Assembly (NCBI GenBank): GCA_022822855.1
Contig: JAJDYG010000040.1
Span: forward strand, 159,905-223,904
Length of the DNA stretch: 64,000 nt
DNA from: Dehalococcoidia bacterium
GTDB taxonomy: Bacteria; Chloroflexota; Dehalococcoidia; Bin125
Reading direction: 5' to 3'
The translations under genes and the position numbers were made by a program. The notes beneath the pieces are model-generated. The model was not told the DNA's origin and searched no databases. It saw nothing but the letters and a program-made list of their open reading frames with translations. Below, piece by piece: positions 1 through 64,000 of the stretch (the first letter of the stretch is position 1; every line of letters starts with the position of its first letter).

Positions 1-83
1 GTCAGCAAGCGCGCTCCGCAGTTCAGCGGAGCCTGAAACCAGACCAAGCAGCGGGGACCAATCCCGCACAGGAGGCCCGAACG

Positions 84-332
84 ATGCAACTCATTCTCGA
101 TGAAGAAGAAACCTGGTCGTTGATGACCCTGATCACCGCGCAGGTACTCGACCAGGTCGAGCTGTCCGACGAAGGTGTCAAGGCGATCCGCGACTGGCGC
201 GCCGGTGTGGTCGAGGGCAATGCCGCCATGGAGGCCGTCGCCAACGGCGTCAACGAGGCGCTGGGCAACACGATCGACGAGGAACTCACTCGCCAGATCC
301 GCCGCCGCGATTACTACCGCACGGTGCGCTAA
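84..332 (+). CDS. Small helical hypothetical protein (82 aa), paralog of 380..622
   Basis: Clean ORF after GGAGG RBS; aligns end to end with the next ORF (EE.W, LD.V.L, AIR.W, IR+.D). Confidence 0.75.
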   Translation: MQLILDEEETWSLMTLITAQVLDQVELSDEGVKAIRDWRAGVVEGNAAMEAVANGVNEALGNTIDEELTRQIRRRDYYRTVR

Positions 333-379
333 CCGATCCCGCTCAAGACAGGGCGAGGCACGCAGAGGGGAAGTCACTC

Positions 380-622
380 ATGGTCAAAGTCGAACTCGAC
401 ATCGAAGAAGCCTGGGCCGTGTTCAGCCAGGTCGTCAATCATATGCTCGACGAGGTCGATCTGCACAAGTCGGACAAGGCCGCCATCCGCCGCTGGAAGT
501 CAAGCGAGATGCGACCCGGCCGCGAGGAGATGGACGCCCTGCACGAGAAAATGAACGACGACATCGAGCGTCTCTGGGAAGTCCGTCGAAAGAGCGAAAT
601 CCGCAAACCCGACTGGCGCTAG
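380..622 (+). CDS. Small helical hypothetical protein (80 aa), paralog of 84..332
   Basis: GAGGGG upstream; GC-rich codon usage; shares motifs with 84..332. Confidence 0.75.
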   Translation: MVKVELDIEEAWAVFSQVVNHMLDEVDLHKSDKAAIRRWKSSEMRPGREEMDALHEKMNDDIERLWEVRRKSEIRKPDWR

Positions 623-979
623 ACGAGCCGACGCAGCTTGTCGACCAGACGGTCGATGTGACCTGGATATCGCTCGACTTCGTGGGCGGGCATGAACTGC
701 TCGTAGAAGTTGGCATGTAGCTCTTCCGCATGACCGAACAGCTCGCTCAAGTCTTCGTCGTCGGTCTCACTTCTGACATCGCGCAAGCTGCGTAGCAACT
801 GCTAGTGACGGTGATGGTCCCAGCCACGGCTCCTCGGCGACGGCTTTCAGCGCCGTCGCAGCCGCGCCCCAGCCCTTCTCTGATGCCGGCCCGAAGTCGC
901 CTTCGTGGAAGTGCAAGTGCGCCTTGCCCAGAGAGTCGCCGCTGAGCTCGCTGTAGTGGTCAGTGCGTGCGGTCGTCAC
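619..979 (-). pseudogene. PaREP1/HEPN-like protein, frameshifted with an internal stop
   Basis: Frame 1 reads GDFGPASEKGWGAAATALKAVAEE; after a 1-nt shift near 830 it continues RGWDHHRH*QLLRSLRDVRSETDDEDLSELFGHAEELHANFYE...RLV*, which matches PaREP1 motifs (ASEK.WGA, RGW.H, LH.NFYE). Confidence 0.7.
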
Positions 980-1008
980 AGAGCCACCACAGCGGTCATA
1001 CTGGCACC

Positions 1009-1743
1009 ATGAGCGATGCCCTGGTTCTCTACGACAAGCCCTTCGACGGCGTCGCCAGCATCACCCTCAACCGGCCCGAGGCGCTCAACGCGATCAACAT
1101 GGCGATGCGCGACGATCTCTGGACATTCGTCCAGGCCTGCCTGCTCGATCCGGATGTCAGAGTCCTTATCTTCCGCGGCGAGGGTCCGCGCGCGTTCTCT
1201 GCCGGAGCCGACATCTCCGAGTTTGGGACTGCTCCGTCGTTGCACGAATCGCGCGAAGCGCGACACCAACGCGACCTCTGGGCGCTGCTGGAGGATCTGC
1301 CGATTCCCACCATTGCCGCGCTGCATGGCTTCTGCTTCGGCGCGGGGATCGAACTGCCGCTCTACTGCGACCTGCGCATCGCGGCTGAGGACACGCGGAT
1401 CGGTCTGCCCGAGGTCACGCTGGGCTACATCCCCTCGGCCGGCGGGACGCAGATGATGCCGCGACTCGCTCCTCCCGGAGCGGCGGCGGGCCTGATCCTC
1501 AGCGGCGATCCGATCGATGCGCGGCAGGCCCTGAGATGGGGCATCGTTCATCGAGTTGTCGCCTCGGACCAGCTCGATGCGAGCGTCAACGCAATCGCCC
1601 AACGGCTTGCCGAGGCCGACGCCGAGCTCACCTCGGCGGTCAAACGCAGCGTTCGGCGCGGGCTCGATCTGCCTATGTCTGCTGCGATCCGGCAGGATGC
1701 GCAGACCGCACGCCGTTTGGCCAATAGACTGTCTGATCGTTAA
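1009..1743 (+). CDS. Enoyl-CoA hydratase/isomerase (crotonase family)
   Basis: ITLNRPEALNA, FSAGADI, GAGIEL, PEVTLG motifs. Confidence 0.92.
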   Translation: MSDALVLYDKPFDGVASITLNRPEALNAINMAMRDDLWTFVQACLLDPDVRVLIFRGEGPRAFSAGADISEFGTAPSLHESREARHQRDLWALLEDLPIPTIAALHGFCFGAGIELPLYCDLRIAAEDTRIGLPEVTLGYIPSAGGTQMMPRLAPPGAAAGLILSGDPIDARQALRWGIVHRVVASDQLDASVNAIAQRLAEADAELTSAVKRSVRRGLDLPMSAAIRQDAQTARRLANRLSDR

Positions 1744-1788
1744 CCGCATTCCTACCCGTTCGCCCAATCAAGCGCGAAGGAGCCTCCC

Positions 1789-3360
1789 ATGAACACTGCC
1801 GACATGCTCGATATCGCCGCAGCCAACGTGCCGGACCGCGTTGCTCTGCTCTGCGACGAGACCAGCAAGACATTCGCCGAACTCGCCGCCGATGTCACCG
1901 TGCTCGCAAACGCGCTGCAGGGACTCGGACTCGCACATGGCGACCACGTCGGCGTCATGTCCGTCAACTCGGCCGAGTACGTGATCATCTACTACGCCTG
2001 CGCCAAGCTCGGCGTCACCTTCGTGCCCCTCAACTACCGGGCCAAGCGCGAAGAACTCACGTACATGATCAACACGGTCGAAGCCAAGGCGATCTTCGTC
2101 TCCGACCGTTACCAGGACCTCGTCCGCGCAATCAAAGACGAATGCCCGACCGTCGCGCATTACATCGCCATGGAGAACGACATCCCGCTCGGTCAGCAGC
2201 ACTACCGCGACCTGATGGCATCCGGTTCCGACGACTTCCTCTACGCACCGGTCGAGGACCACGACGCCACCGTGATCATCTACACCTCGGGGACCACGGC
2301 GATGCCCAAGGGCGTGCAGGTCACCTATGGCGACCTCAGCAGCTACGCGATGAACACCATCGAGATGGCCGACCCAAGCGGCGTGCACAACAAGACCCTG
2401 CTCTCGGTTCCGCTCTTCCACATCGCCGGCGCCACCACGATGATCTCGTCGGTCTGGGGTGGTCGAACCCTGGTGATTCTGCCGCAGTTCTCGCCCGGCG
2501 CCTGGATCGACGCGGTCGACACGCATGGCATCACGCACTCGATGGTGGTGCCGACCATGCTCAAGCGCACGATGGAAGACGAGAACTTCGCCAGGTTTAA
2601 GGGTGAGACGCTGGAAGTGCTGACCTATGGCGCCGCGCCGATGCCCTACGACGTGATCCGCGCCGCTGTCGACGTGTTCCCCAAGAACGTTGGCTTCATG
2701 AACGCCTACGGCCAGACCGAATCGACCAGCACCATCTCCTTCCTCGGCCCCGACGACCACCGGCTCGACGGTTCGCCTGAAGAGGTCGCGGTCAAGGAGC
2801 ACCGCCTGCGCTCGGTCGGCAAGGTCATGCCCGACATCGAAGTGTTGATCATGGACCCGTCCGACAAACCGGTCGGGACCGGCGAAGAGGGCGAGATCTG
2901 CGTGCGCGGCGATCGCATCATGAGCGGCTACCTGAAGCAGGAAGAAGCCACCGCCTCCGCGATCCGCGACGGCGTCCTGTACACGGGCGATGTCGGCTAC
3001 ATCGACGACGAGGGCTACCTCTTCATCACCGGTCGGACCAAGGACCTGATCATCCGCGGCGGCGAGAACATCGCCCCCGGAGAGATCGAGCAGGTGCTTG
3101 AAGGCCACCCAGCCGTCGCCGAGGCCGCCGTCATCGGAGCGCCCGACCTCGAGTGGGGCGAAGTCGTCAAAGCCTGCGTCATCCTCCACGAAGGCGCATC
3201 GCTCAGCCTCGACGAGGCCGTCGCCCACACGAAGAGTCAGCTCGCCAGCTACAAGGCGCCCAGCTATCTCGCCGTCGTCGACACCCTCCCCCGCAACCAC
3301 ATGGGCAAGGTTCTCAAGAACGACCTCCGCAAAACCCACGGAGAAGCCAAGAACGGCTAA
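1789..3360 (+). CDS. Long-chain acyl-CoA synthetase / AMP-dependent ligase
   Basis: YTSGTTAMPKG P-loop, YGQTE, TGDVG, GRTKDLIIRGGENI, GKVLK motifs; AGGAG RBS. Confidence 0.95.
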   Translation: MNTADMLDIAAANVPDRVALLCDETSKTFAELAADVTVLANALQGLGLAHGDHVGVMSVNSAEYVIIYYACAKLGVTFVPLNYRAKREELTYMINTVEAKAIFVSDRYQDLVRAIKDECPTVAHYIAMENDIPLGQQHYRDLMASGSDDFLYAPVEDHDATVIIYTSGTTAMPKGVQVTYGDLSSYAMNTIEMADPSGVHNKTLLSVPLFHIAGATTMISSVWGGRTLVILPQFSPGAWIDAVDTHGITHSMVVPTMLKRTMEDENFARFKGETLEVLTYGAAPMPYDVIRAAVDVFPKNVGFMNAYGQTESTSTISFLGPDDHRLDGSPEEVAVKEHRLRSVGKVMPDIEVLIMDPSDKPVGTGEEGEICVRGDRIMSGYLKQEEATASAIRDGVLYTGDVGYIDDEGYLFITGRTKDLIIRGGENIAPGEIEQVLEGHPAVAEAAVIGAPDLEWGEVVKACVILHEGASLSLDEAVAHTKSQLASYKAPSYLAVVDTLPRNHMGKVLKNDLRKTHGEAKNG

Positions 3361-3386
3361 CTCACGGTCGACCGCACCGCAGTAAT

Positions 3387-3424
3387 GCGAGACGTCACAC
3401 CCGCGCTTGCCGCGGGTATCTCGC
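3387..3424. repeat. REP-like palindrome (GTCA(T/C)ACCCGCG-N-CGCGGGTAT family)
   Basis: GCGAGA..ACCCGCG CTTGC CGCGGGT ATCTCGC; resembles the reverse complement of 46721..46751. Confidence 0.6.
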
Positions 3425-3568
3425 CGATGGCAAGTCAATGTCGAAAGACCGGACATCGGCTCAGCGCAGGAGGCAACGGCAGTTGCCGACCCGTGCTTGC
3501 CCACATTGTCAACAGCTAGGGCGAGCCAGTTAGCGACCGTCAGCCTGCGCCCTCTCTAACGTGGCGTC

Positions 3569-4615
3569 ATGCGCCGCCTGCCCGTTCTTGCCGCACTAAC
3601 AGCCGCAGCACTGATCGCGGCCTCGGCTTGGCTCGTCATTGACGCCCGCTCCGACCCTCAGCCTCTGCCCAGCGGCGAACATCTACCTCGCGACGACCAA
3701 CAGTCACAACAGCAAGACGCTCAGGATGAACCAGAGCCGAGCCCTGACGACGCTCCAGAGCAGGACTCCGCCGAACAGCTTGAAGACTCCGACGAGGTGC
3801 ATGCATCTGAGGAGGAACCGGGGCCGTCTGCCGATGAGGACGACACGGAGACCGCGGAGGATGAGACAGACGAGCCTGCTGAATCCGAGCAGGCTGAAGA
3901 GTCGGCTGTCATCTCCGACGAAGACCTCCCAGAACACCGGCTCATCAAAGCAATCGACCTTGACCGTCGTCAGCCCGCAGAACCCGTCCGAGCAGAAATC
4001 GAGTACGAGGTCGAAATCGGTGACACGCTGGCCCTGATCGCTGACGCCCATGGCGTTGACATCTTTGAGCTCGCTCTGGCCAACGGCATCGATCCTGAGG
4101 GCATCATCCGCGTCGGTGATGTCCTCCGCATCCCCTCGGCCCTTGTCCACGTACCACTGGAGACACCGCCCGGCCCCGACGCCTACTCAGGCGGAGGCCT
4201 GATCTGGGGCACGATTACTGATCCTCAGCCAGAAGTTGTTCACACCGCCGTCGTCTACTTCATCGATCATCGGGCCGGCTTGGCCGGCGCACCGGACCTC
4301 ATCATTGGCTGCATCAACAACCGACTCGTGGTCGAACTTTCATGGACCCCGCCTGAATCCAACGGGCCGTCGGACGAGGTGCGCCTCTATTGGCGCGTCA
4401 ATCAGGGCCCGCTCCGTACGAGCCTCTGGACCGTTGGCGACGGAGTGCTCTCGGCTACTGGACCAAAGCAGTTCATCGACTCGTTGCGCGGTGCCCTCGA
4501 TCTCCGCCTCTATCCTGCCGCCTCCGATGCTCCGTACCGCTTCTATTGGTACCCCAGCGCCGGCGTGATGGTCGAGTCCCCTGTCCAGGCCAACATCGAC
4601 AACTGCGGCCGCTGA
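3569..4615 (+). CDS. Secreted or membrane-anchored LysM-domain protein with acidic linker
   Basis: N-terminal hydrophobic helix, D/E-rich linker, LysM (YEVEIGDTLALIADAHGV...LALANGI...IRVGDVLRIP), C-terminal domain with two Cys. Confidence 0.85.
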   Translation: MRRLPVLAALTAAALIAASAWLVIDARSDPQPLPSGEHLPRDDQQSQQQDAQDEPEPSPDDAPEQDSAEQLEDSDEVHASEEEPGPSADEDDTETAEDETDEPAESEQAEESAVISDEDLPEHRLIKAIDLDRRQPAEPVRAEIEYEVEIGDTLALIADAHGVDIFELALANGIDPEGIIRVGDVLRIPSALVHVPLETPPGPDAYSGGGLIWGTITDPQPEVVHTAVVYFIDHRAGLAGAPDLIIGCINNRLVVELSWTPPESNGPSDEVRLYWRVNQGPLRTSLWTVGDGVLSATGPKQFIDSLRGALDLRLYPAASDAPYRFYWYPSAGVMVESPVQANIDNCGR

Positions 4616-4691
4616 CCGCTCCCCTATCACCCGCATGCGATAATGCCCTGACGCAAGATTGAGGAGCGGCTTGTCGGTTAGGGGTGCTGCG

Positions 4692-6932
4692 GTGACCAAA
4701 GCGGCTGTGACATCGGATTCTGACAAACGCCGGACGGGAACGACCTCGACCGGCAAGCGGGTCTCCGCCCTGGCGATCCCCGCCTGGTTGCCGCTCGGCG
4801 GCATCTTGCTGGTCTCCGGCGCCGAGACCGTCCGTGTGACCGGCGCGCACCGCGAACTCTTCTTCAACATCGATCATTTCTGGGTGCTCTACATGCTGCT
4901 CCCGTTCGTGATCGGGATTATCATCTACGGCCTCATCCGACGCTCAAGAGTGTGGAGGCTCGGCCGGCCGATCATCTCCGGCCAGCTCTCCCGCGATTCC
5001 TTGCGCAGCGCCTTCGACGATCTCCCCGTCCGACTCGGCCGGCTGGTCAAGGGGGGCGGCGGCACCGAGCGTGTGCTTCGCGATCCCTACTCGGGTGTCA
5101 TGCACCTCTGCATCATGACCTCGATGATCGTCCTCTTCCTCGTCACGGCGCTGCTCGCCATCGACGACTACATCCCGGTCGACATCCTCGTCGGACCGCG
5201 CTACCTCGGTTACTCGCTGGTCGCCGACATCTTCGGCCTGGTTGGCATCATCGGCGTCGCCATGGCGGTCGCCCACCGCTGGGTCCGTCCGAGAACTGCC
5301 TGGCTGCCGACCTGGGAGGACTGGCTCATCCTCGGCGGTCTCGGCATGCTGCTGATCACCGGCTTCATTGTCGAGGGCCTACGCATCCACACCTCCGAGA
5401 TCGACGTACACCCCGAGTGGTCCTACTGGTCGCCGGTCGGCTACGTCGTGGCGCTGATCTTCTCCGGTGTCAAGGTCTCGGCCGCGCTCGACATCCACAC
5501 GACGTTCTGGTGGATCCACATGATCGGCGCCCTCTCCTGGATCACGCTGCTCGGCTACTCCAAGCTCAACCACCTCGTCCTCGCCCCGGCCAACGCCTTC
5601 CTCAAGCGCACCTCTGCGCCCGGCAAGCTGGACATGATCGAGAACATCGAGGAGCAGGAGCACTTCGGCGTCGCCCAGCTTGAGCACTTCTCGATGAAGC
5701 AACTCTTCGAGCTCGACGTCTGCGTGCGCTGCGGCCGCTGCACCGACAACTGTCCCGCCGACATCGCCGGACAGCCGCTCTCGCCGATGCACATCATCCA
5801 GGACCTGAAGTCCTACGCAACCGCAGTGGGAGAGCGAAAGGTCGCCAACCTCGTTCAGGGCAACGACCTCAACTTCGGCCTCGATGACGAGACGCCGATG
5901 GTCGGTGGCGTTGTCCGCGACGAGTCGCTCTGGGCATGCCGCACCTGCGGCGCCTGCGTCGAGGCTTGCCCCGTCTTCATCGAGCACGTGCCCACGATCG
6001 TCGACATGCGCCGCTCTCTCGTCATGGAAGAAGCCCGCATGCCCGACACCGTCCAGGGCACGCTGGAAACGCTCGAGCGCCAGGGCCACCCCTGGCGCGG
6101 CACACCCTACACGCGCGAGTCATGGATGGAAGGCATCGAGGACCAGGTGCCTGATTGGACCGGCGAGCAGGACTATCTCTATTTCGTCGGCTGCACCGGC
6201 GCATTCGTCGACCGGGCACAGGAGATCACCCGCTCGGTTGTCTCGCTGCTGCGCGCGGCCGACGTCTCGTTCGGCGTGATCAAGGGAATGGAATCCTGCA
6301 ACGGCGACCCGGCTCGCAGGCTGGGCCACGAGTACCTCTACCAGATCCTCGCCGAGGGCCTGATCGAGCTGTTCAACGAGACCGGCGTCAACGACGAACA
6401 GAAAACCGTCATCACCCACTGTCCGCACTGCTTCAACACATTCCTCAACGAGTACCCCGACATGGGCGCAAAGTTCCAGGTGATCCATCACACGCAGCTA
6501 CTGGAGCAGCTTGTCGATGCGGGACGACTCGTCCCAAGCCACGACGGTCCCGAGCAGACGATCACCTACCACGACAGTTGCTACCTGGGTCGCCACAACG
6601 ACATTTTCGAGGCCCCGCGCCGCATCCTCGAGCAGGTGCCCAACGTCACCCTGATCGAGATGCCGCGCAACCGCGAGCAAGGCCTCTGCTGCGGAGCCGG
6701 CGGCGGAAACATGTGGATGGAAGAACAGGGCAAGAGCCGCGTCAACGAGGTCCGGGTCGAAGAAGCCGTCGCCACCGGCGCCGAGTCCGCCTGCACCGCC
6801 TGCCCCTTCTGCATCCAGATGTTCGACTCGGGCATCGGAACCGTCCAATTGGATGTCGAGGATGAGGACAAGCTCAAGGTCCTCGACGTAGCGGAGTTGC
6901 TGCAGGCTGCGGCTGTAGCTGACGGGGAATAG
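4692..6932 (+). CDS. FadF/HdrD-like membrane Fe-S oxidoreductase (cytochrome b-like TM region, 2x4Fe-4S, CCG domains); start uncertain (4659 or 4692)
   Basis: TM helices with His, CVRCGRCTDNC, CRTCGACVEAC, CNG/CPHC and YHDSC...CCGAGGG motifs; directly upstream of etfBA. Confidence 0.9.
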   Translation: MTKAAVTSDSDKRRTGTTSTGKRVSALAIPAWLPLGGILLVSGAETVRVTGAHRELFFNIDHFWVLYMLLPFVIGIIIYGLIRRSRVWRLGRPIISGQLSRDSLRSAFDDLPVRLGRLVKGGGGTERVLRDPYSGVMHLCIMTSMIVLFLVTALLAIDDYIPVDILVGPRYLGYSLVADIFGLVGIIGVAMAVAHRWVRPRTAWLPTWEDWLILGGLGMLLITGFIVEGLRIHTSEIDVHPEWSYWSPVGYVVALIFSGVKVSAALDIHTTFWWIHMIGALSWITLLGYSKLNHLVLAPANAFLKRTSAPGKLDMIENIEEQEHFGVAQLEHFSMKQLFELDVCVRCGRCTDNCPADIAGQPLSPMHIIQDLKSYATAVGERKVANLVQGNDLNFGLDDETPMVGGVVRDESLWACRTCGACVEACPVFIEHVPTIVDMRRSLVMEEARMPDTVQGTLETLERQGHPWRGTPYTRESWMEGIEDQVPDWTGEQDYLYFVGCTGAFVDRAQEITRSVVSLLRAADVSFGVIKGMESCNGDPARRLGHEYLYQILAEGLIELFNETGVNDEQKTVITHCPHCFNTFLNEYPDMGAKFQVIHHTQLLEQLVDAGRLVPSHDGPEQTITYHDSCYLGRHNDIFEAPRRILEQVPNVTLIEMPRNREQGLCCGAGGGNMWMEEQGKSRVNEVRVEEAVATGAESACTACPFCIQMFDSGIGTVQLDVEDEDKLKVLDVAELLQAAAVADGE

Positions 6933-7155
6933 CGCGACCAGATCGTCGTTGCCGCCCGAAGAGAGGTGGTTAACGGAGTCAGACAGGGTTCCCGCCTTCA
7001 GGAACGGCGAGGAACGGCAGCTGAGTGCATGAGTCTGTATCCCATCTGACTGCCCGACTTCCCGCGGGCCGACACAATAACCAATTGGACGCGCGGCCTG
7101 ATTCGGGCCCGCCCCGAACTGCCTTGAGCACATCTTTCCAGTCAGTGAGGAACCG

Positions 7156-7959
7156 ATGGATGTCATCGTCTGCGTGAAGCAGATTCCCGATCCCGAAACG
7201 CCCGCCGCGGCCTTCAAGGTCGACGAGGGGGCCATGCAGGTGTTGCCTGCTCAGGGCATTTCGCCCGTGATCTCTCCCTTCGACGCCCAGGCGGTCGAGG
7301 CCGCCTTGCGAATCAAGGACGCCTCCGGCGACGGCACGGTCAACGTCGTCTCCCTCGGCCCCGATTCCGCCCGCGATGCGATCAAGCATTCGCTGGCCAT
7401 GGGCGCCGACGAGGGCTACCACCTCAAGGACGACGCCTTCGAAGGCGGCGACGCCTGGACGACCGCGCTGGCCCTGTCCAAAGCGATCCGGCATCTCGGC
7501 GTCCCCGATGTCCTGATCTTCGGCCGCCAAGCCGCCGACTGGGACCAGGGCACCGTCGGTAGTATCGTCGCCGAGCTGCTCGACCTGCCCTCCGCCACCG
7601 TGCTGCGCGCAGTCGAACTGAACGGCGACAGCATCACGGTCTCTCGCGTCGTCGCTGACGGCTTCGAGAACATCGAGCTACCGACGCCTTGCGTGCTCAC
7701 CATCTCCAACGAGTTCGGAGACCCGCGCTACCCGCAGCTTCGGCAGATCATGCAGGCCGCCCGGAAGCAGGTCACCGAGTTGACGGCCGCCGACCTCGGT
7801 CTGGCCGCCTCCGAAGTCGGCGCGGCCGGCTCGCGCGTGCAGATGCACGCCCTCTTCCAGCCGACCAGCGACGTGGAGGTTGAGATCATCGAGGGCGATA
7901 CCCCCGAGGAGAAGGCCTCAGGCCTCGTCAACGCCCTCCGCGAAGCAAAGATCCTCTAG
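7156..7959 (+). CDS. etfB: Electron transfer flavoprotein beta subunit
   Basis: MDVIVCVKQIPD, AMGAD, GRQAAD.DQG motifs. Confidence 0.95.
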   Translation: MDVIVCVKQIPDPETPAAAFKVDEGAMQVLPAQGISPVISPFDAQAVEAALRIKDASGDGTVNVVSLGPDSARDAIKHSLAMGADEGYHLKDDAFEGGDAWTTALALSKAIRHLGVPDVLIFGRQAADWDQGTVGSIVAELLDLPSATVLRAVELNGDSITVSRVVADGFENIELPTPCVLTISNEFGDPRYPQLRQIMQAARKQVTELTAADLGLAASEVGAAGSRVQMHALFQPTSDVEVEIIEGDTPEEKASGLVNALREAKIL

Positions 7960-7971
7960 CGGCGCTGAGAG

Positions 7972-8050
7972 CTCCCCCGCCGGGGGAACTGTCGCCAACC
8001 ATGTTCATTTCTCCCCCCGTTGGGGGGAGATGCCGAAGGCAGACGGGGGC
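7972..8050. repeat. Two REP-like palindromes (CTCCCCC-N-GGGGGAG family)
   Basis: CTCCCCCGCCGGGGGAAC and TCTCCCCCCGTTGGGGGGAGATGCCGAAGGCAGACGGGGG; the second recurs almost identically at 28134..28178. Confidence 0.75.
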
Positions 8051-8083
8051 TCCCTCGCTGCAGACCAAGTAAGGAAATCTCGA

Positions 8084-9058
8084 ATGGCTTCCATCCTCGT
8101 AATCGGCGAAACCGACGACGCCGGCCTGACCGCCCCCACCCTCGAGTTGCTCGGCGCAGCCTCACGCCTCAGCGCCGACCTGGGCGGCGGCGTCGCCCTT
8201 GCACTGATTGGCTCGGGCCTCGCCGACGCCGCTGCCGCAGCCGGACCCGCCGGCGCCGACTCCGTCTACACCGCCGACGCCGACTCACTCGCCTCCTACC
8301 AGACCGACAGCTATCTGCCGGTCGCGCAAGGCATCGTTGAGCGGGACTCACCCTCTGTCGTGCTGATGTCGCAGTCCAGCATGGGCCGCGACCTCGCGCC
8401 GCGCCTGGCAACAAGACTCGGCTCCGCGGCGATCATGGACTCGCTCGGGCTCGAAGTCGACGGCGACCGGATCAAGGCCACGCGGAGTTGCTACGGCGGC
8501 AACGCGCGGCAGGTCGTGACCGTCCAGACTGACCCCCAGGTAATCACCGTCCGACCAAAGTCTCAGGACCCGCTCGAAGCCGACAGCTCCCGCTCGGCCG
8601 AGGTGATCTCTGTCGATGTTGCGGAACCCACGCTCCGCGCTCGCACAACAGGCAAGGAACAGGCAGAGGCCGACGGGATCCGCCTCGAAGACGCTGAGAT
8701 CGTCGTTTCAGGCGGTCGCGGTCTGGGCGGACCGGAAGCCTTCTCGGACCTCGAGCGCCTCGCCGGCGTGCTGACCGCCGCCGTCGGTTCATCGCGGGCC
8801 GCATGCGACCTCGGCTGGTACCCGCCCTCGCAGCAGGTCGGACTGACCGGAACGGTCGTCTCGCCCACGCTTTACGTGGCGATCGCCATTTCGGGCGCCA
8901 GCCAGCACATGGCAGGCTGTGGCGGCTCGAAGAACATCGTCGCGATCAACAAGGACCCCGACGCCCCAATCTTCAGCTTCTCCCGCTTCGGCATCGTCGA
9001 CGACTATAAGAAGGTCCTCCCGGCCCTCGAGTCCGCCTTCGCCGAGGCGCTCGATTAG
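8084..9058 (+). CDS. etfA: Electron transfer flavoprotein alpha subunit
   Basis: [50 protein letters not shown] motifs. Confidence 0.95.
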
Positions 9059-9090
9059 GGCGGATCCCGCAGGCGCAACAGGCAGATCCA

Positions 9091-9118
9091 ACAAGGGCGC
9101 CCCGCGGGGCGCCCTTGT
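9091..9118. terminator. Perfect 28-bp palindrome between convergent genes (bidirectional terminator or REP)
   Basis: ACAAGGGCGCCCCGCGGGGCGCCCTTGT is its own reverse complement. Confidence 0.6.
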
Positions 9119-9151
9119 CATTGAGGCTTTTGGGCGTGGGGAAAGCGGAAC

Positions 9152-9688
9152 CTAGACGCCCTGCGTCTTGCGCCAGGTCCGGATTTGGCCGGCGTGTTCC
9201 ATGTCGTGTTCGATCAGGCCGTCGACCAACTCGTTCACCGAGATCTGCGTCTCATCTACGGTCAGCGATTTCTGCTCACGCTCTTCGTCGGTCAGACGGC
9301 TGACCCGGGCTGCCATCGTGTCCCGGATCGTGCGCAACATGTTGAGCAACTCGTCGATCGGCCGTTCAGCCCAGTCTCCCGGCGCTGCGTCGTTGATCTC
9401 GCGCTCTGTGGGGAACGGGCCGACGGGCATGTTCGCCGCCGAGCGCTCCAGCGCGTTCACCGCCCAGGCGTCCCAGCCGACCAGGTGCGCCAGACAGTCT
9501 CGGACGCTCCACGTTCCGACGACATCGGGGATATCGAACGCCTCCGCCTTCAGCCCCTCAACTGCTTCCAGCAGACAGCTACGCTCATCTGTGCAGTCGA
9601 AGGTGTCGGACTTGACATCTTCCGGCTGGTGTGCAGCGACCATCGATTGCTCCCGAGATGCTCTCCGAGGCCGCAACGTCTGTGACAT
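9152..9688 (-). CDS. DinB / maleylpyruvate isomerase N-terminal family protein (start may be 9643)
   Basis: WSVRDCLAHL...EHDMEHAGQI His motif. Confidence 0.85.
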   Translation of the reverse strand: MSQTLRPRRASREQSMVAAHQPEDVKSDTFDCTDERSCLLEAVEGLKAEAFDIPDVVGTWSVRDCLAHLVGWDAWAVNALERSAANMPVGPFPTEREINDAAPGDWAERPIDELLNMLRTIRDTMAARVSRLTDEEREQKSLTVDETQISVNELVDGLIEHDMEHAGQIRTWRKTQGV

Positions 9689-9902
9689 TCGGAGGACGCG
9701 GTGGATACCGGGGATGCCGCGCGCAGCGCCTCGACATCTCCGCGTATCGCAAAACGGAAGCCGACGGATATCTCAACCGGCTTCCGCAGAATCGTCAACT
9801 GGTTGTTAACCCTAGCAATCTGGTCAGGGGCGTCCTGCTGACTGTGACACAGTTCGCAGTGACCGGCTCGCGGGCGACCGGCGAGCGACATTTGCGCCTA
9901 AG

Positions 9903-9931
9903 TTGACCACTCCCAGCCCCGCCAATAGCCT
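9903..9931 (+). promoter_or_regulatory. Sigma70-type promoter for the coaE leader/operon
   Basis: TTGACC-17 nt-TAGCCT. Confidence 0.6.
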
Positions 9932-9939
9932 GAGGTCTC

Positions 9940-10055
9940 AGCGTGCGTCCGCGTGGCTGGTTGCCTGGGTGTCTGTCCTCGGCCTGAACGAGGACCGGAT
10001 TGAGGCAGTTGGTTAGAGGCGGCTGGACGACGCCAAGCTGCGGGGACGCGGACCG
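9940..10055 (+). ncRNA. Candidate structured 5' leader (three-way junction) upstream of coaE
   Basis: GTCCGCGT (9947-9954) pairs with ACGCGGAC (10046-10053); internal GTCCTCG/CGAGGAC hairpin; GCGGCT/AGCTGC hairpin; many G-U pairs that work only on the + strand. No known family recognised. Confidence 0.4.
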
Positions 10056-10058
10056 ACT

Positions 10059-10655
10059 ATGCGCTCGATTGGACTTACCGGCGGGATTGCCTCAGGCAAG
10101 TCAACCGTCGTCAACCAACTCCGAGGACTCGGCGCGGCCACGATTGACGCCGACCTCCTTGGTCACCAAACCTACGAACCCGGTACAGAGACCTTCAAGC
10201 AGGTCGTCGCCGCCTTCGGTGAGGACCTCGTCGCCGAGGACGGCACGATCGACCGCGCCAAACTCGGCCCCAAGGTCTTTGGCCACCCCGACGGCATGAA
10301 GCGCCTGACCGACATCGTCTGGCCCGGGATTCGTGCCCTGGCCGAAGCGGAGCTCGCCCGCCTCGAAGCGGCCGGCACCGAAGTCGCCGTGCTCGAAGCC
10401 GCTGTCATGATCGAGGCCGGCTGGCAGGATCTGGTCGACGAGGTTTGGGTCGTCGCTGTCAGCCGCGACACGGCCCGCGAGCGCCTCATGGCGCGCAACA
10501 GCTTCTCTGCCGAGGAGGCGGACAAGCGAATCGACTCCCAGATCACCAACGACGAACGACTCAAGCACGCCGATGTCCTGATCTCCAACGACTGCAGCAT
10601 GGAAACGGCCTCCGGGCGCGTCGCGCGAGCCTGGGCCGGAATGCAGTCCGAATAG
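10059..10655 (+). CDS. coaE: Dephospho-CoA kinase
   Basis: IGLTGGIASGKS, IDAD, IDRAKLG, RLMARN...RIDSQ, D.LISND motifs. Confidence 0.95.
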   Translation: MRSIGLTGGIASGKSTVVNQLRGLGAATIDADLLGHQTYEPGTETFKQVVAAFGEDLVAEDGTIDRAKLGPKVFGHPDGMKRLTDIVWPGIRALAEAELARLEAAGTEVAVLEAAVMIEAGWQDLVDEVWVVAVSRDTARERLMARNSFSAEEADKRIDSQITNDERLKHADVLISNDCSMETASGRVARAWAGMQSE

Positions 10656-10738
10656 CATCGACCACTGGGCCTACACAAAGGAACAGCACCTGAGCACACA
10701 CTCGCCGCTGATGATGCGGCAGAGCGGGAGAGCGTTTG

Positions 10739-11635
10739 ATGACCACTGCCACCGATCCGATCACCGAGTATCGCAGCTGGGCTGTTGAGGAATTCCGAGC
10801 AGAAGAAGAGCCGTACTACGTGCCCGTCTCGGATGAAGTCGAAGTCTTCGAGGCCGCCTGGAACAACAAAATTCCAGTGCTGCTCAAGGGACCGACCGGT
10901 TGCGGCAAGACCCGGTTCGTTGAGTACATGGCCTACCACCTCAACCGCCCGCTCGCTGTCGTCCGCGATGGCAAGGCGGAGGTCGAGTCCGAGTCCAACC
11001 TGCCGCTCGTCACCGTCGCCTGCCACGAAGACTTGACCGCCTCCGACCTCGTCGGCCGCTACCTGCTCGAAGGCAACGAAACCGTCTGGATCGACGGCCC
11101 CCTCACCCGCGCCGTCAAGGCCGGAGCCATCTGCTACCTCGATGAGGTTGTCGAAGCCCGCAAGGACACCACGGTCCTCATCCACCCGCTCACCGACCAC
11201 CGCCGCATCCTGCCCGTCGAGAAGAAGTCGCAGCTCCTCCAGGCTCGCGACGGCTTCCTCCTCGTCATCTCCTTCAACCCCGGCTACCAGTCGGCGCTCA
11301 AGGACCTCAAGCAATCGACCCGCCAACGCTTCGTCGCCGTGGAATTCGACTACCCGCCCCGCGAAACAGAGGCCGAGATCGTCCAGCACGAAGCTGAGTG
11401 CTCCTACGAAGTCGCCTTGAACCTCGCCAAGATGGCCGAGAAGATCCGCAACCTGCGCGAACACGGCCTCGCCGAGGGCGCGTCCACACGCCTCCTGATC
11501 TACGCCGGTCGCATGATTGCCGCCGGCGTCTCTCCGCGCCGCGCCTGCCAGGTGGCCATCGTCTGGCCACTCACCGACGACGGTGAAGTCCAGCGCTCGA
11601 TCGAGGAAGTCGTTTCCTCGATCTTCGAGGACTAG
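10739..11635 (+). CDS. CbbQ/NirQ/NorQ-family MoxR-type AAA+ ATPase
   Basis: [54 protein letters not shown] motifs. Confidence 0.93.
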
Positions 11636-11653
11636 GACCGGACCCGGCTTCCA

Positions 11654-12226
11654 GTGCGGATCGGCATCGTCTCGGACATCCACTGCAACGCAGCCGCCCT
11701 TGATCGCGCCATCGAGCAGATGGGTGACATCGACGAACTGCTCTGCGCCGGTGATGCCTGCTATCAGTACCGCTTCTCCAACGATGTCGCCGAGCGGCTC
11801 AAGCAGCTCGGCGGTCGCTATGTGCTCGGCAATCACGAAGAGATCCTGCTTTCCGAGGCCGGCGCCCGCGCCCAGGCCTCGCCCAGCGTGGATCGCTCGC
11901 TGCTCGAGTGGACGCGCGAGCAACCGCACCTGATTCGCACCGACATCGGCTCGAAGAAGCTTCTCATGTTCCACGCGACGCCCTGGGCGCCGTACCGCGA
12001 CTACCTGTTCCCGCACGACCCGCAGCTACAGCGGCTCGCCGAGGAAGAGGCCGACTTCATCATCTACGGGCACACGCATGCGCCGTTGGTCAAGCGGATA
12101 GACCGGGCGCTGATCATCAACCCCGGTTCGGCCGGGGAGATGCGCGGGACCGAGCAGGTCCTGACCTATGCTGTGCTGGATACGTCCGACGATCACGCCG
12201 AGATCGAACAGATTCGGTTTGACTGA
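11654..12226 (+). CDS. Metallophosphoesterase (YfcE/calcineurin-like)
   Basis: DIH, GD, GNHE, H, GHTH, NPGS motifs. Confidence 0.9.
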   Translation: MRIGIVSDIHCNAAALDRAIEQMGDIDELLCAGDACYQYRFSNDVAERLKQLGGRYVLGNHEEILLSEAGARAQASPSVDRSLLEWTREQPHLIRTDIGSKKLLMFHATPWAPYRDYLFPHDPQLQRLAEEEADFIIYGHTHAPLVKRIDRALIINPGSAGEMRGTEQVLTYAVLDTSDDHAEIEQIRFD

Positions 12227-12292
12227 CCGTGAGCCCCACAACGGCTGCCCGTTGCCAGTGAGCTATCGGGGGGCCGGCTTGGATAGACGCCC

Positions 12293-15200
12293 ATGACCGA
12301 CACCCACTCCAACCCGCTCGTCGAAGAGGCACGCGAGGGACTGCGCCAGTTCCCGCCTGCGCTGGCTCAGGAATTCGAGGCCGCGCTCGACGCCGTGGTG
12401 CCCGTCCTCGAGCCGGACGAGCTCGCTCAATGGCTGCGTGATGGCCTGGACATCGCCCGGCACTCGCTGCGTAGCTGGGAAGCGTCCTCCGAGTATTTCC
12501 GAGCCTCGGGGCCGGTCCTCGAGCAGATCACCTACGACCGCATGCGCGAGTGGTGCGCCGTCGGCATCGAGCTGATGGAAACGTCTCCGGCGCTCTCCGG
12601 CGCACTCTTCCGCGCCTCTCCGGCCGTGCTGCCGCATCTCTCCGTGCCTCAAGCCAACGATTGGGCAGCCCAGGGCAAGTCGCTCTACAAAGGGACGTGG
12701 AAGTCTGGCTCGCTCTCGGCCCAGTATTTCGACGTCTCGCCGCAGATTCTTCCCCACCTTCCGCTCTCACAGATGCGGCTCCTGGTCGACCTGATCGACT
12801 CACTCGCTTCGCACTCCTACGAGCTCGCCTCAGCCTGCCTCGGCATGGCGCCCGGCGTGCTCTCCCAGCTTGACCGCTCCGACCGCGCTCCGTTCCTCGA
12901 GTTCGGAGGCATCGTTGCGCACACCGCCTGGGTCGACGCCCGCGTCTACTTCGAGCGCGGACCCGGAGCTCTGCGACAGGTCTCCGAGGAGCAGCGACCG
13001 CGCTACCTCTCCCTCGCCGGACAGGTGGCGATGCAGGTCGGAAGACTCGGCCACCCTTACTTCATCGAGGCCGCTCAGGCCTTCTCCGAAGTCGACAAGG
13101 ACATCCACGAGGGACTGCTGGAGCTGGCCGAGCAGCTCTCCCAACACTCCGGCGATGCTGCCATGGAGTTCATCAAGTCCTCGCCTCGCGTCGCGCAACG
13201 CCTCGGCATCGACGACATTGCCCGCTGGCAGGAGTTCGGACTGAACATCCTCCAGCAGTCTCGCGACGGCGGCGAAGCCTTCTTCCGGCTCGAGTCCGCC
13301 CGCGGCGAAGAGGTCATGGAAGCGCTCAGCAGCCGCGTTGACCTCGACCGCGTCTCCGAGTTGATTCGCATGTATTGCAAGGCCCTGACCGGCGTCGACG
13401 TCGGCGTCAAGGCCTCCGAGGAATTGACTGCCAAGGGCGTCGGCTGGGTCGACGAAAGCAGCCCCACGACCGAGGGCACCACGATCTATCTGCCCGAAAA
13501 CGTCGAGCGCTACCCGACCAAGGACGAAAACTTCGCGGTCTACAAGGTCTTCGCCACCCACCAGGCCGGCCGACTGGAATTCGGCTCCTTCGAGTACCAG
13601 TCCGAGATCAACCCGAAACTCTTCCCTGGCGACCAGAACGGCACGCGCAACGGCCACGGAGGCAGTTCCGGCAACGGCGTCGCTCCTGCGGTGGTCGAAG
13701 CCGAAGAGGGCGAGATCCACACCGACATGGAGCGCTTCTTCGACCAGTTCGGCGACCGCCGCCTCGCCCACGATCTGTTCACCATCGTCGAGGACACCCG
13801 GATCGACACGATCGTCAAGCGCGAGTACGCCGGGGTGCGGCGCGCCTTCTCGCGACTCCAGCAGGCTGCCATCGACCGCCGTCGGCCGGTCGAGGACATG
13901 CCCGCCCGCCAGGCGATGGTTGAGAACCTGCTGCGTGCGTCGCTGGACGAGATCGGCCGGATCCGCTGGCCCAACGAACTAGCCGAAGAAATGCGCGCGC
14001 CGCTGCGCATCCTCAACCGAATTCGGCAGGATGGCGCGACCGTCCAGGACAGCGCCGCCGCAACGGCCCTGCTCTACGAATGGCTCTCGCAGATCCCCAA
14101 CGTCGAACTCGACACCGAGGACTGGTCCGACTTCGAGCAGGAAATGTCCGGCGACCCCGACTCGGGCGAAGACTCGGACATGATGCCGGGCTCCGGATCG
14201 TCCGGTCTCGAAGAGTCGTTCATGCCCTTCATGCCCGGCTCCGAGGAACAGCCCTACGACAGTCCCGACCCCGTCGACTTCCGCGGCGATTTCAAGCCCG
14301 AGCTCGTCCAGTTGCTGATGAAGCTCAAGGGCGAGACCGGCACCGGCGACGCGCCGCCGATCCCGTTGACCAAGGAACAGCTCCAGGAACTGCTGGAGAA
14401 ATCGGTTGAGATCTCGATCAACGAGCTGATGGACATGGACTTGGCCGAGTCCTCAGGCATGTTCCTCGACAACCTGCTCAAGGAAGTCAACCAGATCCAG
14501 GGCGAGCGCCAGGAAGGCCAACAGGCCATGGGCGACGACTCGACCGGAGCCGAGGACGGCGAGGAGCTGCCCGTCGAGGCGGCCTCGTTCTACTACGACG
14601 AGTGGGATTTCCGCGCCGCCGACTACAAGCCCCGCTGGTGCCGGGTGCAGGAACAGCGCGGCGAGTCGGGCACGGCCAGCTACTACGCCGAGACCCTGCA
14701 CGAACACACCCAGCTCGTCCAGGAAACGCGCAAGCAGTTCGAGATGCTGCGCCCGGAAATGTTCCGCAAGATGAAGCGCCTGACCGATGGCGAGGACTAC
14801 GACCTCGACGCCGTGATCGAGTGGTACACCGAGAAGATCGCCGGCGGCGCCTCGGAGACCAAGCTCTTCTACCGGCGCAACAAGGTCGAGCGCGACGTCG
14901 CAGTGGCCTTCCTGCTCGACGTCTCCGCCTCAACCGACGAGGAAATCCAGAAACACCACGATCAGCGCCAGGACGACCAGTTCGACGACGACCCCCGCAA
15001 GTACCTGAGCTGGTGGGCCCAGCGTCGCGCCGAGGCCGCACGGCACCCGGGCAAGCGAATCATCGACCTCGAGAAAGAGGCGACCGTCCTCCTGATCGAG
15101 GCCCTGGAGACGATCGGCGACAAGTACGGCGTCTACGGCTTCTCCGGCTACGGCCGCGACAACGTCGAGTTTTTCGTCTACAAGGACATGGACGAGCCCT

Positions 15201-15580
15201 TCGGCGACCGGATCAAGGAGCGCATCGACAAGATCGCGCCGGTCCGCTCAACCCGCATGGGTCCGGCAATCCGGCATTGCATCTGGAAGCTGCAGAACAC
15301 CGACGCCAAGGTCAAGATCCTGATGCTGCTCTCCGACGGTCGGCCGCAGGACCATGGCTACGGCCGCGACCGGACCGAGAAGGAATACGCGATCCACGAC
15401 ACCAAGATGGCGCTGACCGAGGCGCGCCGCGAGGGCATGGTCCCGTTCGCGCTAACCGTCGACCGCGCCGGGCACGACTATCTCAAGCAGATGTGCCAGG
15501 ACATGGCCTACGAGGTCGTCGCCGACATCGAGTCCCTCCCCCGCCGCCTGCCCGCCCTCTACCGCCGCCTCACCGGCTAG
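12293..15580 (+). CDS. NorD/CbbO-like VWA-domain protein (1095 aa) with N-terminal 37-aa helical repeats
   Basis: C-terminal MIDAS (LLDVSAS, STRMG, LSDGRPQD); YDEWD..A.DY motif typical of NorD/CbbO; in operon with the CbbQ-type ATPase. Confidence 0.88.
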   Translation: MTDTHSNPLVEEAREGLRQFPPALAQEFEAALDAVVPVLEPDELAQWLRDGLDIARHSLRSWEASSEYFRASGPVLEQITYDRMREWCAVGIELMETSPALSGALFRASPAVLPHLSVPQANDWAAQGKSLYKGTWKSGSLSAQYFDVSPQILPHLPLSQMRLLVDLIDSLASHSYELASACLGMAPGVLSQLDRSDRAPFLEFGGIVAHTAWVDARVYFERGPGALRQVSEEQRPRYLSLAGQVAMQVGRLGHPYFIEAAQAFSEVDKDIHEGLLELAEQLSQHSGDAAMEFIKSSPRVAQRLGIDDIARWQEFGLNILQQSRDGGEAFFRLESARGEEVMEALSSRVDLDRVSELIRMYCKALTGVDVGVKASEELTAKGVGWVDESSPTTEGTTIYLPENVERYPTKDENFAVYKVFATHQAGRLEFGSFEYQSEINPKLFPGDQNGTRNGHGGSSGNGVAPAVVEAEEGEIHTDMERFFDQFGDRRLAHDLFTIVEDTRIDTIVKREYAGVRRAFSRLQQAAIDRRRPVEDMPARQAMVENLLRASLDEIGRIRWPNELAEEMRAPLRILNRIRQDGATVQDSAAATALLYEWLSQIPNVELDTEDWSDFEQEMSGDPDSGEDSDMMPGSGSSGLEESFMPFMPGSEEQPYDSPDPVDFRGDFKPELVQLLMKLKGETGTGDAPPIPLTKEQLQELLEKSVEISINELMDMDLAESSGMFLDNLLKEVNQIQGERQEGQQAMGDDSTGAEDGEELPVEAASFYYDEWDFRAADYKPRWCRVQEQRGESGTASYYAETLHEHTQLVQETRKQFEMLRPEMFRKMKRLTDGEDYDLDAVIEWYTEKIAGGASETKLFYRRNKVERDVAVAFLLDVSASTDEEIQKHHDQRQDDQFDDDPRKYLSWWAQRRAEAARHPGKRIIDLEKEATVLLIEALETIGDKYGVYGFSGYGRDNVEFFVYKDMDEPFGDRIKERIDKIAPVRSTRMGPAIRHCIWKLQNTDAKVKILMLLSDGRPQDHGYGRDRTEKEYAIHDTKMALTEARREGMVPFALTVDRAGHDYLKQMCQDMAYEVVADIESLPRRLPALYRRLTG

Positions 15581-15605
15581 CAGCCAAGACCTATCCCTTC
15601 CGATC

Positions 15606-15705
15606 CCCTCTCCCTCTGGGAGAGGGCTAGGCTGAGGGCCGCACGTGGTCCTTGCTCCCCCTCGCAGGGGGAGCTGTCCCGTAGGGACCGAGGGGGTCCC
15701 CCCGT
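15606..15705. repeat. REP-like palindrome cluster
   Basis: CCCTCTCCCTCTGGGAGAGGGCTAGGCTGAGGG and CTCCCCCTCGCAGGGGGAGCTGTCCCGTAGGGACCGAGGGGGG. Confidence 0.75.
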
Positions 15706-15717
15706 TACCATGACCTC

Positions 15718-16071
15718 ATGACACTCCTCGCCGGGACCCTGACCACCGCGGGCATCGCCGCCGCCTTCGTCGCCACCCTGATTAACCAGGATTCGACCGG
15801 CCTCTACATCGTCTGCGCGGTCGTCGCGGCCGCCGGTCTGCTGCTGATGCTCCTCCAGGTCGCCCGAACCCGCCGAGACGCCGCGCCCCGTTACGCCTGG
15901 TACGCCCTCGCCCCGATGGGGATCGTCGTCGCCCTCCTCGGCATCGCCGCCTCGGGAGCCACCTGCGGAGTCGCCTGCATCGCCTGGGGAACCCCAGCGG
16001 CCGCCGCAACCCTCGCCGCCCCCGACATCCGAGGCTGGTTCGACCGCAAACGCCCGCTGAGAAGCCCGTAA
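15718..16071 (+). CDS. Small four-TM membrane protein, function unknown
   Basis: 117-aa hydrophobic ORF that fills the gap and converges on the permease gene. Confidence 0.55.
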   Translation: MTLLAGTLTTAGIAAAFVATLINQDSTGLYIVCAVVAAAGLLLMLLQVARTRRDAAPRYAWYALAPMGIVVALLGIAASGATCGVACIAWGTPAAAATLAAPDIRGWFDRKRPLRSP

Positions 16072-16138
16072 CGTCTCTGGGGAATCCCAGTGGAGCCAGA
16101 TCTTGTGGCTGCGGCTGCCCGTAGATCCGCCGCGCAAC

Positions 16139-19100
16139 TCAGTTCGTCAACCGAAGCTCGCGATTCAACTCCAGCTTCAGGAACCACCGCCAGGTCGCCA
16201 GCACCCCGATCACCAGCACGCCAATCAACACCGCGAACGCTACCCCGAGAATCTGCCAATCCGTCTCGATCTGGAACGGCGGCAGCACCGTCCGGCCTGT
16301 CTCGTCGATCTCCAGGTAAGCCAGCAACAACAGCGAGATCCGGTTCCCCAGCAACACCCCCAGCACCAGCCCCGTCCCAACGATGATCGCGTACTCAAGG
16401 AACAACTGGATCAGGATGCTGGCGTTGCCCACCCCAACGGTGCGCAGCAACGCCATCTCCAGTCTTCGCTGTCTCGCCGAGACCGCCATCGACACCAGGA
16501 AAGCCAGCGCCAACAACAGCGAGATCGCGATGAACGCGACCAGCAGAATCCCCGATCCACCGGCGGTCGTCAGAGGATCGCGGCCGCTGTCATCGAGCCG
16601 TTCGTCGCGGTCGAAGAACTTACCCAGCGAGTAGCGCGGGCGCTCGAGTTCCTCCTTCGCCGCAATACGCAGCTCGGGGTCGTCCGACAGATCGAGCCAC
16701 GCTTCCGTCGGCGTCACGGCCGGGCGCAGAGCCGTCACCGAGCCGAAGTGGGCGAGCGCGTCGTAGTCGGCCACGATGAACGACAGCTCGTCAGGGCGCA
16801 GGGTCGGGAACAGTGGCACGATGTTCGACACTCTCGCCATCACGACGACGGTGTCCAGGCGCAGCGGATAGCGATCGCCGATCTCCAGCCGCTGCCGTGC
16901 GGCGAAGTCCGCGCTAATGATCGTGGGTATGGTGCAGCGCGTGTTGCTGCAGAACGAAGGATCGGCGAAGTGCGCGGCACGCAGCCCGGGCGATTGACCG
17001 ACCCCGGGATAGAAGGCCATCACGTGCTCGCCCGAGATCGGATCGTCGTCGGCCTCGAACTCGACCTCGTCTCCGGTTCCGCGGCGCTGGACGAACTCCA
17101 ACCAGCCGCGGTTCTCAAAGTCCTCAATGATCAGCTCGCGCCCGTCGGGCTGGATCGCTGTGATCGCGTCGTAGTAGACCGTTGACGGCTCCGACGCGAA
17201 CAGACCGAACGGTTCGCTCATCACGAGCGAGTGCAGCGTGTACGGACCGGAACCGCCGGCGCCCACGATCTCCCCCTGGAAGTCGATGTCCATCGCCGTC
17301 CAGGGCGAGCTGGACGGTGGCATCTCCAGGCCGCCGCCGGTCAGATACCGGCCGTCGCCGTCGCGTACGCGGATCCAGAAGGACTGATCGGTCTCTCCTT
17401 CGCCCATCCTGACCCAGACCCGGAGCGTCTCGGTCCCCTCCGGAATCCCCACCCCGCGGCCGACCGGAGGCACGTCGATCGACGAGATTAGTTCCTCGAA
17501 CGTGATCAACGACATGTCCTCCCGGAACCACATCATCTCGACGGCCGCTTTCGGTTCGAGTCCGAGCAGCGTCACGCTGGTCGTCGTTCCCACGCTGCGC
17601 CCCGCCGACACCTTGCTCCGGAACACCGAGGCGATCCCGTCGACACCCTCGATCGGACCCAGCCGGTCGCGAACGCCGTTGGCCGTGGAGTATCCGGTGT
17701 CGCCGAGCCCGACCCGGAACTCGACCCCGTTGTCGTACTCAATCCGCTCTGCCAGCGACAATTCGACGGTGTCCGCATAGGAGGCCGCGAACGTCCCCAG
17801 GGCAGCCCCCAGCATCAACAGGATCGTGAGCCGCGCCGCCGGCCCCACCGTTCTGCTCACGTAGCGCAGCGTCGACGCCACAGAGAGCGGGAACCGGTCG
17901 TAGGTCAGCCAGGCGAAGAATCGATAGAAGTAGGGCAGGAATCTCAGAATCACCAGCGTCGCCGCGAGCGCGAACAGGATCGGCGTACTCAGCAACAGCG
18001 GATCGGCGGAAAGGCCGCCGACGCTATTCCGCTCGAAGACCGTCCCCTTCAGATCGGCCTCGAAGATCAGACCCACCGCGACCAGCACCAGGGCCACGTC
18101 GAGGAAGTAACGCTGCAGAGCGTTCGGCCCGGCCGGTCGCGAGACGCCGCGCAGCCGCTCGGAGAGCACCCGGGTCCGGCTCGCGACCACGAGCGGGGCG
18201 AGCGTGAACAACACGGCCACGATCGCGCCCGCCGCCGAGAGCAGGAAGGCCATGTCGGTCAACGTCGTGGGAATCGGCGCACTGCCGGTCAGCGGCTCGA
18301 AGACCGGCGTGTAACCCAGCAGTCCGATCACACCCATCGCGATAAACGGCGCGACCGCCGCGGCAATGATCGCGAGCAGGATGCCCTCGATCGCCGTGTG
18401 CGAGATGACCTGGACGATCGACGCGCCTCGGGAGCGCATCGAGAACAACTCTTCCCGACGCTGGGCCACCTGCACGCCGGACACGATCACGACGTAGAAC
18501 AACGCGATCCCCACGACCTGAGCCAGCAGCATCAGGATCGGCACCTGCGTGAAGTTCAGGTCCTTGACGAACGACTCCAGCCGGGGCTCGATCGGTGACC
18601 GCATGCCCCCGCCGACCGAGCGCAGATCCTCGCGCAACAGATCGAACGACTCGCGGGTCTCATCGAGCACGGCCACGTTCAACTGGTCCGTGTCCAACTC
18701 CGAGATCCACATCGTGTTGACGAGGTAGCCGCTCATCACGCGCGGCAACTCGCCCACGAACGTCTCCGAGGGAATGATCAGCGGAATGGTCTGCAGTCGG
18801 GCCGGCCCTGAGTAGACGCCGAAGGTGATCTCTCTCGGCACCCGCTTCCAGAATGCGCTCTCCGGGTTGTCCGGTTCAACGATGCCGGTCACGACGATCG
18901 GGATGAAGCGAGCAATCGCCATCGTCGGCTCGCACGGAGGACGCGGCGGCGGCGGCGGCCCACCGGGCGGCGGATCCGGCTCGCGGTCACACTCGTCAAA
19001 CCCGTCGACGACTTGCCAGGTCGATCCGACGCTCACGCCGTAGCCGCTGGCGACGCGCTGAGTCAACGCCACTTCGAGCGGACCCTCAAGCCACCCGGCC

Positions 19101-19558
19101 GCGTTCACGACCGGCGGCGAGGGAAAGCTCCCCTCAAGCATCGTGATGTTGTCCTCGGCGTCATCCAATGCGGCGAAGTAAGAAGTGGTCGGTATGACCT
19201 GGCCCTGCCTCGGCGGGAAGTCGACCAACGTCGGCACCGTCGTGCGGTACCGGAGCTGTTGCGATTCCAGCTCACCGAATCGCTCGCTGATCGACTCGTC
19301 GGCATATTCGCGAGCCGACTCGTTCGGCCCGCCGCCCATCGGTAGGCCGTTGAGGAAGGTGAACATCTGCCGGCGCTCGGTCAGGTCCTCGCGCAGACTC
19401 ACGGTCAACGAGAGATCGGAAACCGCCCGCGTGTAGATCGTCGTCGAAGACATCAGCACGGCGGCCACCAGGATGCCCGCCGCGATCACCAGTTGGATCC
19501 GCCAACTGTCGCGCATACGGCGTAGGACAAAGCCCAGAACGGCGCCGAACGACTCCAC
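16139..19558 (-). CDS. FtsX/MacB-type ABC transporter permease with two TM modules (1139 aa)
   Basis: Two RR.E...+R..GA motifs (RREELFSMRSRGA, RRLEMALLRTVG); large extracytoplasmic domains. Confidence 0.88.
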   Translation of the reverse strand: MESFGAVLGFVLRRMRDSWRIQLVIAAGILVAAVLMSSTTIYTRAVSDLSLTVSLREDLTERRQMFTFLNGLPMGGGPNESAREYADESISERFGELESQQLRYRTTVPTLVDFPPRQGQVIPTTSYFAALDDAEDNITMLEGSFPSPPVVNAAGWLEGPLEVALTQRVASGYGVSVGSTWQVVDGFDECDREPDPPPGGPPPPPRPPCEPTMAIARFIPIVVTGIVEPDNPESAFWKRVPREITFGVYSGPARLQTIPLIIPSETFVGELPRVMSGYLVNTMWISELDTDQLNVAVLDETRESFDLLREDLRSVGGGMRSPIEPRLESFVKDLNFTQVPILMLLAQVVGIALFYVVIVSGVQVAQRREELFSMRSRGASIVQVISHTAIEGILLAIIAAAVAPFIAMGVIGLLGYTPVFEPLTGSAPIPTTLTDMAFLLSAAGAIVAVLFTLAPLVVASRTRVLSERLRGVSRPAGPNALQRYFLDVALVLVAVGLIFEADLKGTVFERNSVGGLSADPLLLSTPILFALAATLVILRFLPYFYRFFAWLTYDRFPLSVASTLRYVSRTVGPAARLTILLMLGAALGTFAASYADTVELSLAERIEYDNGVEFRVGLGDTGYSTANGVRDRLGPIEGVDGIASVFRSKVSAGRSVGTTTSVTLLGLEPKAAVEMMWFREDMSLITFEELISSIDVPPVGRGVGIPEGTETLRVWVRMGEGETDQSFWIRVRDGDGRYLTGGGLEMPPSSSPWTAMDIDFQGEIVGAGGSGPYTLHSLVMSEPFGLFASEPSTVYYDAITAIQPDGRELIIEDFENRGWLEFVQRRGTGDEVEFEADDDPISGEHVMAFYPGVGQSPGLRAAHFADPSFCSNTRCTIPTIISADFAARQRLEIGDRYPLRLDTVVVMARVSNIVPLFPTLRPDELSFIVADYDALAHFGSVTALRPAVTPTEAWLDLSDDPELRIAAKEELERPRYSLGKFFDRDERLDDSGRDPLTTAGGSGILLVAFIAISLLLALAFLVSMAVSARQRRLEMALLRTVGVGNASILIQLFLEYAIIVGTGLVLGVLLGNRISLLLLAYLEIDETGRTVLPPFQIETDWQILGVAFAVLIGVLVIGVLATWRWFLKLELNRELRLTN

Positions 19559-19727
19559 CCGAACCCCCGCTGCTCGCTCAGAACACGTCGCTGCCGATTG
19601 CTCGGTCGGACGCTGGAATTTCCCTGATCCCTAGTAGTCTACGAAGGCAACGCGGTCGAACATACCCCTGACCAGCCAGTCCGGCAGCAGACCCGGCGCG
19701 AGGTACGACGAGGCGGCACGAGGCAGC

Positions 19728-22700
19728 ATGGGCGGCATTCTCAGTTCGTTCCCCACCGCGTTCCGGATCGCCGTGCGGCGACTGAACGGCAACCGCCGGC
19801 TGATGGCCGCCGTCGCCGTCGGCGTAATCCTCGCCGTGGCCCTGATGGCCTCCACGACGATCTATCGCAACGCGCTCCAGGACCTCGGCCTGCAGACCGA
19901 CCTGCGCCGCACCTCGGACGCCGAGCTCGATGTGCGCATCCTCAACGCCGCTCATGGCTTGTCCAGCGGTCTCGCCGAGGAATCGTTCGACGTCATCGAC
20001 CGCCGGCTCAGAATTCCCAGCCAGTACATCTCCGACACGAAGAAGTCGCTCACCTCAGCCACGTTCTTCATGACCGAGGTCGGCGGGATCCCACCCGACG
20101 AGGATCCCCGAGACCGGGCCCGCGTCCTCTGGTTCGAGGGCGTGCGAGAACATATCGAGCTGGTCGAGGGTCAGTGGCCGGATCCGGCCCCCGCCGCCAC
20201 GCCCGAGCAACCGCCGGTCGTCGACGTCGCCATCGGAACCGACGCCGCAGCCTCCGGCGGATTCACGATCGGCGAGACCCGCGACATCCACGCCTCCTGG
20301 CGCGACGACGCGGAGCCGATCCAGATCCGCGTCGTCGGTCTCGTTCGGCCAATCGACTACAACGACAGATATTGGGGCGTTCGCCGCGATCACTTCCATG
20401 TGCCGGTCGAGAAGACGGACGCCTTCGCCTTCTTCGCGCCCAGGTCCACGCTGATCGACTCGATGGCCGGCTACATGCCCGAGCTCCGCGCTCGCCTCGA
20501 GGTCTACGCCCAGGTCGATCGCTCGGCCTTCGTCGCTGACGAAGCCGGCCTCGCCGCCATTCGCTTCCGCGCCGCCTTCGAGGCAATCGCCAAAGAGATC
20601 GAACGCGCCAGGGTCGAGACCGAGATCGTCTCCGTGCTCAACGACTACGAGACCAAGGAGTTCTTTTCCTCCATCCCGCTGCTCGTGTTGACCTTGCAGA
20701 TCGTCGGCATCGTCCTCTTCTACCTCGTCCTCGTCTCGACCATGGTCGTCGAGCGTCAATCGGCCGAGGTCGCGCTGCTCAAGTCCCGCGGCGCAGGTCT
20801 CGGCCACATCATGTCGATCTCAACCATCGAAGGCTTACTCCTGGTCGCGCTGGCCCTGGGAGTCGGACCGATCGTCGCCCGCGAAGCGATCGCCTTCCTC
20901 GGTTATTCGCCCGCGTTCGAGGGGCTCACCGGCGGCGCGCGCCTCACGGTTGAACTGACCGCCGAGGTCTATATCTACGCCGCCATCGGAGCGGGGCTCA
21001 GCTTCATCGCCCTGATCTGGCCCGCCTGGCGATCCAACCGCGCCACCGTCGTTCATTACGCTCGCTCAACGTCGCGGCCCGAGGACAGGCCGGCCTTCCA
21101 GCGTTACTACCTCGACCTCGTCGTCGTCGGAGTCGGCGCGCTGCTCTTCTTCCAGTTGCAGGAATCGGGCTCGCTCGTCACCGAGGACCTGTTCGGCGGC
21201 CTGCAGCAAGACCCGCTGTTGCTCATCGCACCGGCCGTGTTCGTGGTCACCGTGGCCGTGCTCTTCTTGCGGCTCTTCCCGCTCCTGCTCTCCGCCTTCG
21301 GCGGCATCGCCCGAGTCCTTGGCGGCGCCTCGACCCAGATGGTGCTCTGGCACCTGACCCGCGCTCCGGTTCAACCCGGACGTCTGGCGCTGTTGCTGAT
21401 CATGGCCACCTCGCTCGGCATGTTCGGAGGAACCTTCGGGGCAACCCTGGACAAGTCCTTCGACGACCGCGCCTCCTATCAATCCGGCGCTGCCTTGCGC
21501 CTCGCCGACCTGCGCAGCAGCGGCGCTTCCGTCGCCATGCTCGAGGAGGACCTCGCCGAGGCCCCCGGGATCGGCGAGATCTCGTACGTCGTCCGACAGA
21601 ACGCGTCCTTCTCCCGCGGCGCTCTCGATGTCACCGATGCCACCGTGCTCGGCATCGACCCGCAGTCGTTCACCGATGTGCTCTGGTACCGCGAGGACTT
21701 CGCCCTCAACGACGTCCGCGAGTTGGTCAATCGAGCCACCGGGCCGGAATTTGAGGTTGAACAGATCGTCATCCCTGCCGACGCGACCTATGTCGGCATG
21801 TGGTTGTGGCTGCCCGATACCAGCGGCGTCATCGCGCCCAATCTGCGCATGCAGGACGGCCAGGGCCGCTACCGCGATGTCGCAATGCAGGGCCTGCCCA
21901 GGGGCCGCGGTTTCGGCGGAGCCGAGCTGCCCGAGGGTTGGCGATTCCTCTACGGCGACCTCTACGCAGGCGCTGGCGCGCCGCACCAGGGCCCATGGAC
22001 GCTCCAGGGCATTTCAATCCGCACCGGCGGCACCGCCAACTTCTCCGGCACCGTCGGCTATGACGCGATCCAGTACACGACGCAGTCCAGCCTGCCCGAG
22101 AACATCATTGAGGTCGGCTTCGACGACGGCGTCATCATCGAGAGCTTCGAACAACAGGGCCGATGGACCGTCTACACCGACACCTCCCGCGCCGGAGCTC
22201 TGCCGGACGACGCCCGCCTCTCGCCCGAGCAGGCCCGCGACGGCCAGTTCGGCATGCGCTACATCTGGAACCGCGATGTCCGTTCCGGCCTGCCTCGCGG
22301 CGTCCGGCTCGCCGGCCCGGACGCGCCGGTGCCCGTGGTCGTCAGCAAGGACTTCCTCGCCGAGGCCTCGCTCGACGAAGGCCAGACCGCCCTGCTGAGC
22401 ATGGCCAGCGTCTACGTGCCGATCAAGATCGTCGGCAGCTTCGACCTCTTCCCGACCTGGAACCCCGAGGATGCCCGCTCACTGATCATCGCCAATCGCG
22501 ACTACCTCTACTACCGCGTCAACCGCAATCCCGCCTCAATCGGCGCAGCCGCGCCCAACGAGGTCTGGATCCAGCCGTCCGACGACGACGGCCTGCGCCA
22601 GTTGCGCACATTCCTCGAGGTCACCCCGCCCTGGAAGCACGAGGCTTACGACGTCGACGCCATCCGCAACCTGCAGGACGAGGACCCGCTCGTCGCCGCC

Positions 22701-23126
22701 GGCTGGGAGGGCCTGCTCTTCCTCACCTTCATCGCAATTGTCCTCCTCGCGGCCTTGGGCTTCCTCGTCGCCTCGGTGCTCGTCGCCCAGCAACAGCAGG
22801 GCGAGTTCGCCGTGCTCAGAACGATGGGCTTCTCCCTGCCTCAGGTGTTGCTGGTCGTCGGGATCGAGAAAATCCTCATCATCGCCGTCTCGATGGCCCT
22901 CGGCACCGCGGTCGGACTGCAGCTCGGAACGATGATGCTGGAGTTCGTCGGATTCGTGGAAACCGGCGAGACCGTCCTGCCGCCCTTCGTCACCGTCACC
23001 GACTGGGCCACCATCGGCGGAGCCTACGGAGTCCTCGGCCTCGTCTTCCTCGGAGCCATCGCCGTCATCGTCGCCCTCTACATGAGAATGACCATCGGCC
23101 AGATCCTCCGAATCGGCGCCGACTGA
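19728..23126 (+). CDS. FtsX/MacB-type ABC transporter permease with two TM modules (1132 aa), paralog of 16139..19558
   Basis: ERQSAEVALLKSRGA and EFAVLRTMG motifs; LQ.VGI.LFY, RYYLDL, DPLL and LPPF...TDW are shared with the divergent gene. Confidence 0.88.
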   Translation: MGGILSSFPTAFRIAVRRLNGNRRLMAAVAVGVILAVALMASTTIYRNALQDLGLQTDLRRTSDAELDVRILNAAHGLSSGLAEESFDVIDRRLRIPSQYISDTKKSLTSATFFMTEVGGIPPDEDPRDRARVLWFEGVREHIELVEGQWPDPAPAATPEQPPVVDVAIGTDAAASGGFTIGETRDIHASWRDDAEPIQIRVVGLVRPIDYNDRYWGVRRDHFHVPVEKTDAFAFFAPRSTLIDSMAGYMPELRARLEVYAQVDRSAFVADEAGLAAIRFRAAFEAIAKEIERARVETEIVSVLNDYETKEFFSSIPLLVLTLQIVGIVLFYLVLVSTMVVERQSAEVALLKSRGAGLGHIMSISTIEGLLLVALALGVGPIVAREAIAFLGYSPAFEGLTGGARLTVELTAEVYIYAAIGAGLSFIALIWPAWRSNRATVVHYARSTSRPEDRPAFQRYYLDLVVVGVGALLFFQLQESGSLVTEDLFGGLQQDPLLLIAPAVFVVTVAVLFLRLFPLLLSAFGGIARVLGGASTQMVLWHLTRAPVQPGRLALLLIMATSLGMFGGTFGATLDKSFDDRASYQSGAALRLADLRSSGASVAMLEEDLAEAPGIGEISYVVRQNASFSRGALDVTDATVLGIDPQSFTDVLWYREDFALNDVRELVNRATGPEFEVEQIVIPADATYVGMWLWLPDTSGVIAPNLRMQDGQGRYRDVAMQGLPRGRGFGGAELPEGWRFLYGDLYAGAGAPHQGPWTLQGISIRTGGTANFSGTVGYDAIQYTTQSSLPENIIEVGFDDGVIIESFEQQGRWTVYTDTSRAGALPDDARLSPEQARDGQFGMRYIWNRDVRSGLPRGVRLAGPDAPVPVVVSKDFLAEASLDEGQTALLSMASVYVPIKIVGSFDLFPTWNPEDARSLIIANRDYLYYRVNRNPASIGAAAPNEVWIQPSDDDGLRQLRTFLEVTPPWKHEAYDVDAIRNLQDEDPLVAAGWEGLLFLTFIAIVLLAALGFLVASVLVAQQQQGEFAVLRTMGFSLPQVLLVVGIEKILIIAVSMALGTAVGLQLGTMMLEFVGFVETGETVLPPFVTVTDWATIGGAYGVLGLVFLGAIAVIVALYMRMTIGQILRIGAD

Positions 23127-23136
23127 CCAACCTCCG

Positions 23137-23481
23137 CCCAGCTTCCCCTTCGCCCCGCGCCCCCACGCCGGGCCCAGCTTCCCCGTCGCCCCGTGCTTGA
23201 CACGGGGCCCAGAGCACCCAATGTCATGCGCGAGATGACCTTGGCCTCACCTCGATGCTCGCACGGAAGTCCCCTCGCCCCACCGTCAAGCTAGGAAGGA
23301 AGGCGTTGTTCCTCGCAACCGATCGATGCCCCGTGCTTGCCTGCCCCGCACTTGATGCGGGGACACGGGGCCCAGAGCACCCAAGGTCATGCGCGAACCG
23401 AAGTTGGCCTCACCTCGACGCTCCCGCGCGTAAGTCCCCCTTCCACAGTTGAGCCAGGGACGAAGGCATCGCTCCTCGCAA
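23137..23481. repeat. Degenerate tandem repeat: two ~130-bp units (23189-23318, 23329-23481) plus a 24-bp duplication (23137-23160, 23173-23196)
   Basis: Both units start CCCCGTGCTTG..ACACGGGGCCCAGAGCACCCAA.GTCATGCGCGA and end GAAGGC...TCCTCGCAA; the second unit carries a 22-bp insert. Confidence 0.85.
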
Positions 23482-23537
23482 GCGTCAGGGGGCTGAGGCG
23501 GTCGATCGCCCCATCGGCGCCAGCTTGATCTGAAGAG

Positions 23538-23577
23538 CTCCCCCTCTGGGGGAGCTGTCGCGGTGCGACTGAGGGGG
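23538..23577. repeat. REP-like double hairpin
   Basis: CTCCCCCTCTGGGGGAGCTGTCGCGGTGCGACTGAGGGGG, same family as the 15655 and 47754 copies. Confidence 0.75.
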
Positions 23578-23671
23578 CCCGCCTCCCAACACCTGCTCGT
23601 CGTACCCGTGGTTGCCACGGGTATCCCGATGTGGTTCCCAAAAGTCCAACAGTCCAAGACTCCGCCAACGA

Positions 23672-25123
23672 CTACCCGCCGCCCCCGCCACCACCACCAC
23701 CAGCCCCGCCGCCGCCAGCACCCAGCCGCTCCTCCGCCACACTCTGCTGAGGCGCAGGACGCGCCGCGAGATCGAGCGGCCCAATCGCTGCGCTCACAGT
23801 CGCCGCCGCCGTCCGCACCACCTCCTGCGCCATCCGCCGACCCTCCTGCACAATCTCACCGTTGCGAATCACCGACCGGATCCGCGGCAGCACCAGCGCA
23901 ATGATCATGATCGCCGCGAAGATGAAGCCCGGACCGATCAACAACGGACGAATACTGATGTAGTCCGCCGCCAACCCGTTCGCCAGGATCATCACGGCCA
24001 TGATCCCACCGGCGAACATCGCGTACAGCGACATCACCCGGCCACGCACCGAGTCCGGCACCACCGCCTGGATCATCGCGCTGGTCAGCGCCATGAACAT
24101 CGCCTGGCTCGCGCCCGCGATCACACCACCGATCATCGCCATCAACAGCGAATCCGCGAACCCGACCCACACGAGCGACAGCCCCGAGAACACTCCCGTC
24201 ACCATGAACACCCGGCCGCGCACCCTGCCCATCGGCAGCATCGACAGCACAATCGTCGAGGCCAGCGCGCCGCCTCCGATCGCCATCAGCATGTAGCCGT
24301 ACTCCGACTGCCCCCCGCCCAGGATCAGGTCCGCGTACGCCGGCAGCAGCGAGAAGTCGAACGCCATCGTGAACATGCAGTGCAGCGAGACCATGATGAT
24401 CATCAGCCGCACCGACCGTGCTCTGCCCAGGTAGCGCAGCCCTTCCCGCATGTGCCCGGCGGTGTCGCGCATCAACCCGCTCGTGTGACCCTGGATCCCG
24501 CCCGTCGAGCGCGTCGTCATCCGGGTCATCTGCAGAATCGACAGCAGCAACAACAGGGCGGCCGCGGCGAACACCCACTCGGGACCGAACGCCTTGATGA
24601 TCGGCCCGGCCACCGGACCGATCACCTTCGACCCGAATTGCATCATCGAGGCCATCGTGATCGCGCTCAGCAGCGCGTGCATCTTCACCGTGTTTGGCAG
24701 CAGCGCCTGCTGCGACGGCATCTCGCCAGAGCGAATGATCCCCGACACCAGCGTGATCAGGACCAGGTTCCACATCTCGATCAGACCGGTGAACGCCAGG
24801 ATCGCTAGCGCCACGGCCGTCAAGGCCGCGCCGAATCGACAGACGATCACGATCTTGGCCCGATCAAAGCGGTCCGCCAGCGCCCCGCCGATCGGGGCCA
24901 GCACCCACGGGCCAATCGCCGCAAACGTGACAATCCCCGTCCCCGACGGGTTGCCCGTCAGCTCATACCCCAGCCAGCCGCGAGCCGTGATCATCGCCCA
25001 CAGCGAGATCGCAGACAGCCCCGCCGCGTAGAACATCCGGCGGTACTCGAGGTACTCCATCGCCGGGAAGACGCGCAACAGGAACCCCGGCGGCTTGCTC
25101 CCGACGTCAACCCGTTGACTCAT
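23672..25123 (-). CDS. MFS transporter (DHA3/macrolide-efflux-like, 12 TM)
   Basis: GGALADRFDR motif A, DSVRGRVMS, about 12 hydrophobic segments. Confidence 0.92.
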   Translation of the reverse strand: MSQRVDVGSKPPGFLLRVFPAMEYLEYRRMFYAAGLSAISLWAMITARGWLGYELTGNPSGTGIVTFAAIGPWVLAPIGGALADRFDRAKIVIVCRFGAALTAVALAILAFTGLIEMWNLVLITLVSGIIRSGEMPSQQALLPNTVKMHALLSAITMASMMQFGSKVIGPVAGPIIKAFGPEWVFAAAALLLLLSILQMTRMTTRSTGGIQGHTSGLMRDTAGHMREGLRYLGRARSVRLMIIMVSLHCMFTMAFDFSLLPAYADLILGGGQSEYGYMLMAIGGGALASTIVLSMLPMGRVRGRVFMVTGVFSGLSLVWVGFADSLLMAMIGGVIAGASQAMFMALTSAMIQAVVPDSVRGRVMSLYAMFAGGIMAVMILANGLAADYISIRPLLIGPGFIFAAIMIIALVLPRIRSVIRNGEIVQEGRRMAQEVVRTAAATVSAAIGPLDLAARPAPQQSVAEERLGAGGGGAGGGGGGGGG

Positions 25124-25229
25124 CCGCTACCGCCTGTATCCATCCAACTCTTGCATCCTAACTGCTCCACGCCTGTAGTTCCTGATAGCGTGAGAACATA
25201 AGTGTCAGTCAGCCTGTTAGGAGCAACCC

Positions 25230-25466
25230 ATGAACCCCCTGCCCGCCTCGGCGCCGTCCCTGCCGCCAACCAACCAGAACCACTTCACACCCCAATTGCT
25301 GCCCCAACTGGTGATCGCCAAGCTCACCGACCTGCTCGATGGAACACCCGCCTACGTCCAACACTCAGCCCGGTCGCTGCTCGATCGGATCAAGAGCGCA
25401 TCGTCCCTCGACGCCGAACCGACCCCCGAAGAAGCCAACACCGAAGAGGAGGAAGAACCGCTCTAA
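25230..25466 (+). CDS. Small hypothetical protein with acidic tail (78 aa)
   Basis: AGGAG RBS 6-7 nt before ATG; helical core LTDLLDGTPAYVQHSARSLLDRI. Confidence 0.6.
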   Translation: MNPLPASAPSLPPTNQNHFTPQLLPQLVIAKLTDLLDGTPAYVQHSARSLLDRIKSASSLDAEPTPEEANTEEEEEPL

Positions 25467-25625
25467 TCCCCGTCTCGCTTCTCTTTTTTTCGCCGTTGTT
25501 TTTTTCCAGCGGCCGGAATCCCCGAAAACACCGCCGACCTCACCGGCGGCCTTGTCGTGTCTGTCACAACCAACACCGCAGCTACGCTAGGCAGGAAACA
25601 AGCAGATCCGGATCAGGCAAGACAC

Positions 25626-27320
25626 ATGACCTCGCAAGACCACCCCAATAACAACCTCCGCGAACGATCCAGCGTCCTCGTCGACGGCCCCAACCGCGCC
25701 GCCGCACGCTCACAGCTCTACTCCGTCGGCTACGACGACGAAGCCCTCTCCAAACCCCTGGTCATGGTTGCCCACAACTGGATCGGCACCATGCCCTGCA
25801 ACTTCTCCCACCGCGAACTCGCCCAGGACGTCATGCGCGGCATCCGCGAGGCTGGCGGCACTCCGATGGAGGTCAATACCGTCTCCATCTCCGACGGCAT
25901 CACCATGGGCACCGAGGGCATGAAAGCTTCGCTCATCTCCCGCGAGATCATCACCGACTCGATCGAACTCTGCGCCGTCGGCTACGCCTTCGACGCCGCC
26001 GTCGTCATCTGCGGCTGCGACAAGACCATCCCCGCCGCCGCCATGGCCATGGCCCGGATCAACATCCCCTCGGTCGCGCTCTACTCCGGCTCCATCGCCC
26101 CCGGACGCCACCACGACGGCCGCGACCTCACCATCCAGGACGTCTTCGAGGCCGTCGGCCAGCACTCCGCCGGCACGATCGACGACGACGAACTCCACCA
26201 GGTCGCCCTAAACGCCTGCCCCGGCGCTGGGGCCTGCGGCGCCCAATACACCGCCAACACCATGGCCACCACGCTCGAGTTCCTCGGCCTCTCGCCGATG
26301 GGCTCGGCCACCGTCGGCGCCACCGACCCGCGCAAACACAACGTCGGCGAAGCCGCCGGACAGCTCGTCATGGACGTCCTTCGCCGCGGCGTCATGCCCC
26401 GCGACATCCTCACCCGCGAAGCGTTCGAGAACGGCATCGCCTGCGCCGCCTCCACCGGCGGCTCGACCAACGTCGTCCTGCACCTCCTCGCCCTCGCCCG
26501 CGAGGCCGGCGTCGAGCTCAGCATCGACGATTTCGATGAGATCTCGGAACGCACCCCGTTGATCGGGGACCTTCGCCCCGGCGGACGCTACGTCGCTCTC
26601 GACATGGACCGTGCCGGCGGCACGCCGCTGCTGGCCAAACGCCTGCTCGAAGGCGGCAAGCTCCACGGCGACGCGCAGACTGTCACCGGGCAGACCATCG
26701 CCGAAGCAGCCGCCGACGCGCAGGAGACGCCCGGCCAGGACGTCATCCTGCCCGTCGACCAGGCCCTCAAGGACACCGGCGGACTCGTCATCCTCAAGGG
26801 CTCGCTCGCTCCGGACGGCTGCGTCGTCAAGGTCGCCGGTTACGAGCGCCAGCTCCAGACCGGCCCCGCCCGCGTCTTCGAACGCGAGGAAGACGCCATG
26901 GACGCTGTTACCCACAACCGGATCAACGCCGGCGATATCGTCGTCATCCGCTACGAGGGTCCCAAGGGAGGCCCGGGCATGCGCGAGATGCTCGGAGTCA
27001 CCGCCGCCATCGTCGGAGCAGGCCTCGGAGAATCCGTCGCCCTGCTCACCGACGGCCGCTTCAGCGGAGCCACCCGAGGCCTCATGGCCGGCCACGTCGC
27101 CCCCGAGGCTTACGTCGGAGGCCCCATCGCCCTCGTCGAAGAGGGAGACCAGATCACCCTCGACATCGCCAACCGCCAACTCAACCTCGACGTCGACGAA
27201 GCCGAGCTCGCCCGCCGCCGAGCCAACTGGCAACCGCCCGCCCCCAACTACGCCAACGGAGTCTTCGCCAAGTACGCCACCCTCGTCTCTGGAGCCGAGC
27301 GCGGCGCAGTCACAAGCTAG
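25626..27320 (+). CDS. ilvD: Dihydroxy-acid dehydratase
   Basis: [48 protein letters not shown] motifs. Confidence 0.96.
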
Positions 27321-27334
27321 CTACCCTCCCCGCC

Positions 27335-28126
27335 ATGACCCGACTACAAATCGCCCCGGACCTCTCCCTCGATCTCGCCGATCAAGGCGACGGCCCGCTC
27401 GTCATCCTCATCGCCGGCGGCATGATGGACATGGACCAGTGGGCGCCCGTCTCCGACGCTCTGCCGGATACCTACCGCGTCGTCCGCTACGACCAGCGCG
27501 GGATCGGCGAGTCCGACCAGCCAACCGAGGGCTACACGGTCGACCAGTTCGCCGAGGATGCCGTCAACCTGATCAAGACCCTCGACGCAGGCCCCGCCGT
27601 CCTGATCGGCAACTCCCTGGGCGGGACCGTCGCAATGGGCGCCGCCTTCCTCGCCCCCGAGCTCGTGCGAGGCATCGTCACCTGCGCCACCTCCGCAGGC
27701 CCGACCGGACCGCCAACGCCGCCCGAGACCATGCAGTACATGATGCGCGGAGCCCAACTCCCGGTCCCCCAGGCCGCCGCCGCGATGATGGACATCCTCT
27801 TCGCCACCGACTTCATCGACGAGCACCCTGACATGCTCGACAACGCCGTCGAAAAGCGAAGCAAGGGAGCGCCGATGATCGCCACCCTCGGCCCGCTCCA
27901 GTCCGCACTGATCTTCGACCCGATCGAACGCCTCAAGGCGCTCGGCATCCCTATGCTCGTCCTGCACGGAGAGGAAGACGTCCTCGTCCTCCCCGACCAC
28001 GCCCAACTCCTCGCCGACGCCGCCGGGACCACCGCCCAGCTAATCCCCAACGCCGGCCACGCCCTCGTCGTCGAGCAATCGGATGCCGTCGCCGAAGCCC
28101 TGACCACGTTCCTCACCGATCTCTAG
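27335..28126 (+). CDS. Alpha/beta hydrolase
   Basis: YDQRGIGES, GNSLGG nucleophile elbow, HGEED, AGH. Confidence 0.9.
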   Translation: MTRLQIAPDLSLDLADQGDGPLVILIAGGMMDMDQWAPVSDALPDTYRVVRYDQRGIGESDQPTEGYTVDQFAEDAVNLIKTLDAGPAVLIGNSLGGTVAMGAAFLAPELVRGIVTCATSAGPTGPPTPPETMQYMMRGAQLPVPQAAAAMMDILFATDFIDEHPDMLDNAVEKRSKGAPMIATLGPLQSALIFDPIERLKALGIPMLVLHGEEDVLVLPDHAQLLADAAGTTAQLIPNAGHALVVEQSDAVAEALTTFLTDL

Positions 28127-28133
28127 CTTCCCT

Positions 28134-28178
28134 TCTCCCCCCGCGCAAGCGGGGGGAGATGCCGAAGGCAGAGGGGGG
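28134..28178. repeat. REP-like double hairpin between convergent genes
   Basis: CTCCCCCCGCGCAAGCGGGGGGAGATGCCGAAGGCAGAGGGGG. Confidence 0.78.
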
Positions 28179-28216
28179 CAACGGTCAGTTGATCAGCGGC
28201 TGTCCTTAGCTCCTCG

Positions 28217-29599
28217 CTACACCTCAAGCTCCGGACGCTGCAGAATCCAGTCCGTCGACTGCTCATACGCATGAGCCACCCGACAGACCGTCGCCTCGTC
28301 GAAGTGCCGACCACCGATCATCAGGCCAATCGGCATCCCGTTGCGGTCATACCCGCAGGGAATCGAGATCGCCGGAATCCCGGTCACGTCGTACGGAGCC
28401 GTCAGCCGTGCCAGCTCCGCCGTCGGATCGCCATCCTCGATCAGCGGCGCCGTCCTTGAGCAGGTCGGCGAGATCAGCACATCCACGTCCTGCAGCACCT
28501 CGACTGTTTCGTCGATGAACTTGCGGCGCAGCCGCTGGTCGTTGATGTAATCCACCGCCGTGACTGAAAGACCGGCTTCCACCCGCTCGAGGATGTCGCC
28601 GTACTCATCCCGCCGCTCTTGCAGCCACTTGGCGTGATAGGCCGCTGCCTCGGCGATGATCGTCAACCCCCGCGGACGATCGGTCTGCAGCGGCATCTCG
28701 ACCTCCGTCACGGTCGCGCCCATGCTGCGCAGGTGATCGACCGCAATCTCGCAGTGCTCGACCACGTCCTCCTCGCAGCCCTGCCAGAGCATCTTGCGCG
28801 GAATCCCGATCCGAATCCCGTCCACGCCTTCAACCAGCGTCTCTGTGCAATCCCCGACCGGTACATCGGCGCTGCCCGGATCGTGCGGGTCGTACCCCGC
28901 GATCGCATTCAACACCAGTCCCGCGTCCTCCACCGTCTTGGTCAACGGACCGACATGGTCCAGCGTCCACGACAGCGGCAGCACGCCCCGTCGCGACACC
29001 CGACCGTACGTCCCCATCAGCCCGGTCACGCCGCACAGGCTGGCCGGAATCCGGATGCTGCCGCCGGTGTCCGATCCCAGCGCGCCCAGAGACGAGCCCA
29101 CCGCAACCGACGCGCCCGAACCCCCGCTGCTCCCACCCGGCGTCTTCGTCACATTCCACGGATTGCACACAGCGCCGTAGTGCGGATTCCGGCTCGTCGT
29201 CCCAAAGGCAAACTCGTGCAGGTTGAGCTTGCCCGGCATCACCGCGCCGGCTTCCTGGAGCTTGGTGTAGACCACCGCGTCCGTGTCCGGAATACGGTCT
29301 CGAAGGAAGCCGCCGCCACCGGTCGTCGCGATCCCGGCCGTGTCGACCAGGTCCTTCAGCGCAACGGGAATCCCGTGCAGCGGACCCAAATCCCGCCCGT
29401 CCCGCATGGCGTGGTCCGCCACCGACGCCTGCTCGCGCGCCAGGTCGGCCGTCACCGTGATGTACGCGTTCAACAACGGCTCCGTCGCATCCACACGCGA
29501 CAGCACCGACTCGGTCAGCTCGACCGCAGTCAGAGAACCGTCCCGCAACGCCGCACCGGCCTCAACGATGGAAAGTTCGTGCGCCTCGCGATGATCCAT
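28217..29599 (-). CDS. Amidase-signature family enzyme (GatA/AtzE-like)
   Basis: HGIPVALKD, GKLNLHEFA, PGGSSGGS, GSDTGGSIRIPA; GGAGG RBS before ATG at 29599. Confidence 0.93.
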   Translation of the reverse strand: MDHREAHELSIVEAGAALRDGSLTAVELTESVLSRVDATEPLLNAYITVTADLAREQASVADHAMRDGRDLGPLHGIPVALKDLVDTAGIATTGGGGFLRDRIPDTDAVVYTKLQEAGAVMPGKLNLHEFAFGTTSRNPHYGAVCNPWNVTKTPGGSSGGSGASVAVGSSLGALGSDTGGSIRIPASLCGVTGLMGTYGRVSRRGVLPLSWTLDHVGPLTKTVEDAGLVLNAIAGYDPHDPGSADVPVGDCTETLVEGVDGIRIGIPRKMLWQGCEEDVVEHCEIAVDHLRSMGATVTEVEMPLQTDRPRGLTIIAEAAAYHAKWLQERRDEYGDILERVEAGLSVTAVDYINDQRLRRKFIDETVEVLQDVDVLISPTCSRTAPLIEDGDPTAELARLTAPYDVTGIPAISIPCGYDRNGMPIGLMIGGRHFDEATVCRVAHAYEQSTDWILQRPELEV

Positions 29600-29600
29600 C

Positions 29601-29813
29601 TCAGTCCTCCACTCCACCGCGCAGATCGCCAACGTCATAACGCAGCCCATAAGCGGGCTCGGTCTCCCCAAGGTCCGGCAGTGGTTCACTGCTCAGCGCG
29701 TTCTTCAGCGTGCGAGTCACGATCGGCAGCGCCCGCTCCAGCTCCGCCCCTGAGGCGGAAGCGCCAAGTGACGCCGCCAATGCCCCCAGCGCCTCCAGTG
29801 GTGAATCAGCCAT
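29601..29813 (-). CDS. Small GatC/AtzG-like amidase partner (70 aa)
   Basis: MADSPLEALGALAASLG...LPDLGETEPAYGL; GAGGAG RBS; stop codon abuts the amidase start. Confidence 0.6.
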   Translation of the reverse strand: MADSPLEALGALAASLGASASGAELERALPIVTRTLKNALSSEPLPDLGETEPAYGLRYDVGDLRGGVED

Positions 29814-29939
29814 GCCCACTCCTCTCCCAGTCCATGCGTCAGCCCGGTTTGGCCTCGATGATACGAGTGCTGCCCCTATCCTGCCTGCATCCGACCGGTA
29901 TGCATGCCCAACCCAAGAATGCTCTGAGGAGTTCCCCGA

Positions 29940-30728
29940 ATGGCCGATGAAGTCCTGTTTGATGTGTCCGAGCGAGTCGCCACCATCACCCTCAATCGCC
30001 CCGACAAGATGAACACGATCAACAGCGCCCTCGGCTCTCAGCTGATCGAGTCGCTGCTCGAAGTGCGAAACAACGACGAGATCCGCAGTGCCGTGATCAC
30101 CGGCGCCGGCGACCGCGCCTTCTGCGCAGGCGCCGACCTCACTCAGGGCGACGGACCTGCTGCCTCCGCCGGACCCGCGGGCCACTTCCCCACCAACGCC
30201 GCCGACCGATTCGACGAGTTCGACGCCAAGAAACCGCTCATCGCCGCGATCAACGGCCACGCGCTCGGCGGCGGCTTCGAGATCGCCCTCGTCTGCGACC
30301 TGCGCATCGGCGCCGAGAACGCCCGCGCCCGCCTCGGACTGCCCGAGATCACGCTCGGCTTCTTCCCCCTCGCCGGCGGTCCCATGCGCCTGCCCCGCGC
30401 CATCCCCCAGGCCTACGCCAACGAGATGCTCTACCTCGGCCGCCGCCTCAGCATGGAGGAAGCCCTCCAGTGGGGCGTCATCTCCCGTCTCGTCCCCCAG
30501 GACCAGCTCCTTCCCACCGCCCAGGAGATGGCGGCCCAGGTCGCCGGCTACGCTCCGATCGCCGTCCGCGCGATGAAAGAACTGATCAACGCCCAGGGAG
30601 ACATGACCCTCGCCCAGGCCAACCGCTTCGGCGGCTCCCTCCGCTGGATCGTCGGCCAAACCGCCGACTCCAAGGAAGGCCCCCGAGCCTTCGCCGAAGG
30701 CCGCCAACCCGAGTTCAAGGGCGAGTGA
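29940..30728 (+). CDS. Enoyl-CoA hydratase/isomerase
   Basis: TLNRPDKMN, FCAGADL, GGGFEIAL, PEITLG, EGPRAF. Confidence 0.93.
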   Translation: MADEVLFDVSERVATITLNRPDKMNTINSALGSQLIESLLEVRNNDEIRSAVITGAGDRAFCAGADLTQGDGPAASAGPAGHFPTNAADRFDEFDAKKPLIAAINGHALGGGFEIALVCDLRIGAENARARLGLPEITLGFFPLAGGPMRLPRAIPQAYANEMLYLGRRLSMEEALQWGVISRLVPQDQLLPTAQEMAAQVAGYAPIAVRAMKELINAQGDMTLAQANRFGGSLRWIVGQTADSKEGPRAFAEGRQPEFKGE

Positions 30729-30746
30729 TCGAGACAGGACCAACAC

Positions 30747-31337
30747 ATGCGAAGCCAGGAATCCCTCAACGAACTCCGCTACCTCCGACGCATCCACGAG
30801 GATGTCGAAGACCAGTGGCGCGCCCCTCGACCCGACCTCAACCGTCTCCACCGCACCCTGGCCCTGCTCTACACCAGCCACGGCCTCGTCTGGAAATCCC
30901 ACGGCTGCTCGGGCGCCGGAGAGCATGACCCCTACGCCGGCGAAATCGTCGAACTCGCCCTGCGCATCGAACGATCAGTCCAGCGAGGTGCCCACCGAGC
31001 CTTCAGCCTCTTCGAACAGTGGCGCTGCGAGGCCTGTAGCTGGAACCACAACGCCCTCTACACCCTCTGGGCCACGACCGCCGACCCCGGCGCTGAGTTC
31101 CAACCCCTCGACGCCATCGACGACCACCGAGCCATGCACGAGCGGGCAGACCAGGGTCTCGACCAACCCCTTCCCGAAGCCCTCGACATCCGCAACAACG
31201 CTGCCAGCATCCGACTCGAAGCCAACGCTCAAATCGCAAGGCGACTCCAACACTGGACCGCCGAAGGCCTCCTCAGCAACGATGTCGACAAGCGTTACGC
31301 AGCCGAACTCGCCGCACCAGCCGTAGTGCCAGCCTGA
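30747..31337 (+). CDS. Hypothetical protein (196 aa)
   Basis: Fills the gap between the crotonase and CoA-transferase genes with tight spacing and host-like codon usage; no motif recognised. Confidence 0.65.
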   Translation: MRSQESLNELRYLRRIHEDVEDQWRAPRPDLNRLHRTLALLYTSHGLVWKSHGCSGAGEHDPYAGEIVELALRIERSVQRGAHRAFSLFEQWRCEACSWNHNALYTLWATTADPGAEFQPLDAIDDHRAMHERADQGLDQPLPEALDIRNNAASIRLEANAQIARRLQHWTAEGLLSNDVDKRYAAELAAPAVVPA

Positions 31338-31341
31338 TCCC

Positions 31342-32520
31342 ATGACCTACCTCCCCCTCGACCATCTCTTCGTCCTCGACCTCACCCGAGCCCGCGCCGG
31401 GCCGACCGCCACCCGACAGCTCGGCGACTGGGGCGCCGACGTGCTCAAGGTCGAGCAGCCCGAAGAGGCCGAGGGCATGACCGGCGGCCGCGAGTCCTCC
31501 GACTTCCTCAACCTGCACCGCAACAAGCGCTCGCTCACCCTCAACCTCAAGGAGCCCGAGGCCGTCGAGATCTTCCTCACCCTCGTCGAACGCGCCGACG
31601 TCGTCGTGGAGAACTACCGCGCCGACGTTAAGCGCCGGCTCGGCATCGACTACGAGGCCTGCCGCGCCCGCAACCCGCGCATCGTCTACGGCAGCATCTC
31701 CGGCTTCGGACAGGATGGACCCTACGCCTGGCGCGCCGGCGTCGACCAGATCGCGCAGGGGCTCGGCGGGATCATGACGGTCAACGGACTGCCCGGCGGC
31801 GGACCCGTCCGCGTCGGCATCCCGATCGCCGACCTGACCGCCGGTGGCTTCCTCGCCCAGGCCATCCTGATCGCCCTGCTCGAGCGTGAGCGCTCCGGCG
31901 AGGGTCAGTGGGTCCATACCTCGCTGCTCGAGGCCCAGATCGCCATGCTCGACCTCCAGGCCACCCGCTGGACGATCGACGGCGAGGTCCCGCCCCAGGC
32001 CGGCAACGATCATCCCACCTCCATGCCGACCGGCGTCTACGAGACCGCCGACGGGCACATCAACATCGCCGCCTCCGGGGGCGTCATGTTCGCCCGGCTC
32101 TGCCGAGCCATCGAGGCCGAGGAACTGCTCGACCACCCCGACTTCGCCTCCTCCGTCCGACGCTCGAAGAACCGCGCCGACCTCAACGAGCAGATCAACC
32201 AGCGCACCCGCACCGACACCTCCGAGCACTGGATCGAGTGTCTCAACGAGGCCGGCGTCCCCTGCGGACCGATCTACGACATCCCCGCAACCTTCGCCGA
32301 CGAACAGGTCAAACACCTCGGCATCGCCCGCCAGGCTCCGCACCCCGACCGAGGAGAAATCACCGTCGTCGGACAACCGATCAACCTCACCCGAACCCCC
32401 CAACCCGAGAGAATGCGCCTCGGCACCCCAGCCCTCGGGCAGCACACCGACGAAGTCCTCACCGACCTCGGATACACCCCCGACGCCATCACCGACCTCC
32501 GCGCCCGCGGCGTCATCTGA
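31342..32520 (+). CDS. Family III CoA-transferase (CaiB/BaiF/Frc)
   Basis: VLDLT...AGP, LGDWGADVLKVE, RNKRSLTLNLK, ENYR, GFGQDGP, catalytic D in IADLTAG, LGQHT. Confidence 0.95.
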   Translation: MTYLPLDHLFVLDLTRARAGPTATRQLGDWGADVLKVEQPEEAEGMTGGRESSDFLNLHRNKRSLTLNLKEPEAVEIFLTLVERADVVVENYRADVKRRLGIDYEACRARNPRIVYGSISGFGQDGPYAWRAGVDQIAQGLGGIMTVNGLPGGGPVRVGIPIADLTAGGFLAQAILIALLERERSGEGQWVHTSLLEAQIAMLDLQATRWTIDGEVPPQAGNDHPTSMPTGVYETADGHINIAASGGVMFARLCRAIEAEELLDHPDFASSVRRSKNRADLNEQINQRTRTDTSEHWIECLNEAGVPCGPIYDIPATFADEQVKHLGIARQAPHPDRGEITVVGQPINLTRTPQPERMRLGTPALGQHTDEVLTDLGYTPDAITDLRARGVI

Positions 32521-32544
32521 GCGTTCAATCCCAGGAGACCACCT

Positions 32545-33351
32545 ATGAAACACCACGTCCCCCTCGACACCGACAAGATGCTCGCCTGGTCCGAGGACGG
32601 TATCGGCTGGATGGTCTTCAACAACCCCGACAAGCTGAACGCCATGGGCGTCGCCATGAACGCCGCCATCCCCACCATCATGCACACCTTCCGCGACGAC
32701 GCTGACGTCCGCGTCGTGGTGATGAAGGGCGCCGGCGACCGCGCTTTCGTCTCAGGCGCGGACATCTCCGAGTTCGAGGCCCAGCGCTCCAACCCCGAGA
32801 CCATCGCCAAGTACGACCGCATCGGCGCCGCGGCCGGCCGAGCCTACGGCGAACTCGACAAACCCATCATCGCCATGATCCAGGGCTACTGCATGGGCGG
32901 CGGACTGCTCACCGCCCTCCGCGCCGACCTCCGCATCGCCTCCGACGATTCCCAGTTCGGCGTCCCCGCCGCCCGCCTCGGCCTCGGCTACGGCTACGCG
33001 GGTGTCAAGACGCTCGTCGACCTGGTCGGCTTCGCCGCTGCACAGGAGATCCTGCTCACCGGCAAACGTTTCCCCGCCGCCGACGCGGCGCGCTGGAACC
33101 TGATCAACCGGGTCACCACCCTCGAAGACCTAGAACCCACCGTCCACGACCTCGCCGCCACCATCGCCCAGAACGCTCCCATGACCATCCGAGCCATCCG
33201 CCGAGCCATCCAGGAAATCCCCAAAGACCCCGACCGCCGTGACCTCGACGAAGTCGACCGCCTCGTCCAGGCCTGCTTCGCTTCCAACGACTACAAAGAA
33301 GGCCGAACCGCCTTCATGCAAAAGCGCCGCCCCGTCTTCCGCGACGCCTAA
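32545..33351 (+). CDS. Crotonase-family protein lacking both canonical catalytic Glu
   Basis: NNPDKLNA, FVSGADISEF, GGGLLTA, PAARLG. Confidence 0.92.
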   Translation: MKHHVPLDTDKMLAWSEDGIGWMVFNNPDKLNAMGVAMNAAIPTIMHTFRDDADVRVVVMKGAGDRAFVSGADISEFEAQRSNPETIAKYDRIGAAAGRAYGELDKPIIAMIQGYCMGGGLLTALRADLRIASDDSQFGVPAARLGLGYGYAGVKTLVDLVGFAAAQEILLTGKRFPAADAARWNLINRVTTLEDLEPTVHDLAATIAQNAPMTIRAIRRAIQEIPKDPDRRDLDEVDRLVQACFASNDYKEGRTAFMQKRRPVFRDA

Positions 33352-33490
33352 CCCCCTCCAATCCCCTCTCCCCCGCGGCGCGGGAGGCCAGAGCTTGCGC
33401 GCTGGGCGCAGCGGAAGCTGGGTATGCGGGACTGGATCCCGCAGGTCGACGGGGATTGAGGGTGAACGCGAGAAAAAACGCGGACGGGTA

Positions 33491-33844
33491 TTAGGGAGGT
33501 TCGTCCTCGTCCTGATTGGAGGCTTCGTCGTCGTCCTCGTCCTGCTCGGCTTCGGCCTCAGCTTGGGCTTCCGCTTCGAGCCTGGCCTTGGCTTCGGCCC
33601 GTTCCATGTCCATCAGGCGGTCGATCTGCTCGTCGCTCATCAAGGTGACGAGAAGAGCGGGATCGTCCAAGTCGGGTAGCTGCTGCTGCGGGAGGGCGTC
33701 GTGCTGACCACGAGGGAAGAGGTCGAGCAGGCGGCAGAGCGAGTCGAGCGCGCGGACCTGGACGTAGCCGCGCTCGTTGGGGTCGTTGGCGATGGCCCAG
33801 TAGCGGTCGTGGATGGTTTGTCGGTTTGCTTGCGGGGTGTTCAT
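33491..33844 (-). CDS. Small hypothetical protein with acidic tail (117 aa), weak terminase-small-subunit-like helix motif
   Basis: YWAIANDPNERGYVQVRALDSLCRLLDLF core, EAEA linker, D/E tail. Confidence 0.6.
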   Translation of the reverse strand: MNTPQANRQTIHDRYWAIANDPNERGYVQVRALDSLCRLLDLFPRGQHDALPQQQLPDLDDPALLVTLMSDEQIDRLMDMERAEAKARLEAEAQAEAEAEQDEDDDEASNQDEDEPP

Positions 33845-33860
33845 GGCGGGTCCCTTCGGT

Positions 33861-33872
33861 GAACATGCGTTT
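33861..33872. promoter_or_regulatory. Putative LexA (SOS) box upstream of 33491..33844
   Basis: GAAC-ATGC-GTTT fits GAAC-RNRY-GTTY; a weaker second site (GAAA-GAGT-GTTC) lies at 33889-33900. Confidence 0.45.
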
Positions 33873-33954
33873 GGGGTTGATGGTATGTGAAAGAGTGTTC
33901 GGAGTTTGTATCGTGGTTGGCGGTTGGGGAGCCACAGGGAGTCCCCCTTTGTCT

Positions 33955-34112
33955 CCGCATCCCCTGATCAAGTCAGGGCAGGCAAGTGCGAGGCAGGCGT
34001 TCGGCGTCTCCCCCACGCACCCCCCCGTCATTCCCGCGCAGACGGGAATCCCGCTCCATTCCCTCTCCCCCGCCGCCAGCGGGGGGAGATGTCCCGTTGT
34101 GACAGAGGGGGG
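33955..34112. repeat. Mixed REP cluster: nested TCAAG palindromes, dRS3-like GTCATTCCCGCG-N-GGGAATC, CTCCCCC family
   Basis: CCGCATC[CCCTGATCAAGTCAGGGCAGGC]AAGTGCGAGGCAGGC; GTCATTCCCGCGCAGACGGGAATC; CTCTCCCCCGCCGCCAGCGGGGGGAGATGTCCCGTTGTGACAGAGGGGGG. Confidence 0.8.
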
Positions 34113-34166
34113 CGCCCCAACCTATGCGACAATCCAACACAGGAACGCCGCACAGGACGACGAAGT

Positions 34167-35609
34167 ATGGCCGAGCCGAACTGGAACAACCGCACGCTGT
34201 TCGTCGCCGACAACGTCCGAGTCCTCCGAGGCATGAACTCGGAGAGCGTCGACTGCATCGCCACCGACCCGCCGTTCAACAAGAAACGCATCTTCAACGC
34301 GCCGCTCGGCTCCAGGCAGGCTGAACAGCGCTTCGATGATCGCTGGCGCTGGGACGAGGTGACAGACGAATGGCAAGACTTGATCGCGACCGACCATCCG
34401 GCGATCAAGGAGATCATCGAGGCGGCGGTCGTCATCGAGGGCGGAAGCATTGACCATCGCACCGGGAAGATCGACACAGGCCGAGTCAGGAACTCAATCG
34501 CCGCCTACCTCGCCTATATGGCCCCGCGCCTCGTCGAGATGCACCGCGTGCTCAAGCCGACGGGCGTACTGTTCATGCAGTGCGACACGGAGGCCAACGC
34601 CTATCTGAGGCTGCTGCTCGACGCAGTGTTCGGCCGTCGCAATTTCATCAACGAAATCACACGGCGGCGAGTGGAAGCCAAAAGCTATCCCACACGGCGC
34701 CTGCCGGCCAACAGCGACACGATCCTTGCCTATGGCAAGTCCAACAAGCACAAGTGGAACTCGTCCTTCGAGCCATACGACTTGGCCAATCTCGACGAGA
34801 AGACAGAGCGTCAATACGACCTGTGGGACGGCGCTCGCCGCTACACCCTCGATAACTTGGTGCATCCCGAGGGCAACCGCCCGAATCTGACCTATGAGTT
34901 CCTGGGAGTCACTCGGGTCTGGCGCTGGGAACGGGAGCGCATGGAAGCAGCGTATGAAGCGGGGCGGGTCGTCCAGACCGCGCCCGGCAACGTACCGCGC
35001 TACAAGCGCTACCTCGATGAACAGCCTGGTCGCAAGCGGGACGATATCTGGGACGATGTCGTCCAGTTGGAGACCAGCGAGTTGGATTGGGACACGCGCA
35101 AGCCGCTCAGTCTCTACAAGCGGCTGATTGAATGCGGGTCCGACGAAGGGGACATGGTGCTCGATCCCTTCGCCGGCTGCGCGACGGCCTGTGTCGCAGC
35201 CGAGGATTTGCAGCGCAAATGGGTCGGGATCGACATCGATCCCGTCGCCGAGGAAGCGACGTACATCCGGCTGCGCGAGGCGACAGGGCTGAACATGACG
35301 GAACAGCCGGTCACCGTGCGCAAGTCGCCGCCGCGACGCCAGGACGTACAGCGGGTCCCGGACGACAAGCTGCGAGACGTCCTCTGGAACCGGCAGGGCC
35401 GTCTATGCGCCAACCCGTACTGCGATGCGGAGAATCTGCGCAAGGTCGATCTGCAACTCGATCACCGCATCCCAAAGGTCCGCGGCGGTGAAGACGGAGT
35501 GATGAACCGAATCGGCCTATGCGGAAACTGCAACGCTCGCAAGGGCAGCAAGGCTTGGGGTCTGTTCCTAGACGAGGAACGAGCCAAACTTCCCCACAAG
35601 AAGGTGTAG
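34167..35609 (+). CDS. Beta-class N4/N6 DNA methyltransferase fused to a C-terminal HNH endonuclease
   Basis: DN..VL..M...SVDCIATDPPF, RKPLSLYKRLI, VLDPFAGCAT; C-terminal CANPYC...DHRIPKVRGG..N..GLC..CN..KG. Confidence 0.9.
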   Translation: MAEPNWNNRTLFVADNVRVLRGMNSESVDCIATDPPFNKKRIFNAPLGSRQAEQRFDDRWRWDEVTDEWQDLIATDHPAIKEIIEAAVVIEGGSIDHRTGKIDTGRVRNSIAAYLAYMAPRLVEMHRVLKPTGVLFMQCDTEANAYLRLLLDAVFGRRNFINEITRRRVEAKSYPTRRLPANSDTILAYGKSNKHKWNSSFEPYDLANLDEKTERQYDLWDGARRYTLDNLVHPEGNRPNLTYEFLGVTRVWRWERERMEAAYEAGRVVQTAPGNVPRYKRYLDEQPGRKRDDIWDDVVQLETSELDWDTRKPLSLYKRLIECGSDEGDMVLDPFAGCATACVAAEDLQRKWVGIDIDPVAEEATYIRLREATGLNMTEQPVTVRKSPPRRQDVQRVPDDKLRDVLWNRQGRLCANPYCDAENLRKVDLQLDHRIPKVRGGEDGVMNRIGLCGNCNARKGSKAWGLFLDEERAKLPHKKV

Positions 35610-35690
35610 GGCTGGCAGTCCCGCAGTCGACATGCCGCCATGAGGTAGTCGATGGCGCTGAGGGCGCTGCCTGCGCCGGAGCTGGTCGTG

Positions 35691-36548
35691 TCAAATATGC
35701 GGCTGTGATTCCGCAGCGTCTTCTCCAACAGCGAGTTCCCTAATCTGAGGCGATACTGGCACAAGCAACGGATCTGGCCGAAGCTCCGCGCCGACTGAGA
35801 CGGCAAATCTGTATTCCTGTTGCCATGCGTACTTATTCCTCTTGATAAAACACGCTGCGATCGATTTCTCCAGTTCATTCAATCGCTCAACAATTGAGAA
35901 GCTATCGTCGGTGTAAAGAACTCGGCCATGATACACGTGAACTATCCGCTCGTATCCTTCCGCAACCTGAAGTGCGTGAATCAGTTGCTGTTCGCCATCC
36001 CTACGGAGGCTTGACCACGGAACAGTCCCGCCAACAGCGTCTCCTAGCTCTAGGGCAAAGTCTGACGGATTTCCTATCCTTGTGGCATAGTTCGTCCCGA
36101 ATGTCTCCTTCATCCTCTGAACAACACTGCTCGAAGAAGGCTCAAGGGCTGAGCAATACAACCACATGTTGCCTGCTTGCCAAGTTACGGTACCGGACAG
36201 CGAATCCAAAAGATCCGAGCTCGTGTTGCTCGATTTGGCAATGAAGTCAACGACATCTTGATTGAATCGACCCTCCATACTGTCACCTATCCCGTCTGCC
36301 GCCTCTTCAATCTGTCGATAGTGCTGAAGAGATCCAAGCTGTATTGTGTCCGCAAATGGAATCGCGTATCGCTTTTCGGACAGTTTTACTAGAGTCGGCG
36401 GATCCGGTGAGACATCATCCTTGAATTCGACTTGGAAGGTGAATACGGTGTATCTCGGGTGAACCTCATGAAAACCGGCTTCGGGCCTAGTAATCCCTTG
36501 CCAAGGCAGTACGGCCGATCTGTCGGAGTTGTGAAACGGAATCCTCAT
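35691..36548 (-). CDS. Low-GC hypothetical protein, DUF2971-like motifs (start uncertain)
   Basis: GSLQHYRQIE..GIGD..EG, LYCS, FIKRNKYAWQQEYRF; visibly lower GC than its neighbours. Confidence 0.65.
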   Translation of the reverse strand: MRIPFHNSDRSAVLPWQGITRPEAGFHEVHPRYTVFTFQVEFKDDVSPDPPTLVKLSEKRYAIPFADTIQLGSLQHYRQIEEAADGIGDSMEGRFNQDVVDFIAKSSNTSSDLLDSLSGTVTWQAGNMWLYCSALEPSSSSVVQRMKETFGTNYATRIGNPSDFALELGDAVGGTVPWSSLRRDGEQQLIHALQVAEGYERIVHVYHGRVLYTDDSFSIVERLNELEKSIAACFIKRNKYAWQQEYRFAVSVGAELRPDPLLVPVSPQIRELAVGEDAAESQPHI

Positions 36549-36650
36549 TTGCTCTCACATTCGCCGTGCGCCCGACCGAGGACCGAAAGCGTTATGCGAA
36601 GCTTATCTCGCGTCGGCTGACCTTGAACCGGGCGGAAAGTGTCTTCCGGA

Positions 36651-37211
36651 TCAGACGGTGTTTCTCTCACCCTTCCGACAGCCCAGCGAAGTCCTCAGCA
36701 GACCCGCAATGCGATGCTGCTGTTCCTGACTCAGCTTGCCGCAGCTTGTTCGGGCGTGCAGCGTGTCTGTCAAGGCCGCGAACACCGCAGCGGCGGGATG
36801 CGTCAGCGACTGGCCCTTGTGGTCCCGGAACCAGTTGATGATCTCCTGGGCTCGCCAGAGTGGGTCCGGATCGTCCGGATCGCTCAGATGAGGCGGGAAC
36901 GCCGGGTCGCCGACTAGCCGGCGAGTCTCCGCCAGCGAGCGCCCGCTGCGCTCTGCAATGTCCCCGAGCGTCCAGAACGACTCGTCGCGCAACCCTACTA
37001 CGCGTACGCCGTTGATCCGCTCGACATCGTCGATCGCCGAGAGCACAGCATCCTCCACGGTCTCGGCTTCGCGGCTGAACAGGATCTCAGAGACACCGTC
37101 GTAGGTGCCGATGAGCGGCCCATCTGCGCAGGCGCCCCAGAGCGCGTCAAAGCCTCCATCCTCGCCGGCATCTATCCCGCTCAGGATCAGAGAGAAGTCC
37201 CAGGTGCGCAC
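36651..37211 (-). CDS. Putative antitoxin: HicB-like N-terminal domain plus AlpA-like HTH
   Basis: FSREAETVEDAVLSAIDDV; TLGDIAERSGRS...FP...PLWRAQEIINWF; directly downstream of the HicA-like gene. Confidence 0.75.
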   Translation of the reverse strand: MRTWDFSLILSGIDAGEDGGFDALWGACADGPLIGTYDGVSEILFSREAETVEDAVLSAIDDVERINGVRVVGLRDESFWTLGDIAERSGRSLAETRRLVGDPAFPPHLSDPDDPDPLWRAQEIINWFRDHKGQSLTHPAAAVFAALTDTLHARTSCGKLSQEQQHRIAGLLRTSLGCRKGERNTV

Positions 37212-37228
37212 TCAGGGGTCTCGATTCG

Positions 37229-37456
37229 TTAGTGCGGGCAGCGTCTCAGCGCTGCCCGCAGCGCGGCCACATGCCGTCCGACGTTGCGGGGCGTCGAGTT
37301 CACAGACGGACGACACCCGCCGCGTTGCCCATACGGACACAGCATATGTCCCCACGGATGCGCTCGCCCGCCGCGGCTCAGTTCGATGCGCCATCCAGCT
37401 GCCTCCGCTTCGCGCAGCACCGTCTCAATCTCCTTGATCGGATGCCGGCGTCTCAC
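37229..37456 (-). CDS. HicA-like toxin (75 aa)
   Basis: HPIKEIE.VL..AE..GW, GGRAH.WG..CP, S..STPRN; basic protein of dsRBD-like size. Confidence 0.7.
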   Translation of the reverse strand: MRRRHPIKEIETVLREAEAAGWRIELSRGGRAHPWGHMLCPYGQRGGCRPSVNSTPRNVGRHVAALRAALRRCPH

Positions 37457-37542
37457 CGCTCAACGATACCCCCCGAAACCGACAATCCTCCCAGCCCATG
37501 ACGCCCGATCGACGCACCGGCATGGCGGATGGACGCATTGAC

Positions 37543-40500
37543 TCAGTGCCAGTCGTGGCTGCTGGGCAAGGAGATGTCGGCGCCGATGGCTTCGACTCGC
37601 TCGGCGGCGATGTTGGTCGTGCCGTCCCAGCGGTCGATCCGGCCCGAGAGCAGGATGATCTGATTGGACAGCGCCCGCCGGCTGCGAGCGAACACCTGAG
37701 GTGAGATGACGGCCTGGACGTCGCCGGTCTCATCCTCGATCGTGACGAAGACCATCCCCCCCGCGCCTTGCGGGTGCTGGCGCGCGATCGGCCAACCGGC
37801 GACGCGGATGCGTTCGCCGTCTCTGGCGCCGTAGGTATCGGCCGTCGTGCGCACGCCCGCGTCGAGCCTGGGCCGGATGAACTCCATCACGTGGCCGCGG
37901 GGGTAGATGCCGAGCGCACGGTACTCGCTGACCATCTTCTGATAGTCGCTGATGTCCTCGAATCGCGGCGGCGCGTCCTCGCCGATGATCGGGAAGGCGC
38001 GCTGTCCGTTGCGAGCGGGACGAATCGAGAGTCCCGCCTCCCAGAGCGCGGCGCGGCGGTTGGGAGTGAGCGTGTCGAACGCGCCCGCCTCGATGAGCGA
38101 ACGGACAGCCTGCGGCTTGAGTCCGGTGCGACGCACGAGCTCGCCCGCGTCGGCGTACGGGCCGCCACGCTCGCGCTCCTCAACGATCAATCGCGCTGAC
38201 TCGGAGCCGATGTCTTTGACCATGCCCAGGCCCAGGCGGGCCGCGCCATCCTCCGGGGAGCAGCGGATCTGGCTGCAATTGATGCAGGGATTGAGGAACG
38301 GCACGCCGAACCGGCGCGCGTCCTGTTTCAACGCCTCCAGCGGATAGAAGCCCATCGGCTGTTGGTTGAGCAACGAGACGAAGAACTCCAGTGGGTAGTA
38401 ACACTTGAGCCAGGCAGCCTGGTAGGCAGTGATCGCAAAGGCGTGCGAGTGCGACTCGGGGAACATGTAATGCCCGTTGATCTTGGCGAAGATGCGCTCA
38501 GCGGTATCCGCCGGGACGTCGTTCGCGCTGGCGCCCTCGAGGAAGCGCTTGAGGTGCGCCGCGATCAGATGCGCGTTGTTGGGCTTGGCGAAGGCGCGGC
38601 GCACCTCATCGGCCTCGGCCGCAGTCATCCCGGCCACGTCCATGATGAGCTGCACGACCTGCTCCTGCCAGACGATGATGCCGTAGCCACGCTTCAACGC
38701 GCGTTCCTCCAGCGGGTGGTCGTACTCCCACTCGGCCCCGTGTCGGTAGCGCTCGACGAACTGGCTGACGGCGCTGCCCTGGGTGCCCACGCCGGGCCGG
38801 ATCAGCGCGACCTGGTAGGCCAGATCCCGCAGGTTGCGCGACTTGAGCCGCTGACCCATCTTGAGCTGGGCCGGCGACTGGAGCAGGAAGACGCCCTTCG
38901 CCCGGCCCTCGTTGATCAGGTCGTAGACTCCATCGTCCTCGGGACTGATCTGGCTCAGGTCGGGCCGCAGGCCTTCGCGCTGTTCGATCAGGTCGAGCGC
39001 TTCCTCGAGCTGGTCGAGTACAGGCAACGAGAGCAAGTCGATCTTGGCGAAGTTGGCGTCCGCCACGCTGTCCTTGTTCCAGTCCATGATGTAGCGGCCG
39101 GTGATCGCGCCGGCCCGCACCGGAACCATTTCCGGAATCGGCGAGTCGCTCAAGATCATTCCGCCCACGTGCTGGCCGAGTCCGCGCGGCGCGTCGATCA
39201 GCTGGGGCGCGAGCGTGATGAGGTCGCGCCAGCCGTACTCTTCGACCTTGTCTCGGAATGCGGGCAGTTGCTCCATCTGCTCACGCAGATCGCCCCCGCC
39301 GCGCGAGTGCAGATGCTCCGACAACGATCGCAGATCGTCCGGCAGCAGGCCCAGCGCCTTGCCCAGATCCTGGATGGCGCCCTTCAGCGAGTAGGTCGAG
39401 ATCGCCCCGGCCAGGACGGCGTAGTTACGACCGAAGTGTTCATGCACTCGCCGGATCAGTTCCTCGCGCAGCTCGCGGGGGAAGTCGAGGTCAATGTCCG
39501 GCAGCGAAGTCATGTCGTCCGGCAAGAAGCGCTCCAGCGAGAGATTCCACTTGAGCGGATCGATGTGACTGATCCCGATCAGGTAGCCGACCAGCAACGC
39601 GACCGAAGAACCGCGACCGCGTCCGGGCGGGCGCTGCTCCAGCGGCGTCTCCGGTTCGATCAGGCCGCGCTCTTCCATGATGCCCCGGGCCAGTTGCACG
39701 ATCTCGCGGTAGAGCAGCAGGAACCCGGCTAGTTCGTGTCGCTCGATTAGGCGGAACTCTTCGTCCAGACGTTGCTTGACCTCCTCGGTGACAACGCCGT
39801 AGCGCCGCGCAGCGGCTTCCTCGCAGAGACGCCGGAGGTATGTCTCGGGCACATAGCGCAGCGGCACCGGCGGATCAGGCAGGGTGTAGCCAAGGTCGGC
39901 GTCGAGATTGAAGGAGCACTGCTCGGCGATGCGTTGGGTATTGCAGAGCGCTTCGGGGAGGTCGGCGAAGAGCTGCGCCATCTCCGCCTCGGACTTGAGG
40001 TGCAGATGGTGGTTCGGATGAAGATGGCGCAGCGCCTGATCGAGCGTGGTGTTGTGTTTCGCGGCGACCAGCGCCTGTTGCAGGCGGTGGCGCTCGGGCG
40101 CGTGGTAGTGCGCGTTATTCGTGGCTACGAGCTGTGCGCCGACCTCACGGCCCAGCGAGACCAGCTCGCGATTCCGCTCGCTGTCGCCGCGCAGGAAGTT
40201 CTGTTGCAGCTCGACGTAGACCGAGTCCGCGCCGTACCACTCCCGATAGCTCCCAAGTAAGGCGCGCGCTTCTGCGCGGCATCCCTCCAGGACGAGCCGA
40301 GAGAGCGGTCCGTCGCGGCCACCGCTGAGCAGGACGAGACCTCCAGCATGAGCGGCCAGGTGCGCAGGATCGAGTTTCGGTTCGCGCCGATCGACCTCGT
40401 TGGCCAGCGTGAACAGCCGCGAGAGGTTGGCATAACCTGCGCGTGTTTTGGTCAGCAAGACGAGGCGGGAGCCGTCCGTCAGGGTGAGTTCGCCGCCCGT

Positions 40501-40683
40501 GATCGGCTGGACCTCGAGGCTGTTGGCCAACCGCGCGAACTCCAGCGCGCCGCAGAGGTTGGTATCGGTCAGGGCGAGCGCCGGCATCCCGAACTCGGTC
40601 GCCTGCGTGAGGAGTTCGTGGACATGAGACGCGCCCAGGCCGAAAGAAAAAAAACTTTTCGCGTGCAGCTCGACGTAGGTCAT
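37543..40683 (-). CDS. dnaE2: Error-prone DNA polymerase III alpha subunit DnaE2/ImuC
   Basis: YVELHAKSFFSF PHP start, GRGS, PDIDLDF, GQHVGG, KIDLLSL, FPESHSHAFA, NQQPMGFY, OB-fold end; ATG overlaps the imuB stop. Confidence 0.95.
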   Translation of the reverse strand: MTYVELHAKSFFSFGLGASHVHELLTQATEFGMPALALTDTNLCGALEFARLANSLEVQPITGGELTLTDGSRLVLLTKTRAGYANLSRLFTLANEVDRREPKLDPAHLAAHAGGLVLLSGGRDGPLSRLVLEGCRAEARALLGSYREWYGADSVYVELQQNFLRGDSERNRELVSLGREVGAQLVATNNAHYHAPERHRLQQALVAAKHNTTLDQALRHLHPNHHLHLKSEAEMAQLFADLPEALCNTQRIAEQCSFNLDADLGYTLPDPPVPLRYVPETYLRRLCEEAAARRYGVVTEEVKQRLDEEFRLIERHELAGFLLLYREIVQLARGIMEERGLIEPETPLEQRPPGRGRGSSVALLVGYLIGISHIDPLKWNLSLERFLPDDMTSLPDIDLDFPRELREELIRRVHEHFGRNYAVLAGAISTYSLKGAIQDLGKALGLLPDDLRSLSEHLHSRGGGDLREQMEQLPAFRDKVEEYGWRDLITLAPQLIDAPRGLGQHVGGMILSDSPIPEMVPVRAGAITGRYIMDWNKDSVADANFAKIDLLSLPVLDQLEEALDLIEQREGLRPDLSQISPEDDGVYDLINEGRAKGVFLLQSPAQLKMGQRLKSRNLRDLAYQVALIRPGVGTQGSAVSQFVERYRHGAEWEYDHPLEERALKRGYGIIVWQEQVVQLIMDVAGMTAAEADEVRRAFAKPNNAHLIAAHLKRFLEGASANDVPADTAERIFAKINGHYMFPESHSHAFAITAYQAAWLKCYYPLEFFVSLLNQQPMGFYPLEALKQDARRFGVPFLNPCINCSQIRCSPEDGAARLGLGMVKDIGSESARLIVEERERGGPYADAGELVRRTGLKPQAVRSLIEAGAFDTLTPNRRAALWEAGLSIRPARNGQRAFPIIGEDAPPRFEDISDYQKMVSEYRALGIYPRGHVMEFIRPRLDAGVRTTADTYGARDGERIRVAGWPIARQHPQGAGGMVFVTIEDETGDVQAVISPQVFARSRRALSNQIILLSGRIDRWDGTTNIAAERVEAIGADISLPSSHDWH

Positions 40684-42149
40684 GCCGCCGCGCCCTGCTG
40701 GTACCAGCGGTCTTCGCGCTGGTCGCGAAAAAGTGTGAGCTGGCTCCCATCCGCCTGGCTGACCCGGTAGTAGGAGCGCGTCACGGGCGTTTGCCGCCAC
40801 CAGAGGTCGAAGCTCCATTGATCCTCGATCCGCGTCACTTCGCGCCAGCGCTCGCCGATCCGAACCGCGCGTGGTTCCCGCGCAGGCCCCTCGCGGACTG
40901 CGACGCTGTCTGGCGTCGTCAACGGTTGCATGCCGTCGTCGGCCGACGGATCGATCGAGACCTGTACCGTGCGCTGCTCCGGGACAGGATGCCAGGGCGC
41001 GACCTCGACCAGGCGGCGGAGCGAGCGCTTGCCGTTCAGCCGCGCCTGGAGCCGCCGTTCGGTCTCCAGCAGGCGCTGCTCGCGGTCGTGGCGCAGATCG
41101 GGGAAGAAGGAGGCTTGCACTCCAGCCGCGCCGCTGAGGTTGGTCAGCGTGAGTGTCATCGCTTCGACCGGCGCTCGCGGGTGCTCAGTTTCCAGCCGCG
41201 CCTTGATGATCTCGGCGGCCCGTCGCCAGTGGCCGGCGCGATTCTTGAAATGGAAGGCTCGCTCCCAGGCCGGCGCGTCTTCGAGCTCGCAGACCAGCGT
41301 CGCCGTCCCCGCATAACGGCCCTGCATCCGCGGCTGCGCATAGGCGCGCTGGAGCAAGGTCTCCACCGCTGCCCGCAGGAGCTCGAGCGTGGTCGACTCG
41401 ACGGGCAGCGAGAGCGTCTCCGTGATCGGCTCCATGTACGCCCGAGGCTGCAGCGGACGCTCGTCGATCCCGTTGGCCAGCTCCCAGACGCGACGCCCCT
41501 CGTGTCCGAAGCGGTCGAGCAATGCGTGCGCTTCCTGCGCTGCGACATCGCCCAGTGTGTTAAGTCCGAGCTGGTGCAACTCTTCCCGCAGCCCGGACGA
41601 GCAGGGAAGCAGATCGATCGAGTGCGGCGCGAGAAACGCCGCCGGAGCGCGAGACACTGTGGTCACGCCCGATGAGCGGCGCACCCGAGCCGCGACGAAC
41701 GAGATGAACTTGTTCGCTGCGATCCCGATACGCGGCTCAAGGTGATCGGGCACGGAGCGAAGCAGAGCGTCGTACAACGGCGCCTCGCCGCCGTGCATCG
41801 CGGCCAACCCGCCCAGCCCCAGATAGGCGACGCCCAGTTCCTCGCCTTCAACCCGATCACTCACCTGTTCAAGAGCACCGAGCATCTGCTCGAACATCTG
41901 CCGATAGTGCGGCTCGTCCGCCTCCAGGACCACGGCATTGGGCTGGATCGAGAGCGCCTGCCGCAGATTCCGGCCCAGCGTCCGACACGACGCCGCCGGG
42001 AGATGATCGATCACCACCGCCTGGTCAGCGGAACGATCCACGATCACGCCGGCGCGATCCACCAACTCCGGCCGCCGCGCCAACTCCAGGCGCGCGCGTA
42101 AATGCGTGACCAGGACACAGGAGATCGGCGAAGTCTGTTTCATCTGCAT
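40680..42149 (-). CDS. imuB: ImuB-like inactive Y-family polymerase with a C-terminal WW-containing extension
   Basis: Y-family fold motifs (RIGIAANKF.S..AA, LHQLGL.TLGDV) without the catalytic DxD; C-terminal DQWSFDLWW...RSYYRV...LFRD. Confidence 0.85.
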   Translation of the reverse strand: MQMKQTSPISCVLVTHLRARLELARRPELVDRAGVIVDRSADQAVVIDHLPAASCRTLGRNLRQALSIQPNAVVLEADEPHYRQMFEQMLGALEQVSDRVEGEELGVAYLGLGGLAAMHGGEAPLYDALLRSVPDHLEPRIGIAANKFISFVAARVRRSSGVTTVSRAPAAFLAPHSIDLLPCSSGLREELHQLGLNTLGDVAAQEAHALLDRFGHEGRRVWELANGIDERPLQPRAYMEPITETLSLPVESTTLELLRAAVETLLQRAYAQPRMQGRYAGTATLVCELEDAPAWERAFHFKNRAGHWRRAAEIIKARLETEHPRAPVEAMTLTLTNLSGAAGVQASFFPDLRHDREQRLLETERRLQARLNGKRSLRRLVEVAPWHPVPEQRTVQVSIDPSADDGMQPLTTPDSVAVREGPAREPRAVRIGERWREVTRIEDQWSFDLWWRQTPVTRSYYRVSQADGSQLTLFRDQREDRWYQQGAAA

Positions 42150-42177
42150 CTCATCTCAGAGTCACTACATATGATAC

Positions 42178-42191
42178 AGAACTTGAGTTCT
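42178..42191. promoter_or_regulatory. LexA (SOS) box controlling imuB-dnaE2
   Basis: AGAAC-TTGA-GTTCT, perfect GAAC-N4-GTTC, about 30 nt upstream of imuB in an AT-rich promoter region. Confidence 0.85.
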
Positions 42192-42302
42192 CTTTATGTA
42201 TAGAGCCTCTCACTCGCCCTCTCACTCGCAACGCGACAGACGATGAATCATCTCCCCTATCCTGATCCTCTGAGATTGTGATTCCAGCGAGTGGGGTGAG
42301 CC

Positions 42303-43418
42303 ATGCCCGTCGAATTCCTCGGCATGATCGGCGTCAAGCCGTCCGAATCCAACGCCGCCATGCACATCATCGGCGGCGGCATCGACCACGATTACCTCTG
42401 TCGATTCACCAAAGCCCACGAAGACTCCGACTTCGACGGCGTCCTTGTCGGCTACACCTCCGCCTCCGCCGACGGTCTCCACGTCGCCCAGGCCGCCGCC
42501 GCCTGCTCGGACCGGATCAAGTTCCTCATCGCCCACCGACCAGGGTTCGTCGCCCCGACCCTCGCCGCGCGCAAGTTCTCTACCCTCGACTTCTTCACCA
42601 ACGGTCGCGTCTCAGTCCACATCATCACCGGCGGACACGACGTCGAGCAGCGCCGCGACGGCGACTGGAAGACCCACGACGAGCGTTACCGACGCACCGA
42701 CGAATACCTCAGCATTATGCGCCGTACCTGGGAGCACGACGCTCACGGGCGCGAGCCGTTCGACTTCGAGGGCGAGTTCTACCAGGTCGTCGGACAGAAT
42801 CCCGAGGTCGCGCCGGTCCAGCCGGGCGGCATCCCCCTCTACTTCGGCGGCGCATCCGACATCGCCTTCGAAATCGGCGTCAAGCACGCCGACGTCTACA
42901 TGATGTGGGGCGAACCCCGCGCCTCGATCGCCTCAACCATCGAACGCGTCCACGAGGGCGCTGCCAAGCACGGCCGCAAGCCCAGACTCTCCGTGTCCTT
43001 CCGCCCGATCATCGCCCCGACCGAGGAGCAGGCCTGGGAAAAGGCCCACAACTACCTCGCCGCCGTGCAGAAGCTGGCCAAGCAACCGCTCGACTTCCGG
43101 CCCCAGTCGCGAGGTTCGCAGCGGCTGCTCGAGTTCGCCGCCAAGGGCGAAATCCACGACGAGCGCCTCTGGATGCCGATCGCCGAAGCCAGTGGCGCCG
43201 CCGGCAACAGCACCGCGCTCGTCGGCACGCCCGAGCAGGTTGCCGAAGTCCTGCTCAAGTACATCGACCTGGGTGTATCGACGATCCTGATCCGCGGCTT
43301 CGAACCGCTGCCCGACGCGATCGACTACGGCCAGGAACTCATCCCGATGGTCAAGCAGGAAGTCGCCCGCCGCGACGCCGAAGCCGAGCGTCAGGACGCT
43401 GCCGCAGTCGCGGACTGA
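42303..43418 (+). CDS. LLM-class flavin-dependent monooxygenase (SsuD/alkanesulfonate monooxygenase-like)
   Basis: FLIAHRPGF, GRVSVHIITGG, RYRRTDEYL, PLYFGGAS, ALVGTPEQVA. Confidence 0.92.
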   Translation: MPVEFLGMIGVKPSESNAAMHIIGGGIDHDYLCRFTKAHEDSDFDGVLVGYTSASADGLHVAQAAAACSDRIKFLIAHRPGFVAPTLAARKFSTLDFFTNGRVSVHIITGGHDVEQRRDGDWKTHDERYRRTDEYLSIMRRTWEHDAHGREPFDFEGEFYQVVGQNPEVAPVQPGGIPLYFGGASDIAFEIGVKHADVYMMWGEPRASIASTIERVHEGAAKHGRKPRLSVSFRPIIAPTEEQAWEKAHNYLAAVQKLAKQPLDFRPQSRGSQRLLEFAAKGEIHDERLWMPIAEASGAAGNSTALVGTPEQVAEVLLKYIDLGVSTILIRGFEPLPDAIDYGQELIPMVKQEVARRDAEAERQDAAAVAD

Positions 43419-43420
43419 TC

Positions 43421-44551
43421 ATGAACGACGCCGAACGCCGAATCCGCGCCTACGAGGAAATGGGCGACCATCGCACTGGCCGCGAGGCGGACAACCACGC
43501 GACCTGGTGGATGACTGAGGAACTGCACAAGGTCGGCGTCGACGCCGACTGGCAGACCTGGCGCTTTCCCCGTGTCGAAATCCACGATGCGTCAGTCCGC
43601 TTCGGCGGCTGGGACATTCCCGCCGTTCCGACCTTCGATTGCACCTTCACCGATCACAACGGGGTGACCGGCGTCCTGCGCCGAGACAACGGCCCGGGCA
43701 TCGTCGTCTGGGAATTCGCGCCCGACGATCAGGAACGCATGGCCGCCGGCATCTACACCTCCTTCGAACTCGCCCGCGCCGACGGCGTTGACGGAATCAT
43801 CATGATCATGGGCGATCCCGACGGTTATCCGGTGGTCCGCAACGCCGAGCGCCCGCTCGATCCAATCGACCTGCCCGTCCTGCAAGTCGCTCCAATGGAC
43901 GCCGGCCCGATCCTGGACGCCATCGGCTCCGAGGCGACGATGATCGTGGACGGCGGCCGTGTCGACGCGCCTGCAGATAACGTCGTCGCGACGATTCCGG
44001 GTACTGATCCTGACGCCGCACCGGTCACGCTGATGACGCCCAAGTCCGGTTGGTACACCTGCGCCGCCGAGCGCGGCGGCGGCATTGCCATCTGGATGGA
44101 AATCGCTGGCCGAGTCGCCGCCAGTCCCGGCCGCCGACCCCTCAACCTCGTCGCCTCAAGCGGACACGAACTCCACCACCTCGGCCTCGATCACTACATC
44201 AGCGAGTTGGGAGACGCCGCTCACGAAGTCCACGCCTGGATGCACCTCGGAGCCTCAATCGGCTCCCGCAACGGACAACCCAGCTACGCCGCCTCCGACG
44301 ACGAGCTTTTCGATGTCGCGACCAAAGCGCTGACCAAGCAAGGCCTCGAGCGTCGAGCCTTCCCGGTCGGCAACGCGGGATTCGGAGAAGCGCGAAACAT
44401 CGGAGAGATCAACGGCCGCTTCGCCTCCTTCCTCGGAGGCCACCCCTATTTCCACAGCCCGCTCGACACCTACGACCGCTGCGTCGACCCGGAATCCTTG
44501 GCCAAGCACACCGACGCCGCCGAGCAAATCGTTCGCTACATGCTCACCTAA
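43421..44551 (+). CDS. PA-domain / M28 peptidase-like protein with atypical metal ligands
   Basis: PA-like insert, NVVATIPG, ERGGG, SGHE, HLGA, YFHSPLD; starts 2 nt after the LLM stop. Confidence 0.7.
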   Translation: MNDAERRIRAYEEMGDHRTGREADNHATWWMTEELHKVGVDADWQTWRFPRVEIHDASVRFGGWDIPAVPTFDCTFTDHNGVTGVLRRDNGPGIVVWEFAPDDQERMAAGIYTSFELARADGVDGIIMIMGDPDGYPVVRNAERPLDPIDLPVLQVAPMDAGPILDAIGSEATMIVDGGRVDAPADNVVATIPGTDPDAAPVTLMTPKSGWYTCAAERGGGIAIWMEIAGRVAASPGRRPLNLVASSGHELHHLGLDHYISELGDAAHEVHAWMHLGASIGSRNGQPSYAASDDELFDVATKALTKQGLERRAFPVGNAGFGEARNIGEINGRFASFLGGHPYFHSPLDTYDRCVDPESLAKHTDAAEQIVRYMLT

Positions 44552-44556
44552 GCCCT

Positions 44557-44586
44557 CCGTCATTCCTGCGTAGGCAGGAATGACGG
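44557..44586. repeat. dRS3-like REP palindrome between convergent genes
   Basis: CCGTCATTCCTGCGTAGGCAGGAATGACGG. Confidence 0.75.
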
Positions 44587-44592
44587 CGAGAG

Positions 44593-45834
44593 TCAGACGA
44601 CTCCAGACCGCCGCAGCCGGGACAATTCCGAGCCGCCAACCCCCACCTCCGACAACACCTCAGCCGTGTGTTCCCCCAGCAGCGGCGGCCGACGCCGAAT
44701 CGCCCACGGACTCTCGCTCAGCTTATAGGGCGCGCCCGGCAACCTGATCGGCTCCTCGAACTCCGGATGCTCGATCTCCGCCCAGAATTCTCGCGCCGCC
44801 AGGTGCTCCGATTCTGCCACCTCGCCGATTGTGTGGACTGGTTGAAACGAGATGTGGTTCTCGCCGAACAGCTCCATCAGTTCGGCCTTCGTCCGCTCCT
44901 TCATCCAGGGATGCCAGAAGGCGTCAAGCGCCTCGGTGTGCTGGAACGCGAGCCAGCGGTTCTGCAGCCGTTCGTCGTGCTGCCAGTCGGGGTCGCCCAT
45001 CAGCTCCATGAACCGGTTCCACTGGCGGTCGACCATCGTGATCACTTCGTAGTAGCCGTCCTTGACCGGCGTTACCTGCCAGGGATAGAAGGCGTTCATG
45101 TGCGTGCCGGCGCGGCCTCTCGACTGACCGGTGAAGACGAACGGCGCGACCCCCGCGCCGGCCATCACGTTGCTGATGATGTCGACAATCGACAGCCAGG
45201 CATGCTGCCCCTGACCATCCTCGCGCGCCGCCCGGCGGGCCAGCAGCGCCGCGATCGCCGCATGAATCCCCCCCTGGAATTGCGGAGCGTCATACGGAAG
45301 CCCAAGCGGCGACCGATCCGGATCGCCGATTCGATACGAGATCCCGCTCGCCAACGACGCGATCAACGATTCCGCCTGCCAGCCCTCGCGCTGCGTCCCG
45401 ATCCCGAACACGGTGATCGTGACCTGGTTGAATTCTGGTGTGTCGGACGACAGGTCCTCCCAGGTCAAGCCCAGCTCTCGTTGCTCGGCGATGTGCCTCG
45501 ATGTGATCACCATCCCGCAGCGATGCGCCAGATCTCGATAGATCCGCCGGCCGGTTGCAGAGTCAAGGTCCAACGTCACGCTGCGCTTGTTGGTGTCGAG
45601 AAAGAGGTGCAGACCGCTGCGTTCGCGACCCGGTCGGTCGGCCATGAACGGAGGCTTGCGGCGCACCTCGTCGCCGCCCGGCGCTTCGACCTTGATCACG
45701 TCCGCGCCAAGATCGGCCAGCAGCTTGCCCGCATACGACGCCGCTATCCCGCCGCCATCCTCGAGGACCGTCATCCCCGCCAACGCCGCCAAGGCAGGGG
45801 ACGGCTCGGCTTCCCTCGTCGTTTCGGTCGTCAT
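44593..45834 (-). CDS. Family III CoA-transferase (CaiB/BaiF)
   Basis: GKLLADLGADVIKVEAPGGD, TNKRSVTLDL, PPLLGEHT. Confidence 0.92.
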   Translation of the reverse strand: MTTETTREAEPSPALAALAGMTVLEDGGGIAASYAGKLLADLGADVIKVEAPGGDEVRRKPPFMADRPGRERSGLHLFLDTNKRSVTLDLDSATGRRIYRDLAHRCGMVITSRHIAEQRELGLTWEDLSSDTPEFNQVTITVFGIGTQREGWQAESLIASLASGISYRIGDPDRSPLGLPYDAPQFQGGIHAAIAALLARRAAREDGQGQHAWLSIVDIISNVMAGAGVAPFVFTGQSRGRAGTHMNAFYPWQVTPVKDGYYEVITMVDRQWNRFMELMGDPDWQHDERLQNRWLAFQHTEALDAFWHPWMKERTKAELMELFGENHISFQPVHTIGEVAESEHLAAREFWAEIEHPEFEEPIRLPGAPYKLSESPWAIRRRPPLLGEHTAEVLSEVGVGGSELSRLRRSGVV

Positions 45835-45896
45835 GGCAGAGAGGGTAGCGTTAGCCTCTGTGCAGGCTTGAGCAGGCAGTGAGGAGGACGGACACC

Positions 45897-46718
45897 ATGG
45901 ATGACTTGAGCGGCAAGGTGGCATTGGTGACGGGCGCCGGATCGGGTATCGGACGAGGCATCGCGCTCGCCTGCGCCGACGAGGGGATGCACGTGATCCT
46001 GGCCGACGTGCAGGAGGGCACGGCCCAGGCCGTCGCGGCCGAGGTCGAGGCGAAGGAGGTCCAGGCGCTTCCGGTCGACCTCGACGTCACCGACACCGTG
46101 AGCTATGAGTGGCTGGCCGAACAGGTCTACGCGGAGTTTGGCGAACTCAACCTGCTCGTCAACAACGCCGGAGTGATGACCGCCGGATCGGTCAGCCAGT
46201 CGACCCAGGCCGACTGGGATTGGACATTCGCGGTCAACCTGACCGGGGTGGTCAACGGCATCCAGACGTTCCTCCCGCGAATGCGGGCGCAGGACGGCGA
46301 GGCGCACATCGTCAACACGGTCTCCATGGCCGGGCTGCGGCTGAACGAGGTCGTCCAGCTCGGCGTCTACAGCGCCAGCAAACATGCCGCGTTCGCATAC
46401 ACCGAGTCGCTGCGCAGCGAGTTGGCCGCCGAGGGCATCGGCGTCTCAGCGCTCTGCCCCGGCGGCGTCGACACACTGATTGGAGAGGCTGGACGCAACC
46501 GCCCCGATCAGTTCGGCGGGCCCCGAGAGGGCCCCGAACCCGGTTTCAGCCCCGGGATGATGTCGCAGCAGATGGATCCCGAAGACGTCGGCCGCATCGT
46601 GGTCAAGGGCGTCAAGGCCAACCGCTGGCTGATCTTCTCGCACCCCGAACTGCGCTCGCACGTCGAGCGCCGCTACCAACGGATCATGGACGACTTCGAC
46701 TTTTTCGCCAACGAATGA
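45897..46718 (+). CDS. Short-chain dehydrogenase/reductase
   Basis: TGAGSGIG, NNAG, YSASK; GAGGAGG RBS. Confidence 0.95.
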   Translation: MDDLSGKVALVTGAGSGIGRGIALACADEGMHVILADVQEGTAQAVAAEVEAKEVQALPVDLDVTDTVSYEWLAEQVYAEFGELNLLVNNAGVMTAGSVSQSTQADWDWTFAVNLTGVVNGIQTFLPRMRAQDGEAHIVNTVSMAGLRLNEVVQLGVYSASKHAAFAYTESLRSELAAEGIGVSALCPGGVDTLIGEAGRNRPDQFGGPREGPEPGFSPGMMSQQMDPEDVGRIVVKGVKANRWLIFSHPELRSHVERRYQRIMDDFDFFANE

Positions 46719-46720
46719 TT

Positions 46721-46751
46721 CGTCATACCCGCAGCAAGCGCGGGTATGACG
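46721..46751. repeat. REP-like palindrome
   Basis: CGTCATACCCGCAGCAAGCGCGGGTATGACG. Confidence 0.75.
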
Positions 46752-46771
46752 GTAGAACCTAGGAGCAGCAG

Positions 46772-47722
46772 GTGAGCACCGAACACACTTCCCACAACGA
46801 CATCCTTCCCGCGCCCGAGGTCGTCGAGGTGTCCGAGGGCATCTTCGCCTACATCCAACACGACGGCTCCTGGTGCCTGAACAACCCGGCTTTCGTCGAC
46901 GCCGGCGGTCAGGTGATCGCCGTCGACGCCTGCGCAACTGAGCGCCGCACGCGCGCCTTCCGCGACGCTATTGCCGGTCTTTCGCCCAACCCGGTCCGTA
47001 CGCTGGTCAACACGCACAGCCACTTCGATCACACCTACGGCAACTTCCTCTTCGCCGACGACGCAGTGATTGTCGGGCACCGCCGTTGCCGCGAGGATGT
47101 GCTGCGCGACGCGCCCGATCTGCCCGAACGCGCGCCGATGATGTTTCCCGGCGTCGAGTGGGGCGAGTTCCGCCCAGCCGCACCGAGCGTCGTCTTCGAC
47201 GACGCCATGACGCTGTTCGCCGGCGATCTCGAACTGCAACTGATCTACCTCTCGCCCGCGCACACCAACACCGACGCCGTCGTCTGGATTCCCGAACGGC
47301 GGGTGCTGATCGCCGGCGACATCGTCTTCAACCAGGGCACTCCGTTCGCGTTGATGGGCTCGGTCGCGGGCTGGCGTTCGGCGCTCGTCCGCCTGAAGGA
47401 GCTACCGATCGAGACCGTGATCGCCGGTCACGGACCGGTCGCCGACGCCTCGGTGCTGGACGAAGTCGACGCCTACCTGGAGTTCGTCCAGGACTCGGCC
47501 CAGGCGGCCTTCGACGGCGGAGTTGATCCGCTTGCCGCGGCCCGCGATCTTGATCTCGGCCGATTCGGGGAGTGGACCGATACGGAGCGCATCGTCGGCA
47601 ACCTACACCGTGCCTACAGCGAACTGCGCGGCGAAGCGTGGGGCGCGGAAATCGACATGCTCGCTGCCATGGGTCAGATGCTCGAGTTCAACGGAGGCCA
47701 GCCCCTCCGCTGCCTGGCCTGA
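46772..47722 (+). CDS. Metallo-beta-lactamase-fold hydrolase (cyclase-like)
   Basis: THSHFDHTYGN, AHT, AGD, GHG motifs. Confidence 0.92.
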   Translation: MSTEHTSHNDILPAPEVVEVSEGIFAYIQHDGSWCLNNPAFVDAGGQVIAVDACATERRTRAFRDAIAGLSPNPVRTLVNTHSHFDHTYGNFLFADDAVIVGHRRCREDVLRDAPDLPERAPMMFPGVEWGEFRPAAPSVVFDDAMTLFAGDLELQLIYLSPAHTNTDAVVWIPERRVLIAGDIVFNQGTPFALMGSVAGWRSALVRLKELPIETVIAGHGPVADASVLDEVDAYLEFVQDSAQAAFDGGVDPLAAARDLDLGRFGEWTDTERIVGNLHRAYSELRGEAWGAEIDMLAAMGQMLEFNGGQPLRCLA

Positions 47723-47753
47723 CAGAGAACACCGCGCTCGCCCAAGAATCTTG

Positions 47754-47856
47754 CTCCCCCTCGCAGGGGGAACTCCCGCGAAACGGGTGAGGGGGTCCTT
47801 CCGACGCTCTGCCCCTCTGTCGCTGCGCGACACCCTGCCCGCAGGGCGGGGGGAGG
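47754..47856. repeat. Inverted pair of CTCCCCC-family REP elements between convergent genes
   Basis: CTCCCCCTCGCAGGGGGAACTCCCGCGAAACGGGTGAGGGGG followed by an inverted CCCCTCTGTCGC..GCGACA...GGGGGAG copy. Confidence 0.7.
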
Positions 47857-47875
47857 AATTGATTGGGTTTGGTCG

Positions 47876-48970
47876 CTAAACCGGAATCTTCTCAACTTCC
47901 TCTTCGGGAGCGATCCCGGCCCACTTGCGCAGTTCCTCGTTCAGCCGATCCTCCCGATCGCCGAGGTGACACTGCCGCAGATAGCCGAGATAGGTTTCGA
48001 CTTGCTCGCGACGCAGCTCGGCTACGTCGACCATCGCCTCTTCCGCGCCCTCGCGGCCATCGCCCATGACCACGGCGAGCGCGCTGTAGAGCGTGTCGTC
48101 GCCGTCCTTGGCCAGGTACCACTCGGCCTTGTTCATGTAACGGTGAATCTCTTCCCGGCGCACCGGCTCCTTCAGCATCAGGTAGCGCATGTGGTCAACG
48201 AAGTAGGCCAAATGCCGTTCGATGTCCTTCTGGCAGAGTTCGTAGATCGAGCGCTCCGCCTCGGTCTGGGCGAGCTGTTCACCGTGGCGCAGCAGCGCCA
48301 GCAGCATCGAGTCATGCATGATCGACGCGACGCAGAATTCGCTGAAGGTGTACGACTGGGTCAGCGGCAGGAACTTCCAGTTGCGGCCGCCGCGGCCAAG
48401 ACCGCCGCCGTTCGCCAGCGCTCGCTTGCGCCAGACCTCGTACAGCCGGGCGCCGTCGAACACGACGGTGCCGAGGAACAGTTTCACCTCGATGTAGCCG
48501 TAGGAAATCTCCTGCAGCCAGCGACCCGTGGTCTGTGCCTTGGTCCAGCCATACTCCGACATCAACGTCGCGATCTGGCAAACTGCGCGCTCAAGATCGG
48601 AGCCGATCGGCTCCAGCGTGTCCCAGGGAATGTCGGCCGATGAGTTCCAGCGATCGGCGATCGCGTCCTCGTAGAGACCGGCGCAGAGGTCCGACCAGAC
48701 TTCGGCCTTGTTGAAGATCGAGTAGCCCATCTGCTCGGTGCGAGTGTCGGGAATCGCACCGCGCGGAATCTCAGTGTTGTTTTGCCAGACTTCGGGCACC
48801 TCGCCGTAGACGTCGACGTTCAGGTACTCAAACCGCAACCCGCCATTCTCCGGAGTGGCCTGCTCTTTGGCCTTCACGCCCCAATGCACAGGGGCGTCCA
48901 ACCAGTCCGACGGCAGGCCAGACTCTTCGAGTCGTTTCTTCGCGGCCGCGACGACATCGCTGTCAGGCAT
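47876..48970 (-). CDS. Ferritin-like protein with degenerate di-iron ligands (beta-like subunit)
   Basis: Aligns along its full length with 49043..50110 (WGV, YG..P, PRGA, DIPWDTL, RKRALANGGGL) but has DGARL and DIERH in place of DEARH and DESRH. Confidence 0.85.
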   Translation of the reverse strand: MPDSDVVAAAKKRLEESGLPSDWLDAPVHWGVKAKEQATPENGGLRFEYLNVDVYGEVPEVWQNNTEIPRGAIPDTRTEQMGYSIFNKAEVWSDLCAGLYEDAIADRWNSSADIPWDTLEPIGSDLERAVCQIATLMSEYGWTKAQTTGRWLQEISYGYIEVKLFLGTVVFDGARLYEVWRKRALANGGGLGRGGRNWKFLPLTQSYTFSEFCVASIMHDSMLLALLRHGEQLAQTEAERSIYELCQKDIERHLAYFVDHMRYLMLKEPVRREEIHRYMNKAEWYLAKDGDDTLYSALAVVMGDGREGAEEAMVDVAELRREQVETYLGYLRQCHLGDREDRLNEELRKWAGIAPEEEVEKIPV

Positions 48971-48987
48971 GGTGATTCTCCTCCGCA

Positions 48988-49020
48988 GAAAAAAGCGGCG
49001 CGGGCTGCAACCCGCGCCGC
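48988..49020 (-). terminator. Intrinsic terminator-like hairpin between the two ferritin-like genes
   Basis: Minus strand reads GCGGCGCGGG TTGCAG CCCGCGCCGC TTTTTTCT, immediately before the GGAGGAG RBS of the downstream gene. Confidence 0.6.
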
Positions 49021-49042
49021 CTCCGAGATCCGATGAGAGATC

Positions 49043-50110
49043 CTAGTTTTCGTCGAGTGCTCCCGACAGCGCCGGATGCAGACGCCCGGTCTCGAGACGG
49101 CCGCCGAGGCCAGCGACGTCGAGCCGGTGCAGGTACTCGAGCACCTGCTTGCGGCGCACGTGCCAGAACAGACGCCAGCCCTCGTCCACATCGCCGTCGC
49201 CGAGCAGATAGACCAGCGCGCCGGCGAGGCCCGGGTTGGCCTGGTCGGGGTCGACCAGCGTGTCCTCGAACATGTCGAGCGTCCAGTGGACTTCCTCGGC
49301 CTTGTCGGGGTCGTTCTCGAGCGTGTACTTGAGGTGAGTGACGCCGTACGCGACGTGGCGCGACTCGTCCTGCGCGGCCAGGCGGAAGATGCGCTTCTCT
49401 GCCTCGTTGTGCGCGATCAGCTCGCCCAGGCGGAAGAGCGACTGGACGAAGCCCTCGCCGAGGATGTGCAGCATCGACGACATCTGAGTGAAGTCTTCGG
49501 CTTCGAGGATCTGGCGCAGACCGCCGCCGCCGCCCTGCAGCAGCAGACCGCCGCCGTTGGCCAGCGCGCGCTTGCGGAAGACATCGGTGTGCCGCGCTTC
49601 GTCCATCACCTGCGACATCAGGAAGAGTCCCGACTCGAAGTGGTCGGCGGCGATGCGCGGCAGCCACTTGCCCGGCACGTCGCCGGCGATGAACTCAACC
49701 TCGGTCAGCGAGGTGCAGAGCTGCGCCATCGCGCGCTCGATGTCCTCGGGCAGTTCGTCCAGCGTGTCCCAGGGAATGTCGGTCGCCGACGACCACTGCC
49801 GCGAGACCGCTTCGTCGTACAGCAGCGCGGCCGAGTCGGAGAAGGTCTCAGTTGCGTCGCCCAGCACCCAGGGGGTCATCCGCGGTGTCGCGCCCTCAGG
49901 CGCCGCAGCGCCGCGAGGTCGCGCCGAGCTGTCCTCGGAGGTGGCAGGAATGTCCCCATACAGGGACTTGTTGATCTGCTGCAGAGTCAGACCCTTGCGC
50001 CCGGGTTCGGCGCTCACGCCCCACTCGGTGTCCAGGTTGAGCCAGGACAGGTCCAACTCCGGAACCTCCGGCTCAAGGCGCATCTCTTCCAACTTGTCAA
50101 CGGTGACCAT
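49043..50110 (-). CDS. Ferritin-like di-iron carboxylate protein (alpha-like subunit)
   Basis: Complete ligand set: TEVE, DEARH, GEG, DESRH; GAGGAG RBS before ATG at 50110. Confidence 0.88.
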   Translation of the reverse strand: MVTVDKLEEMRLEPEVPELDLSWLNLDTEWGVSAEPGRKGLTLQQINKSLYGDIPATSEDSSARPRGAAAPEGATPRMTPWVLGDATETFSDSAALLYDEAVSRQWSSATDIPWDTLDELPEDIERAMAQLCTSLTEVEFIAGDVPGKWLPRIAADHFESGLFLMSQVMDEARHTDVFRKRALANGGGLLLQGGGGGLRQILEAEDFTQMSSMLHILGEGFVQSLFRLGELIAHNEAEKRIFRLAAQDESRHVAYGVTHLKYTLENDPDKAEEVHWTLDMFEDTLVDPDQANPGLAGALVYLLGDGDVDEGWRLFWHVRRKQVLEYLHRLDVAGLGGRLETGRLHPALSGALDEN

Positions 50111-50320
50111 CGTTCGACTCCTCAGACAATCGCGAACCGTCCCGCAGAATGCACGAACGGCCAACGCCGTACGGGCAACTGTATATTCGGAAACAGGGTA
50201 AGGGGTCAGCGAGCGGCTTGTCGAGGGTCGTGGAGGGTGTATGTCCTTCCAGAAATCGAACCTCCGCTCGTGGTGACGGGTTGCTTGGCGGGACGGGAAG
50301 CGGAATCAGGAGCGGTAGCC

Positions 50321-50584
50321 ATGACGACATTGCCGAGCGTCACCTTCAACGAGCCGGGTGACATTCTCTACGTCGAGCTGGAAGAGTCGTCGGTTGCCAA
50401 GACTCGAGCCTATGGCGATGATCGGCTGGTTGATTTCGGCAGCGACGGGCAGGTAATCGGGGCCGAGTTCATCGGTATTGCCAGTTCTGTGGATCTGCGC
50501 GGCCTCCCGGAAAGTGAGCGCCTTCGAGACGCAATCACCTCGCGTGGCAACCGGAAACTGGCGGTTTTGGTCGACCCGGTCTAG
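50321..50584 (+). CDS. DUF2283-like antitoxin (87 aa)
   Basis: DILYVEL...LVDF..DGQVIGAEFI motif; AGGAG RBS. Confidence 0.75.
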   Translation: MTTLPSVTFNEPGDILYVELEESSVAKTRAYGDDRLVDFGSDGQVIGAEFIGIASSVDLRGLPESERLRDAITSRGNRKLAVLVDPV

Positions 50585-50662
50585 GTCTCTCAATGGCGCG
50601 GTGTTGCGCGGCACAGGCGACATGGGCACTCACAAGACCGGGCCGACCAGCCGTGTAGGCGC

Positions 50663-52528
50663 TTAGTTGTCCGTCCGATACAGATAGCGAACGTCCCACA
50701 GACCGTAGAGCGTCGCCGTCGTGTTGCCGAACACGTTTCGGACCGCGCTGAGGCGCTCGGGATGTGACGTGTAAATCACCGGCAGGTTGTCGGCCACGAT
50801 CTCCTGGGCCCGGTGGTACAGCTCGTACCGCAGCTCGCGATCCAGCTCCTGGCTGGCCCGAATGAAGAGATCGTCCAACTCAGCTTCCCAGGCGGTCACA
50901 GGCTCCGGCTGGTTCGGATACCAGAGATGCAGGTTCTCCGAACTGTGCCAGAGCACAATCGCGCCGTACGGATCGGGTCCTCCGGTAAAGCCGATCACGA
51001 TCGCGTCCCAGTCGTAGGACGTGGTCAGTTGGCCAACCAGTTCGCCGAAATCGACGACGAGAAACTCGACGTGCAGGCCAGCCTCCGTCATCCCCTGATG
51101 GATGATGCCGGTGACTTGCTCGCGCACGCTGTTGCCCTCGTTGGTCGCCATCGTGAACGTGATCTCATTACCGCGGTCATCTTCTCGGAAGCCATCGCCG
51201 TCCCGGTCAACCCAACCAAGCGCATCAAGGATGGCCACTGCCCGAGCGGGGTCGTACTCGTAGGTCGCAACGTTCGGATTGTGGAACCCACCGGCTGCCG
51301 GGCTGATCGGCGACCACTGCGCATAGCCAAGTCCATGCTGGACCTGCTCGATGATCGCGTCCTTGTCCACGAGGTGAGCCATCGCCCGACGAAACGCCAG
51401 GTTGCCAAACCAGTGCAGCTTCTCCTCGGAGACGTACGGCTCGCCCGATTCCGGATTCGCGCCCCGGTTCTGGTTGAAGGTCAGGAACGTTGAGCCGAAC
51501 GTCGGTCCGCGTCGGTGAATCGTGAAGTTCTCATCTTCAGCCAGCGGCGCCAGGCTCGCGAATTCGTGCCCGAGCACTCCGTGAACATCGGCCAGGCCGC
51601 TGCGAAATGCCTCGAGTTCGCTCTCCAGATCCGGCACCACCACCTGGACCACCTGGTTGAGATAGGGCAGACGATTCCCGTCGCGGTCGGTCATCCAGTA
51701 GTCCGGGTTGCGACGGAACACGACCCGCTCGCCGGCCACGTACTGGTCGATCAGAAACGGCCCCGTACCGACGATCTCTGCCGGGTCCGTATCGATCCCC
51801 CAGACCTCGTTGAACGTGCCGGCATCGACATGCGGCTGCAGGATGTGCTGCGGATAGATGGCGGTCGCCATCGAGCGCAGGAAGGGGGCGAACGATACCG
51901 GCAAGACGCACTGGATCGTGTAGTCGTCGATCGCCTCAACGCTCATTTGCGCTTCCTGCCACTCGCCGTTCTCGTCCAGCAGCCGGAAGTTGAACGCCGC
52001 GCGCGTCGAGGTGGGAATCTCCTCGTTGTAGATGATCTCGTTGAAGGTGAACTCGACATCTTGCGCGGTGAACGGCTCGCCGTCGTGCCAGCGCACATCA
52101 CGCCGCAGGTAGAAGGTCCAGGTCAGCCCGTCGGCCGACACGTCCCAGGACTCAGCCAGGTTCGGCAGCGGCTCGCCGCTCAGCCAGGAAATGTCTGTCA
52201 GGCCCTCGAAGAGATATCCAAGCGCGGCCGCCGATCCGGCGTCGTTGGCCAGGGCCAGATTTAGCGTCAGCGGTTCGGCGATAGTCGCGAACGTCAGCGT
52301 GCCGCCGTATGTGCCAGTCTCATAATCGAACGCCTCGGCGTTGGCCGTCAGTCTGCCGACCGTGTCCTGATCGACCCCCTCCTCGTCCGACGCGCCTGCA
52401 TCCTCGACTGCGATCACCGCATCGGCCGTCTCCGGGATCTCGTCCGCGCATCCGACCAAAAGGGCTGCGGCGACGAACAGCGCCGACAACACAGAGATCC
52501 AACCAGTCTGGCGAAGATTCGAACTCAT
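50663..52528 (-). CDS. ABC transporter substrate-binding lipoprotein, family 5 (peptide/nickel)
   Basis: Lipobox LLVGC, LFEGL, PNLAESW, WTFYLR.DV.WHDGEPFTA.DV.FT, GTGPF, FRRAMAH. Confidence 0.92.
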   Translation of the reverse strand: MSSNLRQTGWISVLSALFVAAALLVGCADEIPETADAVIAVEDAGASDEEGVDQDTVGRLTANAEAFDYETGTYGGTLTFATIAEPLTLNLALANDAGSAAALGYLFEGLTDISWLSGEPLPNLAESWDVSADGLTWTFYLRRDVRWHDGEPFTAQDVEFTFNEIIYNEEIPTSTRAAFNFRLLDENGEWQEAQMSVEAIDDYTIQCVLPVSFAPFLRSMATAIYPQHILQPHVDAGTFNEVWGIDTDPAEIVGTGPFLIDQYVAGERVVFRRNPDYWMTDRDGNRLPYLNQVVQVVVPDLESELEAFRSGLADVHGVLGHEFASLAPLAEDENFTIHRRGPTFGSTFLTFNQNRGANPESGEPYVSEEKLHWFGNLAFRRAMAHLVDKDAIIEQVQHGLGYAQWSPISPAAGGFHNPNVATYEYDPARAVAILDALGWVDRDGDGFREDDRGNEITFTMATNEGNSVREQVTGIIHQGMTEAGLHVEFLVVDFGELVGQLTTSYDWDAIVIGFTGGPDPYGAIVLWHSSENLHLWYPNQPEPVTAWEAELDDLFIRASQELDRELRYELYHRAQEIVADNLPVIYTSHPERLSAVRNVFGNTTATLYGLWDVRYLYRTDN

Positions 52529-52697
52529 TGCGTTCTCCAAATCAAACTGAGCCTAACAGCGGATCGCCGCGATCTCGCTGCGCCGTCCGCTCGGGTCCAG
52601 CCGTCGAGTCAGGCGTTGCTCGTTCAACCCGCTGAAGCGTCGGATAGGATTGGGACGAACTTCCCGACAGTCCCACTGCCCCCCAGGAGACCGCTCT

Positions 52698-53588
52698 ATG
52701 TCCCTTCCAACCTTCGAGAATGTCCTGCTCGACCGCACCGGTACCGACGATCGGATCGGCGTGGTCACGCTCAACCGGCCCGAGAAGATGAATGCGCTCT
52801 CGCAGGAACTGATCTACGACTTCCGCGACGCGCTCGAGTACTTCGAGGCCGACGACGATGTCCGCGTGCTGATCGTCAAGGGCGCCGGACGCACCTTCTC
52901 GGCCGGCTACGACCTGACTCCGGCCGGCGGCTACGGCGCCGACGCCGTCCACCGCCGCTTCCGCACCGTCGACGACGACGGCAACCGTCTGATCATGGGT
53001 ATCCGCGGCGGCATGGCCCGCGTCACCGACATCTGGATGTACTTCTGGAACATGCAGAAGGTGACCATTGCCCAGCTTCACGGCTACGCGATTGCGGGCG
53101 GCTTCGAGCTGTCGATGATGGCCGACCTCGTGGTCGCCGCCGAGGACACGCAGATCGGCCACCCCGGCCTGCGCTTCGCCGGCTCGCGCACCTCTGCGAT
53201 TCTGCCCCTGCTGACCAACATGCGCAAGGCCAAGGAGCTCTTCTACACCGGCGACCCGATCCGCGCGACCGAGGCGGCCGAGCTCAACCTGATCAACTAC
53301 GCGGTTCCGAAAGACGAGTTGGAAGAGAAGACGCTCGCCCTCGCCGAGCGCGTCTCCAACCTGCCCGCCGACCACCTGGCCCAACTCAAGGTCCACGTCA
53401 ACCGCTTCTACGAGAACATGGGCATCTACTCCTCGCTGCGCTCCTCGACCGACCTCGACGCGGTCGGCACGTTCACGAGTCAGCACTACGAGTGGTCGCG
53501 CCGGATGCGAGACGAAGGCCTCAAGGGAGCCCTCGCCTGGCGAGACGGCCCCTTCGGCGACTACTCCCAGGCCCCGCGCAACCGGTAG
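52698..53588 (+). CDS. Enoyl-CoA hydratase/isomerase family protein
   Basis: TLNRPEKMNA, FSAGYDL, AGGFEL; second Glu position replaced (HPGLRF); AGGAG RBS. Confidence 0.9.
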   Translation: MSLPTFENVLLDRTGTDDRIGVVTLNRPEKMNALSQELIYDFRDALEYFEADDDVRVLIVKGAGRTFSAGYDLTPAGGYGADAVHRRFRTVDDDGNRLIMGIRGGMARVTDIWMYFWNMQKVTIAQLHGYAIAGGFELSMMADLVVAAEDTQIGHPGLRFAGSRTSAILPLLTNMRKAKELFYTGDPIRATEAAELNLINYAVPKDELEEKTLALAERVSNLPADHLAQLKVHVNRFYENMGIYSSLRSSTDLDAVGTFTSQHYEWSRRMRDEGLKGALAWRDGPFGDYSQAPRNR

Positions 53589-53591
53589 GGA

Positions 53592-54341
53592 ATGCCCACA
53601 TTCATCGGCCTCGACCTCGCCTGGTCTCCGAACAAAGAGAGCGGTATCTGCTGGTTGACTGGCCACTCGTCGGAGAGTCTGAAGTGCGAGCGGCTCACGG
53701 CACAGGTCTCCGACATGGCCGCGGTTGCCGAGGAGATCGAGCGAGTTGAGGGCTCGGTCGTCGTCGCCATCGACGCGCCGGTGCTGTACAGCCCCGAACG
53801 CAGCGTTGAGCGCGAGATTGGCCGGCGATTTGGCAAGTTCAAGGCGTCTGCCCACTCCCCTCATCCCCACGTCAGGGCGGGTCGCCGGGCTGGGATCGAC
53901 CTGGGCGAAGCCCTGGTCAGGCGCGGCTTCACGCTGGACCCGGCGCGACTGTTGTGCGGCGATCGAACCGGTCGTACAGCCATTGAGGTCTTTCCTCACA
54001 CCATCCATGTTCGCCTCTTCGACCTGACCGAACGCATTCTTTACAAGAAGGGTCGCGTTGCACAGAAGCGAGCTGGACTGTTGCAGTACCAGGGGTACCT
54101 GCGAGGACTGATCGAGGCACAGGCCCCCAACTTGTTCGAGCACCCCGATGTTGACCGCGCCCTAGGCCCTGCGACCGCCCGGGCTGCCAGGGGCAAGGGC
54201 ATCAAGCGGCTCGACGACACTCTTGACGGGCTGACCTGCGCCCTCGCCGGCTGGCTGATCTGGAAGCAACCTGAGCGCTGGGAGATGATCGGCGACCTGA
54301 ACGGCTACATTGTCGCGCCGCGGGAGGCTCAGGCTGGATAG
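53592..54341 (+). CDS. DUF429-like predicted RNase H-fold nuclease
   Basis: FIGLDLAW, VAIDAP, IEVFPH, DTLDGL.CA motifs. Confidence 0.8.
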   Translation: MPTFIGLDLAWSPNKESGICWLTGHSSESLKCERLTAQVSDMAAVAEEIERVEGSVVVAIDAPVLYSPERSVEREIGRRFGKFKASAHSPHPHVRAGRRAGIDLGEALVRRGFTLDPARLLCGDRTGRTAIEVFPHTIHVRLFDLTERILYKKGRVAQKRAGLLQYQGYLRGLIEAQAPNLFEHPDVDRALGPATARAARGKGIKRLDDTLDGLTCALAGWLIWKQPERWEMIGDLNGYIVAPREAQAG

Positions 54342-54874
54342 TTGGGATGCTCCTTTAGCGCTTTGATCTGTCGCGTGTGATCACCGTCGTGGAAGGCCTG
54401 GAAGAGGGGCCAGGCCATTGAGGGGAGGGGGCCGAAGAAGGCGTGGGGGACGGTGGTCTGGTTGTCGATGTGTTCGGGGAGGGCGTTGCCGACGCTGAGC
54501 AGGCGTTCGCTGACCGACGTGACCTGGAGGCGGAGATCGTCGACATCCGAGGCGGGGGCGGTGATCTGACCCGGCGGGCCTTTGACCACCGTTTCACCGT
54601 TGGCTGTGGCCGCGATGATCTCGGCGATGTTGGGTGAAGCGGTGATGATGTGGCGCATGACCTCGCCGATGGACCAGGTTGACTCGTCCTCGGCGTCCAT
54701 CTCGCCCGGAGTCCAGTCGGCCTGTTCCTGGGTGACGCCCTGGATGGCGTCGATCAGGGCGAAGCGGGCGTTGGCCATGCGCAGCCAGATCTGGTCCCAG
54801 GGCAGCGAGGCGGCGCCGTCGAGGAACTCGGCGCGTTTGCGTTCGCGGAAGTCCGGGTTGCGCAGGTCGGCCAT
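54329..54874 (-). CDS. DinB family protein
   Basis: WSIGEVMRHI...HAFFG...FQAFHDGDHTRQI. Confidence 0.85.
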   Translation of the reverse strand: MADLRNPDFRERKRAEFLDGAASLPWDQIWLRMANARFALIDAIQGVTQEQADWTPGEMDAEDESTWSIGEVMRHIITASPNIAEIIAATANGETVVKGPPGQITAPASDVDDLRLQVTSVSERLLSVGNALPEHIDNQTTVPHAFFGPLPSMAWPLFQAFHDGDHTRQIKALKEHPNYPA

Positions 54875-55085
54875 GCGGTTTCAGGTATTCAGGCAACTTT
54901 TTTTCTGGGCCGGAAAAAAAGGAAATCCCCGACGATCTCCAGTGTATTGCTGAAGATCGTGCGCTGAGGGCTTTCAGGTTTTTTCAGCTTTTTTCAGGTT
55001 CCTCCAGGTTCCCTCGCGTTCGCCGTGTTCGGCCGTGTTCGGCCATGTCGCTCCCCCTCGGCGAGTCGGCCGCCGCACATCCATT

Positions 55086-55169
55086 CTACCTCGCCTCCCA
55101 GAGAGGTGGGAGGCCATCGACGATCTTCATCGTCTCGACGCTGACGGTGGTGACCCGCTTGATCAGGTC
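55086..55169 (-). pseudogene. Remnant of the extreme C-terminus of a Type ISP restriction-modification enzyme
   Basis: Reads DLIKRVTTVSVETMKIVDGLPPLWEAR*, matching the recalled Type ISP terminal motif (DL+KRV.TVS+ETMKIV..LP); the rest of the gene is absent. Confidence 0.6.
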
Positions 55170-55250
55170 GCGCGAGCCGGACCCTGAGGCTGGAGTCTCC
55201 GGATCGCCCGTTGCCGCGGGTCTGATCATCCGGACGACAATACCCAGGTC

Positions 55251-55733
55251 CTATGCCTTCGATTGCAGCTCAGTGATGTACTCGTTGCCCTTCTTGCTTA
55301 CGAGGACCCCGTTGGTTTCATCATCCCTGAAGACCTTCTTGGACTTCAGGAGGTTTGAGATTAGGCCAGAAGGGTGAGCAATGTTTACGCCGTGTTTCTT
55401 CAGCAAATCGCGTGCTTCGTTGCCGGTGAAAACTGGGTTGCTTCTCCCCTGCGTCAAGAAGTGGCCAGCAACAAACACTTCGTCCGTGTCGGTGAGCTTG
55501 CCGAAGGTATCGCGGTACTCCCCAAAGGATTGCGGCAGCACCCCCTTGCCATTGGACTTTGGCGCTGAGGCGATGCTCAATTCTTGGCTCGGAGCTGACT
55601 GGGAATACGCCGCAGCGCCTTCGATTAGAGGCTGCACCTTCTCCCAGAATCTCTTGATGAACTCCTCGCTTCCTTCGCCCTCGAATTCTCCTGCTCCGAG
55701 CTTGACTCGTAGCCTATACTGTCCATCTGTCAT
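55251..55733 (-). CDS. Hypothetical protein: N-terminal KLGAGEFEGEG domain plus C-terminal winged HTH
   Basis: 160 aa from ATG at 55733 with GGAAAGG upstream; lower GC; C-terminal half aligns with the N-terminus of 55779..56624. Confidence 0.75.
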   Translation of the reverse strand: MTDGQYRLRVKLGAGEFEGEGSEEFIKRFWEKVQPLIEGAAAYSQSAPSQELSIASAPKSNGKGVLPQSFGEYRDTFGKLTDTDEVFVAGHFLTQGRSNPVFTGNEARDLLKKHGVNIAHPSGLISNLLKSKKVFRDDETNGVLVSKKGNEYITELQSKA

Positions 55734-55778
55734 AGCCCCTACGCCTTTCCGAGCAGACGATAGCACAGGATATCGAGG

Positions 55779-56624
55779 TTGTCTGTAGTGGAGAATGCAC
55801 GGCTTCGCCTCCAGACTCTGGAACGGCAATCAGATCAGGTTCTTGTGATCGCGCACATCAGTGCCCTGCGCTCCAGCGGAGTCCATCTCACCCGCGCTGG
55901 TGTGGAGTCCACCTACGCCGAACTTCGAGTCCCGCCACCCAGGAATGTCGGCGCAGTGTTGTCGAATCTGAGAAGTGACGGGCTGCTCGTCAAAGCTGGA
56001 TCAAGTCAGTGGGCCCTTACGCCGCTTGCGGACGCACGAGTTGCTGAGTTAGGAATCACCATCGGCGCTGCCGACTTCCAAACTGAGTATGCCGCGGAGC
56101 TAGCTGGGAGCGTTCACAACACAATCGGAGCCGAGTTCGCACCCCTCCCCCTGTCGGGACCGATCGGAGGATTCTTGCAGAACCATCCCTTTGATCGCAA
56201 TGTGTTCGGCATTAGCCGATACCCGAAGAAGGACGACGACACCGATCCTCTGGCTCCAGCACTCGAAAACGCTCGGTCCATCCTTGAGGATTACGCCCTT
56301 GACTTCCACCTCGCAGCGGATCGGAACGTATCAGACGAGATTTGGTCGAATGTTGCAGCATGGATGTGGGCCTGCCGCTATGGAATCGCCTTCATCGAGG
56401 ATCGCGGTAAGCAGGGCCTGAATCAAAACGTCCTTATCGAAGTGGGCGCCATGCTCATGACAGGGAGACGCTGTGTGCTCCTCAAAGATCGCACGGTCGA
56501 CGCTATACCGACCGACTTGGTCGGCCACATCTACAAGTCGATCGACCTCGATGATCCGACAACCGTTGAAGCCGCCTTGAGACAATGGTGCGAGGACGAC
56601 CTGCAGCTCAAGAGACCGGCCTAA
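55779..56624 (+). CDS. wHTH fused to a TIR/nucleoside-deoxyribosyltransferase-like domain
   Basis: NVFGISRY, AADRNVSDEIWSNV, GLNQNVLIEVG (conserved Glu), IPTDLVGHIY; start codon uncertain. Confidence 0.75.
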   Translation: MSVVENARLRLQTLERQSDQVLVIAHISALRSSGVHLTRAGVESTYAELRVPPPRNVGAVLSNLRSDGLLVKAGSSQWALTPLADARVAELGITIGAADFQTEYAAELAGSVHNTIGAEFAPLPLSGPIGGFLQNHPFDRNVFGISRYPKKDDDTDPLAPALENARSILEDYALDFHLAADRNVSDEIWSNVAAWMWACRYGIAFIEDRGKQGLNQNVLIEVGAMLMTGRRCVLLKDRTVDAIPTDLVGHIYKSIDLDDPTTVEAALRQWCEDDLQLKRPA

Positions 56625-56630
56625 GGCGCG

Positions 56631-59435
56631 TCACAACCGCTGATTCGACACAACCGGCTCCGACGCCAAGAGCGTCCTGAGCACTGCCAAGTCGGGCAAG
56701 TCCAGAATCTCTGAGAGACCATCGTCCAGGGCTTTGCGGGCGGGGCAATCGGCCATTGCGGGTAGCCGTTCGAAGGTCGCATCCGACAAGTCATCGAACA
56801 GCGTTTCCAGTGCCCTGAGTTCGGAATCGGACAGTGATCGAGTGTCTAGTACTGGCAGCGTCCGTAGATCAGCTTTCTTCATCTGGACCCAGGGTCCCCG
56901 CGTCGTGTTTCTCGTACCGAGCAGTGCTGACAAGCCGATGCTGCTGTTCATCCAAAGAGCGAGGGCCGCTTCCTGGGCTCTCTCGGCAAGCTTGACAGGC
57001 CAAAACGCGTTTGAGAGCACGCGGACGTTAGTGCGCATCGCGACGATCCGTGTTGTGTTCAGCCAAAGCCGCTGGCCGACAAGCAAGTTGGCCGCCTTTG
57101 GCCATAACTGGTCAAACGGCTTGAGGTTCCGCCCAGGTCGCGCCTCAACGAGCGGCACCAAGTACTTGTTGTGCTTACCCGTCAAGCCAGTCTGCTCATC
57201 GGTGTCGTGATTCTCGACCATCGGGTAGGCGGTTATGGCGTCGGTGCGTTCGAATCCGTCCGTCACATCACGGATGTCAGGGCCGATCTCTCCCAACCCA
57301 GCCAGTGCGCAGAGTGGCACATTTGTCGTCGTTGGCTCGCCTGGAATCCAGACTTCACCATCCTTGAGCAGCCGAAGCGCGCTTCGCGTCAAGTCCGCTC
57401 GCGCGAACTGAATGCCGCGCCATTGAGTGCCAGCGCAATCTGACTCGGAGATCGAAACCGCTTCGCCAACGTGCTGACCGTCTACGGACAACAAACCCAT
57501 GCCTGAGCCTTCCACGGGAGCCGGCGTTGTTGACGCGATCGCGTCGGCGACCCGACCGGCCTCGAAGACGCTGGGGCTGTTGCGCCAAAGGTTTACGAAT
57601 GTCGTCAGATGTTCGTCAGACTCATCTTCGATCCTCTTGCGGCGCGTTGCGATCAGCAGCGCTTCGGATAGGTCCGTGGAGTCCGAAAAATTCCATCGAG
57701 TCGGATCATGGGAGACGATTACAACGTCCAGCGTGAAGTCGCGCTCGATCAGAGTTCGCGTTTGCTGCCAAGACGAACCAGTACAAACGCTGATCGGTAG
57801 GACAAGGGCCAACCTACCCTCGCCCTCTCGCAGCTTCGGCGCGGCGGCGGCAACGAATGCCGCCCCTAATCCTGCTGTGGCGGTCGCTTGGCGGTTCTTG
57901 AGGCGCTTGGACAGTTCCTTGCGCAGCTTGGCGCGATCTGATTTTGGCAGGCTCCCGAACAGCAGGTTGCCGACGACCGACCGGGTGAACGGGGGATTCA
58001 TGATCGCGAGGTCGAGTTCGGGGAGTTTGGCGGTGACCCCTGCCTCAACGCCTTGCGGGCCTTCACCGCTGACTCGCTCCGCGCCCGGCGTAGGGATTTC
58101 CGGTGAGAGCGCGAACTGGACGGCAACCTCGTCCTCGCCGAGGAAGTCGAGCGAGCCGAGCGCGACCTTGCCGTCATCCGCGCCGTAGTCCATGACGTAG
58201 AGGTTCATGCGGTCGAACTCGATCTGCGGATTGAGCATGGCCAGGCTCGTGGCGGCGAAGTGGATGGCGGAGAGCTGCACGTCGTATCCGTGCAGGGCCT
58301 GCTCGACCATCGCCTTGTGCAGCTCGGCGGAGCGCTCGCCTCCGGCGGCTTCGTGTCGGCGCTCGGCCTCGGCGGCGACCGCCATGAGCAGCGTGCCGGT
58401 GCCGCAGGCGAGGTCGGCGACGCTGAGCGAGGCGGGAAACTCGTGGTCGGCCCAATCGACATTCGGCGGCCAATCCTCGAACACCAGACGCGCGAGCAGC
58501 GTCGCGGCGGGGACGGAGGTGTAGTAGGCGCCGGTGAACTTGGCGTCGGAAAGCAGCGTGTGAAACAGGCGGCCGGAGAGATCGTGACCCTCAACTTTGC
58601 TCGTCTGTTGGACGGCCTCGATCAGCGGAGCCATGGACTGGTGCTGGATTTCGTCCGGCGCGGCGCTGAGGATGTCCAGCAGTTCTGCGGCGAGTTGGAA
58701 GACGGGGATGTAATCGATCTCATCGCAGATGGTGAGCCAGGCGTCGCGAAACTCGACGACCGGGGACTTGAGCATCTCACCGAGTGTGGGGACATCGCCA
58801 TTGATGGCCGCGAGACGGTCCTGAAATGCGAGCGCGTTGAAGATGATCAGACAACCAATGCGCAGCGCGGCGGCGCGATCCTTCTCTTGGTCGGTCTGGG
58901 CGATGGCGTCGGCGATCCGCTTCGAGATCCGCGCGTGGTCACTGAGCGCTTTGGCCGACCGGTCGAGCGCGTACCCGACCGCTCCAGCCGCGACGATGAC
59001 GCGGTCGACGCCTTCGATTTCCAGCGGGAGCAGTCGCAGGTGGTCGGCGAGTTGGTCGACCGTGCCCTCGCGCAGCGGCGGGTCGGCGTAGGTCTGTTGG
59101 CGGGAGCTATGCAGGAACCACTGGAGGTTGAGGGTGTGTTCGAGTTCGTCGAGGATGTCCTCCTCTTGCTTGAGCCAGTCGGGGTAGAGGACGCCGACGC
59201 GGGCGATGGCGTCGGGGAAGTCGGTGAGTCGGTCGTTGAGTTGGTCGAGCAGGTCTGCGTGGCCGGACTCCCACTTGCATTCCAGCAGGACGAGTTCGCC
59301 GGTGGGGAGTTCGTATCGGATGTCGGGGGTGTCGCCTCGGCTGCGTCGCTCGGCGCGGGCGGGGATGCCTCGGGCTCGGAGGAGTTGCCCGAGGAGCGGG
59401 TTGACGGCTTCCTCGCGGGCGGTTTCAGAGGGCAT
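56631..59435 (-). CDS. Type IIG-like restriction-modification enzyme (PD-(D/E)XK nuclease, N6-adenine MTase, TRD)
   Basis: PD..LLECK, GAYYTSVPAA, DLACGTGTLL, MNPPF. Confidence 0.85.
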   Translation of the reverse strand: MPSETAREEAVNPLLGQLLRARGIPARAERRSRGDTPDIRYELPTGELVLLECKWESGHADLLDQLNDRLTDFPDAIARVGVLYPDWLKQEEDILDELEHTLNLQWFLHSSRQQTYADPPLREGTVDQLADHLRLLPLEIEGVDRVIVAAGAVGYALDRSAKALSDHARISKRIADAIAQTDQEKDRAAALRIGCLIIFNALAFQDRLAAINGDVPTLGEMLKSPVVEFRDAWLTICDEIDYIPVFQLAAELLDILSAAPDEIQHQSMAPLIEAVQQTSKVEGHDLSGRLFHTLLSDAKFTGAYYTSVPAATLLARLVFEDWPPNVDWADHEFPASLSVADLACGTGTLLMAVAAEAERRHEAAGGERSAELHKAMVEQALHGYDVQLSAIHFAATSLAMLNPQIEFDRMNLYVMDYGADDGKVALGSLDFLGEDEVAVQFALSPEIPTPGAERVSGEGPQGVEAGVTAKLPELDLAIMNPPFTRSVVGNLLFGSLPKSDRAKLRKELSKRLKNRQATATAGLGAAFVAAAAPKLREGEGRLALVLPISVCTGSSWQQTRTLIERDFTLDVVIVSHDPTRWNFSDSTDLSEALLIATRRKRIEDESDEHLTTFVNLWRNSPSVFEAGRVADAIASTTPAPVEGSGMGLLSVDGQHVGEAVSISESDCAGTQWRGIQFARADLTRSALRLLKDGEVWIPGEPTTTNVPLCALAGLGEIGPDIRDVTDGFERTDAITAYPMVENHDTDEQTGLTGKHNKYLVPLVEARPGRNLKPFDQLWPKAANLLVGQRLWLNTTRIVAMRTNVRVLSNAFWPVKLAERAQEAALALWMNSSIGLSALLGTRNTTRGPWVQMKKADLRTLPVLDTRSLSDSELRALETLFDDLSDATFERLPAMADCPARKALDDGLSEILDLPDLAVLRTLLASEPVVSNQRL

Positions 59436-59463
59436 GCAGGGATTGTTGCACAGGTCGGGCGAG

Positions 59464-59497
59464 CCCTCACCCTAACCCTCTCCCTGAGGGAGAGGGG
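59464..59497. repeat. REP-like element
   Basis: CCCTCACCCTAACCCTCTCCCTGAGGGAGAGGGG; inverted relative of 15606..15638. Confidence 0.75.
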
Positions 59498-59611
59498 ATT
59501 CGGAAGGGGGTGGGGTTGGGTTTGCGGTGGGCGCGTCCATCACGTCCCACGTCGTCGGCCAATGATAGACTTAGTCCATCGAACCGGACTAATGAGGAAT
59601 CGTGAGCAGCC

Positions 59612-59851
59612 GTGCGCGTCGTCAACATGCATGAAGCGAAGACGCAGCTCTCCAGGCTGGTGCAGGCGGCGGTTGAGGGCGAGCCGTTCATCATCGCTCG
59701 CAGCGGCAAGCCGCTGGTCAAGGTCGTGTCGATCGAGGCGCCGGCCGGCGCTGCGCAACGAACCGGCTTCCTGCCCGATATCTCGGTGCCGCCCGACTTC
59801 GACCGCATGGGCGCCGATGAGATCGAGCGACTCTTCGGCGGACAGCGGTGA
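59612..59851 (+). CDS. Phd/YefM family antitoxin
   Basis: VNMHEAKTQLSRLV..A..GE..IIAR.GKPLVK. Confidence 0.92.
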   Translation: MRVVNMHEAKTQLSRLVQAAVEGEPFIIARSGKPLVKVVSIEAPAGAAQRTGFLPDISVPPDFDRMGADEIERLFGGQR

Positions 59852-60234
59852 GGCTCCTGCTCGATACGCACGTCCTGTTGTGGGCGGCAGGCGAGCCGGA
59901 ACGACTGCGGCCCAGCGCACGCTCCCTGATCGATGACCCCGAAAACGAGCCGCACTTCAGCGCTGCGTCGCTCTGGGAGGTGGCGATCAAGAGCGGTTTG
60001 GGACGCGACGACTTCCGCGTTGACCCGCGAGTCCTGCGTCGGGCGCTGTTGGAGCATGGCTACACGGAACTGCCGATCACCGGCGCTCACGCGGTTGCAG
60101 TGGATCTGTTGCCACCCATTCACCGCGATCCGTTCGATCGCCTGCTCGTCGCCCAGGCCCAGATTGAGGCGATGACGCTATTGACCGCCGACACGACCGT
60201 CGCGGAATATCCCGGACCGATTCAGCTGATCTGA
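59848..60234 (+). CDS. vapC: VapC/PIN-domain toxin
   Basis: LLLDTHVLLW, SAASLWEVAIK, HRDPFDR.L.AQA, TAD; 4-nt overlap with the antitoxin. Confidence 0.93.
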   Translation: MRLLLDTHVLLWAAGEPERLRPSARSLIDDPENEPHFSAASLWEVAIKSGLGRDDFRVDPRVLRRALLEHGYTELPITGAHAVAVDLLPPIHRDPFDRLLVAQAQIEAMTLLTADTTVAEYPGPIQLI

Positions 60235-60248
60235 CCGACAGCGGAGGG

Positions 60249-61160
60249 CTAGCGAAACTCCGGGGCGATCTCCTCGATGAAGCGGTCCATTTGCTCGGTT
60301 CTCTGGAAGGCGTTGGCTCCGAGGGTGAAGTCGGGGAGGATGAGTTCGTCGACGCCGGCGTCGATGTAGGCCTGGACGGTTTGCTTGATCTCGTCATTGG
60401 AGCCTGCGAGGACGGGGCGGCCGCTGGCTCGGATGGGGCCGAGGACGTCCTCGTCGTCGGTCATCATCAGCAGCATGCAGGCGGAACGTTCGATCTCGGC
60501 GGGGTCGCGGCCGACGTCGGCGCAGTGGGCGTCGAGGACTGACTGCTTGTGGGTGAGGGTCTCGGGCGTGCCCCAGACGTTCCACTCGTTGGCGTACTTG
60601 GCTGTGATGCGCAGGGTGCGGCGCTCGCCGCCGCCGCCGATCATCAAGGGCAGCGGGGTCTGGATCGGCTTGGGCTCCATCGGCGCGTCGATCAGCTGGT
60701 AGTGCTCGCCGGTGAAGTTGGTCTTCTCGTAGCGGAACATCTCGGTGATCAGCTGGCAGGCCTCCTCGAAGCGGTCCATGCGCTCCTTGAGCGTGCCGAA
60801 GTGGATGCCGTAGGCGTGGTGCTCGTTCTCCTGCCAGGCCGCGCCGAGGCCGAGGATGAATCGGCCGCCGGAGATGATGTCGATCTGGGCGGCCATCTTG
60901 GCGGTCACGGTCGGGTGGCGATAGGTGTTGCCCGAGACCATGTGTCCCAGTTTGACCCTCGGAATGCGCGCCGCGAACGCCGCCATCGTGGTCCAGGATT
61001 CGTGCATGATCTCGTCGGAGGCGTCCTCGCCGACGGGCTTGTTGGGCATGAAGTGATCGGCGAACCAGATCCGGTCCCAGCCGGTGCGTTCGGCGTGTCG
61101 GGCGACGGTCAGTACCTCGGCCCAGGGGTTGGATGCGCCTGGCCAGAATCCGAATCGCAT
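60249..61160 (-). CDS. LLM-class, probably F420-dependent oxidoreductase (Rv1855c-like)
   Basis: DRIWFADHF, ESWTT, GNTYRHP, GRFILGLGAAW.E.EH.AYG, PLMIGGGGE.RTL. Confidence 0.9.
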   Translation of the reverse strand: MRFGFWPGASNPWAEVLTVARHAERTGWDRIWFADHFMPNKPVGEDASDEIMHESWTTMAAFAARIPRVKLGHMVSGNTYRHPTVTAKMAAQIDIISGGRFILGLGAAWQENEHHAYGIHFGTLKERMDRFEEACQLITEMFRYEKTNFTGEHYQLIDAPMEPKPIQTPLPLMIGGGGERRTLRITAKYANEWNVWGTPETLTHKQSVLDAHCADVGRDPAEIERSACMLLMMTDDEDVLGPIRASGRPVLAGSNDEIKQTVQAYIDAGVDELILPDFTLGANAFQRTEQMDRFIEEIAPEFR

Positions 61161-61254
61161 GATGATTGTCCTTCGATGGTGTGCCTCTTGTGGCGGGCTT
61201 TGGCGGCAGGCTAGTGCTCGCGCGGGTTGCTGCTCAGCCCGTCTCTACTCGTTG

Positions 61255-61602
61255 CTATTCGCGGTCATCTTGCTCGCGAAGCGCGTCAAGGGTCAGCGGT
61301 CGACCTGCGCGCCTCGCCTCCTGCCAGCGCTGGAACGAGCGGGCGCTCTCGCCCGACGGTCGGCCGGCGAGCAGACCCTCGATGCTGAGGTCCTCGTCGA
61401 GGTCGGGCCAGTGGATGTGCCGACCCGCGGCATGCAGTTCCAGGTTGTCGCGTTCGTCGGGCGTGGCCTGCAACAGGCGCGGATACCAGGCCAGCGGGAC
61501 CGAGAGTGTGCGACCGTCCATGAGGTCGGCCGTCAGGGTGTCCTCGGTGACGGTCACGCGCTGGGCTCCCGGGATTTCCAGCTCAACGATTGAAGTAGTC
61601 AT
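61255..61602 (-). CDS. DUF2442-domain protein (predicted antitoxin)
   Basis: DGRTLSVPLAWYPRL..AT..ER......G.HIHWPDLDEDLSIEGLL. Confidence 0.88.
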   Translation of the reverse strand: MTTSIVELEIPGAQRVTVTEDTLTADLMDGRTLSVPLAWYPRLLQATPDERDNLELHAAGRHIHWPDLDEDLSIEGLLAGRPSGESARSFQRWQEARRAGRPLTLDALREQDDRE

Positions 61603-61819
61603 TCCACTGCTCCAGAAACTGGCTGCGCTTCCGATCGACGATTCTGTGAATGTCGCGAAGCTCAGTCCGGCTCAGGTTGCCGCTGCTCTCAAGCTCGACC
61701 GGGTTTAGCCCCGGCTTGGCGAATCCAGCATCCCGGCGGACATGCACGTGAGGCGGCTCGCCCCGATCGCTCGACACGAAGTAGAACCGGTAGGGGCCCT
61801 CTCGCAAGATCGTCGGCAT
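61583..61819 (-). CDS. DUF4160-domain protein (predicted toxin)
   Basis: MPTI...GPYRFYF.S....EPPHVHV; overlaps the DUF2442 gene. Confidence 0.88.
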   Translation of the reverse strand: MPTILREGPYRFYFVSSDRGEPPHVHVRRDAGFAKPGLNPVELESSGNLSRTELRDIHRIVDRKRSQFLEQWNDYFNR

Positions 61820-62045
61820 CGCTATTGCAACCCTACCGCTCGTTGACTCGCACTGCGAGAGCCGTGTCCGCCTCGGTCGCCATCCGCCCCGTGGCGCACG
61901 GGTTTAACGGAACGCCAACCACAGCGCCGCCGGCAGAGGGCGTACCATAATTGCGGCGGATTGCGGGTGGCCTTCTCACTGTCGAGCGGCTGCCGCGTTC
62001 ATGGCCCTCCTGAGACTTGGCGTTGACTCGTTGAGAGGCCGTGCG

Positions 62046-62723
62046 ATGCGCACCCTGTTGGTCGTCGAGGACGAGAGACCGCTGGCCGAGACCCTGCGGT
62101 TCAATCTGGAGATGGAAGGCTACCGAGTCCGCACGGCCGAGGACGGCGTCGAGGGACTCTCGATGGCTCGCGCTTTGCAGCCCGATCTGGTCCTGCTCGA
62201 TCTGATGCTGCCGCGCATGGACGGACTCGATGTCCTGCGCGGGATCCGGGAGCAATCGCAGGCGCCGGTCCTGCTGCTGACGGCCCGAACGTCGGAGGCG
62301 GACCGGGTGAAGGGGCTCGACCTGGGGGCGGACGACTACATCACGAAGCCATTCTCGCTGGCGGAGCTGAAGGCTCGGGTTCGGGTGCATCTGCGTCGTA
62401 AGCAGGAGGTGACGGTCGAGGATCGGGTGCTCGAGTTCGGTGAGTTTGAACTCGACCTCAATCGCCATCTGCTCACCAGGGACGGCGAGCCGATCGCTCT
62501 GCGACCGAAGGAGTACGAACTGCTCGCGTATCTTGCCCAGCGCGACGGCCGGGCCTTCACCCGAGACCAGTTGCTCAACGATGTCTGGGACATCTCCTTC
62601 GCCGGCGGGACACGCACCGTCGATGTCCACGTACGCTGGTTGCGAAAGAAGATTGAGAACCCGGACGGCCCGCCGCGCCACCTGATCACGGTGCGGGGAG
62701 CGGGGTATCGATTCGAGCGCTGA
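62046..62723 (+). CDS. OmpR/PhoB-family response regulator (PhoB/RegX3-like)
   Basis: VVEDE, LLDLMLP, LTA, GADDYITKPF, RTVDVHVRWLRKKIE, RGAGY. Confidence 0.95.
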   Translation: MRTLLVVEDERPLAETLRFNLEMEGYRVRTAEDGVEGLSMARALQPDLVLLDLMLPRMDGLDVLRGIREQSQAPVLLLTARTSEADRVKGLDLGADDYITKPFSLAELKARVRVHLRRKQEVTVEDRVLEFGEFELDLNRHLLTRDGEPIALRPKEYELLAYLAQRDGRAFTRDQLLNDVWDISFAGGTRTVDVHVRWLRKKIENPDGPPRHLITVRGAGYRFER

Positions 62724-62726
62724 GCC

Positions 62727-63995
62727 GTGCGTACGGTCGCTGTCGGTGTCGCTGGACTTCTCCTCGGAGTCGGGCTGCTCGCCTCTGAACTGACGATCAC
62801 CGGCGGCGCGATCGCCCTGGTAATCGGCCTCGGATTGTGCGCGCTCGGACTGATCTCCGCCGCCCGCGCAGCGGCCGATCTGCGCGACCAATCGGCGAGC
62901 CAATCGCTGACCGCCGAACGATTGCAGGACGAACTCTCGGCCCGGACCGCCGAGCGCGACCAACTTGAGCGCGCCCTCGCCTCCACCGGCGACATGGTCA
63001 TCGCGCTCGACGCCGACGCCAGGATCCAGTACCTCAATCCCGCCGCCGAGCTCGCCCTGCGCTCCGGCGAGCGCGAGATGATCGGCTCGCCGCTGCTCGA
63101 AGCGGTCGAGGATCCGGACCTCTACGGCACGGTACGGATGGCGATCGACGAGGGCACGCCCGCTGTCCTGGTCGTCCTGCGAGCCGAGAGACGCTTCCGC
63201 ACCGTGGTCGCTCCGGTCTCGGCGCTCGCCCAATCGGGACCGTGGTCCGTCGTCCTGGCCATGCACGATCTGTCGGACCTCTACGAGGCCGAGATCGCCC
63301 GGCGCGACTTCTTCATCAACGCCTCGCACGAGTTGCGCACGCCGCTGGCGTCGATCTCCGCCGCCGCCGAAACGCTCGAAGTCGTCAGCAAGCCGCAGGA
63401 CTCCGAGCGCTTCCGCGCGATCATCCAGTCCGAGGCCGGGCGGATGAGCCAGCTCGTCGAAGAGATGCTCGCGCTGGCGCGGTTGGAGTCGGGCCTGACG
63501 GAGCCGGAGATGGAGGTCGTCGGTATGGAATCGCTGCTCCAGGATGCCGTCGACAGCATCCGGCCGCAGGCCGAGCGCGAGGGTCTCTCGCTTCACTACA
63601 CGGGCCGTCACGGCGAGCCGGAGACGATGATCACGGCTGATCCGGAGTTGGTCGAGCGCGCCGTGCTCAATCTCCTGCACAATGCGGTCAAGTTCACGGC
63701 CGAGGGCGGGATGATCGAGCTGTTGGCGGAGCCGGGAGACGATGGCGATCCCGCGCCGATGGTCTGGATCCGGGTTCGCGATACCGGCATCGGCATTGAG
63801 CCCGCCGAGCAGGCGCGTATTTTCCAGCGCTTCTATCGGATCGACCGCGCCCGACAGTCTGGTGGCGGGACCGGTCTCGGCCTCGCCGTCGTGCGGCACA
63901 TCGCGGAAGTGCATGGTGGCGCGGTCTCGCTGCAAAGCGCGCCGGGTGAAGGCTCGACGTTCGGCTTCAGCGTGCCGCTCGCGCAACAGAGCTGA
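62727..63995 (+). CDS. PAS-domain sensor histidine kinase (PhoR/SenX3-like)
   Basis: N-terminal TM, PAS, FF.NASHELRTPL, NLLHNAVKF, DTGIGI, FYR.D.AR, GTGLGL. Confidence 0.95.
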   Translation: MRTVAVGVAGLLLGVGLLASELTITGGAIALVIGLGLCALGLISAARAAADLRDQSASQSLTAERLQDELSARTAERDQLERALASTGDMVIALDADARIQYLNPAAELALRSGEREMIGSPLLEAVEDPDLYGTVRMAIDEGTPAVLVVLRAERRFRTVVAPVSALAQSGPWSVVLAMHDLSDLYEAEIARRDFFINASHELRTPLASISAAAETLEVVSKPQDSERFRAIIQSEAGRMSQLVEEMLALARLESGLTEPEMEVVGMESLLQDAVDSIRPQAEREGLSLHYTGRHGEPETMITADPELVERAVLNLLHNAVKFTAEGGMIELLAEPGDDGDPAPMVWIRVRDTGIGIEPAEQARIFQRFYRIDRARQSGGGTGLGLAVVRHIAEVHGGAVSLQSAPGEGSTFGFSVPLAQQS

Positions 63996-64000
63996 TCGGT

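Follow-up and report, generated by a model that had tools for sequence, protein, structure and literature searches.

Does the gene for dephospho-CoA kinase (coaE) in an uncultivated Dehalococcoidia bacterium begin with an RNA element that controls its translation, and to what would such an element respond? The question arises from a 64-kb stretch of DNA (64,000 nt, hereafter the window), for which a first-pass annotation made from the sequence alone had proposed a promoter followed by a structured leader that hides the ribosome-binding site of coaE; the leader was taken as a candidate new riboswitch sensing CoA, dephospho-CoA or acyl-CoA or, alternatively, as a stand-alone small RNA. According to a 2022 review, CoA is among the fundamental nucleotide-like cofactors without a validated riboswitch (PMC10043782). 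Full-text literature searches yielded no publication on either a CoA riboswitch or a leader of coaE. To our knowledge, CoA biosynthesis has no known control at the RNA level, and almost no regulatory RNA is known from the sponge-associated, uncultivated Dehalococcoidia.

Genomic context and relatives of the locus

The leader lies in a divergent intergenic region of 370 nt, between a DinB-family gene that runs leftward from 9688 and coaE, that runs rightward from 10059; etfB and etfA are found upstream of the locus. Regarding the operon, the first-pass annotation had placed the leader at the head of a run of coaE, cbbQ, phosphoesterase and VWA genes, and this stands: the first gene is identified as coaE by its Pfam match (Table 1), it is followed by the genes for a CbbQ-like AAA+ protein, a metallophosphoesterase and a 1095-aa VWA protein, and the order is conserved. 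The coaE reading frame has no possible upstream extension, and its first codons, ATGCGCTC, are kept in relatives; mapping of the leader also corrects database CoaE models whose N-termini had been stretched into it.

Relatives were collected by a scan for the CoaE protein with one genome per species, which gave 60 loci; all are from Dehalococcoidia or Chloroflexota MAGs, many of them sponge-derived, with the window itself present in sequencing runs from sponge and marine metagenomes. The order etfA > dinB < coaE > cbbQ is retained in the clades with ~90% and ~75% CoaE identity, and the clade with 53% identity is without dinB at the coaE locus. The comparison used the 37 loci of the ~88-96% CoaE-identity clade, whose intergenic DNA is alignable to the window; the features defined in this way are collected in Table 1.

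Table 1. Features of the coaE promoter, leader and gene, in window coordinates
Feature	Position	Strand	Remarks
TTGACC, -35 hexamer	9903..9908	+	identical in 37/37 close loci, pairwise identity 1.00
AATAGCCT, -10 region; hexamer TAGCCT at 9926-9931	9924..9931	+	pairwise identity 0.95; 17 nt from -35
Predicted transcription start	9939	+	placed by homology with the RNA contig end of ortholog L004
CAGCGTGCGTCCGCGTGG, 5'-terminal block, putative anti-SD strand	9939..9956	+	best-conserved RNA segment, 0.90-0.95
P1 5' strand, conserved register	9941..9953	+	RNAalifold consensus; 95.7% of cells paired
CTGGTTGCCT, P2 base, 5' strand	9957..9966	+	88% of cells paired; both-side changes at 3 pairs
P2 distal extension, with cap GTCCTCG (9975-9981)/CGAGGAC (9989-9995)	9967..10002	+	variable-length insert, identity 0.15
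AGGCAGTTGG, P2 base, 3' strand	10003..10012	+	partner of 9957-9966
TTAGA, conserved junction	10013..10017	+	identity 0.77 in 28 core sequences
GGCGGCTGGACGACGCC, internal block, near-copy of the SD strand ("mimic"); also weak GGCG/CGCC hairpin	10018..10034	+	identity 0.70-0.77
TGCGGGGACGC, P1 3' strand, holds Shine-Dalgarno GGGGA (10042-10046)	10039..10049	+	identity 0.86-0.93
coaE, dephospho-CoA kinase	10059..10655	+	Pfam CoaE 3.7e-48

Conservation of the promoter and of the leader

The promoter read in the window consists of TTGACC, a 17-nt spacer and TAGCCT, as the first-pass annotation had it, and the comparison bears this reading out: the hexamers are near-invariant and their 17-nt spacing is fixed at every one of the 37 loci, with the spacer itself scrambled. 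Mean pairwise identity is 0.41 in the 20 nt before the -35 hexamer, 0.47 at the 15 variable spacer positions, 0.46-0.50 in the 7 nt after the -10 and 0.47-0.54 at 10050-10058 (9 of the 12 nt between the SD strand and the AUG); flanking and spacer identities of 0.41-0.54 imply that neutral positions are near saturation. Conserved hexamers 16-18 nt apart around a variable spacer are the pattern looked for in a sigma-70-type promoter, and since the hexamers and a few RNA blocks are frozen against near-saturated neutral positions, the promoter is real by that criterion. A scan of 9000-11000 with the E. coli consensus called no promoter, because the -10 hexamer fits just 3/6 positions; the promoter is judged genuine by its conservation, although its -10 is poor by E. 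coli standards.

Downstream of the start, the same alignment gives an uneven profile, which is the strongest evidence for the leader. Mean pairwise identity is 0.90-0.95 in the 5' block CAGCGTGCGTCCGCGTGG and 0.86-0.93 in UGCGGGGACGC (10039-10049), the strand that holds the Shine-Dalgarno (SD) sequence; it is 0.70-0.77 in the internal block GGCGGCUGGACGACGCC (10018-10034), 0.53-0.77 in UUAGA and 0.56-0.79 in the strands of the P2 stem, and falls to 0.15 at the P2 tip. When the 28 core sequences are considered, the conserved portion outside P1 amounts to ~40 nt (the P2 base, UUAGA and GGCGG.UGGACGACGCC), with identities of 0.73-0.79 vs ~0.45 at neutral positions.

Transcription of the leader

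RNA data came from ten sponge metatranscriptome runs examined for the orthologous L004/L094 lineage (not the window's strain), which has the same promoter and blocks as the window and a short P2. A contig of 141-231 nt, which spans the leader and ends 90-160 nt into coaE, is present in 8 of the 10 runs, six of them independent. Its 5'-most end (L004:2917), at the C of CAGCG and 8 nt past the -10, equals window position 9939; it falls within the 6-9 nt after the -10 looked for in a start site, with the reservation that the contigs are low-depth, assembled, unstranded, not 5'-end-specific and from an ortholog. This end is at the first base of the conserved block, and not downstream of the 5' stem. 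In the ten runs no RNA contig covers the 290 nt upstream of the start, a stretch that DNA-like runs cross unbroken. Contigs that pass from the first conserved leader base into coaE indicate that the leader is co-transcribed with the gene from about the predicted start; together with the wobble exchanges described below, that are sensible on the + strand only, they uphold the view of the first-pass annotation that the sequence acts as a 5' leader RNA of coaE.

As for abundance, four runs have 1-3 contigs each over 12 kb of the L004/L094 lineage, and each of them has one on the same 240-nt stretch; no other RNA of the 12-kb locus is recovered as consistently as the 5' fragment. In this ortholog the 5' part of the leader accumulates relative to the rest of the operon, a result that is supportive rather than decisive because the contigs are low-depth, assembled and unstranded; the over-represented fragment fits either a nuclease-resistant structure or the decay of untranslated message. 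The window's own strain was found in DNA metagenomes only, and X10, X15, X18 and X20 gave fragments of relatives, none over the leader; sponge metatranscriptomes searched for the window's strain and for L011 contained neither.

No terminator-like site was found between 9000 and 11000 on either strand, and the leader itself is without the GC-rich hairpin and U-tract of an intrinsic-terminator attenuator; control, if any, would therefore act on translation or stability.

Pairing of the 5' end with the Shine-Dalgarno strand

The two best-conserved RNA segments (9939-9956 and 10039-10049) are mutually complementary and form the helix P1, in the register given by RNAalifold: GCGUCCGC(G) with (U)GCGG(GG)ACGC, 9941-9953 with 10039-10049. 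Two of its pairs have changed with pairing retained: the C-G at 9950/10042 is replaced by U-A in L019 and L026, a compensatory change, and the G-U at 9953/10039 by A-U in L012 and L037. The 3' strand contains the sole SD-like sequence, GGGGA at -17..-13, for which GGAGA and GAGGA are the only variants. The outer register of P1 is ambiguous, with GCGU three times in the 5' block and ACGC two or three times on the 3' side; a GUGG/CCAC extension of P1 was rejected, consistent covariation being absent.

The closing stem of the first-pass annotation was a different register, in which GTCCGCGT (9947-9954) is the perfect 8-bp complement of ACGCGGAC (10046-10053). That a closing helix involves the ribosome-binding region is supported, but this 8-bp version, at -13..-6, requires the window-specific GCGGAC (10048-10053) and is confined to the window, L001, L002 and L025, and the conserved SD lies instead at -17..-13. 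The annotated sequestering of the ribosome-binding site is only partly borne out: the SD is within the 3' strand of P1, but its predicted occlusion is about that of shuffled GC-rich leaders, with an SD-unpaired probability of 0.34 vs 0.41 when the upstream leader is shuffled, and with no single sequence significant.

Sister leader types lend support to P1, in that they would represent whole-helix replacements. Of 11 leaders from the different subtypes, 10 have the best complement of the SD region right at their 5' end: in the L032/L061/L063/L189 type, that has the same promoter, CAGCGCC pairs with GGGGCAGCUG; in the L187/L188 type, GCGCC pairs with GG(A)CGC; and in L028/L185 the 5' block is altered to GCGCCUGC, with GCAGGCG in the interior and AGGCG close to the SD. 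Only the L029/L030/L186 type departs from this, its 5' block being paired with GCAUGCACGC, a segment that precedes the SD, and not with the SD.

P2 and the variable interior

Inside P1, the long G-U-rich arm described by the first-pass annotation is borne out as P2 (9957-9966 with 10003-10012), whose base is well paired among relatives, with 3 pairs changed on both sides (Table 1). Exchanges of G-U with A-U and G-C are frequent in this stem and are sensible only in + strand RNA, again as first proposed. The tip is instead free to vary: L004-L008 and L016, where the distal extension is absent, have a 7-nt loop, and the window, L013, L021, L024 and L049 have long perfect hairpins of unrelated sequences. 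P1 and P2 together have 89% of cells paired and 5 pairs changed on both sides, and their covariation score was reached by 8 of 500 shuffles; the covariation is thin because the paired strands hardly vary.

At -56.4 kcal/mol, the minimum-free-energy (MFE) structure predicted for 9940-10061 is a three-way junction, in agreement with the first-pass annotation as far as the window goes, but as drawn it is not supported by the relatives. The annotated second arm, GCGGCT (10019-10024) with AGCTGC (10036-10041), can pair in the window; among relatives it works only in the L004 group and fails in the ACACAUGC group, and it conflicts with P1 for 10039-10041, so that it was discarded. An alternative third hairpin, GGCG/CGCC, has 73% of cells paired and was also rejected, consistent covariation being absent, and in L026 and L029/L030 P2 is entirely missing, with the 5' block kept. 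The non-conserved third arm and the relatives without P2 point to an anatomy of P1 around a variable interior, rather than to a fixed three-way junction; the covariation that had been expected in homologs is seen as compensatory changes in P1 and P2, thin as it is, and does not extend to the third arm.

Folding energies add little. The fold z-score is -1.9 to -2.05 in the window (-1.89 for the + strand against -1.65 for the - strand when both were run), and its mean over 30 homologous leaders is -0.84. Fold z-scores, SD accessibility against shuffles and pairing of the mimic against shuffles were all weak, and they were dropped as positive evidence; energy models are blind to design as opposed to chance in such a GC-rich context, and the case rests on conservation and covariation.

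The internal mimic and a proposed mechanism

The internal block GGCGGCUGGACGACGCC resembles the SD strand (GCGG..GGACG.CGC), and it pairs with the 5' block in 94% of cells; in L026, U has become C in the 5' block and A has become G in the mimic, a compensation from U-A to C-G. In constrained folds, P1 and the alternative conformation differ by a mean of 1.5 kcal/mol. In leaders cut short ahead of the SD strand, 29 of 32 MFE folds have the 5' block bound to the mimic; this pairing occurs in 91% of the real shortened leaders vs 72% with the mimic shuffled, for an energy gain of just 2.2 kcal/mol. A 5' block that has to fit two partners, one of which is also an SD, would explain why the helices are frozen rather than covarying.

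In the mechanism that we propose, a sigma-70-type promoter (TTGACC-17-TAGCCT) would make the mRNA of the coaE operon with a ~120-nt, putatively cis-regulatory leader, and the first ~18 nt of the transcript would act as an anti-SD, by pairing with the SD strand 13-17 nt before the AUG. The resulting long-range helix P1 would close the variable P2 hairpin and restrict the access of ribosomes; the mimic (10018-10034), being made earlier, could capture the 5' block and leave the SD free. The choice of partner by the 5' block would set the translation of coaE, and probably that of the downstream genes too, with the balance triggered by a ligand, a protein or plain folding kinetics. The promoter, the transcription of the leader, its conservation and the pairing of P1 and P2 are shown by the data, and a limit set by P1 on translation, a competition of the mimic with the SD strand and a trigger behind the balance are inferred; overall, the chance that this is a cis-acting translational leader, in which the 5' anti-SD block closes on the SD strand against the competing mimic, is put at about even. 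It should be noted that in L064, whose CoaE is 87% identical, the same promoter precedes an unstructured leader of 42 nt, and that the element is thus dispensable in at least one relative.

Distribution and comparison with known families

The first-pass annotation matched the leader to no known riboswitch, and searches with Rfam 15 agree: there was no match at gathering score in the 64-kb window, none at E<=10 in 9650-10250, and no relevant one at E<=1 when 10 homologous loci were searched. The housekeeping RNAs (6S, SRP), for which a check had been advised, and the NAD+ nadA motif likewise gave no match.

A covariance model of P1 and P2 (R1), run over 464 kb comprising the window and the loci, found 38 coaE leaders and nothing else, with no second copy; in the clades of 75% and 53% CoaE identity it had no match, and their leaders are of similar length and different sequence. 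The same design was sought in the 75%-identity clade and rejected, the folded leaders having a different GC hairpin and no clear SD pairing. A metagenome search with the pattern CAGCGTGCGTCCGC...RRGACGC listed mostly chance matches in coding DNA of soil metagenomes, with L094 as the only genuine one among the matches listed. The element is known only before coaE and only from relatives that share at least ~88% CoaE identity, and the breadth expected of a riboswitch, with several pathway genes or wide taxa, is not seen within the 464 kb scanned. The shortest natural leader, that of L004, measures 94 nt from the -10 to the AUG. On this comparative basis, the leader is considered genuine, previously undescribed and clade-specific, with a conserved promoter.

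Alternative explanations

A metabolite could be what the leader responds to: P1, P2, the junction and the internal block would then form the aptamer for CoA, dephospho-CoA, acyl-CoA or another small molecule, and the ligand would stabilise P1 and stop translation, with feedback on the last step of CoA synthesis. Such a metabolite riboswitch is conceivable but unlikely. The ~40 conserved nt outside P1 go beyond the needs of an anti-SD helix alone, the multi-stem layout has the SD in its closing helix and two near-isoenergetic folds, no known family fits, and the element sits before coaE, with CoA listed as a conspicuously missing ligand (PMC10043782); however, it occurs in a single gene context and a narrow clade, with no second copy in 464 kb, and L026 and L029/L030 keep the 5' block and the SD strand without P2 and the junction. 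Moreover, the leader interior has been replaced in sister clades, contrary to the expectation for a binding pocket, and the CbbQ-like AAA+, phosphoesterase and VWA genes of the operon are unlinked to CoA. The more specific proposal, that the main-type leader (P1, P2, UUAGA and GGCGG.UGGACGACGCC) is an aptamer that senses CoA, a precursor or a thioester and halts coaE translation, is improbable, and its link to CoA is speculation, namely guilt by association with the neighbouring gene; as a riboswitch candidate in the broader sense, the leader is reasonable but unproven. The accumulation of the 5' fragment (leader and initial 90-160 nt of coaE), which is what a nuclease-resistant structure would give, suits instead a constitutive leader, whose 5' helix would protect the mRNA end and fix a low rate of translation without any switching. 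SD occlusion that does not exceed that of shuffles and the lack of the element in L064 agree with it; nevertheless, a plain protective hairpin would drift freely in sequence, and the conserved mimic, the junction and the near-isoenergetic alternative fold are left unexplained, so that this reading, too, is unlikely. A similar doubt, somewhat stronger, applies to a protein, either CsrA/RsmA-like or a product of the operon, that would bind the repeated GGAC(G) and repress translation: the conserved GGA at 10025-10027 and 10044-10046 are 19 nt apart with one on the SD, as looked for in CsrA/RsmA targets (at least two GGA, one on the SD, 10-63 nt apart), the first is in the loop of the possible GGCG/CGCC hairpin, and the high primary-sequence conservation of the blocks suits a protein footprint, but the likeness to the CsrA consensus ends at GGA, the presenting hairpin is paired in 73% of cells only, and the internal site is GGC in L010, L011 and L033.

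Two further readings would dispense with a regulated leader RNA, and both are much less probable. If repressors bound DNA operators at +1..+18 and at the downstream GGACGC repeats, the 5' block right at the start site would be in the classic operator position, and GGACGC-like motifs do recur, in inverted orientation at 9945-9953 and in direct orientation at 10025-10033 and 10044-10049; yet the blocks are not palindromic, the compensatory and whole-helix changes preserve complementarity and not motif identity, and the exchanges of G-U with A-U and G-C in P2 and at 9953/10039 fit + strand RNA only. These wobble pairs disfavour the operators, which are considered highly improbable. The stand-alone small RNA ending before coaE, the alternative of the first-pass annotation, is hardly credible: it would account for the element's own promoter and for a short, abundant 5' RNA species, but every RNA contig continues straight from the leader into coaE by 90-160 nt, 9000-11000 holds no terminator, and the conserved 3' strand is the SD of coaE itself. 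An RNA thermometer of the ROSE or fourU kind was rejected, as the partner of the SD is the GC-rich GCGUCCGC ~90 nt away and there is no U run, and so was a leader peptide or uORF, because the leaders differ by frame-breaking indels (lengths of 90, 94, 97, 100, 107, 108, 109, 112, 113 and others, with differences not divisible by 3); no codon position is free to vary within the blocks, and the GUG at 9943 has no preceding SD.

Significance and relation to known systems

If the CoA reading were true, a cofactor long listed as lacking a riboswitch would have its first natural one; the leader is a compact and concrete candidate for RNA control of CoA biosynthesis. Natural variants can serve as mutants, namely L026/L029 without P2, L064 without the leader, and L032/L187 with swapped helices. 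Even without a ligand, the locus documents a conserved promoter and a leader with long-range anti-SD:SD pairing in uncultivated sponge-associated Dehalococcoidia.

Among known systems, the translational OFF riboswitches SAM-III/S(MK) box, SAM-II and preQ1-II hold the SD within a ligand-stabilised helix. The coaE leader resembles them as a terminator-less 5'-UTR element with anti-SD:SD pairing and an alternative pairing that can free the SD; unlike them, it matches no Rfam model, has one gene context, and its interior is conserved in one clade only. As for the three-way-junction aptamers of the purine/TPP type, the predicted P1 of the window closes two arms as they do, whereas the third arm of the coaE leader is unconserved (73% paired) and some homologs have one internal hairpin. 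In the usual geometry of CsrA targets, one GGA is on the SD and another in a hairpin loop; the coaE leader has two GGA ~19 nt apart, of which the first may lie in a hairpin loop and the second overlaps the SD, but it lacks a wider match to the consensus and its hairpin is weak. Finally, in the maturation gene of phage MS2 a long-range pairing between the 5'-UTR and the SD is under kinetic control. The coaE leader belongs instead to a bacterial chromosomal operon, and any timing of its folding is purely inferred, given that shuffled mimics already pair in 72% of cases; the likeness to MS2 is that the SD would be closed, at equilibrium, by a complement from the very start of the transcript, and that a structure made earlier in transcription, the mimic paired in 29/32 shortened leaders, would delay this closure.

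Turnover of the leader and its counterpart in the 75% CoaE clade

Regarding its evolution, the interior of the coaE leader changes fast, because in near relatives the same promoter type, TTGACC-17-(C/A)ATAGCCT, is followed by no fewer than four further versions of the leader, one of which, from a TARA ocean sample (L064), is an unstructured stretch of 42 nt. The promoter and the pairing of the 5' end with the SD strand are mostly kept while the interior turns over quickly. Two related loci, L018 and L020, carry within the leader a 14-nt tandem duplication, GACGCCACA(G/A)TTGC twice, that copies the junction between the internal mimic (the near-copy of the SD strand) and the SD strand; this repeat hints that the mimic may itself be the product of an SD-strand duplication.

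As for the 75% CoaE clade, a different conserved leader is found, preceded by the promoter TTGCGC/TTGACG-17-GATAGC(C/A)T. It contains a long GC hairpin, UUGGCGC...GCGCGCCAGA, and has no obvious pairing with the SD; in members L036, L039 and L041 the leader carries three copies of C(C/U)AGAU.

The covariance model of helices P1 and P2 gave a single further match in the window, on the minus strand; it was partial (model positions 14-92; 13.2 bits, E=0.71), and it was treated as chance and not as a second leader copy.

Features of the coaE region and related loci
Feature	Location	Remarks
Conserved blocks GTCAACTGGTTGTTAACCCTAGCAATCTGGTCAG and CCTGCTGACTGTGACACAG	window 9794-9853	50-110 bp before the coaE -35 hexamer
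Genes after coaE (CbbQ/NorQ-type AAA+, metallophosphoesterase, VWA protein)	window region 10736-15580	
Further match to the P1 + P2 model	window 26598-26674	minus strand
14-nt tandem duplication	L018, L020, about 2960-2990	within leader
Other leader versions	L064:85-150; L032, L061-L063, L189; L187/L188; L029/L030/L186	
Different conserved leader	L035-L048 (75% CoaE clade)	roughly 100 nt ahead of coaE
Stretch recovered most consistently as RNA	L004:2917-3157 (= L094:4527-4767, minus strand)	leader + initial 90-160 nt of coaE

Conserved blocks between dinB and coaE

The first of the two blocks upstream of the coaE promoter includes the palindrome GTTAAC, and the second CTGTG-A-CACAG. Versions of them appear again in the 75% CoaE clade (GTTAACGCTAGCCAAGC ... 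GTAGCCTGTGACACA); in loci L038, L046 and L059 the version is TGTGGCACA. In the L031 lineage, one metatranscriptome contig (X42) spans the block and dinB without a break and reaches the coaE -35. The blocks probably belong to the divergent dinB gene, whether as operator or promoter elements or as its 5' UTR.

RNA cover and CoaE gene models

In sponge metatranscriptomes, no other RNA from a 12-kb region was recovered as consistently as the leader with the start of coaE, and the remaining coaE, cbbQ and their neighbours had near-zero cover; this bias suggests either that the 5' fragment is stable or that the body of the message, being untranslated, decays.

Several public CoaE models exceed the conserved 198-aa protein by 20-33 residues, as in the database proteins P0001, P0012, P0013, P0015 and P0025 (219-231 aa) and at locus L063. 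The start codons of these models seem to have been placed within the leader, so that they look like mis-annotated N-termini.

The coaE-cbbQ-VWA neighbourhood

A CbbQ/NorQ-type AAA+ gene follows coaE in all loci, and the linkage persists as far as the 53% CoaE clade. In the main clade its product is better conserved than CoaE, with 92-99% identity (the one lower value, 91%, comes from the truncated L021 fragment). The next gene, likewise always present, encodes a metallophosphoesterase and, further along the run in the window, a 1095-aa protein, a CbbO/NorD-like partner, has a VWA domain at its C-terminal end. The leader may be of greater importance to this MoxR-VWA system than to CoA.

What the first reader, a model, noticed from the sequence alone, without database searches (positions are those of the whole stretch)
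10739..15580. CbbQ/NorQ ATPase with a giant NorD/CbbO-like VWA protein but no Rubisco or NO reductase client
CbbQ/CbbO activate Rubisco and NorQ/NorD insert the non-heme iron of cNOR (established). Neither client is in the window. Here the pair sandwiches a metallophosphoesterase and follows coaE, and the VWA protein is about 1095 aa with a large extra N-terminal region. This suggests an uncharacterised client. The di-iron ferritin-like pair in this window is a plausible one, given the iron-insertion role of NorQD.
Basis: partly seen in the sequence, partly recalled or inferred. Interest (0 to 1): 0.75.

Follow-up and report, generated by a model that had tools for sequence, protein, structure and literature searches.

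The report
SAR202 NorQ/NorD-like chaperone, unknown client
This is a real ATP-driven protein-remodelling pair related to the helpers of Rubisco and nitric oxide reductase; it belongs to its own widespread branch in SAR202/Dehalococcoidia bacteria, sits in a conserved operon with a coenzyme A kinase and a small phosphohydrolase, and its target protein is still unknown and is probably not the ferritin-like pair.

Summary
Window 10059-15580 (+) encodes coaE, a 298-aa CbbQ/NorQ-type AAA+ ATPase, a 190-aa YfcE-type metallophosphoesterase and a 1095-aa VWA protein. No Rubisco or NorB/NorC homologue lies in the window.

Residues 348-1095 of the VWA protein align to a complete NorD (hhalign probability 100%). 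The extra part is residues 1-347, nine roughly 37-residue helical-hairpin repeats (pLDDT 92.6) with no natural structural relative.

The pair is not an isolated oddity. More than 580 relatives occur in species-level genomes, and all those named are Dehalococcoidia/SAR202/Chloroflexota. In 242 loci the order is coaE-ATPase-[CoA-pyrophosphatase-like NUDIX or YfcE-type phosphoesterase]-VWA, while the flanks differ. None has norCB, cbbLS or an aliphatic amidase nearby. ATPase and VWA trees both place the family, with a split homologue from Miltoncostaea oceani, apart from NorQD and from CbbQO/amidase-linked pairs.

An uncharacterised client is therefore supported. The ferritin-like pair as that client is not: it lies 33 kb away, is never adjacent, and went undetected in four complete chromosomes of the window's own clade that keep the module.

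Best reading: a new subfamily of NorQD/CbbQO-type remodeller. The embedded nucleotide-diphosphate hydrolase hints at ligand release (CoA or nucleotide type) rather than iron insertion. That last step is inference.

The parts
10059..10655 (+). coaE, dephospho-CoA kinase (198 aa); first gene of the conserved module
   Evidence: PF01121 3.7e-48 and TIGR00152 2.7e-45. Found directly upstream of the ATPase in 191 of the 207 loci that have an upstream ATPase.
10739..11635 (+). CbbQ/NorQ-type MoxR AAA+ ATPase (298 aa)
   Evidence: AAA_5 plus CbbQ_C. 7e-101 to CbbQ 5c3c and about 1e-93 to NorQ 9qh4. The alignment to solved CbbQ/NorQ shows Walker A GPTGCGKT, Walker B YLDEV, the helix-2-insert motif [10 protein letters not shown] and conserved blocks across sensor 1, the Arg finger and sensor 2.
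10952..11005 (+). Clade-specific insertion in the ATPase (residues 72-89), between the Walker A helix and the next strand
   Evidence: A 10-24 aa insertion of variable sequence is present in all 16 SAR202 ATPases aligned. It is absent from NorQ, CbbQ, the amidase-linked ATPases and Miltoncostaea.
11654..12226 (+). YfcE-type metallophosphoesterase (190 aa) between the ATPase and the VWA gene
   Evidence: Metallophos_2 3.9e-29; TIGR00040 67.2 bits, above the 56.25 cut-off. The motifs DIH, GD, GNHE and GHTH can be read in the translation. In 134 other loci a CoA-pyrophosphatase-like NUDIX occupies the same slot.
12293..13333 (+). N-terminal extension of the VWA protein (residues 1-347): array of about nine 37-residue helical-hairpin repeats
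   Evidence: AF2 model of residues 1-352: pLDDT 92.6, pTM 0.86, 18 helices. The repeat register [YF]F..SP recurs every 36-40 residues. No natural PDB fold match at E<=1e-3; the best matches are designed helical repeats. Used alone as a query it finds 443 cluster representatives; full-length hits are about 1000-1130 aa and, with one exception (P0134), carry it at the N-terminus.
13334..14122 (+). NorD-like N-terminal domain (residues 348-610), including the conserved YKV.ATHQAG.LEF and EDxRID motifs
   Evidence: hhalign of the giant family against NorD runs collinearly from residue 348 onwards (probability 100%, E 3e-49). AF2 pLDDT is about 80-89. Invariant residues H423, E500, D501, R503 and D505.
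14123..14572 (+). Acidic, low-confidence linker (residues 611-760)
   Evidence: pLDDT below 50 over most of 613-794. It corresponds to the unresolved NorD linker described in PMC13036017.
14573..15580 (+). Finger plus VWA domain with MIDAS (D876-x-S878-x-S880, T987, D1015) and the conserved C-terminal tail LPALYRRLTG; includes the stop codon
   Evidence: Aligned to NorD 353-645. Foldseek top hits are the NorD VWA chains 9qh6_G and 9qhe_G (E about 1e-10). The MIDAS residues are invariant in 40 homologues. The C-terminal tail is compared.
14948..15046 (+). Family-specific insertion of about 33 residues (886-918) directly after the MIDAS DxSxS motif
   Evidence: Present in all giant members aligned. 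Absent from NorD, CbbO, the amidase-linked adaptors and Miltoncostaea.

Best explanation
The locus encodes a complete NorQD/CbbQO-type remodelling machine. The AAA+ ATPase should form a hexamer. One copy of the VWA adaptor should plug its 'finger' into the ring pore and hold on with its C-terminal tail. The adaptor's MIDAS site and N-terminal domains should grip a client protein, which ATP hydrolysis then deforms.

It is not NorQD or CbbQO proper. It is a distinct subfamily that, as far as members are named, is specific to Chloroflexota (SAR202 and other Dehalococcoidia). Four features define it:
- a roughly 347-residue array of nine helical-hairpin repeats added to the adaptor;
- a roughly 33-residue insertion beside the MIDAS motif;
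- a short insertion in the ATPase;
- a conserved four-gene module, coaE - ATPase - (CoA-pyrophosphatase-like NUDIX, or a YfcE-type metallophosphoesterase in the window's clade) - adaptor.

The client is encoded elsewhere and is unknown.

My preferred mechanism is inference, not a demonstrated result. The machine may work as an 'activase' that frees a tightly bound CoA- or nucleotide-type ligand from a client enzyme, and the embedded nucleotide-diphosphate/phosphodiester hydrolase may destroy what is released. This would parallel Rubisco activases paired with inhibitor phosphatases. I prefer it to the machine acting as an iron inserter.
For: Shown: family membership of both proteins.
- Both carry the interaction motifs described for NorQD: the helix-2-insert motif GRxLLxxxxT, the finger region, MIDAS and the C-terminal tail.

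Shown: a separate clade.
- NJ trees of the ATPase and of the VWA region both group SAR202 plus Miltoncostaea apart from three NorQD pairs and from CbbQ(O) plus amidase-linked pairs.
- The insertions are clade-specific.

Shown: breadth.
- 529 hits among 8000 scored candidates, full length, 53-93% identical.
- 443 cluster representatives for the N-terminal array alone.
- At least 584 relatives in species-representative genomes. The best 160 are nearly all labelled Dehalococcoidia, SAR202, Chloroflexota or Chloroflexi, with a few labelled otherwise.

Shown: the module. Of 242 loci:
- 134 are ATPase-NUDIX-VWA;
- 56 are ATPase-MPE(-cyclophilin)-VWA;
- 17 have the two genes adjacent;
- 11 have the VWA gene alone;
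- 24 have too short a flank.
coaE lies directly upstream in 191 of the 207 loci with an upstream ATPase. NUDIX and VWA abut or overlap by 4 bp. The flanks differ between clades: Etf/FeS upstream and FtsX downstream in one, enolase/HEPN or GNAT upstream and DctP downstream in others.

The NUDIX's best family is CoA pyrophosphatase NF007980 (3e-30 and 2e-25), far ahead of other NUDIX families.

No NorB, NorC, RbcL, RbcS or AmiE homologue occurs in 3.8 Mb of such loci plus the window.

Inferred: two unrelated phosphohydrolase folds replace each other in the same slot between the two partners. This suggests that the hydrolase activity belongs to the system.
Against: - No client has been identified, so the mechanism beyond 'NorQD-like remodeller' is untested.
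- The coaE linkage could be inherited gene order within one class rather than functional coupling.
- 17 loci lack any hydrolase between the partners, and 11 have the adaptor gene far from any ATPase.
- The NUDIX scores below the curated CoA-pyrophosphatase cut-off (105 against 134 bits).
- The characterised relative most similar in domain organisation, NorQD, inserts a metal, so metal insertion remains equally possible a priori.
- The trees use few reference sequences, are NJ and have no bootstrap.
- The locus lists are truncated to the best 80 per search, and ORF and tblastn thresholds are heuristic.
Confidence: 0.55

Rival explanations
1. It is an ordinary NorQD (or CbbQO) whose cNOR (or Rubisco) is encoded elsewhere in the genome.
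For: JGI names many members 'nitric oxide reductase NorD protein'. The whole NorD aligns. A preprint reports norBC in some Dehalococcoidia (10.1101/2021.08.23.457424).
Against: - Canonical norQD and cbbQ sit beside norCB and cbbLS in every reference locus inspected. None of 242 SAR202 loci does.
- Both proteins fall outside the NorQD and CbbQ(O) groups.
- The adaptor has 347 extra residues and an insertion next to MIDAS.
- The module is present in at least 584 genomes of a lineage described as aerobic organoheterotrophs. The cultured SAR202 genome description mentions NapAB and N2O reduction but not NOR or Rubisco (PMC10444878).
Confidence: 0.07
2. The di-iron ferritin-like pair (47876-50164, - strand) is the client, and the machine loads its iron.
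For: The pair exists. One paralogue keeps the ExxH motifs. The family co-occurs with the module in about 37 of 45 assemblies of the window's clade and in at least 7 of 29 of the ~52% clade.
Against: - It is 33 kb away and was never within 10 kb of the VWA gene in the 162 loci screened for it.
- It was not found in four complete chromosomes of the same clade that keep the module (OY730488.1, OZ220495.1, OZ242034.1, OZ242037.1).
- It was not found in the 66-70% clade, nor among the best 80 hits for any of 80 distant SAR202 assemblies.
- The family also occurs in MAGs labelled Anaerolineaceae, Thermoflexaceae and Hyphomicrobiales.
- No ferritin-like di-iron protein is known to need such a chaperone (own knowledge).
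Confidence: 0.04
3. It is a metal-insertion or assembly chaperone, as NorQD is, for a housekeeping metalloenzyme encoded elsewhere. Candidates include the EtfAB-linked membrane FeS/CCG oxidoreductase, which lies upstream in two clades, or a respiratory complex.
For: - NorQD inserts FeB (PMC13036017). Other MoxR-VWA pairs act on respiratory or metal enzymes (abstracts; PMC4240915).
- EtfB-EtfA and a 757-aa FeS/CCG protein lie upstream of coaE in the window's clade and in part of the ~52% clade.
Against: The Etf/FeS genes are absent from the 10-kb flanks of all 80 distant SAR202 loci. Nothing explains the embedded NUDIX or MPE. There is no direct evidence for any metal.
Confidence: 0.2
4. The small hydrolase between the two genes (MPE or NUDIX) is itself the client, for example for loading its metal site.
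For: It occupies the slot between the partners in 190 of the 207 loci with an upstream ATPase. The MPE has a dinuclear metal site (family knowledge).
Against: Two unrelated folds would then have to be clients of the same adaptor. 17 loci have no hydrolase there. NUDIX and YfcE-type enzymes are active without chaperones (own knowledge).
Confidence: 0.05
5. It is an anti-phage or conflict system of the MoxR-VWA type.
For: MoxR-VWA modules occur in conflict systems (PMC7159879, listed). There are weak PADLOC hits to IetA limited to the P-loop region.
Against: The PADLOC hits are weak (E>=6e-6) and cover only about 30 residues around Walker A. The VWA protein has none. The module sits at a fixed core-genome position beside coaE across hundreds of species. 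There is no effector domain.
Confidence: 0.02

Closest known systems
NorQ/NorD of Paracoccus denitrificans and Jhaorihella thermophila (PDB 9qh4-9qhg; PMC13036017, PMC9976466)
   Same: - The ATPase is about 50-55% identical to NorQ and shares the AAA_5 plus CbbQ_C architecture and the helix-2-insert motif.
- Adaptor residues 348-1095 are collinear with the whole NorD: N-terminal domain, disordered linker, finger, VWA/MIDAS and C-terminal tail.
   Different: - No norCB nearby.
- A separate clade in both trees.
- 347 extra N-terminal residues in nine helical repeats.
- An insertion of about 33 residues after the MIDAS motif, and an 18-residue insertion in the ATPase.
- An operon with coaE and a phosphohydrolase.
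CbbQ/CbbO Rubisco activase (Halothiobacillus 5c3c, Acidithiobacillus 6l1q; cbbLS-cbbQ on a Cereibacter sphaeroides plasmid)
   Same: The best single PDB hit of the ATPase is CbbQ (7e-101), with about 59% identity to Cereibacter CbbQ. The VWA region is about 30% identical to the CbbO region downstream of cbbQ. It is the precedent for an 'activase' mode that releases an inhibitory ligand.
   Different: No Rubisco genes lie in the window or in any locus. The ATPase and VWA region fall outside the CbbQ(O) group. The repeat array is much longer.
Amidase-operon CbbQ-like ATPase plus a ~750-aa VWA protein (Labrenzia and Roseateles plasmids; comparable to P. aeruginosa AmiB, from own knowledge)
   Same: It shows that CbbQ/NorQ-type pairs serve clients other than Rubisco and cNOR. 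The ATPase is 58-60% identical. The adaptor has a few N-terminal helical repeats that weakly match the giant's array (hhalign probability 48%, E 2e-4).
   Different: It is linked to an aliphatic amidase and urea/amide transporter genes. The VWA region is only 25% identical. It has no MIDAS-side insertion and groups with CbbQ(O), not with SAR202.
Miltoncostaea oceani SCSIO 61214 plasmid NZ_CP064358.1 (Thermoleophilia): ATPase + 362-aa protein + 548-aa VWA protein
   Same: The closest relative found in a cultured organism. The ATPase is 61-64% identical. The 362-aa protein matches giant residues 302-435 (E 9e-20). The VWA protein is 43% identical to residues 766-1094. It is sister to SAR202 in the ATPase tree and falls within the giant-family clade in the VWA tree.
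   Different: The adaptor is split or frameshifted into two ORFs and has fewer repeats. It lacks the MIDAS-side insertion and the ATPase insertion. There is no coaE and no hydrolase, and the locus is on a plasmid.
CoxD/CoxE/CoxF (Mo-Cu CO dehydrogenase maturation), RavA/ViaA, CobS/CobT, GvpN
   Same: All share the general theme of a MoxR-type AAA+ working with a VWA partner. CoxF was proposed to carry a phosphatase motif (PMC4240915).
   Different: These are different MoxR subfamilies. GvpN scores 59.7 bits against a 266.8-bit cut-off. No CobS/CobT, RavA or CoxD model matched at E<=0.01.

Membership tests
CbbQ/NorQ (CGN) subfamily of MoxR AAA+ ATPases | AAA_5 domain followed by the CbbQ_C domain, about 270-300 aa | tested here: met
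   PF07728 2.7e-30 (residues 46-198) and PF08406 3.9e-30 (residues 211-294).
CbbQ/NorQ (CGN) subfamily of MoxR AAA+ ATPases | Walker A/B, sensor and Arg-finger blocks, and the helix-2-insert motif GRxLL/IxxxxT that contacts the VWA finger | tested here: met
   [13 protein letters not shown] and [10 protein letters not shown] align with solved CbbQ and NorQ. The motif is defined in PMC13036017.
CbbQ/NorQ (CGN) subfamily of MoxR AAA+ ATPases | Forms ATP-hydrolysing hexamers | not testable with these tools
   Requires biochemistry.
NorD/CbbO family of VWA adaptors | C-terminal VWA domain with an intact MIDAS (DxSxS...T...D) | tested here: met
   D876, S878, S880, T987 and D1015 are invariant in 40 homologues. 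PF00092 3.4e-5. Foldseek gives NorD VWA chains at E about 1e-10.
NorD/CbbO family of VWA adaptors | Finger segment before the VWA core, and a conserved hydrophobic C-terminal tail that binds the ATPase | tested here: met
   RKQFEMLRP...DGEDYDLDAVIE aligns with NorD RRQFEALRP...DGDDLDIEAAV. The tail LPALYRRLTG compares with NorD LPQIYRQLVG. The finger geometry itself is of low confidence in the model.
NorD/CbbO family of VWA adaptors | NorD-type N-terminal domain and linker, collinear over the whole protein | tested here: met
   hhalign A1 against A3: giant 348-1095 to NorD 36-640, probability 100%, E 3.1e-49.
NorD/CbbO family of VWA adaptors | Usual size of about 590-800 aa with no long N-terminal repeat array | tested here: not met
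   1095 aa. Residues 1-347 are additional.
NorQD system (FeB insertion into cNOR) | Genes adjacent to norC and norB | tested here: not met
   Reference loci show norCB-QD. There is no NorB/NorC homologue in the window or in 3.8 Mb of related loci.
NorQD system (FeB insertion into cNOR) | ATPase and adaptor group with NorQ and NorD | tested here: not met
   Separate clade in NJ trees. Few references and no bootstrap.
NorQD system (FeB insertion into cNOR) | The genome encodes cNOR | not testable with these tools
   Only flanks of up to 10 kb can be fetched. Literature: norBC is reported in some Dehalococcoidia and is not mentioned for cultured SAR202.
CbbQO Rubisco activase | Genes adjacent to cbbLS or cbbM, or in a carboxysome locus | tested here: not met
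   There is no RbcL/RbcS homologue in the window or the loci. For contrast, see the Cereibacter reference locus.
CbbQO Rubisco activase | ATPase and adaptor group with CbbQ and CbbO | tested here: not met
   CbbQ(O) groups with the amidase-linked pairs, apart from SAR202. Only one CbbQ and a partial CbbO were used.
YfcE-type metallophosphoesterase | Score above the TIGR00040 cut-off, and the MPE metal-ligand motifs | tested here: met
   67.2 bits against a 56.25 cut-off. DIH, GD, GNHE and GHTH can be read in the translation.
CoA pyrophosphatase (NudL/NUDT7-type NUDIX), for the gene that replaces the MPE in other clades | Score above the NF007980 cut-off, and the CoA-type motif upstream of the Nudix box | tested here: inconclusive
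   Best family by far (105 and 90 bits) but below the 134-bit cut-off. The RSx3Kx3Gx3FPGG motif is present in L086 and partly present in L101.
Known anti-phage defence systems (PADLOC) | Match to a defence-system protein model | tested here: not met
   Only P-loop-limited hits at E>=6e-6 for the ATPase, and none for the VWA protein.

The most novel reading that the evidence does not exclude
The coaE-ATPase-hydrolase-adaptor module is a cofactor-linked 'enzyme repair' system. The AAA+/VWA machine would pull a dead-end CoA-derived (or other nucleotide-diphosphate) ligand out of an abundant class of CoA-dependent enzymes in SAR202. The NUDIX or MPE would hydrolyse the ligand, and CoaE would sit in the same operon because the system is tied to CoA turnover. 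This would be the first activase of the CbbQO kind acting outside Rubisco.
Probability: 0.15. Interest if true: 0.8.

Novelty: new variant of a known kind. Interest (0 to 1): 0.5.

Why it matters
SAR202 and related Dehalococcoidia are among the most abundant bacteria of the dark ocean and of sponges. This module is a conserved feature of their genomes, yet it is named only 'hypothetical', 'VWA domain protein' or, misleadingly, 'nitric oxide reductase NorD'. That last name can inflate inferred denitrification potential in metagenome surveys.

For AAA+ biology it offers a third, deeply conserved branch of the CbbQ/NorQ-VWA machines. It has a large added repeat array, an altered MIDAS surface and a built-in phosphohydrolase. 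Finding its client would show how far the 'finger-in-pore' remodelling mechanism is used beyond Rubisco and cNOR.

SAR202 strains (PMC10444878) and Miltoncostaea oceani are now in culture, so the question can be tested experimentally.

Tried and rejected
- PADLOC scan of the three proteins: nothing meaningful.
- NCBIfam on the VWA protein, on reference NorD and on the amidase-linked adaptor: no model exists.
- Rfam over the whole window: no family.
- Promoter and terminator scan of 9000-16500: no + strand terminator inside the module and no promoter-like site. Uninformative for this phylum.
- Foldseek with the full-length model: only the VWA part matched. Foldseek with the confident N-terminal model: no natural relative, only designed helical repeats.
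- Search for the lineage of the most divergent giant members (P0233 and others) in genomes and metagenomes: only more SAR202-type loci at 35-43% identity, no new context. Cluster look-up gave only 'hypothetical protein [SAR202/Chloroflexota]'.
- My first ferritin-like search, using exact peptide seeds, suggested a distribution limited to the window's clade. The alignment-based search corrected this to 267 relatives, so I withdrew the claim of a narrow distribution.
- CinA lies downstream on the opposite strand within 12 kb in 89 of 242 loci. I treat it as neighbourhood context, not as part of the module.
- Cyclophilin genes lie between the ATPase and the MPE in a few loci. I regard them as insertions.
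- CbbO from the Cereibacter plasmid is unannotated, and only a 417-aa ORF was recovered, so the CbbO comparison is partial.
- CobS/CobT, GvpN, RavA and CoxD memberships are rejected on scores.

Full report
**What is there**

The window is 65% G+C. Its closest relatives are metagenome-assembled genomes labelled Dehalococcoidia, Chloroflexota or SAR202, many from sponges and seawater. Between 10059 and 15580 lie four genes on the + strand with short gaps of 83, 18 and 66 bp:
- coaE (198 aa);
- an AAA_5 plus CbbQ_C ATPase (298 aa);
- a YfcE-type metallophosphoesterase (190 aa);
- a 1095-aa protein whose only Pfam hit is a VWA domain at residues 927-1073.

An independent gene call on an ENA scaffold gives the same four products. 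Upstream are an enoyl-CoA hydratase, an acyl-CoA ligase, a LysM protein, a 757-aa FeS/CCG oxidoreductase, EtfB/EtfA and a DinB-family gene. Downstream are two FtsX-type permeases of about 1135 aa. No Rubisco or NorB/NorC homologue is in the window.

**The two partners are a bona fide CbbQ/NorQ-NorD/CbbO-type pair**

The ATPase hits solved CbbQ (5c3c, 7e-101; 6l1q, 2e-93) and NorQ (9qh4, 4e-93; 9qhd, 3e-92) over its full length. It keeps Walker A and B and the helix-2-insert motif [10 protein letters not shown]. In the 2026 NorQD cryo-EM study that motif is the one that grips the VWA 'finger' (PMC13036017).

The C-terminal 330 residues of the VWA protein align to solved NorD (8e-38). This stretch includes the finger segment, the MIDAS residues and the C-terminal tail that anchors NorD on NorQ. 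Foldseek with the AF2 model returns the NorD VWA chains first.

A profile-profile comparison of 40 homologues against three NorD sequences aligns residues 348-1095 to essentially the whole NorD (probability 100%, E 3e-49). The protein is thus a complete NorD-like adaptor plus 347 extra N-terminal residues.

**The extra region**

Residues 1-347 are strongly conserved. They are predicted with high confidence (pLDDT 92.6, pTM 0.86) as 18 helices. The sequence shows a [YF]F..SP...W..G..L register recurring every 36-40 residues, which gives about nine helical-hairpin repeats.

No natural PDB structure matches at E<=1e-3. The best matches are designed helical repeat proteins. Used alone as a query against 1.84 billion cluster representatives, the region finds 443 proteins. 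Full-length hits are 1000-1130 aa and, with one exception (P0134), carry it at the N-terminus, down to 21-25% identity. Full-length alignments to the window protein remain collinear down to 32% identity.

The ~750-aa adaptor of amidase-linked CbbQ-like ATPases seems to hold about three or four such repeats (hhalign probability 48%, E 2e-4). The array therefore looks like an expansion of a variable N-terminal module. In NorD and CbbO that module is thought to set target specificity (PMC9976466).

Two further features are family-specific. One is an insertion of about 33 residues immediately after the MIDAS DxSxS motif. The other is a 10-24-residue insertion in the ATPase after the Walker A helix.

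**Distribution and gene context**

The family is large:
- 529 hits among 8000 scored candidates, the listed ones 53-93% identical and full length;
- at least 584 relatives in a collection holding one genome per species, with the 160 best nearly all labelled Dehalococcoidia, SAR202, Chloroflexota or Chloroflexi and a few labelled otherwise.

Names given by sources are 'hypothetical protein', 'VWA domain-containing protein' or, from JGI, 'nitric oxide reductase NorD protein'.

I classified 242 loci from genomes and metagenomes:
- 134 are ATPase-NUDIX-VWA;
- 56 are ATPase-metallophosphoesterase-VWA, five of them with a cyclophilin as well;
- 17 have the two partners adjacent;
- 11 have the adaptor gene with no ATPase within at least 3 kb upstream;
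- 24 have too short a flank.

coaE lies directly upstream of the ATPase in 191 of the 207 loci with an upstream ATPase. The NUDIX gene abuts or overlaps the adaptor gene by 4 bp. Its best family by a wide margin is CoA pyrophosphatase, though below the curated cut-off.

Outside these four genes the neighbourhood changes between clades. Upstream it is Etf/FeS, or enolase plus HEPN, or a GNAT gene. Downstream it is FtsX permeases, a DctP-type gene or others, and a CinA gene is frequent there. The conserved unit is therefore coaE-ATPase-hydrolase-adaptor. None of these loci, 3.8 Mb in all, contains a NorB, NorC, RbcL, RbcS or aliphatic amidase homologue.

**Position relative to the known systems**

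Annotated plasmids supplied labelled references:
- norCB-QD clusters of Ruegeria, Sulfuricurvum and Amphritea;
- cbbLS-cbbQ of Cereibacter;
- CbbQ-like ATPases with a ~750-aa VWA protein next to an aliphatic amidase and amide/urea transporter genes in Labrenzia and Roseateles. These already show that this ATPase type serves clients other than Rubisco and cNOR.

In neighbour-joining trees of the ATPase and of the VWA region, the SAR202 sequences form their own group. NorQ/NorD form a second group, and CbbQ(O) plus the amidase-linked pairs form a third. The window ATPase is 49-55% identical to the NorQ references, 59% to CbbQ and 58-60% to the amidase-linked ATPases. The trees use few references and have no bootstrap support, so the topology is indicative only.

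The nearest relative in a cultured organism is on a 46.6-kb plasmid of Miltoncostaea oceani (Thermoleophilia). It has an ATPase (61-64% identity), a 362-aa protein matching giant residues 302-435, and a 548-aa VWA protein 43% identical to residues 766-1094. This is a split or frameshifted relative without the insertions, without coaE and without a hydrolase.

**The ferritin-like hypothesis**

The two are 35% identical. The first keeps two ExxH motifs and the second has lost them. Support for 'ferritin-like' from databases is weak.

It lies 33 kb from the module. On related complete chromosomes it is about 30-40 kb away as well. A first search suggested that it is confined to the window's clade. 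A more sensitive alignment-based search found 267 relatives, including many in the ~52% clade and in other Chloroflexota, so I withdrew that claim.

Co-occurrence is frequent but not obligatory:
- about 37 of 45 assemblies of the window's clade, and at least 7 of 29 of the ~52% clade, have both;
- four complete chromosomes of the window's own clade (OY730488.1, OZ220495.1, OZ242034.1, OZ242037.1) have the module but gave no ferritin-like hit;
- none of the 66-70% clade, including the complete OZ244557.1 and OZ252031.1, is among the best 80 ferritin-like hits;
- none of 80 distant SAR202 assemblies is among the best 80 either.

The lists are truncated and detection is seed-dependent, so this weakens the idea rather than excluding it. 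There is no positive evidence for it.

**How it most likely works**

Shown: all parts needed for the NorQD/CbbQO mechanism are present and conserved. These are the hexamer-forming ATPase, the finger, the C-terminal anchor, the MIDAS site, the NorD-type N-terminal domain and a long flexible linker.

Inferred: one adaptor binds one ATPase ring. The client is held between the MIDAS face, here remodelled by an insertion, and the N-terminal domains, here enlarged by a nine-repeat array. ATP-driven rotation or stretching then deforms the client, as proposed for NorQD.

Which outcome follows, metal insertion or ligand release, is not shown. I lean towards ligand release. Two unrelated phosphohydrolase folds occupy the same slot between the partners in 92% of the loci with an upstream ATPase: a CoA-pyrophosphatase-like NUDIX and a YfcE-type phosphodiesterase. 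The operon also starts with the last enzyme of CoA synthesis. This is reminiscent of Rubisco activases that work alongside phosphatases which destroy the released inhibitor (own knowledge). SAR202 genomes, this window included, are crowded with CoA-dependent enzymes such as enoyl-CoA hydratases, family III CoA-transferases and acyl-CoA ligases.

This remains a hypothesis, at about 0.15-0.25. A metal-insertion role for a housekeeping metalloenzyme encoded elsewhere is the main alternative.

**Limits**

- Whole genomes could not be screened for norB, rbcL or co-varying genes.
- A preprint reports norBC in some Dehalococcoidia. The genome description of cultured SAR202 mentions NapAB and N2O reduction but neither NOR nor Rubisco.
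- No paper in the searchable library mentions SAR202 together with norQ.

**Verdict**

This is a real, well-conserved feature: a new subfamily of a known kind of machine with an unknown client. The suggestion of an uncharacterised client is supported. The specific ferritin-like client is not.

Noticed in passing
window 47876-50164 (- strand): Two adjacent 35%-identical paralogues of about 370 aa with no Pfam family. One has E...DEARH...E...DESRH (di-metal carboxylate-like) and the other has lost these ligands. The family has 267 relatives, mostly Chloroflexota. It may be a heterodimeric ferritin-like oxidase with one catalytic and one degenerate subunit.
   Followed up: partly
window 4659-9058 (+ strand): A 757-aa protein with two CCG domains and a 4Fe-4S dicluster lies next to EtfB/EtfA, an acyl-CoA ligase and an enoyl-CoA hydratase. 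This looks like an ETF-linked membrane FeS oxidoreductase module for fatty-acid oxidation. The EtfB and EtfA ORFs as listed overlap (7156-7959 and 7880-9058), so the EtfA start is probably later.
   Followed up: no
window 16139-23126: Two divergently oriented, very large FtsX-domain permeases (1139 and 1132 aa), conserved downstream of the module only in the window's clade. They give weak ADOP-family hits.
   Followed up: no
window 37543-42149 (- strand): An error-prone polymerase cassette: a DnaE2-like Pol III alpha (1091 aa) overlapping an ImuB-like IMS-family protein (489 aa).
   Followed up: no
window 33906-35609 (+) and 54000-59500: A DNA methylase fused to an HNH nuclease sits in a patch of lower G+C (0.61). 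A second low-G+C patch (0.59-0.61) holds a 934-aa protein with weak N6-methyltransferase hits and a 281-aa protein with a weak TIR-like hit. Both may be horizontally acquired restriction or defence genes.
   Followed up: no
window 31376-31471 (- strand): ARAGORN calls a 96-nt tRNA-Trp inside the family III CoA-transferase ORF (31342-32520, + strand). Rfam finds no tRNA there, so it is probably a false positive.
   Followed up: partly
L209 7965-11048 and L214 5992-9007 (Labrenzia and Roseateles plasmids): CbbQ/NorQ-type ATPases with adaptors of about 750 aa (annotated 'hypothetical protein', VWA-containing by alignment) lie directly downstream of an aliphatic amidase and UrtBCDE-like transporter genes. 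This is another CbbQ-type pair with a non-Rubisco, non-NOR context.
   Followed up: partly
L081, L040 and 87 other loci, downstream of the VWA gene: A CinA-type gene (MoCF_biosynth plus CinA domains) lies on the opposite strand within 12 kb downstream in 89 of 242 loci, across all three clades. With coaE and the NUDIX this makes a neighbourhood rich in nucleotide-cofactor genes.
   Followed up: partly
L065, L076, L078, L080 (between the ATPase and the MPE): In several genomes of the ~52% clade, one or two cyclophilin-type peptidyl-prolyl isomerase genes with N-terminal extensions are inserted between the ATPase and the phosphoesterase.
   Followed up: partly

Follow-up and report, generated by a model that had tools for sequence, protein, structure and literature searches.

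A 23-base hairpin module inserted in one orientation into the loops of other hairpins

Results

Two loci in the window (the whole 64-kb stretch of DNA analysed here) carry a small hairpin unit nested in the loop of another hairpin, and site- and structure-specific insertion of this unit is well supported. We consider it probable that at both loci a tiny hairpin module, itself non-autonomous, has inserted into the loop in one orientation, and we propose that a hairpin-specific enzyme acts on it in trans. At 23 bases, the module behaves as a site-specific mobile piece of DNA and would be among the smallest known. It enters DNA directly 3' of a C, without target duplication, and this target C pairs so as to extend the module stem to seven base pairs. 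A preferred target is the loop, TCAAG, in hairpins of the CGTC-tagged REP class, copies of the module included, which is split as TC^AAG in a fixed orientation; insertion lengthens the hairpin and leaves a bulge, CAGGCAA, on one side.

At locus 1 (23,184–23,490), an empty and a filled hairpin stand side by side. The intact host hairpin (23,184–23,212, plus strand) comprises a CGTC tag (23,184–23,187), the palindrome GCCCCGTG-CTTGA-CACGGGGC (23,188–23,208) and a CCAG tail, the make-up of a CGTC-tagged REP with a TCAAG/CTTGA loop. It folds as DNA at −11 kcal/mol (z −3.9), and its 21-mer was found at more than 110 loci in other genomes. The interrupted host hairpin (23,324–23,375, plus strand) has the tag CGAT (23,324–23,327), a left arm of GCCCCGTG plus CTT (23,328–23,338), a right arm of GA plus CACGGGGC (23,362–23,371), and again a CCAG tail. 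Between these arms, the 23-nt unit CCCGCATCAAGTGCGGGGCAGGC (23,339–23,361, minus strand) splits the hairpin between TC and AAG, reading GCCCCGTG-TC-CCCGCATCAAGTGCGGGGCAGGC-AAG-CACGGGGC on the minus strand. The boundary is ambiguous by 1 nt because the C is shared by both readings, and the insert may also be placed at 23,340–23,362 as T^CAAG. The first-pass annotation had described this nesting correctly, but its 22-bp insert at 23,340–23,361 and its intact form at 23,189–23,207 give way to the lengths and coordinates above.

The locus-1 unit has a 6-bp stem, extended to 7 bp once the host loop C pairs, a TCAAG loop and a CAGGC tail. Unit and host together fold into a single long hairpin that carries a bulge of 7 nt, CAGGCAA (−19.1 kcal/mol, z −4.3). 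Each of the two hairpins stands at the start of a non-coding unit; the units lie in tandem (23,188–23,490), are ~87% alike and measure ~140 bp (23,188–23,327) and ~163 bp (23,328–23,490). The difference is exactly 23 bp, with a spacing within the pair of 140 up to the insert point and 163 beyond it; the empty paralogue of the filled hairpin lies 140 bp upstream, inside the window. Units identical to CCCGCATCAAGTGCGGGGCAGGC were nested in the same host type at three further loci (L248, L273 and L274).

Locus 2 (33,954–33,999, plus strand) is a unit inside a unit. Its outer hairpin, (T)CCGCA-TC ... AAG-TGCGA-GG-CAGGC-G, is itself a degenerate CAGGC-tailed unit, a decayed form of the 24-nt module, and the 22-nt unit CCCTGATCAAGTCAGGGCAGGC (33,962–33,983, plus strand) sits at the TC^AAG of this second TCAAG-loop hairpin, giving CCGCA-TC-CCCTGATCAAGTCAGGGCAGGC-AAG-TGCGA-GGCAGGC. 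Contigs from related strains carry one additional base after 33,978, which brings the insert to 23 nt, as well as a C at 33,954 and a T at 33,999, which restore a canonical host, CCCCGCA..TGCG..CAGGCT. The same host type was filled alike at L241, L247, L250, L253, L255, L277 and other loci. A classical CGTC REP or Ssn-related motif (SRM), CGTCATTCCCGCGCAGACGGGAATCCCG (34,026–34,053, plus strand), lies 27 nt downstream and reached a very high summed depth in metagenomes.

Both nested hairpins reported by the first-pass annotation are therefore present in the window sequence, where the pattern TCAAG-N6-GCAGGC is expected 0.06 times by chance. Its suggestion that sequencing data should back the nested structures was borne out by independent short-read contigs from sponge metagenomes, which contain both locus-1 junctions and, in four samples from two studies, span the whole of locus 2. 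An assembly artefact as the source of the nested forms is ruled out by these contigs. A comparison of empty and filled sites between strains, proposed at the same time, yielded filled alleles, while no empty allele of locus 1 or locus 2 was seen in the sponge-metagenome contigs.

We then considered the repeat class of the hosts. CGTC-tagged REPs are flanked by an unpaired tag (CGTC, or TGTC/CCTC) on one side and by a short CCA-like tail on the other; their stems have 8–9 bp, with A-T in the first two pairs, and their 4–5-nt loops are of few types (PMC3733652). By tag, tail and loop, the host hairpins can be assigned to the CGTC-tagged REPs: the intact one reads CGTC-hairpin-CCAG and the filled one CGAT-hairpin-CCAG, and both have a CTTGA loop of 5 nt and stems of 8 bp. 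A textbook SRM lies next to locus 2. The host hairpins differ in that their stems begin with G-C rather than A-T pairs, and neither the TCAAG hairpins nor the inserted unit matched the published SRM search motif, HGTCWYN(0-2)YYVSBRHN(0-5)WNVSBRGN(0-2)RNCYNB (PMC11893778), whose only match in the window was 34,026–34,053. The inserted module differs further, with AGCCTG on the tag side and neither a CGTC tag nor a CCA-like tail. Host hairpins occur as inverted pairs in relatives, and a hairpin identical to the host brackets small GIY-YIG genes (cd10448, Ssn-type, domain confirmed) in ~20 Sphingomonadales loci (L033, L075, L087 and ~17 more). In the 64-kb window and at the nested-site loci, tblastn found no Ssn-like GIY-YIG gene.

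The nested architecture was then searched for across 185,000 species genomes. It recurred at 54 further sites with paired host arms, in 20 assemblies of two phyla (mostly sponge Chloroflexota, with some Alphaproteobacteria), against an estimated ~1 chance match; one additional match, in Saprospiraceae (L258), had no host arms. These sites comprise 24 distinct combinations of host stem, host tail and insert, and one triple nest (L271). In a position-free scan, in which the host was defined and the position in the loop left open (gap of 29–36 nt), ~22 clear insert-bearing hosts were recovered, or up to ~28 when inserts with variant loops are included, all filled right after TC in a single orientation. 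The insertion point shared by the two window loci, as first annotated, is thus a recurrent one, and the random insertion points that would have spoken against it did not appear among the clear hosts. Metagenome contigs provided 24 additional nested sites without the T, of which ~15 have host arms of at least 6 bp; among them are classical AT-footed CGTC REPs, such as ATCCCGGA and ATGCCGGA, filled at TC^AAG.

Paralogous gene-plus-hairpin loci came in empty (L085, L102) and filled (L244, L262, L259) forms separated by a clean 23-nt gap, and filled and empty pairs differing by 24 nt were found for BoxC-like repeats, Rhizobiales palindromes and other hairpins. These comparisons indicate insertion without target duplication. 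In BoxC-like repeats, the hairpin is a cassette that can be separated from its host and recurs in many unrelated ones, and not an integral 'turn' of a triplex motif. One could instead regard the composite as a convergent structured element of DNA or RNA, in which selection maintains a long, bulged hairpin and no insertion ever occurred, since it is stable and regular and its stems co-vary. The clean 23/24-nt gaps in paralogues and in conserved protein-coding genes contradict this, as does the presence of the same module in unrelated hosts across nine phyla, and we regard it as hardly credible. Recurrence, the 24 combinations and the empty paralogues together uphold the earlier proposal of a site-specific, structure-related insertion of a tiny hairpin unit.

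Outside loops, more than 119 loci from at least nine phyla carry the module, including copies within other repeats and on viral or prophage contigs. Its 24-nt consensus is CCCG-NN-TCAAG-NN-CGGGG-CAGGCT: a 6–7-bp G+C stem with variable yet co-varying inner pairs (GA/TC 52, TA/TA 34, CA/TG 15, TG/CA 5), a loop that is always TCAAG, and a tail of CAGGC(T). Position −1 was C in 113 of 120 copies, and position +1 was T in 109 of 120. In DDE_3 and DDE_5 transposase genes, the module lies in frame as eight codons. It measures 23 nt in loops and 24 nt elsewhere, with an additional 3' T; the equal insert length first reported for the two loci consequently holds roughly, not exactly (23 versus 22 nt in the window). 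This difference between loop and non-loop sites counts against the preferred explanation. A full-text literature search returned no match to the sequences of the module.

Common ancestry could in principle account for the constant position, if one or a few ancient nestings had created composite double hairpins that then spread whole or by gene conversion. Many nested sites do share conserved flanks (e.g. ..gatcgcggtctgg / atcggaagg..), the nested 43-mer of locus 1 is found on several different contigs of the same metagenomes, and related MAGs have the unit at every orthologous site. Moreover, a different composite, CTGGATTCC[unit]AAGTCAAGCCCGGAATGACA, exists in more than 90 near-identical copies in sediment metagenomes; as some composites amplify whole in this way, truly independent insertions must be fewer than the number of sites. 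However, the 24 combinations extend across host classes that have only the loop in common (ATCG-tailed, GACG-tailed and CAGGCT-tailed hairpins, and AT-footed CGTC REPs of other phyla), and gene conversion between unlike stems would need longer arms than 8 bp. The triple nest and the different units held by paralogues (CCCTGG at L244, CCCTGT at L259) likewise argue against shared ancestry, which we therefore judge unlikely as the general explanation.

Returning to repeated loop-targeted insertion of the module, most of the copies seen are old, because they are conserved between species with flanks 87–97% identical. Neither orthologous sites nor strains showed any presence/absence polymorphism, and with every orthologous pair filled, the module can be called only putatively mobile at present. 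Other lineages show deviating insertion points in hairpins, namely C^TTGA in antiparallel orientation (L132, L143, L207), CTTGAC^C (L116, L139) and a position within a stem (L160), and these too count against the preferred explanation.

Discussion

In the mechanism that we propose, the target would be recognised once extruded as a single-stranded hairpin, for instance on one of the template strands during replication. The nick would come from a trans-acting nuclease or transferase specific for hairpins in single-stranded DNA, after which the module would be pasted or copied in. As to the enzyme, the repeat class points to small GIY-YIG Ssn nucleases over HUH/RAYT enzymes. CGTC-type REPs had no dedicated transposase in the survey of Di Nocera, De Gregorio & Rocco 2013 (PMC3733652), and Chenal et al. 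2025 linked this class (NTS, or Ssn-related motifs) to GIY-YIG Ssn single-stranded DNA nucleases, demonstrating the nuclease but no mobility mechanism (PMC11893778).

The first-pass annotation had attributed the insertions to an HUH-type enzyme or templated repair, and a Y1 protein (RAYT or IS200/IS605 TnpA) mobilising the unit would fit the absence of target duplication, the strand- and orientation-specific placement next to or inside a hairpin, and a general resemblance to single-strand 'peel and paste' transposition (PMC6006769). The defining traits of REP/REPIN–RAYT systems are nevertheless a guide tetranucleotide (GTAG/GTGG) together with a cognate Y1 HUH gene, and REPINs move as doublets (PMC6006769, PMC3116915). 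They resemble the module, as do IS200/IS605 elements, in being small extragenic hairpins acted on as single strands, and REPs can also insert in frame into genes. In contrast, the hosts described here have CGTC or CGAT tags where a GTAG/GTGG foot would stand, the unit is untagged on that side, and the module is a 23-nt single hairpin. IS200/IS605 elements have subterminal hairpins at both ends and a guide-matched target of 4–5 nt, whereas the module has one hairpin and only the C at −1 is conserved. Given also the link of the repeat class to GIY-YIG genes, the HUH attribution is not supported, and we consider such an enzyme very unlikely.

A second route would be templated repair instead of transposition, in which nicking of the extruded loop by a hairpin-specific nuclease, e.g. 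a GIY-YIG enzyme of the Ssn type, is followed by gap filling, with host polymerases priming at the loop C and copying another unit. GIY-YIG enzymes form no covalent intermediate, which favours this route, as do the 1-nt overlap between the C at −1 and the unit stem, the polymerase-like variability of the 3' end (T present or absent) and the 1-nt differences in cut position between Ssn homologues. The Ssn enzymes studied so far, however, cut the CGTC strand upstream of the hairpin and not in the loop, the unit has no CGTC tag, and tblastn placed no ssn gene near any nested site; overall, we find templated repair somewhat unlikely. The dependence of cleavage by these enzymes on a CGTC tag, missing from the module, and the failure of the TCAAG hairpins to match the SRM motif also count against the preferred explanation.

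Extending the preferred reading of trans-mobilised, loop-targeted insertion, we tentatively suggest, as a conjecture falling short of an even chance, that the module may be an independently mobile single-stranded DNA element, among the smallest known and spread over at least nine phyla and phage DNA. It would home to an exposed C, chiefly at the TC^AAG of Ssn-type repeats and of its own copies, through a hairpin-specific enzyme with no previous link to transposition, either an Ssn-family GIY-YIG nuclease or another partner, and would be a parasite of the repeat family.

A functional parallel is offered by the SDR elements, which are reportedly 21–27 nt long, have a shared hairpin that compensatory changes preserve, insert at particular short sequences (HIP1 in the case of SDR5) and nest in their own copies. 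They are said to be confined to one cyanobacterial group, with an RNA intermediate having been proposed. The module likewise has 23/24 nt, co-varying stems and units within units (locus 2, L241 and others, and the triple nest at L271), but its target is a hairpin loop and it occurs in at least nine phyla; the likeness is functional only, with no sequence or taxonomic link. SDR elements were described in Nostocaceae (Elhai et al. 2008, Genome Res 18:1484, as relayed in PMC5861425). The Rickettsia palindromic elements RPE-4 and RPE-6 are CGTC REPs (PMC3733652), and RPEs also lie in frame within protein-coding genes; they are longer and lineage-restricted, and loop nesting is not among their described features. 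REPs inside other palindromes and in frame within genes were already reported in 2013 (PMC3733652), whereas neither that survey nor PMC11893778 describes the 23/24-nt module or its insertion at TC^AAG, directed to the loop and fixed in orientation.

The nested sites bear on how CGTC-type REPs or Ssn-related motifs multiply, and they offer a precise, testable footprint: a nick at TC^AAG in an extruded loop, a set orientation, a 23-nt product and natural empty sites. In practice, the module adds eight in-frame codons to genes, and, in GC-rich MAGs, it gives rise to spurious ORFs and to breaks in the assembly.

Two nested hairpins in the window

Locus 1, on the minus strand, consists of a host hairpin whose TCAAG loop is split by a second hairpin (the unit), ctgg-GCCCCGTG-TC[CCCGCATCAAGTGCGGGGCAGGC]AAG-CACGGGGC-atcg. 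We counted 23 nt for its insert (23339-23361), one more than the first-pass annotation had given, and the junction can be written as TC^AAG or T^CAAG (^, insertion point) owing to a shared C. The intact, empty hairpin, GCCCCGTG-TCAAG-CACGGGGC, lies at 23188-23208. Empty and filled hairpins head two tandem non-coding units, spaced 140 bp apart ahead of the insertion point and 163 bp apart beyond it, making them an internal empty/filled pair. Locus 2, on the plus strand, reads CCGCA-TC[CCCTGATCAAGTCAGGGCAGGC]AAG-TGCGA-GGCAGGC, with a 22-nt insert (33962-33983); here the host, too, is a CAGGC-tailed unit. The 64-kb window contains no CAGGC-tailed TCAAG hairpins besides these two, both of them nested; no Rfam match was found over 22900-34300.

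Both junctions of locus 1, left and right, and its entire nested 43-mer are covered by short-read contigs from sponge metagenomes; at locus 2 such contigs span the whole structure in four samples, which come from two studies. None of the contigs covering the two loci showed an empty allele. At locus 2, related strains have one extra base after 33978, giving a 23-nt insert, and differ at two further positions: 33954 T>C brings back the host stem CCCCGCA, and 33999 G>T the host tail CAGGCT. Compared with this canonical unit-inside-unit, the window copy is thus slightly decayed. Independent contigs from several samples rule out an assembly artefact, while shuffles, together with complementary host arms lying outside the search pattern, rule out a chance origin.

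Position and orientation of the unit in TCAAG loops

We scanned for TC + unit + AAG, the signature of nesting, with the unit (CCCG-NN-TCAAG-NN-CGGGG-CAGGC(T)) lacking its final T, and obtained 54 sites, spread over 53 stretches. Sponge-type Chloroflexota (15 assemblies) account for 43 loci, with as many as nine sites in one MAG, and five alphaproteobacterial assemblies for nine loci; one match has no host arms. By our estimate, about one match would be expected by chance. One locus (L271) showed three levels of nesting. Host stem, host tail and insert occur in 24 different combinations among the strict nested sites, where the insert length is 23 nt in 47 of 53 cases.

A second scan used a host-only pattern (CTGG-GCCCCG ... 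CGGGGC-ATCG, 29-36 nt between), leaving position, orientation and length of the insert free. The unit stood directly after TC, in one orientation, in every clear insert-bearing host (~22, or up to ~28 if variant-loop inserts that precede GGGG are included), and inserts measured 23 nt in the AAG/GAG class and 23-24 nt among the variant-loop inserts. The remaining stem-complementary matches were for the most part intact hairpins with a 20-nt tandem repeat behind them, plus a few chance matches. Tandem 20-nt repeats of the type CACGGGGCATCGGAAGGGGG, which follow hairpins in sponge Chloroflexota (L244 370-470, L085, L102 4535-4600, L073, L242, L294; L numbers denote loci retrieved from other genomes or metagenome contigs), copy the hairpin 3' arm and tail, and vary in copy number between orthologues (L244 > L262).

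When an optional base was permitted before AAG in a third scan, of metagenomes, 24 sites without the T were found, ~15 of them with host arms of at least 6 bp, and only one loop-nested site with the T; hosts included classical AT-footed CGTC REPs (e.g. ATCCCGGA, ATGCCGGA). Among paralogous gene-plus-hairpin loci within single MAGs, L085 and L102 are empty, and filled loci carry differing units (CCCTGG in L244/L262, CCCTGT in L259). Split-hairpin scans of Sphingomonadales loci were too noisy or empty, nesting being rare in those loci. In species whose flanks are 87-97% identical, every orthologous nested site was filled; judging by the sequences compared, the insertion events seen are old.

The module outside TCAAG loops

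Searching for CCCG-NN-TCAAG-NN-CGGGG-CAGGC recovered the module at >119 loci in Chloroflexota, alpha-, beta- and gamma-Proteobacteria, Bacteroidota, Desulfobacterota-type lineages, Planctomycetota, Acidobacteriota, Entotheonella, Binatia and one Melainabacteria MAG, with 25 viral or prophage contigs carrying it. Outside loops the module is 24 nt long (CCCG..CAGGCT), as established from filled/empty pairs in BoxC-like repeats (CCCTCACC^CTAACC), Rhizobiales palindromes, GCCCTTCGACAAGCTCAG-type repeats and other hairpins, and it forms exactly eight extra codons in DDE_3 (IS630-type) and DDE_5 (IS701-type) transposase genes. The in-frame copies, all in Dehalococcoidia MAGs (L165, IS630-type, DDE_3; L188 and L195, IS701-type, DDE_5), read PVSSTGQA or TPYQVRGR.

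The base preceding the module is C in 113/120 sites, that following CAGGC is T in 109/120, and the two variable stem positions co-vary; target-site duplication was absent from every filled/empty pair compared. A rule by which the 3' T is missing only if the next base is A is contradicted by the IS630 site AAC^ATG, where the T is present. Hairpins of other lineages are entered by the module elsewhere, in each case after C: at C^TTGA in antiparallel orientation (L132, L143, L207), at CTTGAC^C (L116, L139), or inside the stem at ATTCC^GGG (L160). Insertion is precise and duplication-free, takes place 3' of C, and in TCAAG loops keeps strictly to one position and one orientation. The module is a cassette shared by many unrelated hosts, rather than a built-in turn of a triplex-type repeat.

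The L160-type composite, CTGGATTCC[unit]AAGTCAAGCCCGGAATGACA, is present in >90 copies in freshwater and sediment metagenome contigs (L385-L504, e.g. L388 3844-3873), indicating that composites can amplify as wholes. It is a hairpin of the type associated with Ssn (GIY-YIG single-strand DNA nuclease), with the module within the 5' arm; GGG after the insert, kept in L160, is AAG in the metagenome copies, and the inner stems vary with compensation (GTA 51, GCA 13, GTG 7, GGA 5).

Work by Elhai from 2008 reportedly described very small nested mobile repeats in Nostocaceae. REPs within palindromes and within genes (PMC3733652), and the association of CGTC REPs with Ssn (PMC11893778), were already known. 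The literature searched described no 23/24-nt TCAAG-CAGGC module, cross-phylum range, or loop- and orientation-specific insertion, and a full-text search for the unit and hairpin strings returned nothing.

Host hairpins and the GIY-YIG nuclease Ssn

On the plus strand the intact host hairpin reads CGTC-GCCCCGTG-CTTGA-CACGGGGC-CCAG, matching the layout of CGTC-tagged REPs, i.e. tag, 8-bp stem, 5-nt loop and CCA-like tail (PMC3733652). However, host stems begin with G-C, whereas those of known CGTC REPs begin with A-T. The published search motif for SRMs (Ssn-related motifs) has no match in host hairpins, its sole window match (34026-34053) adjoining locus 2. The host thus fits the CGTC-REP/SRM class imperfectly.

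The exact host 21-mer occurs at >110 loci, mainly in Sphingomonadales and also in Chloroflexota, ~20 of which have a 100-aa gene with a GIY-YIG domain between inverted hairpin copies. The Sphingomonadales hairpin-GIY-YIG-hairpin loci correspond to the NTS-ssnA-NTS arrangement described for Ssn nucleases, NTS being the repeat that flanks ssnA (PMC11893778).

In L033 (255-580), L075, L087 (3042-3360) and ~17 more Sphingomonadales loci, the bracketing repeat is inverted GCCCCGTGTCAAGCACGGGGC, the protein reads MEKGGWVYIM...NPDWLDLWDQWY, and the stop codon TAG of its gene overlaps a conserved TAGCCAA flank. This bracketed arrangement resembles an insertion sequence, and nearby gene-less inverted doublets look like its deletion derivatives. 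Other hairpins (GTCATTTCGAGCG.., GTCATCCCGCC..) bracket GIY-YIG genes in a Dehalococcoidia MAG (L150 2528-2821, plus flanks) and two alphaproteobacterial MAGs (L179, L166); every Ssn-like gene seems to be paired with a repeat type of its own.

Possible mechanism of insertion

We infer that an enzyme acting in trans would recognise the extruded single-stranded hairpin. The first-pass annotation had suggested an HUH-type (RAYT/TnpA) enzyme or templated repair. We disfavour HUH/RAYT because there is no GTAG foot, only a single hairpin and a one-base target, and because repeats of this class are associated with GIY-YIG and not with RAYT. By association, Ssn is the obvious candidate, but the studied Ssn enzymes cut the CGTC strand upstream of the hairpin and need the tag's GTC, a sequence missing from the module, and an ssn gene was not found near any nested site examined. 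Insertion may proceed by a nick followed by templated copying of the unit, which would explain both the one-base overlap at C and the variable 3' end.

Were a circular unit integrated by recombination, in the style of tyrosine recombinases, at the TCAAG core that it shares with the host, the product would be permuted (hostL-TCAAG-unitR-tail-unitL-TCAAG-hostR); no such product was observed. IS91-like CTTG^ targeting agrees with the loop sites only by coincidence and fits no non-loop site. A variant, CCCTG-TTCAAGC-CAGGG plus 7-nt tail, has the dimensions of a tRNA T-arm; T-arm mimicry is disfavoured, since the equivalent of G53:C61 differs from one unit to another and there is no following CCA.

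The filled composite folds into a single long hairpin (-19.1 kcal/mol versus -11 for the empty hairpin). In the predicted fold, the inner stem gains a seventh pair from the host loop C, the 5' strand is continuous, and CAGGCAA makes a 7-nt bulge.

Sequences adjoining locus 2

A small ORF adjoining locus 2 (33491-33844, minus strand) belongs to a family with acidic tails (L262 5601-5960, minus strand; L085; L102; L259) that has several paralogues per MAG, no Pfam match, and a TCAAG hairpin ~100-130 nt upstream of each start. In a related MAG (L240 7035-7086), the intergenic spot equivalent to window positions 33955-34006, just before the CGTCATTC SRM, holds a nested hairpin of reversed orientation and other host type, flanked by CGAT/CCAG, which suggests an independent fill or palindrome inversion. 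A further hairpin, CTCCCCCGC-CGCCA-GCGGGGGAG (window 34066-34118), is conserved beside the SRM in L240 and, with its flanks, is highly repeated in sponge metagenomes, reaching a summed depth of 200-1600 compared with 10-40 for unique flanks.
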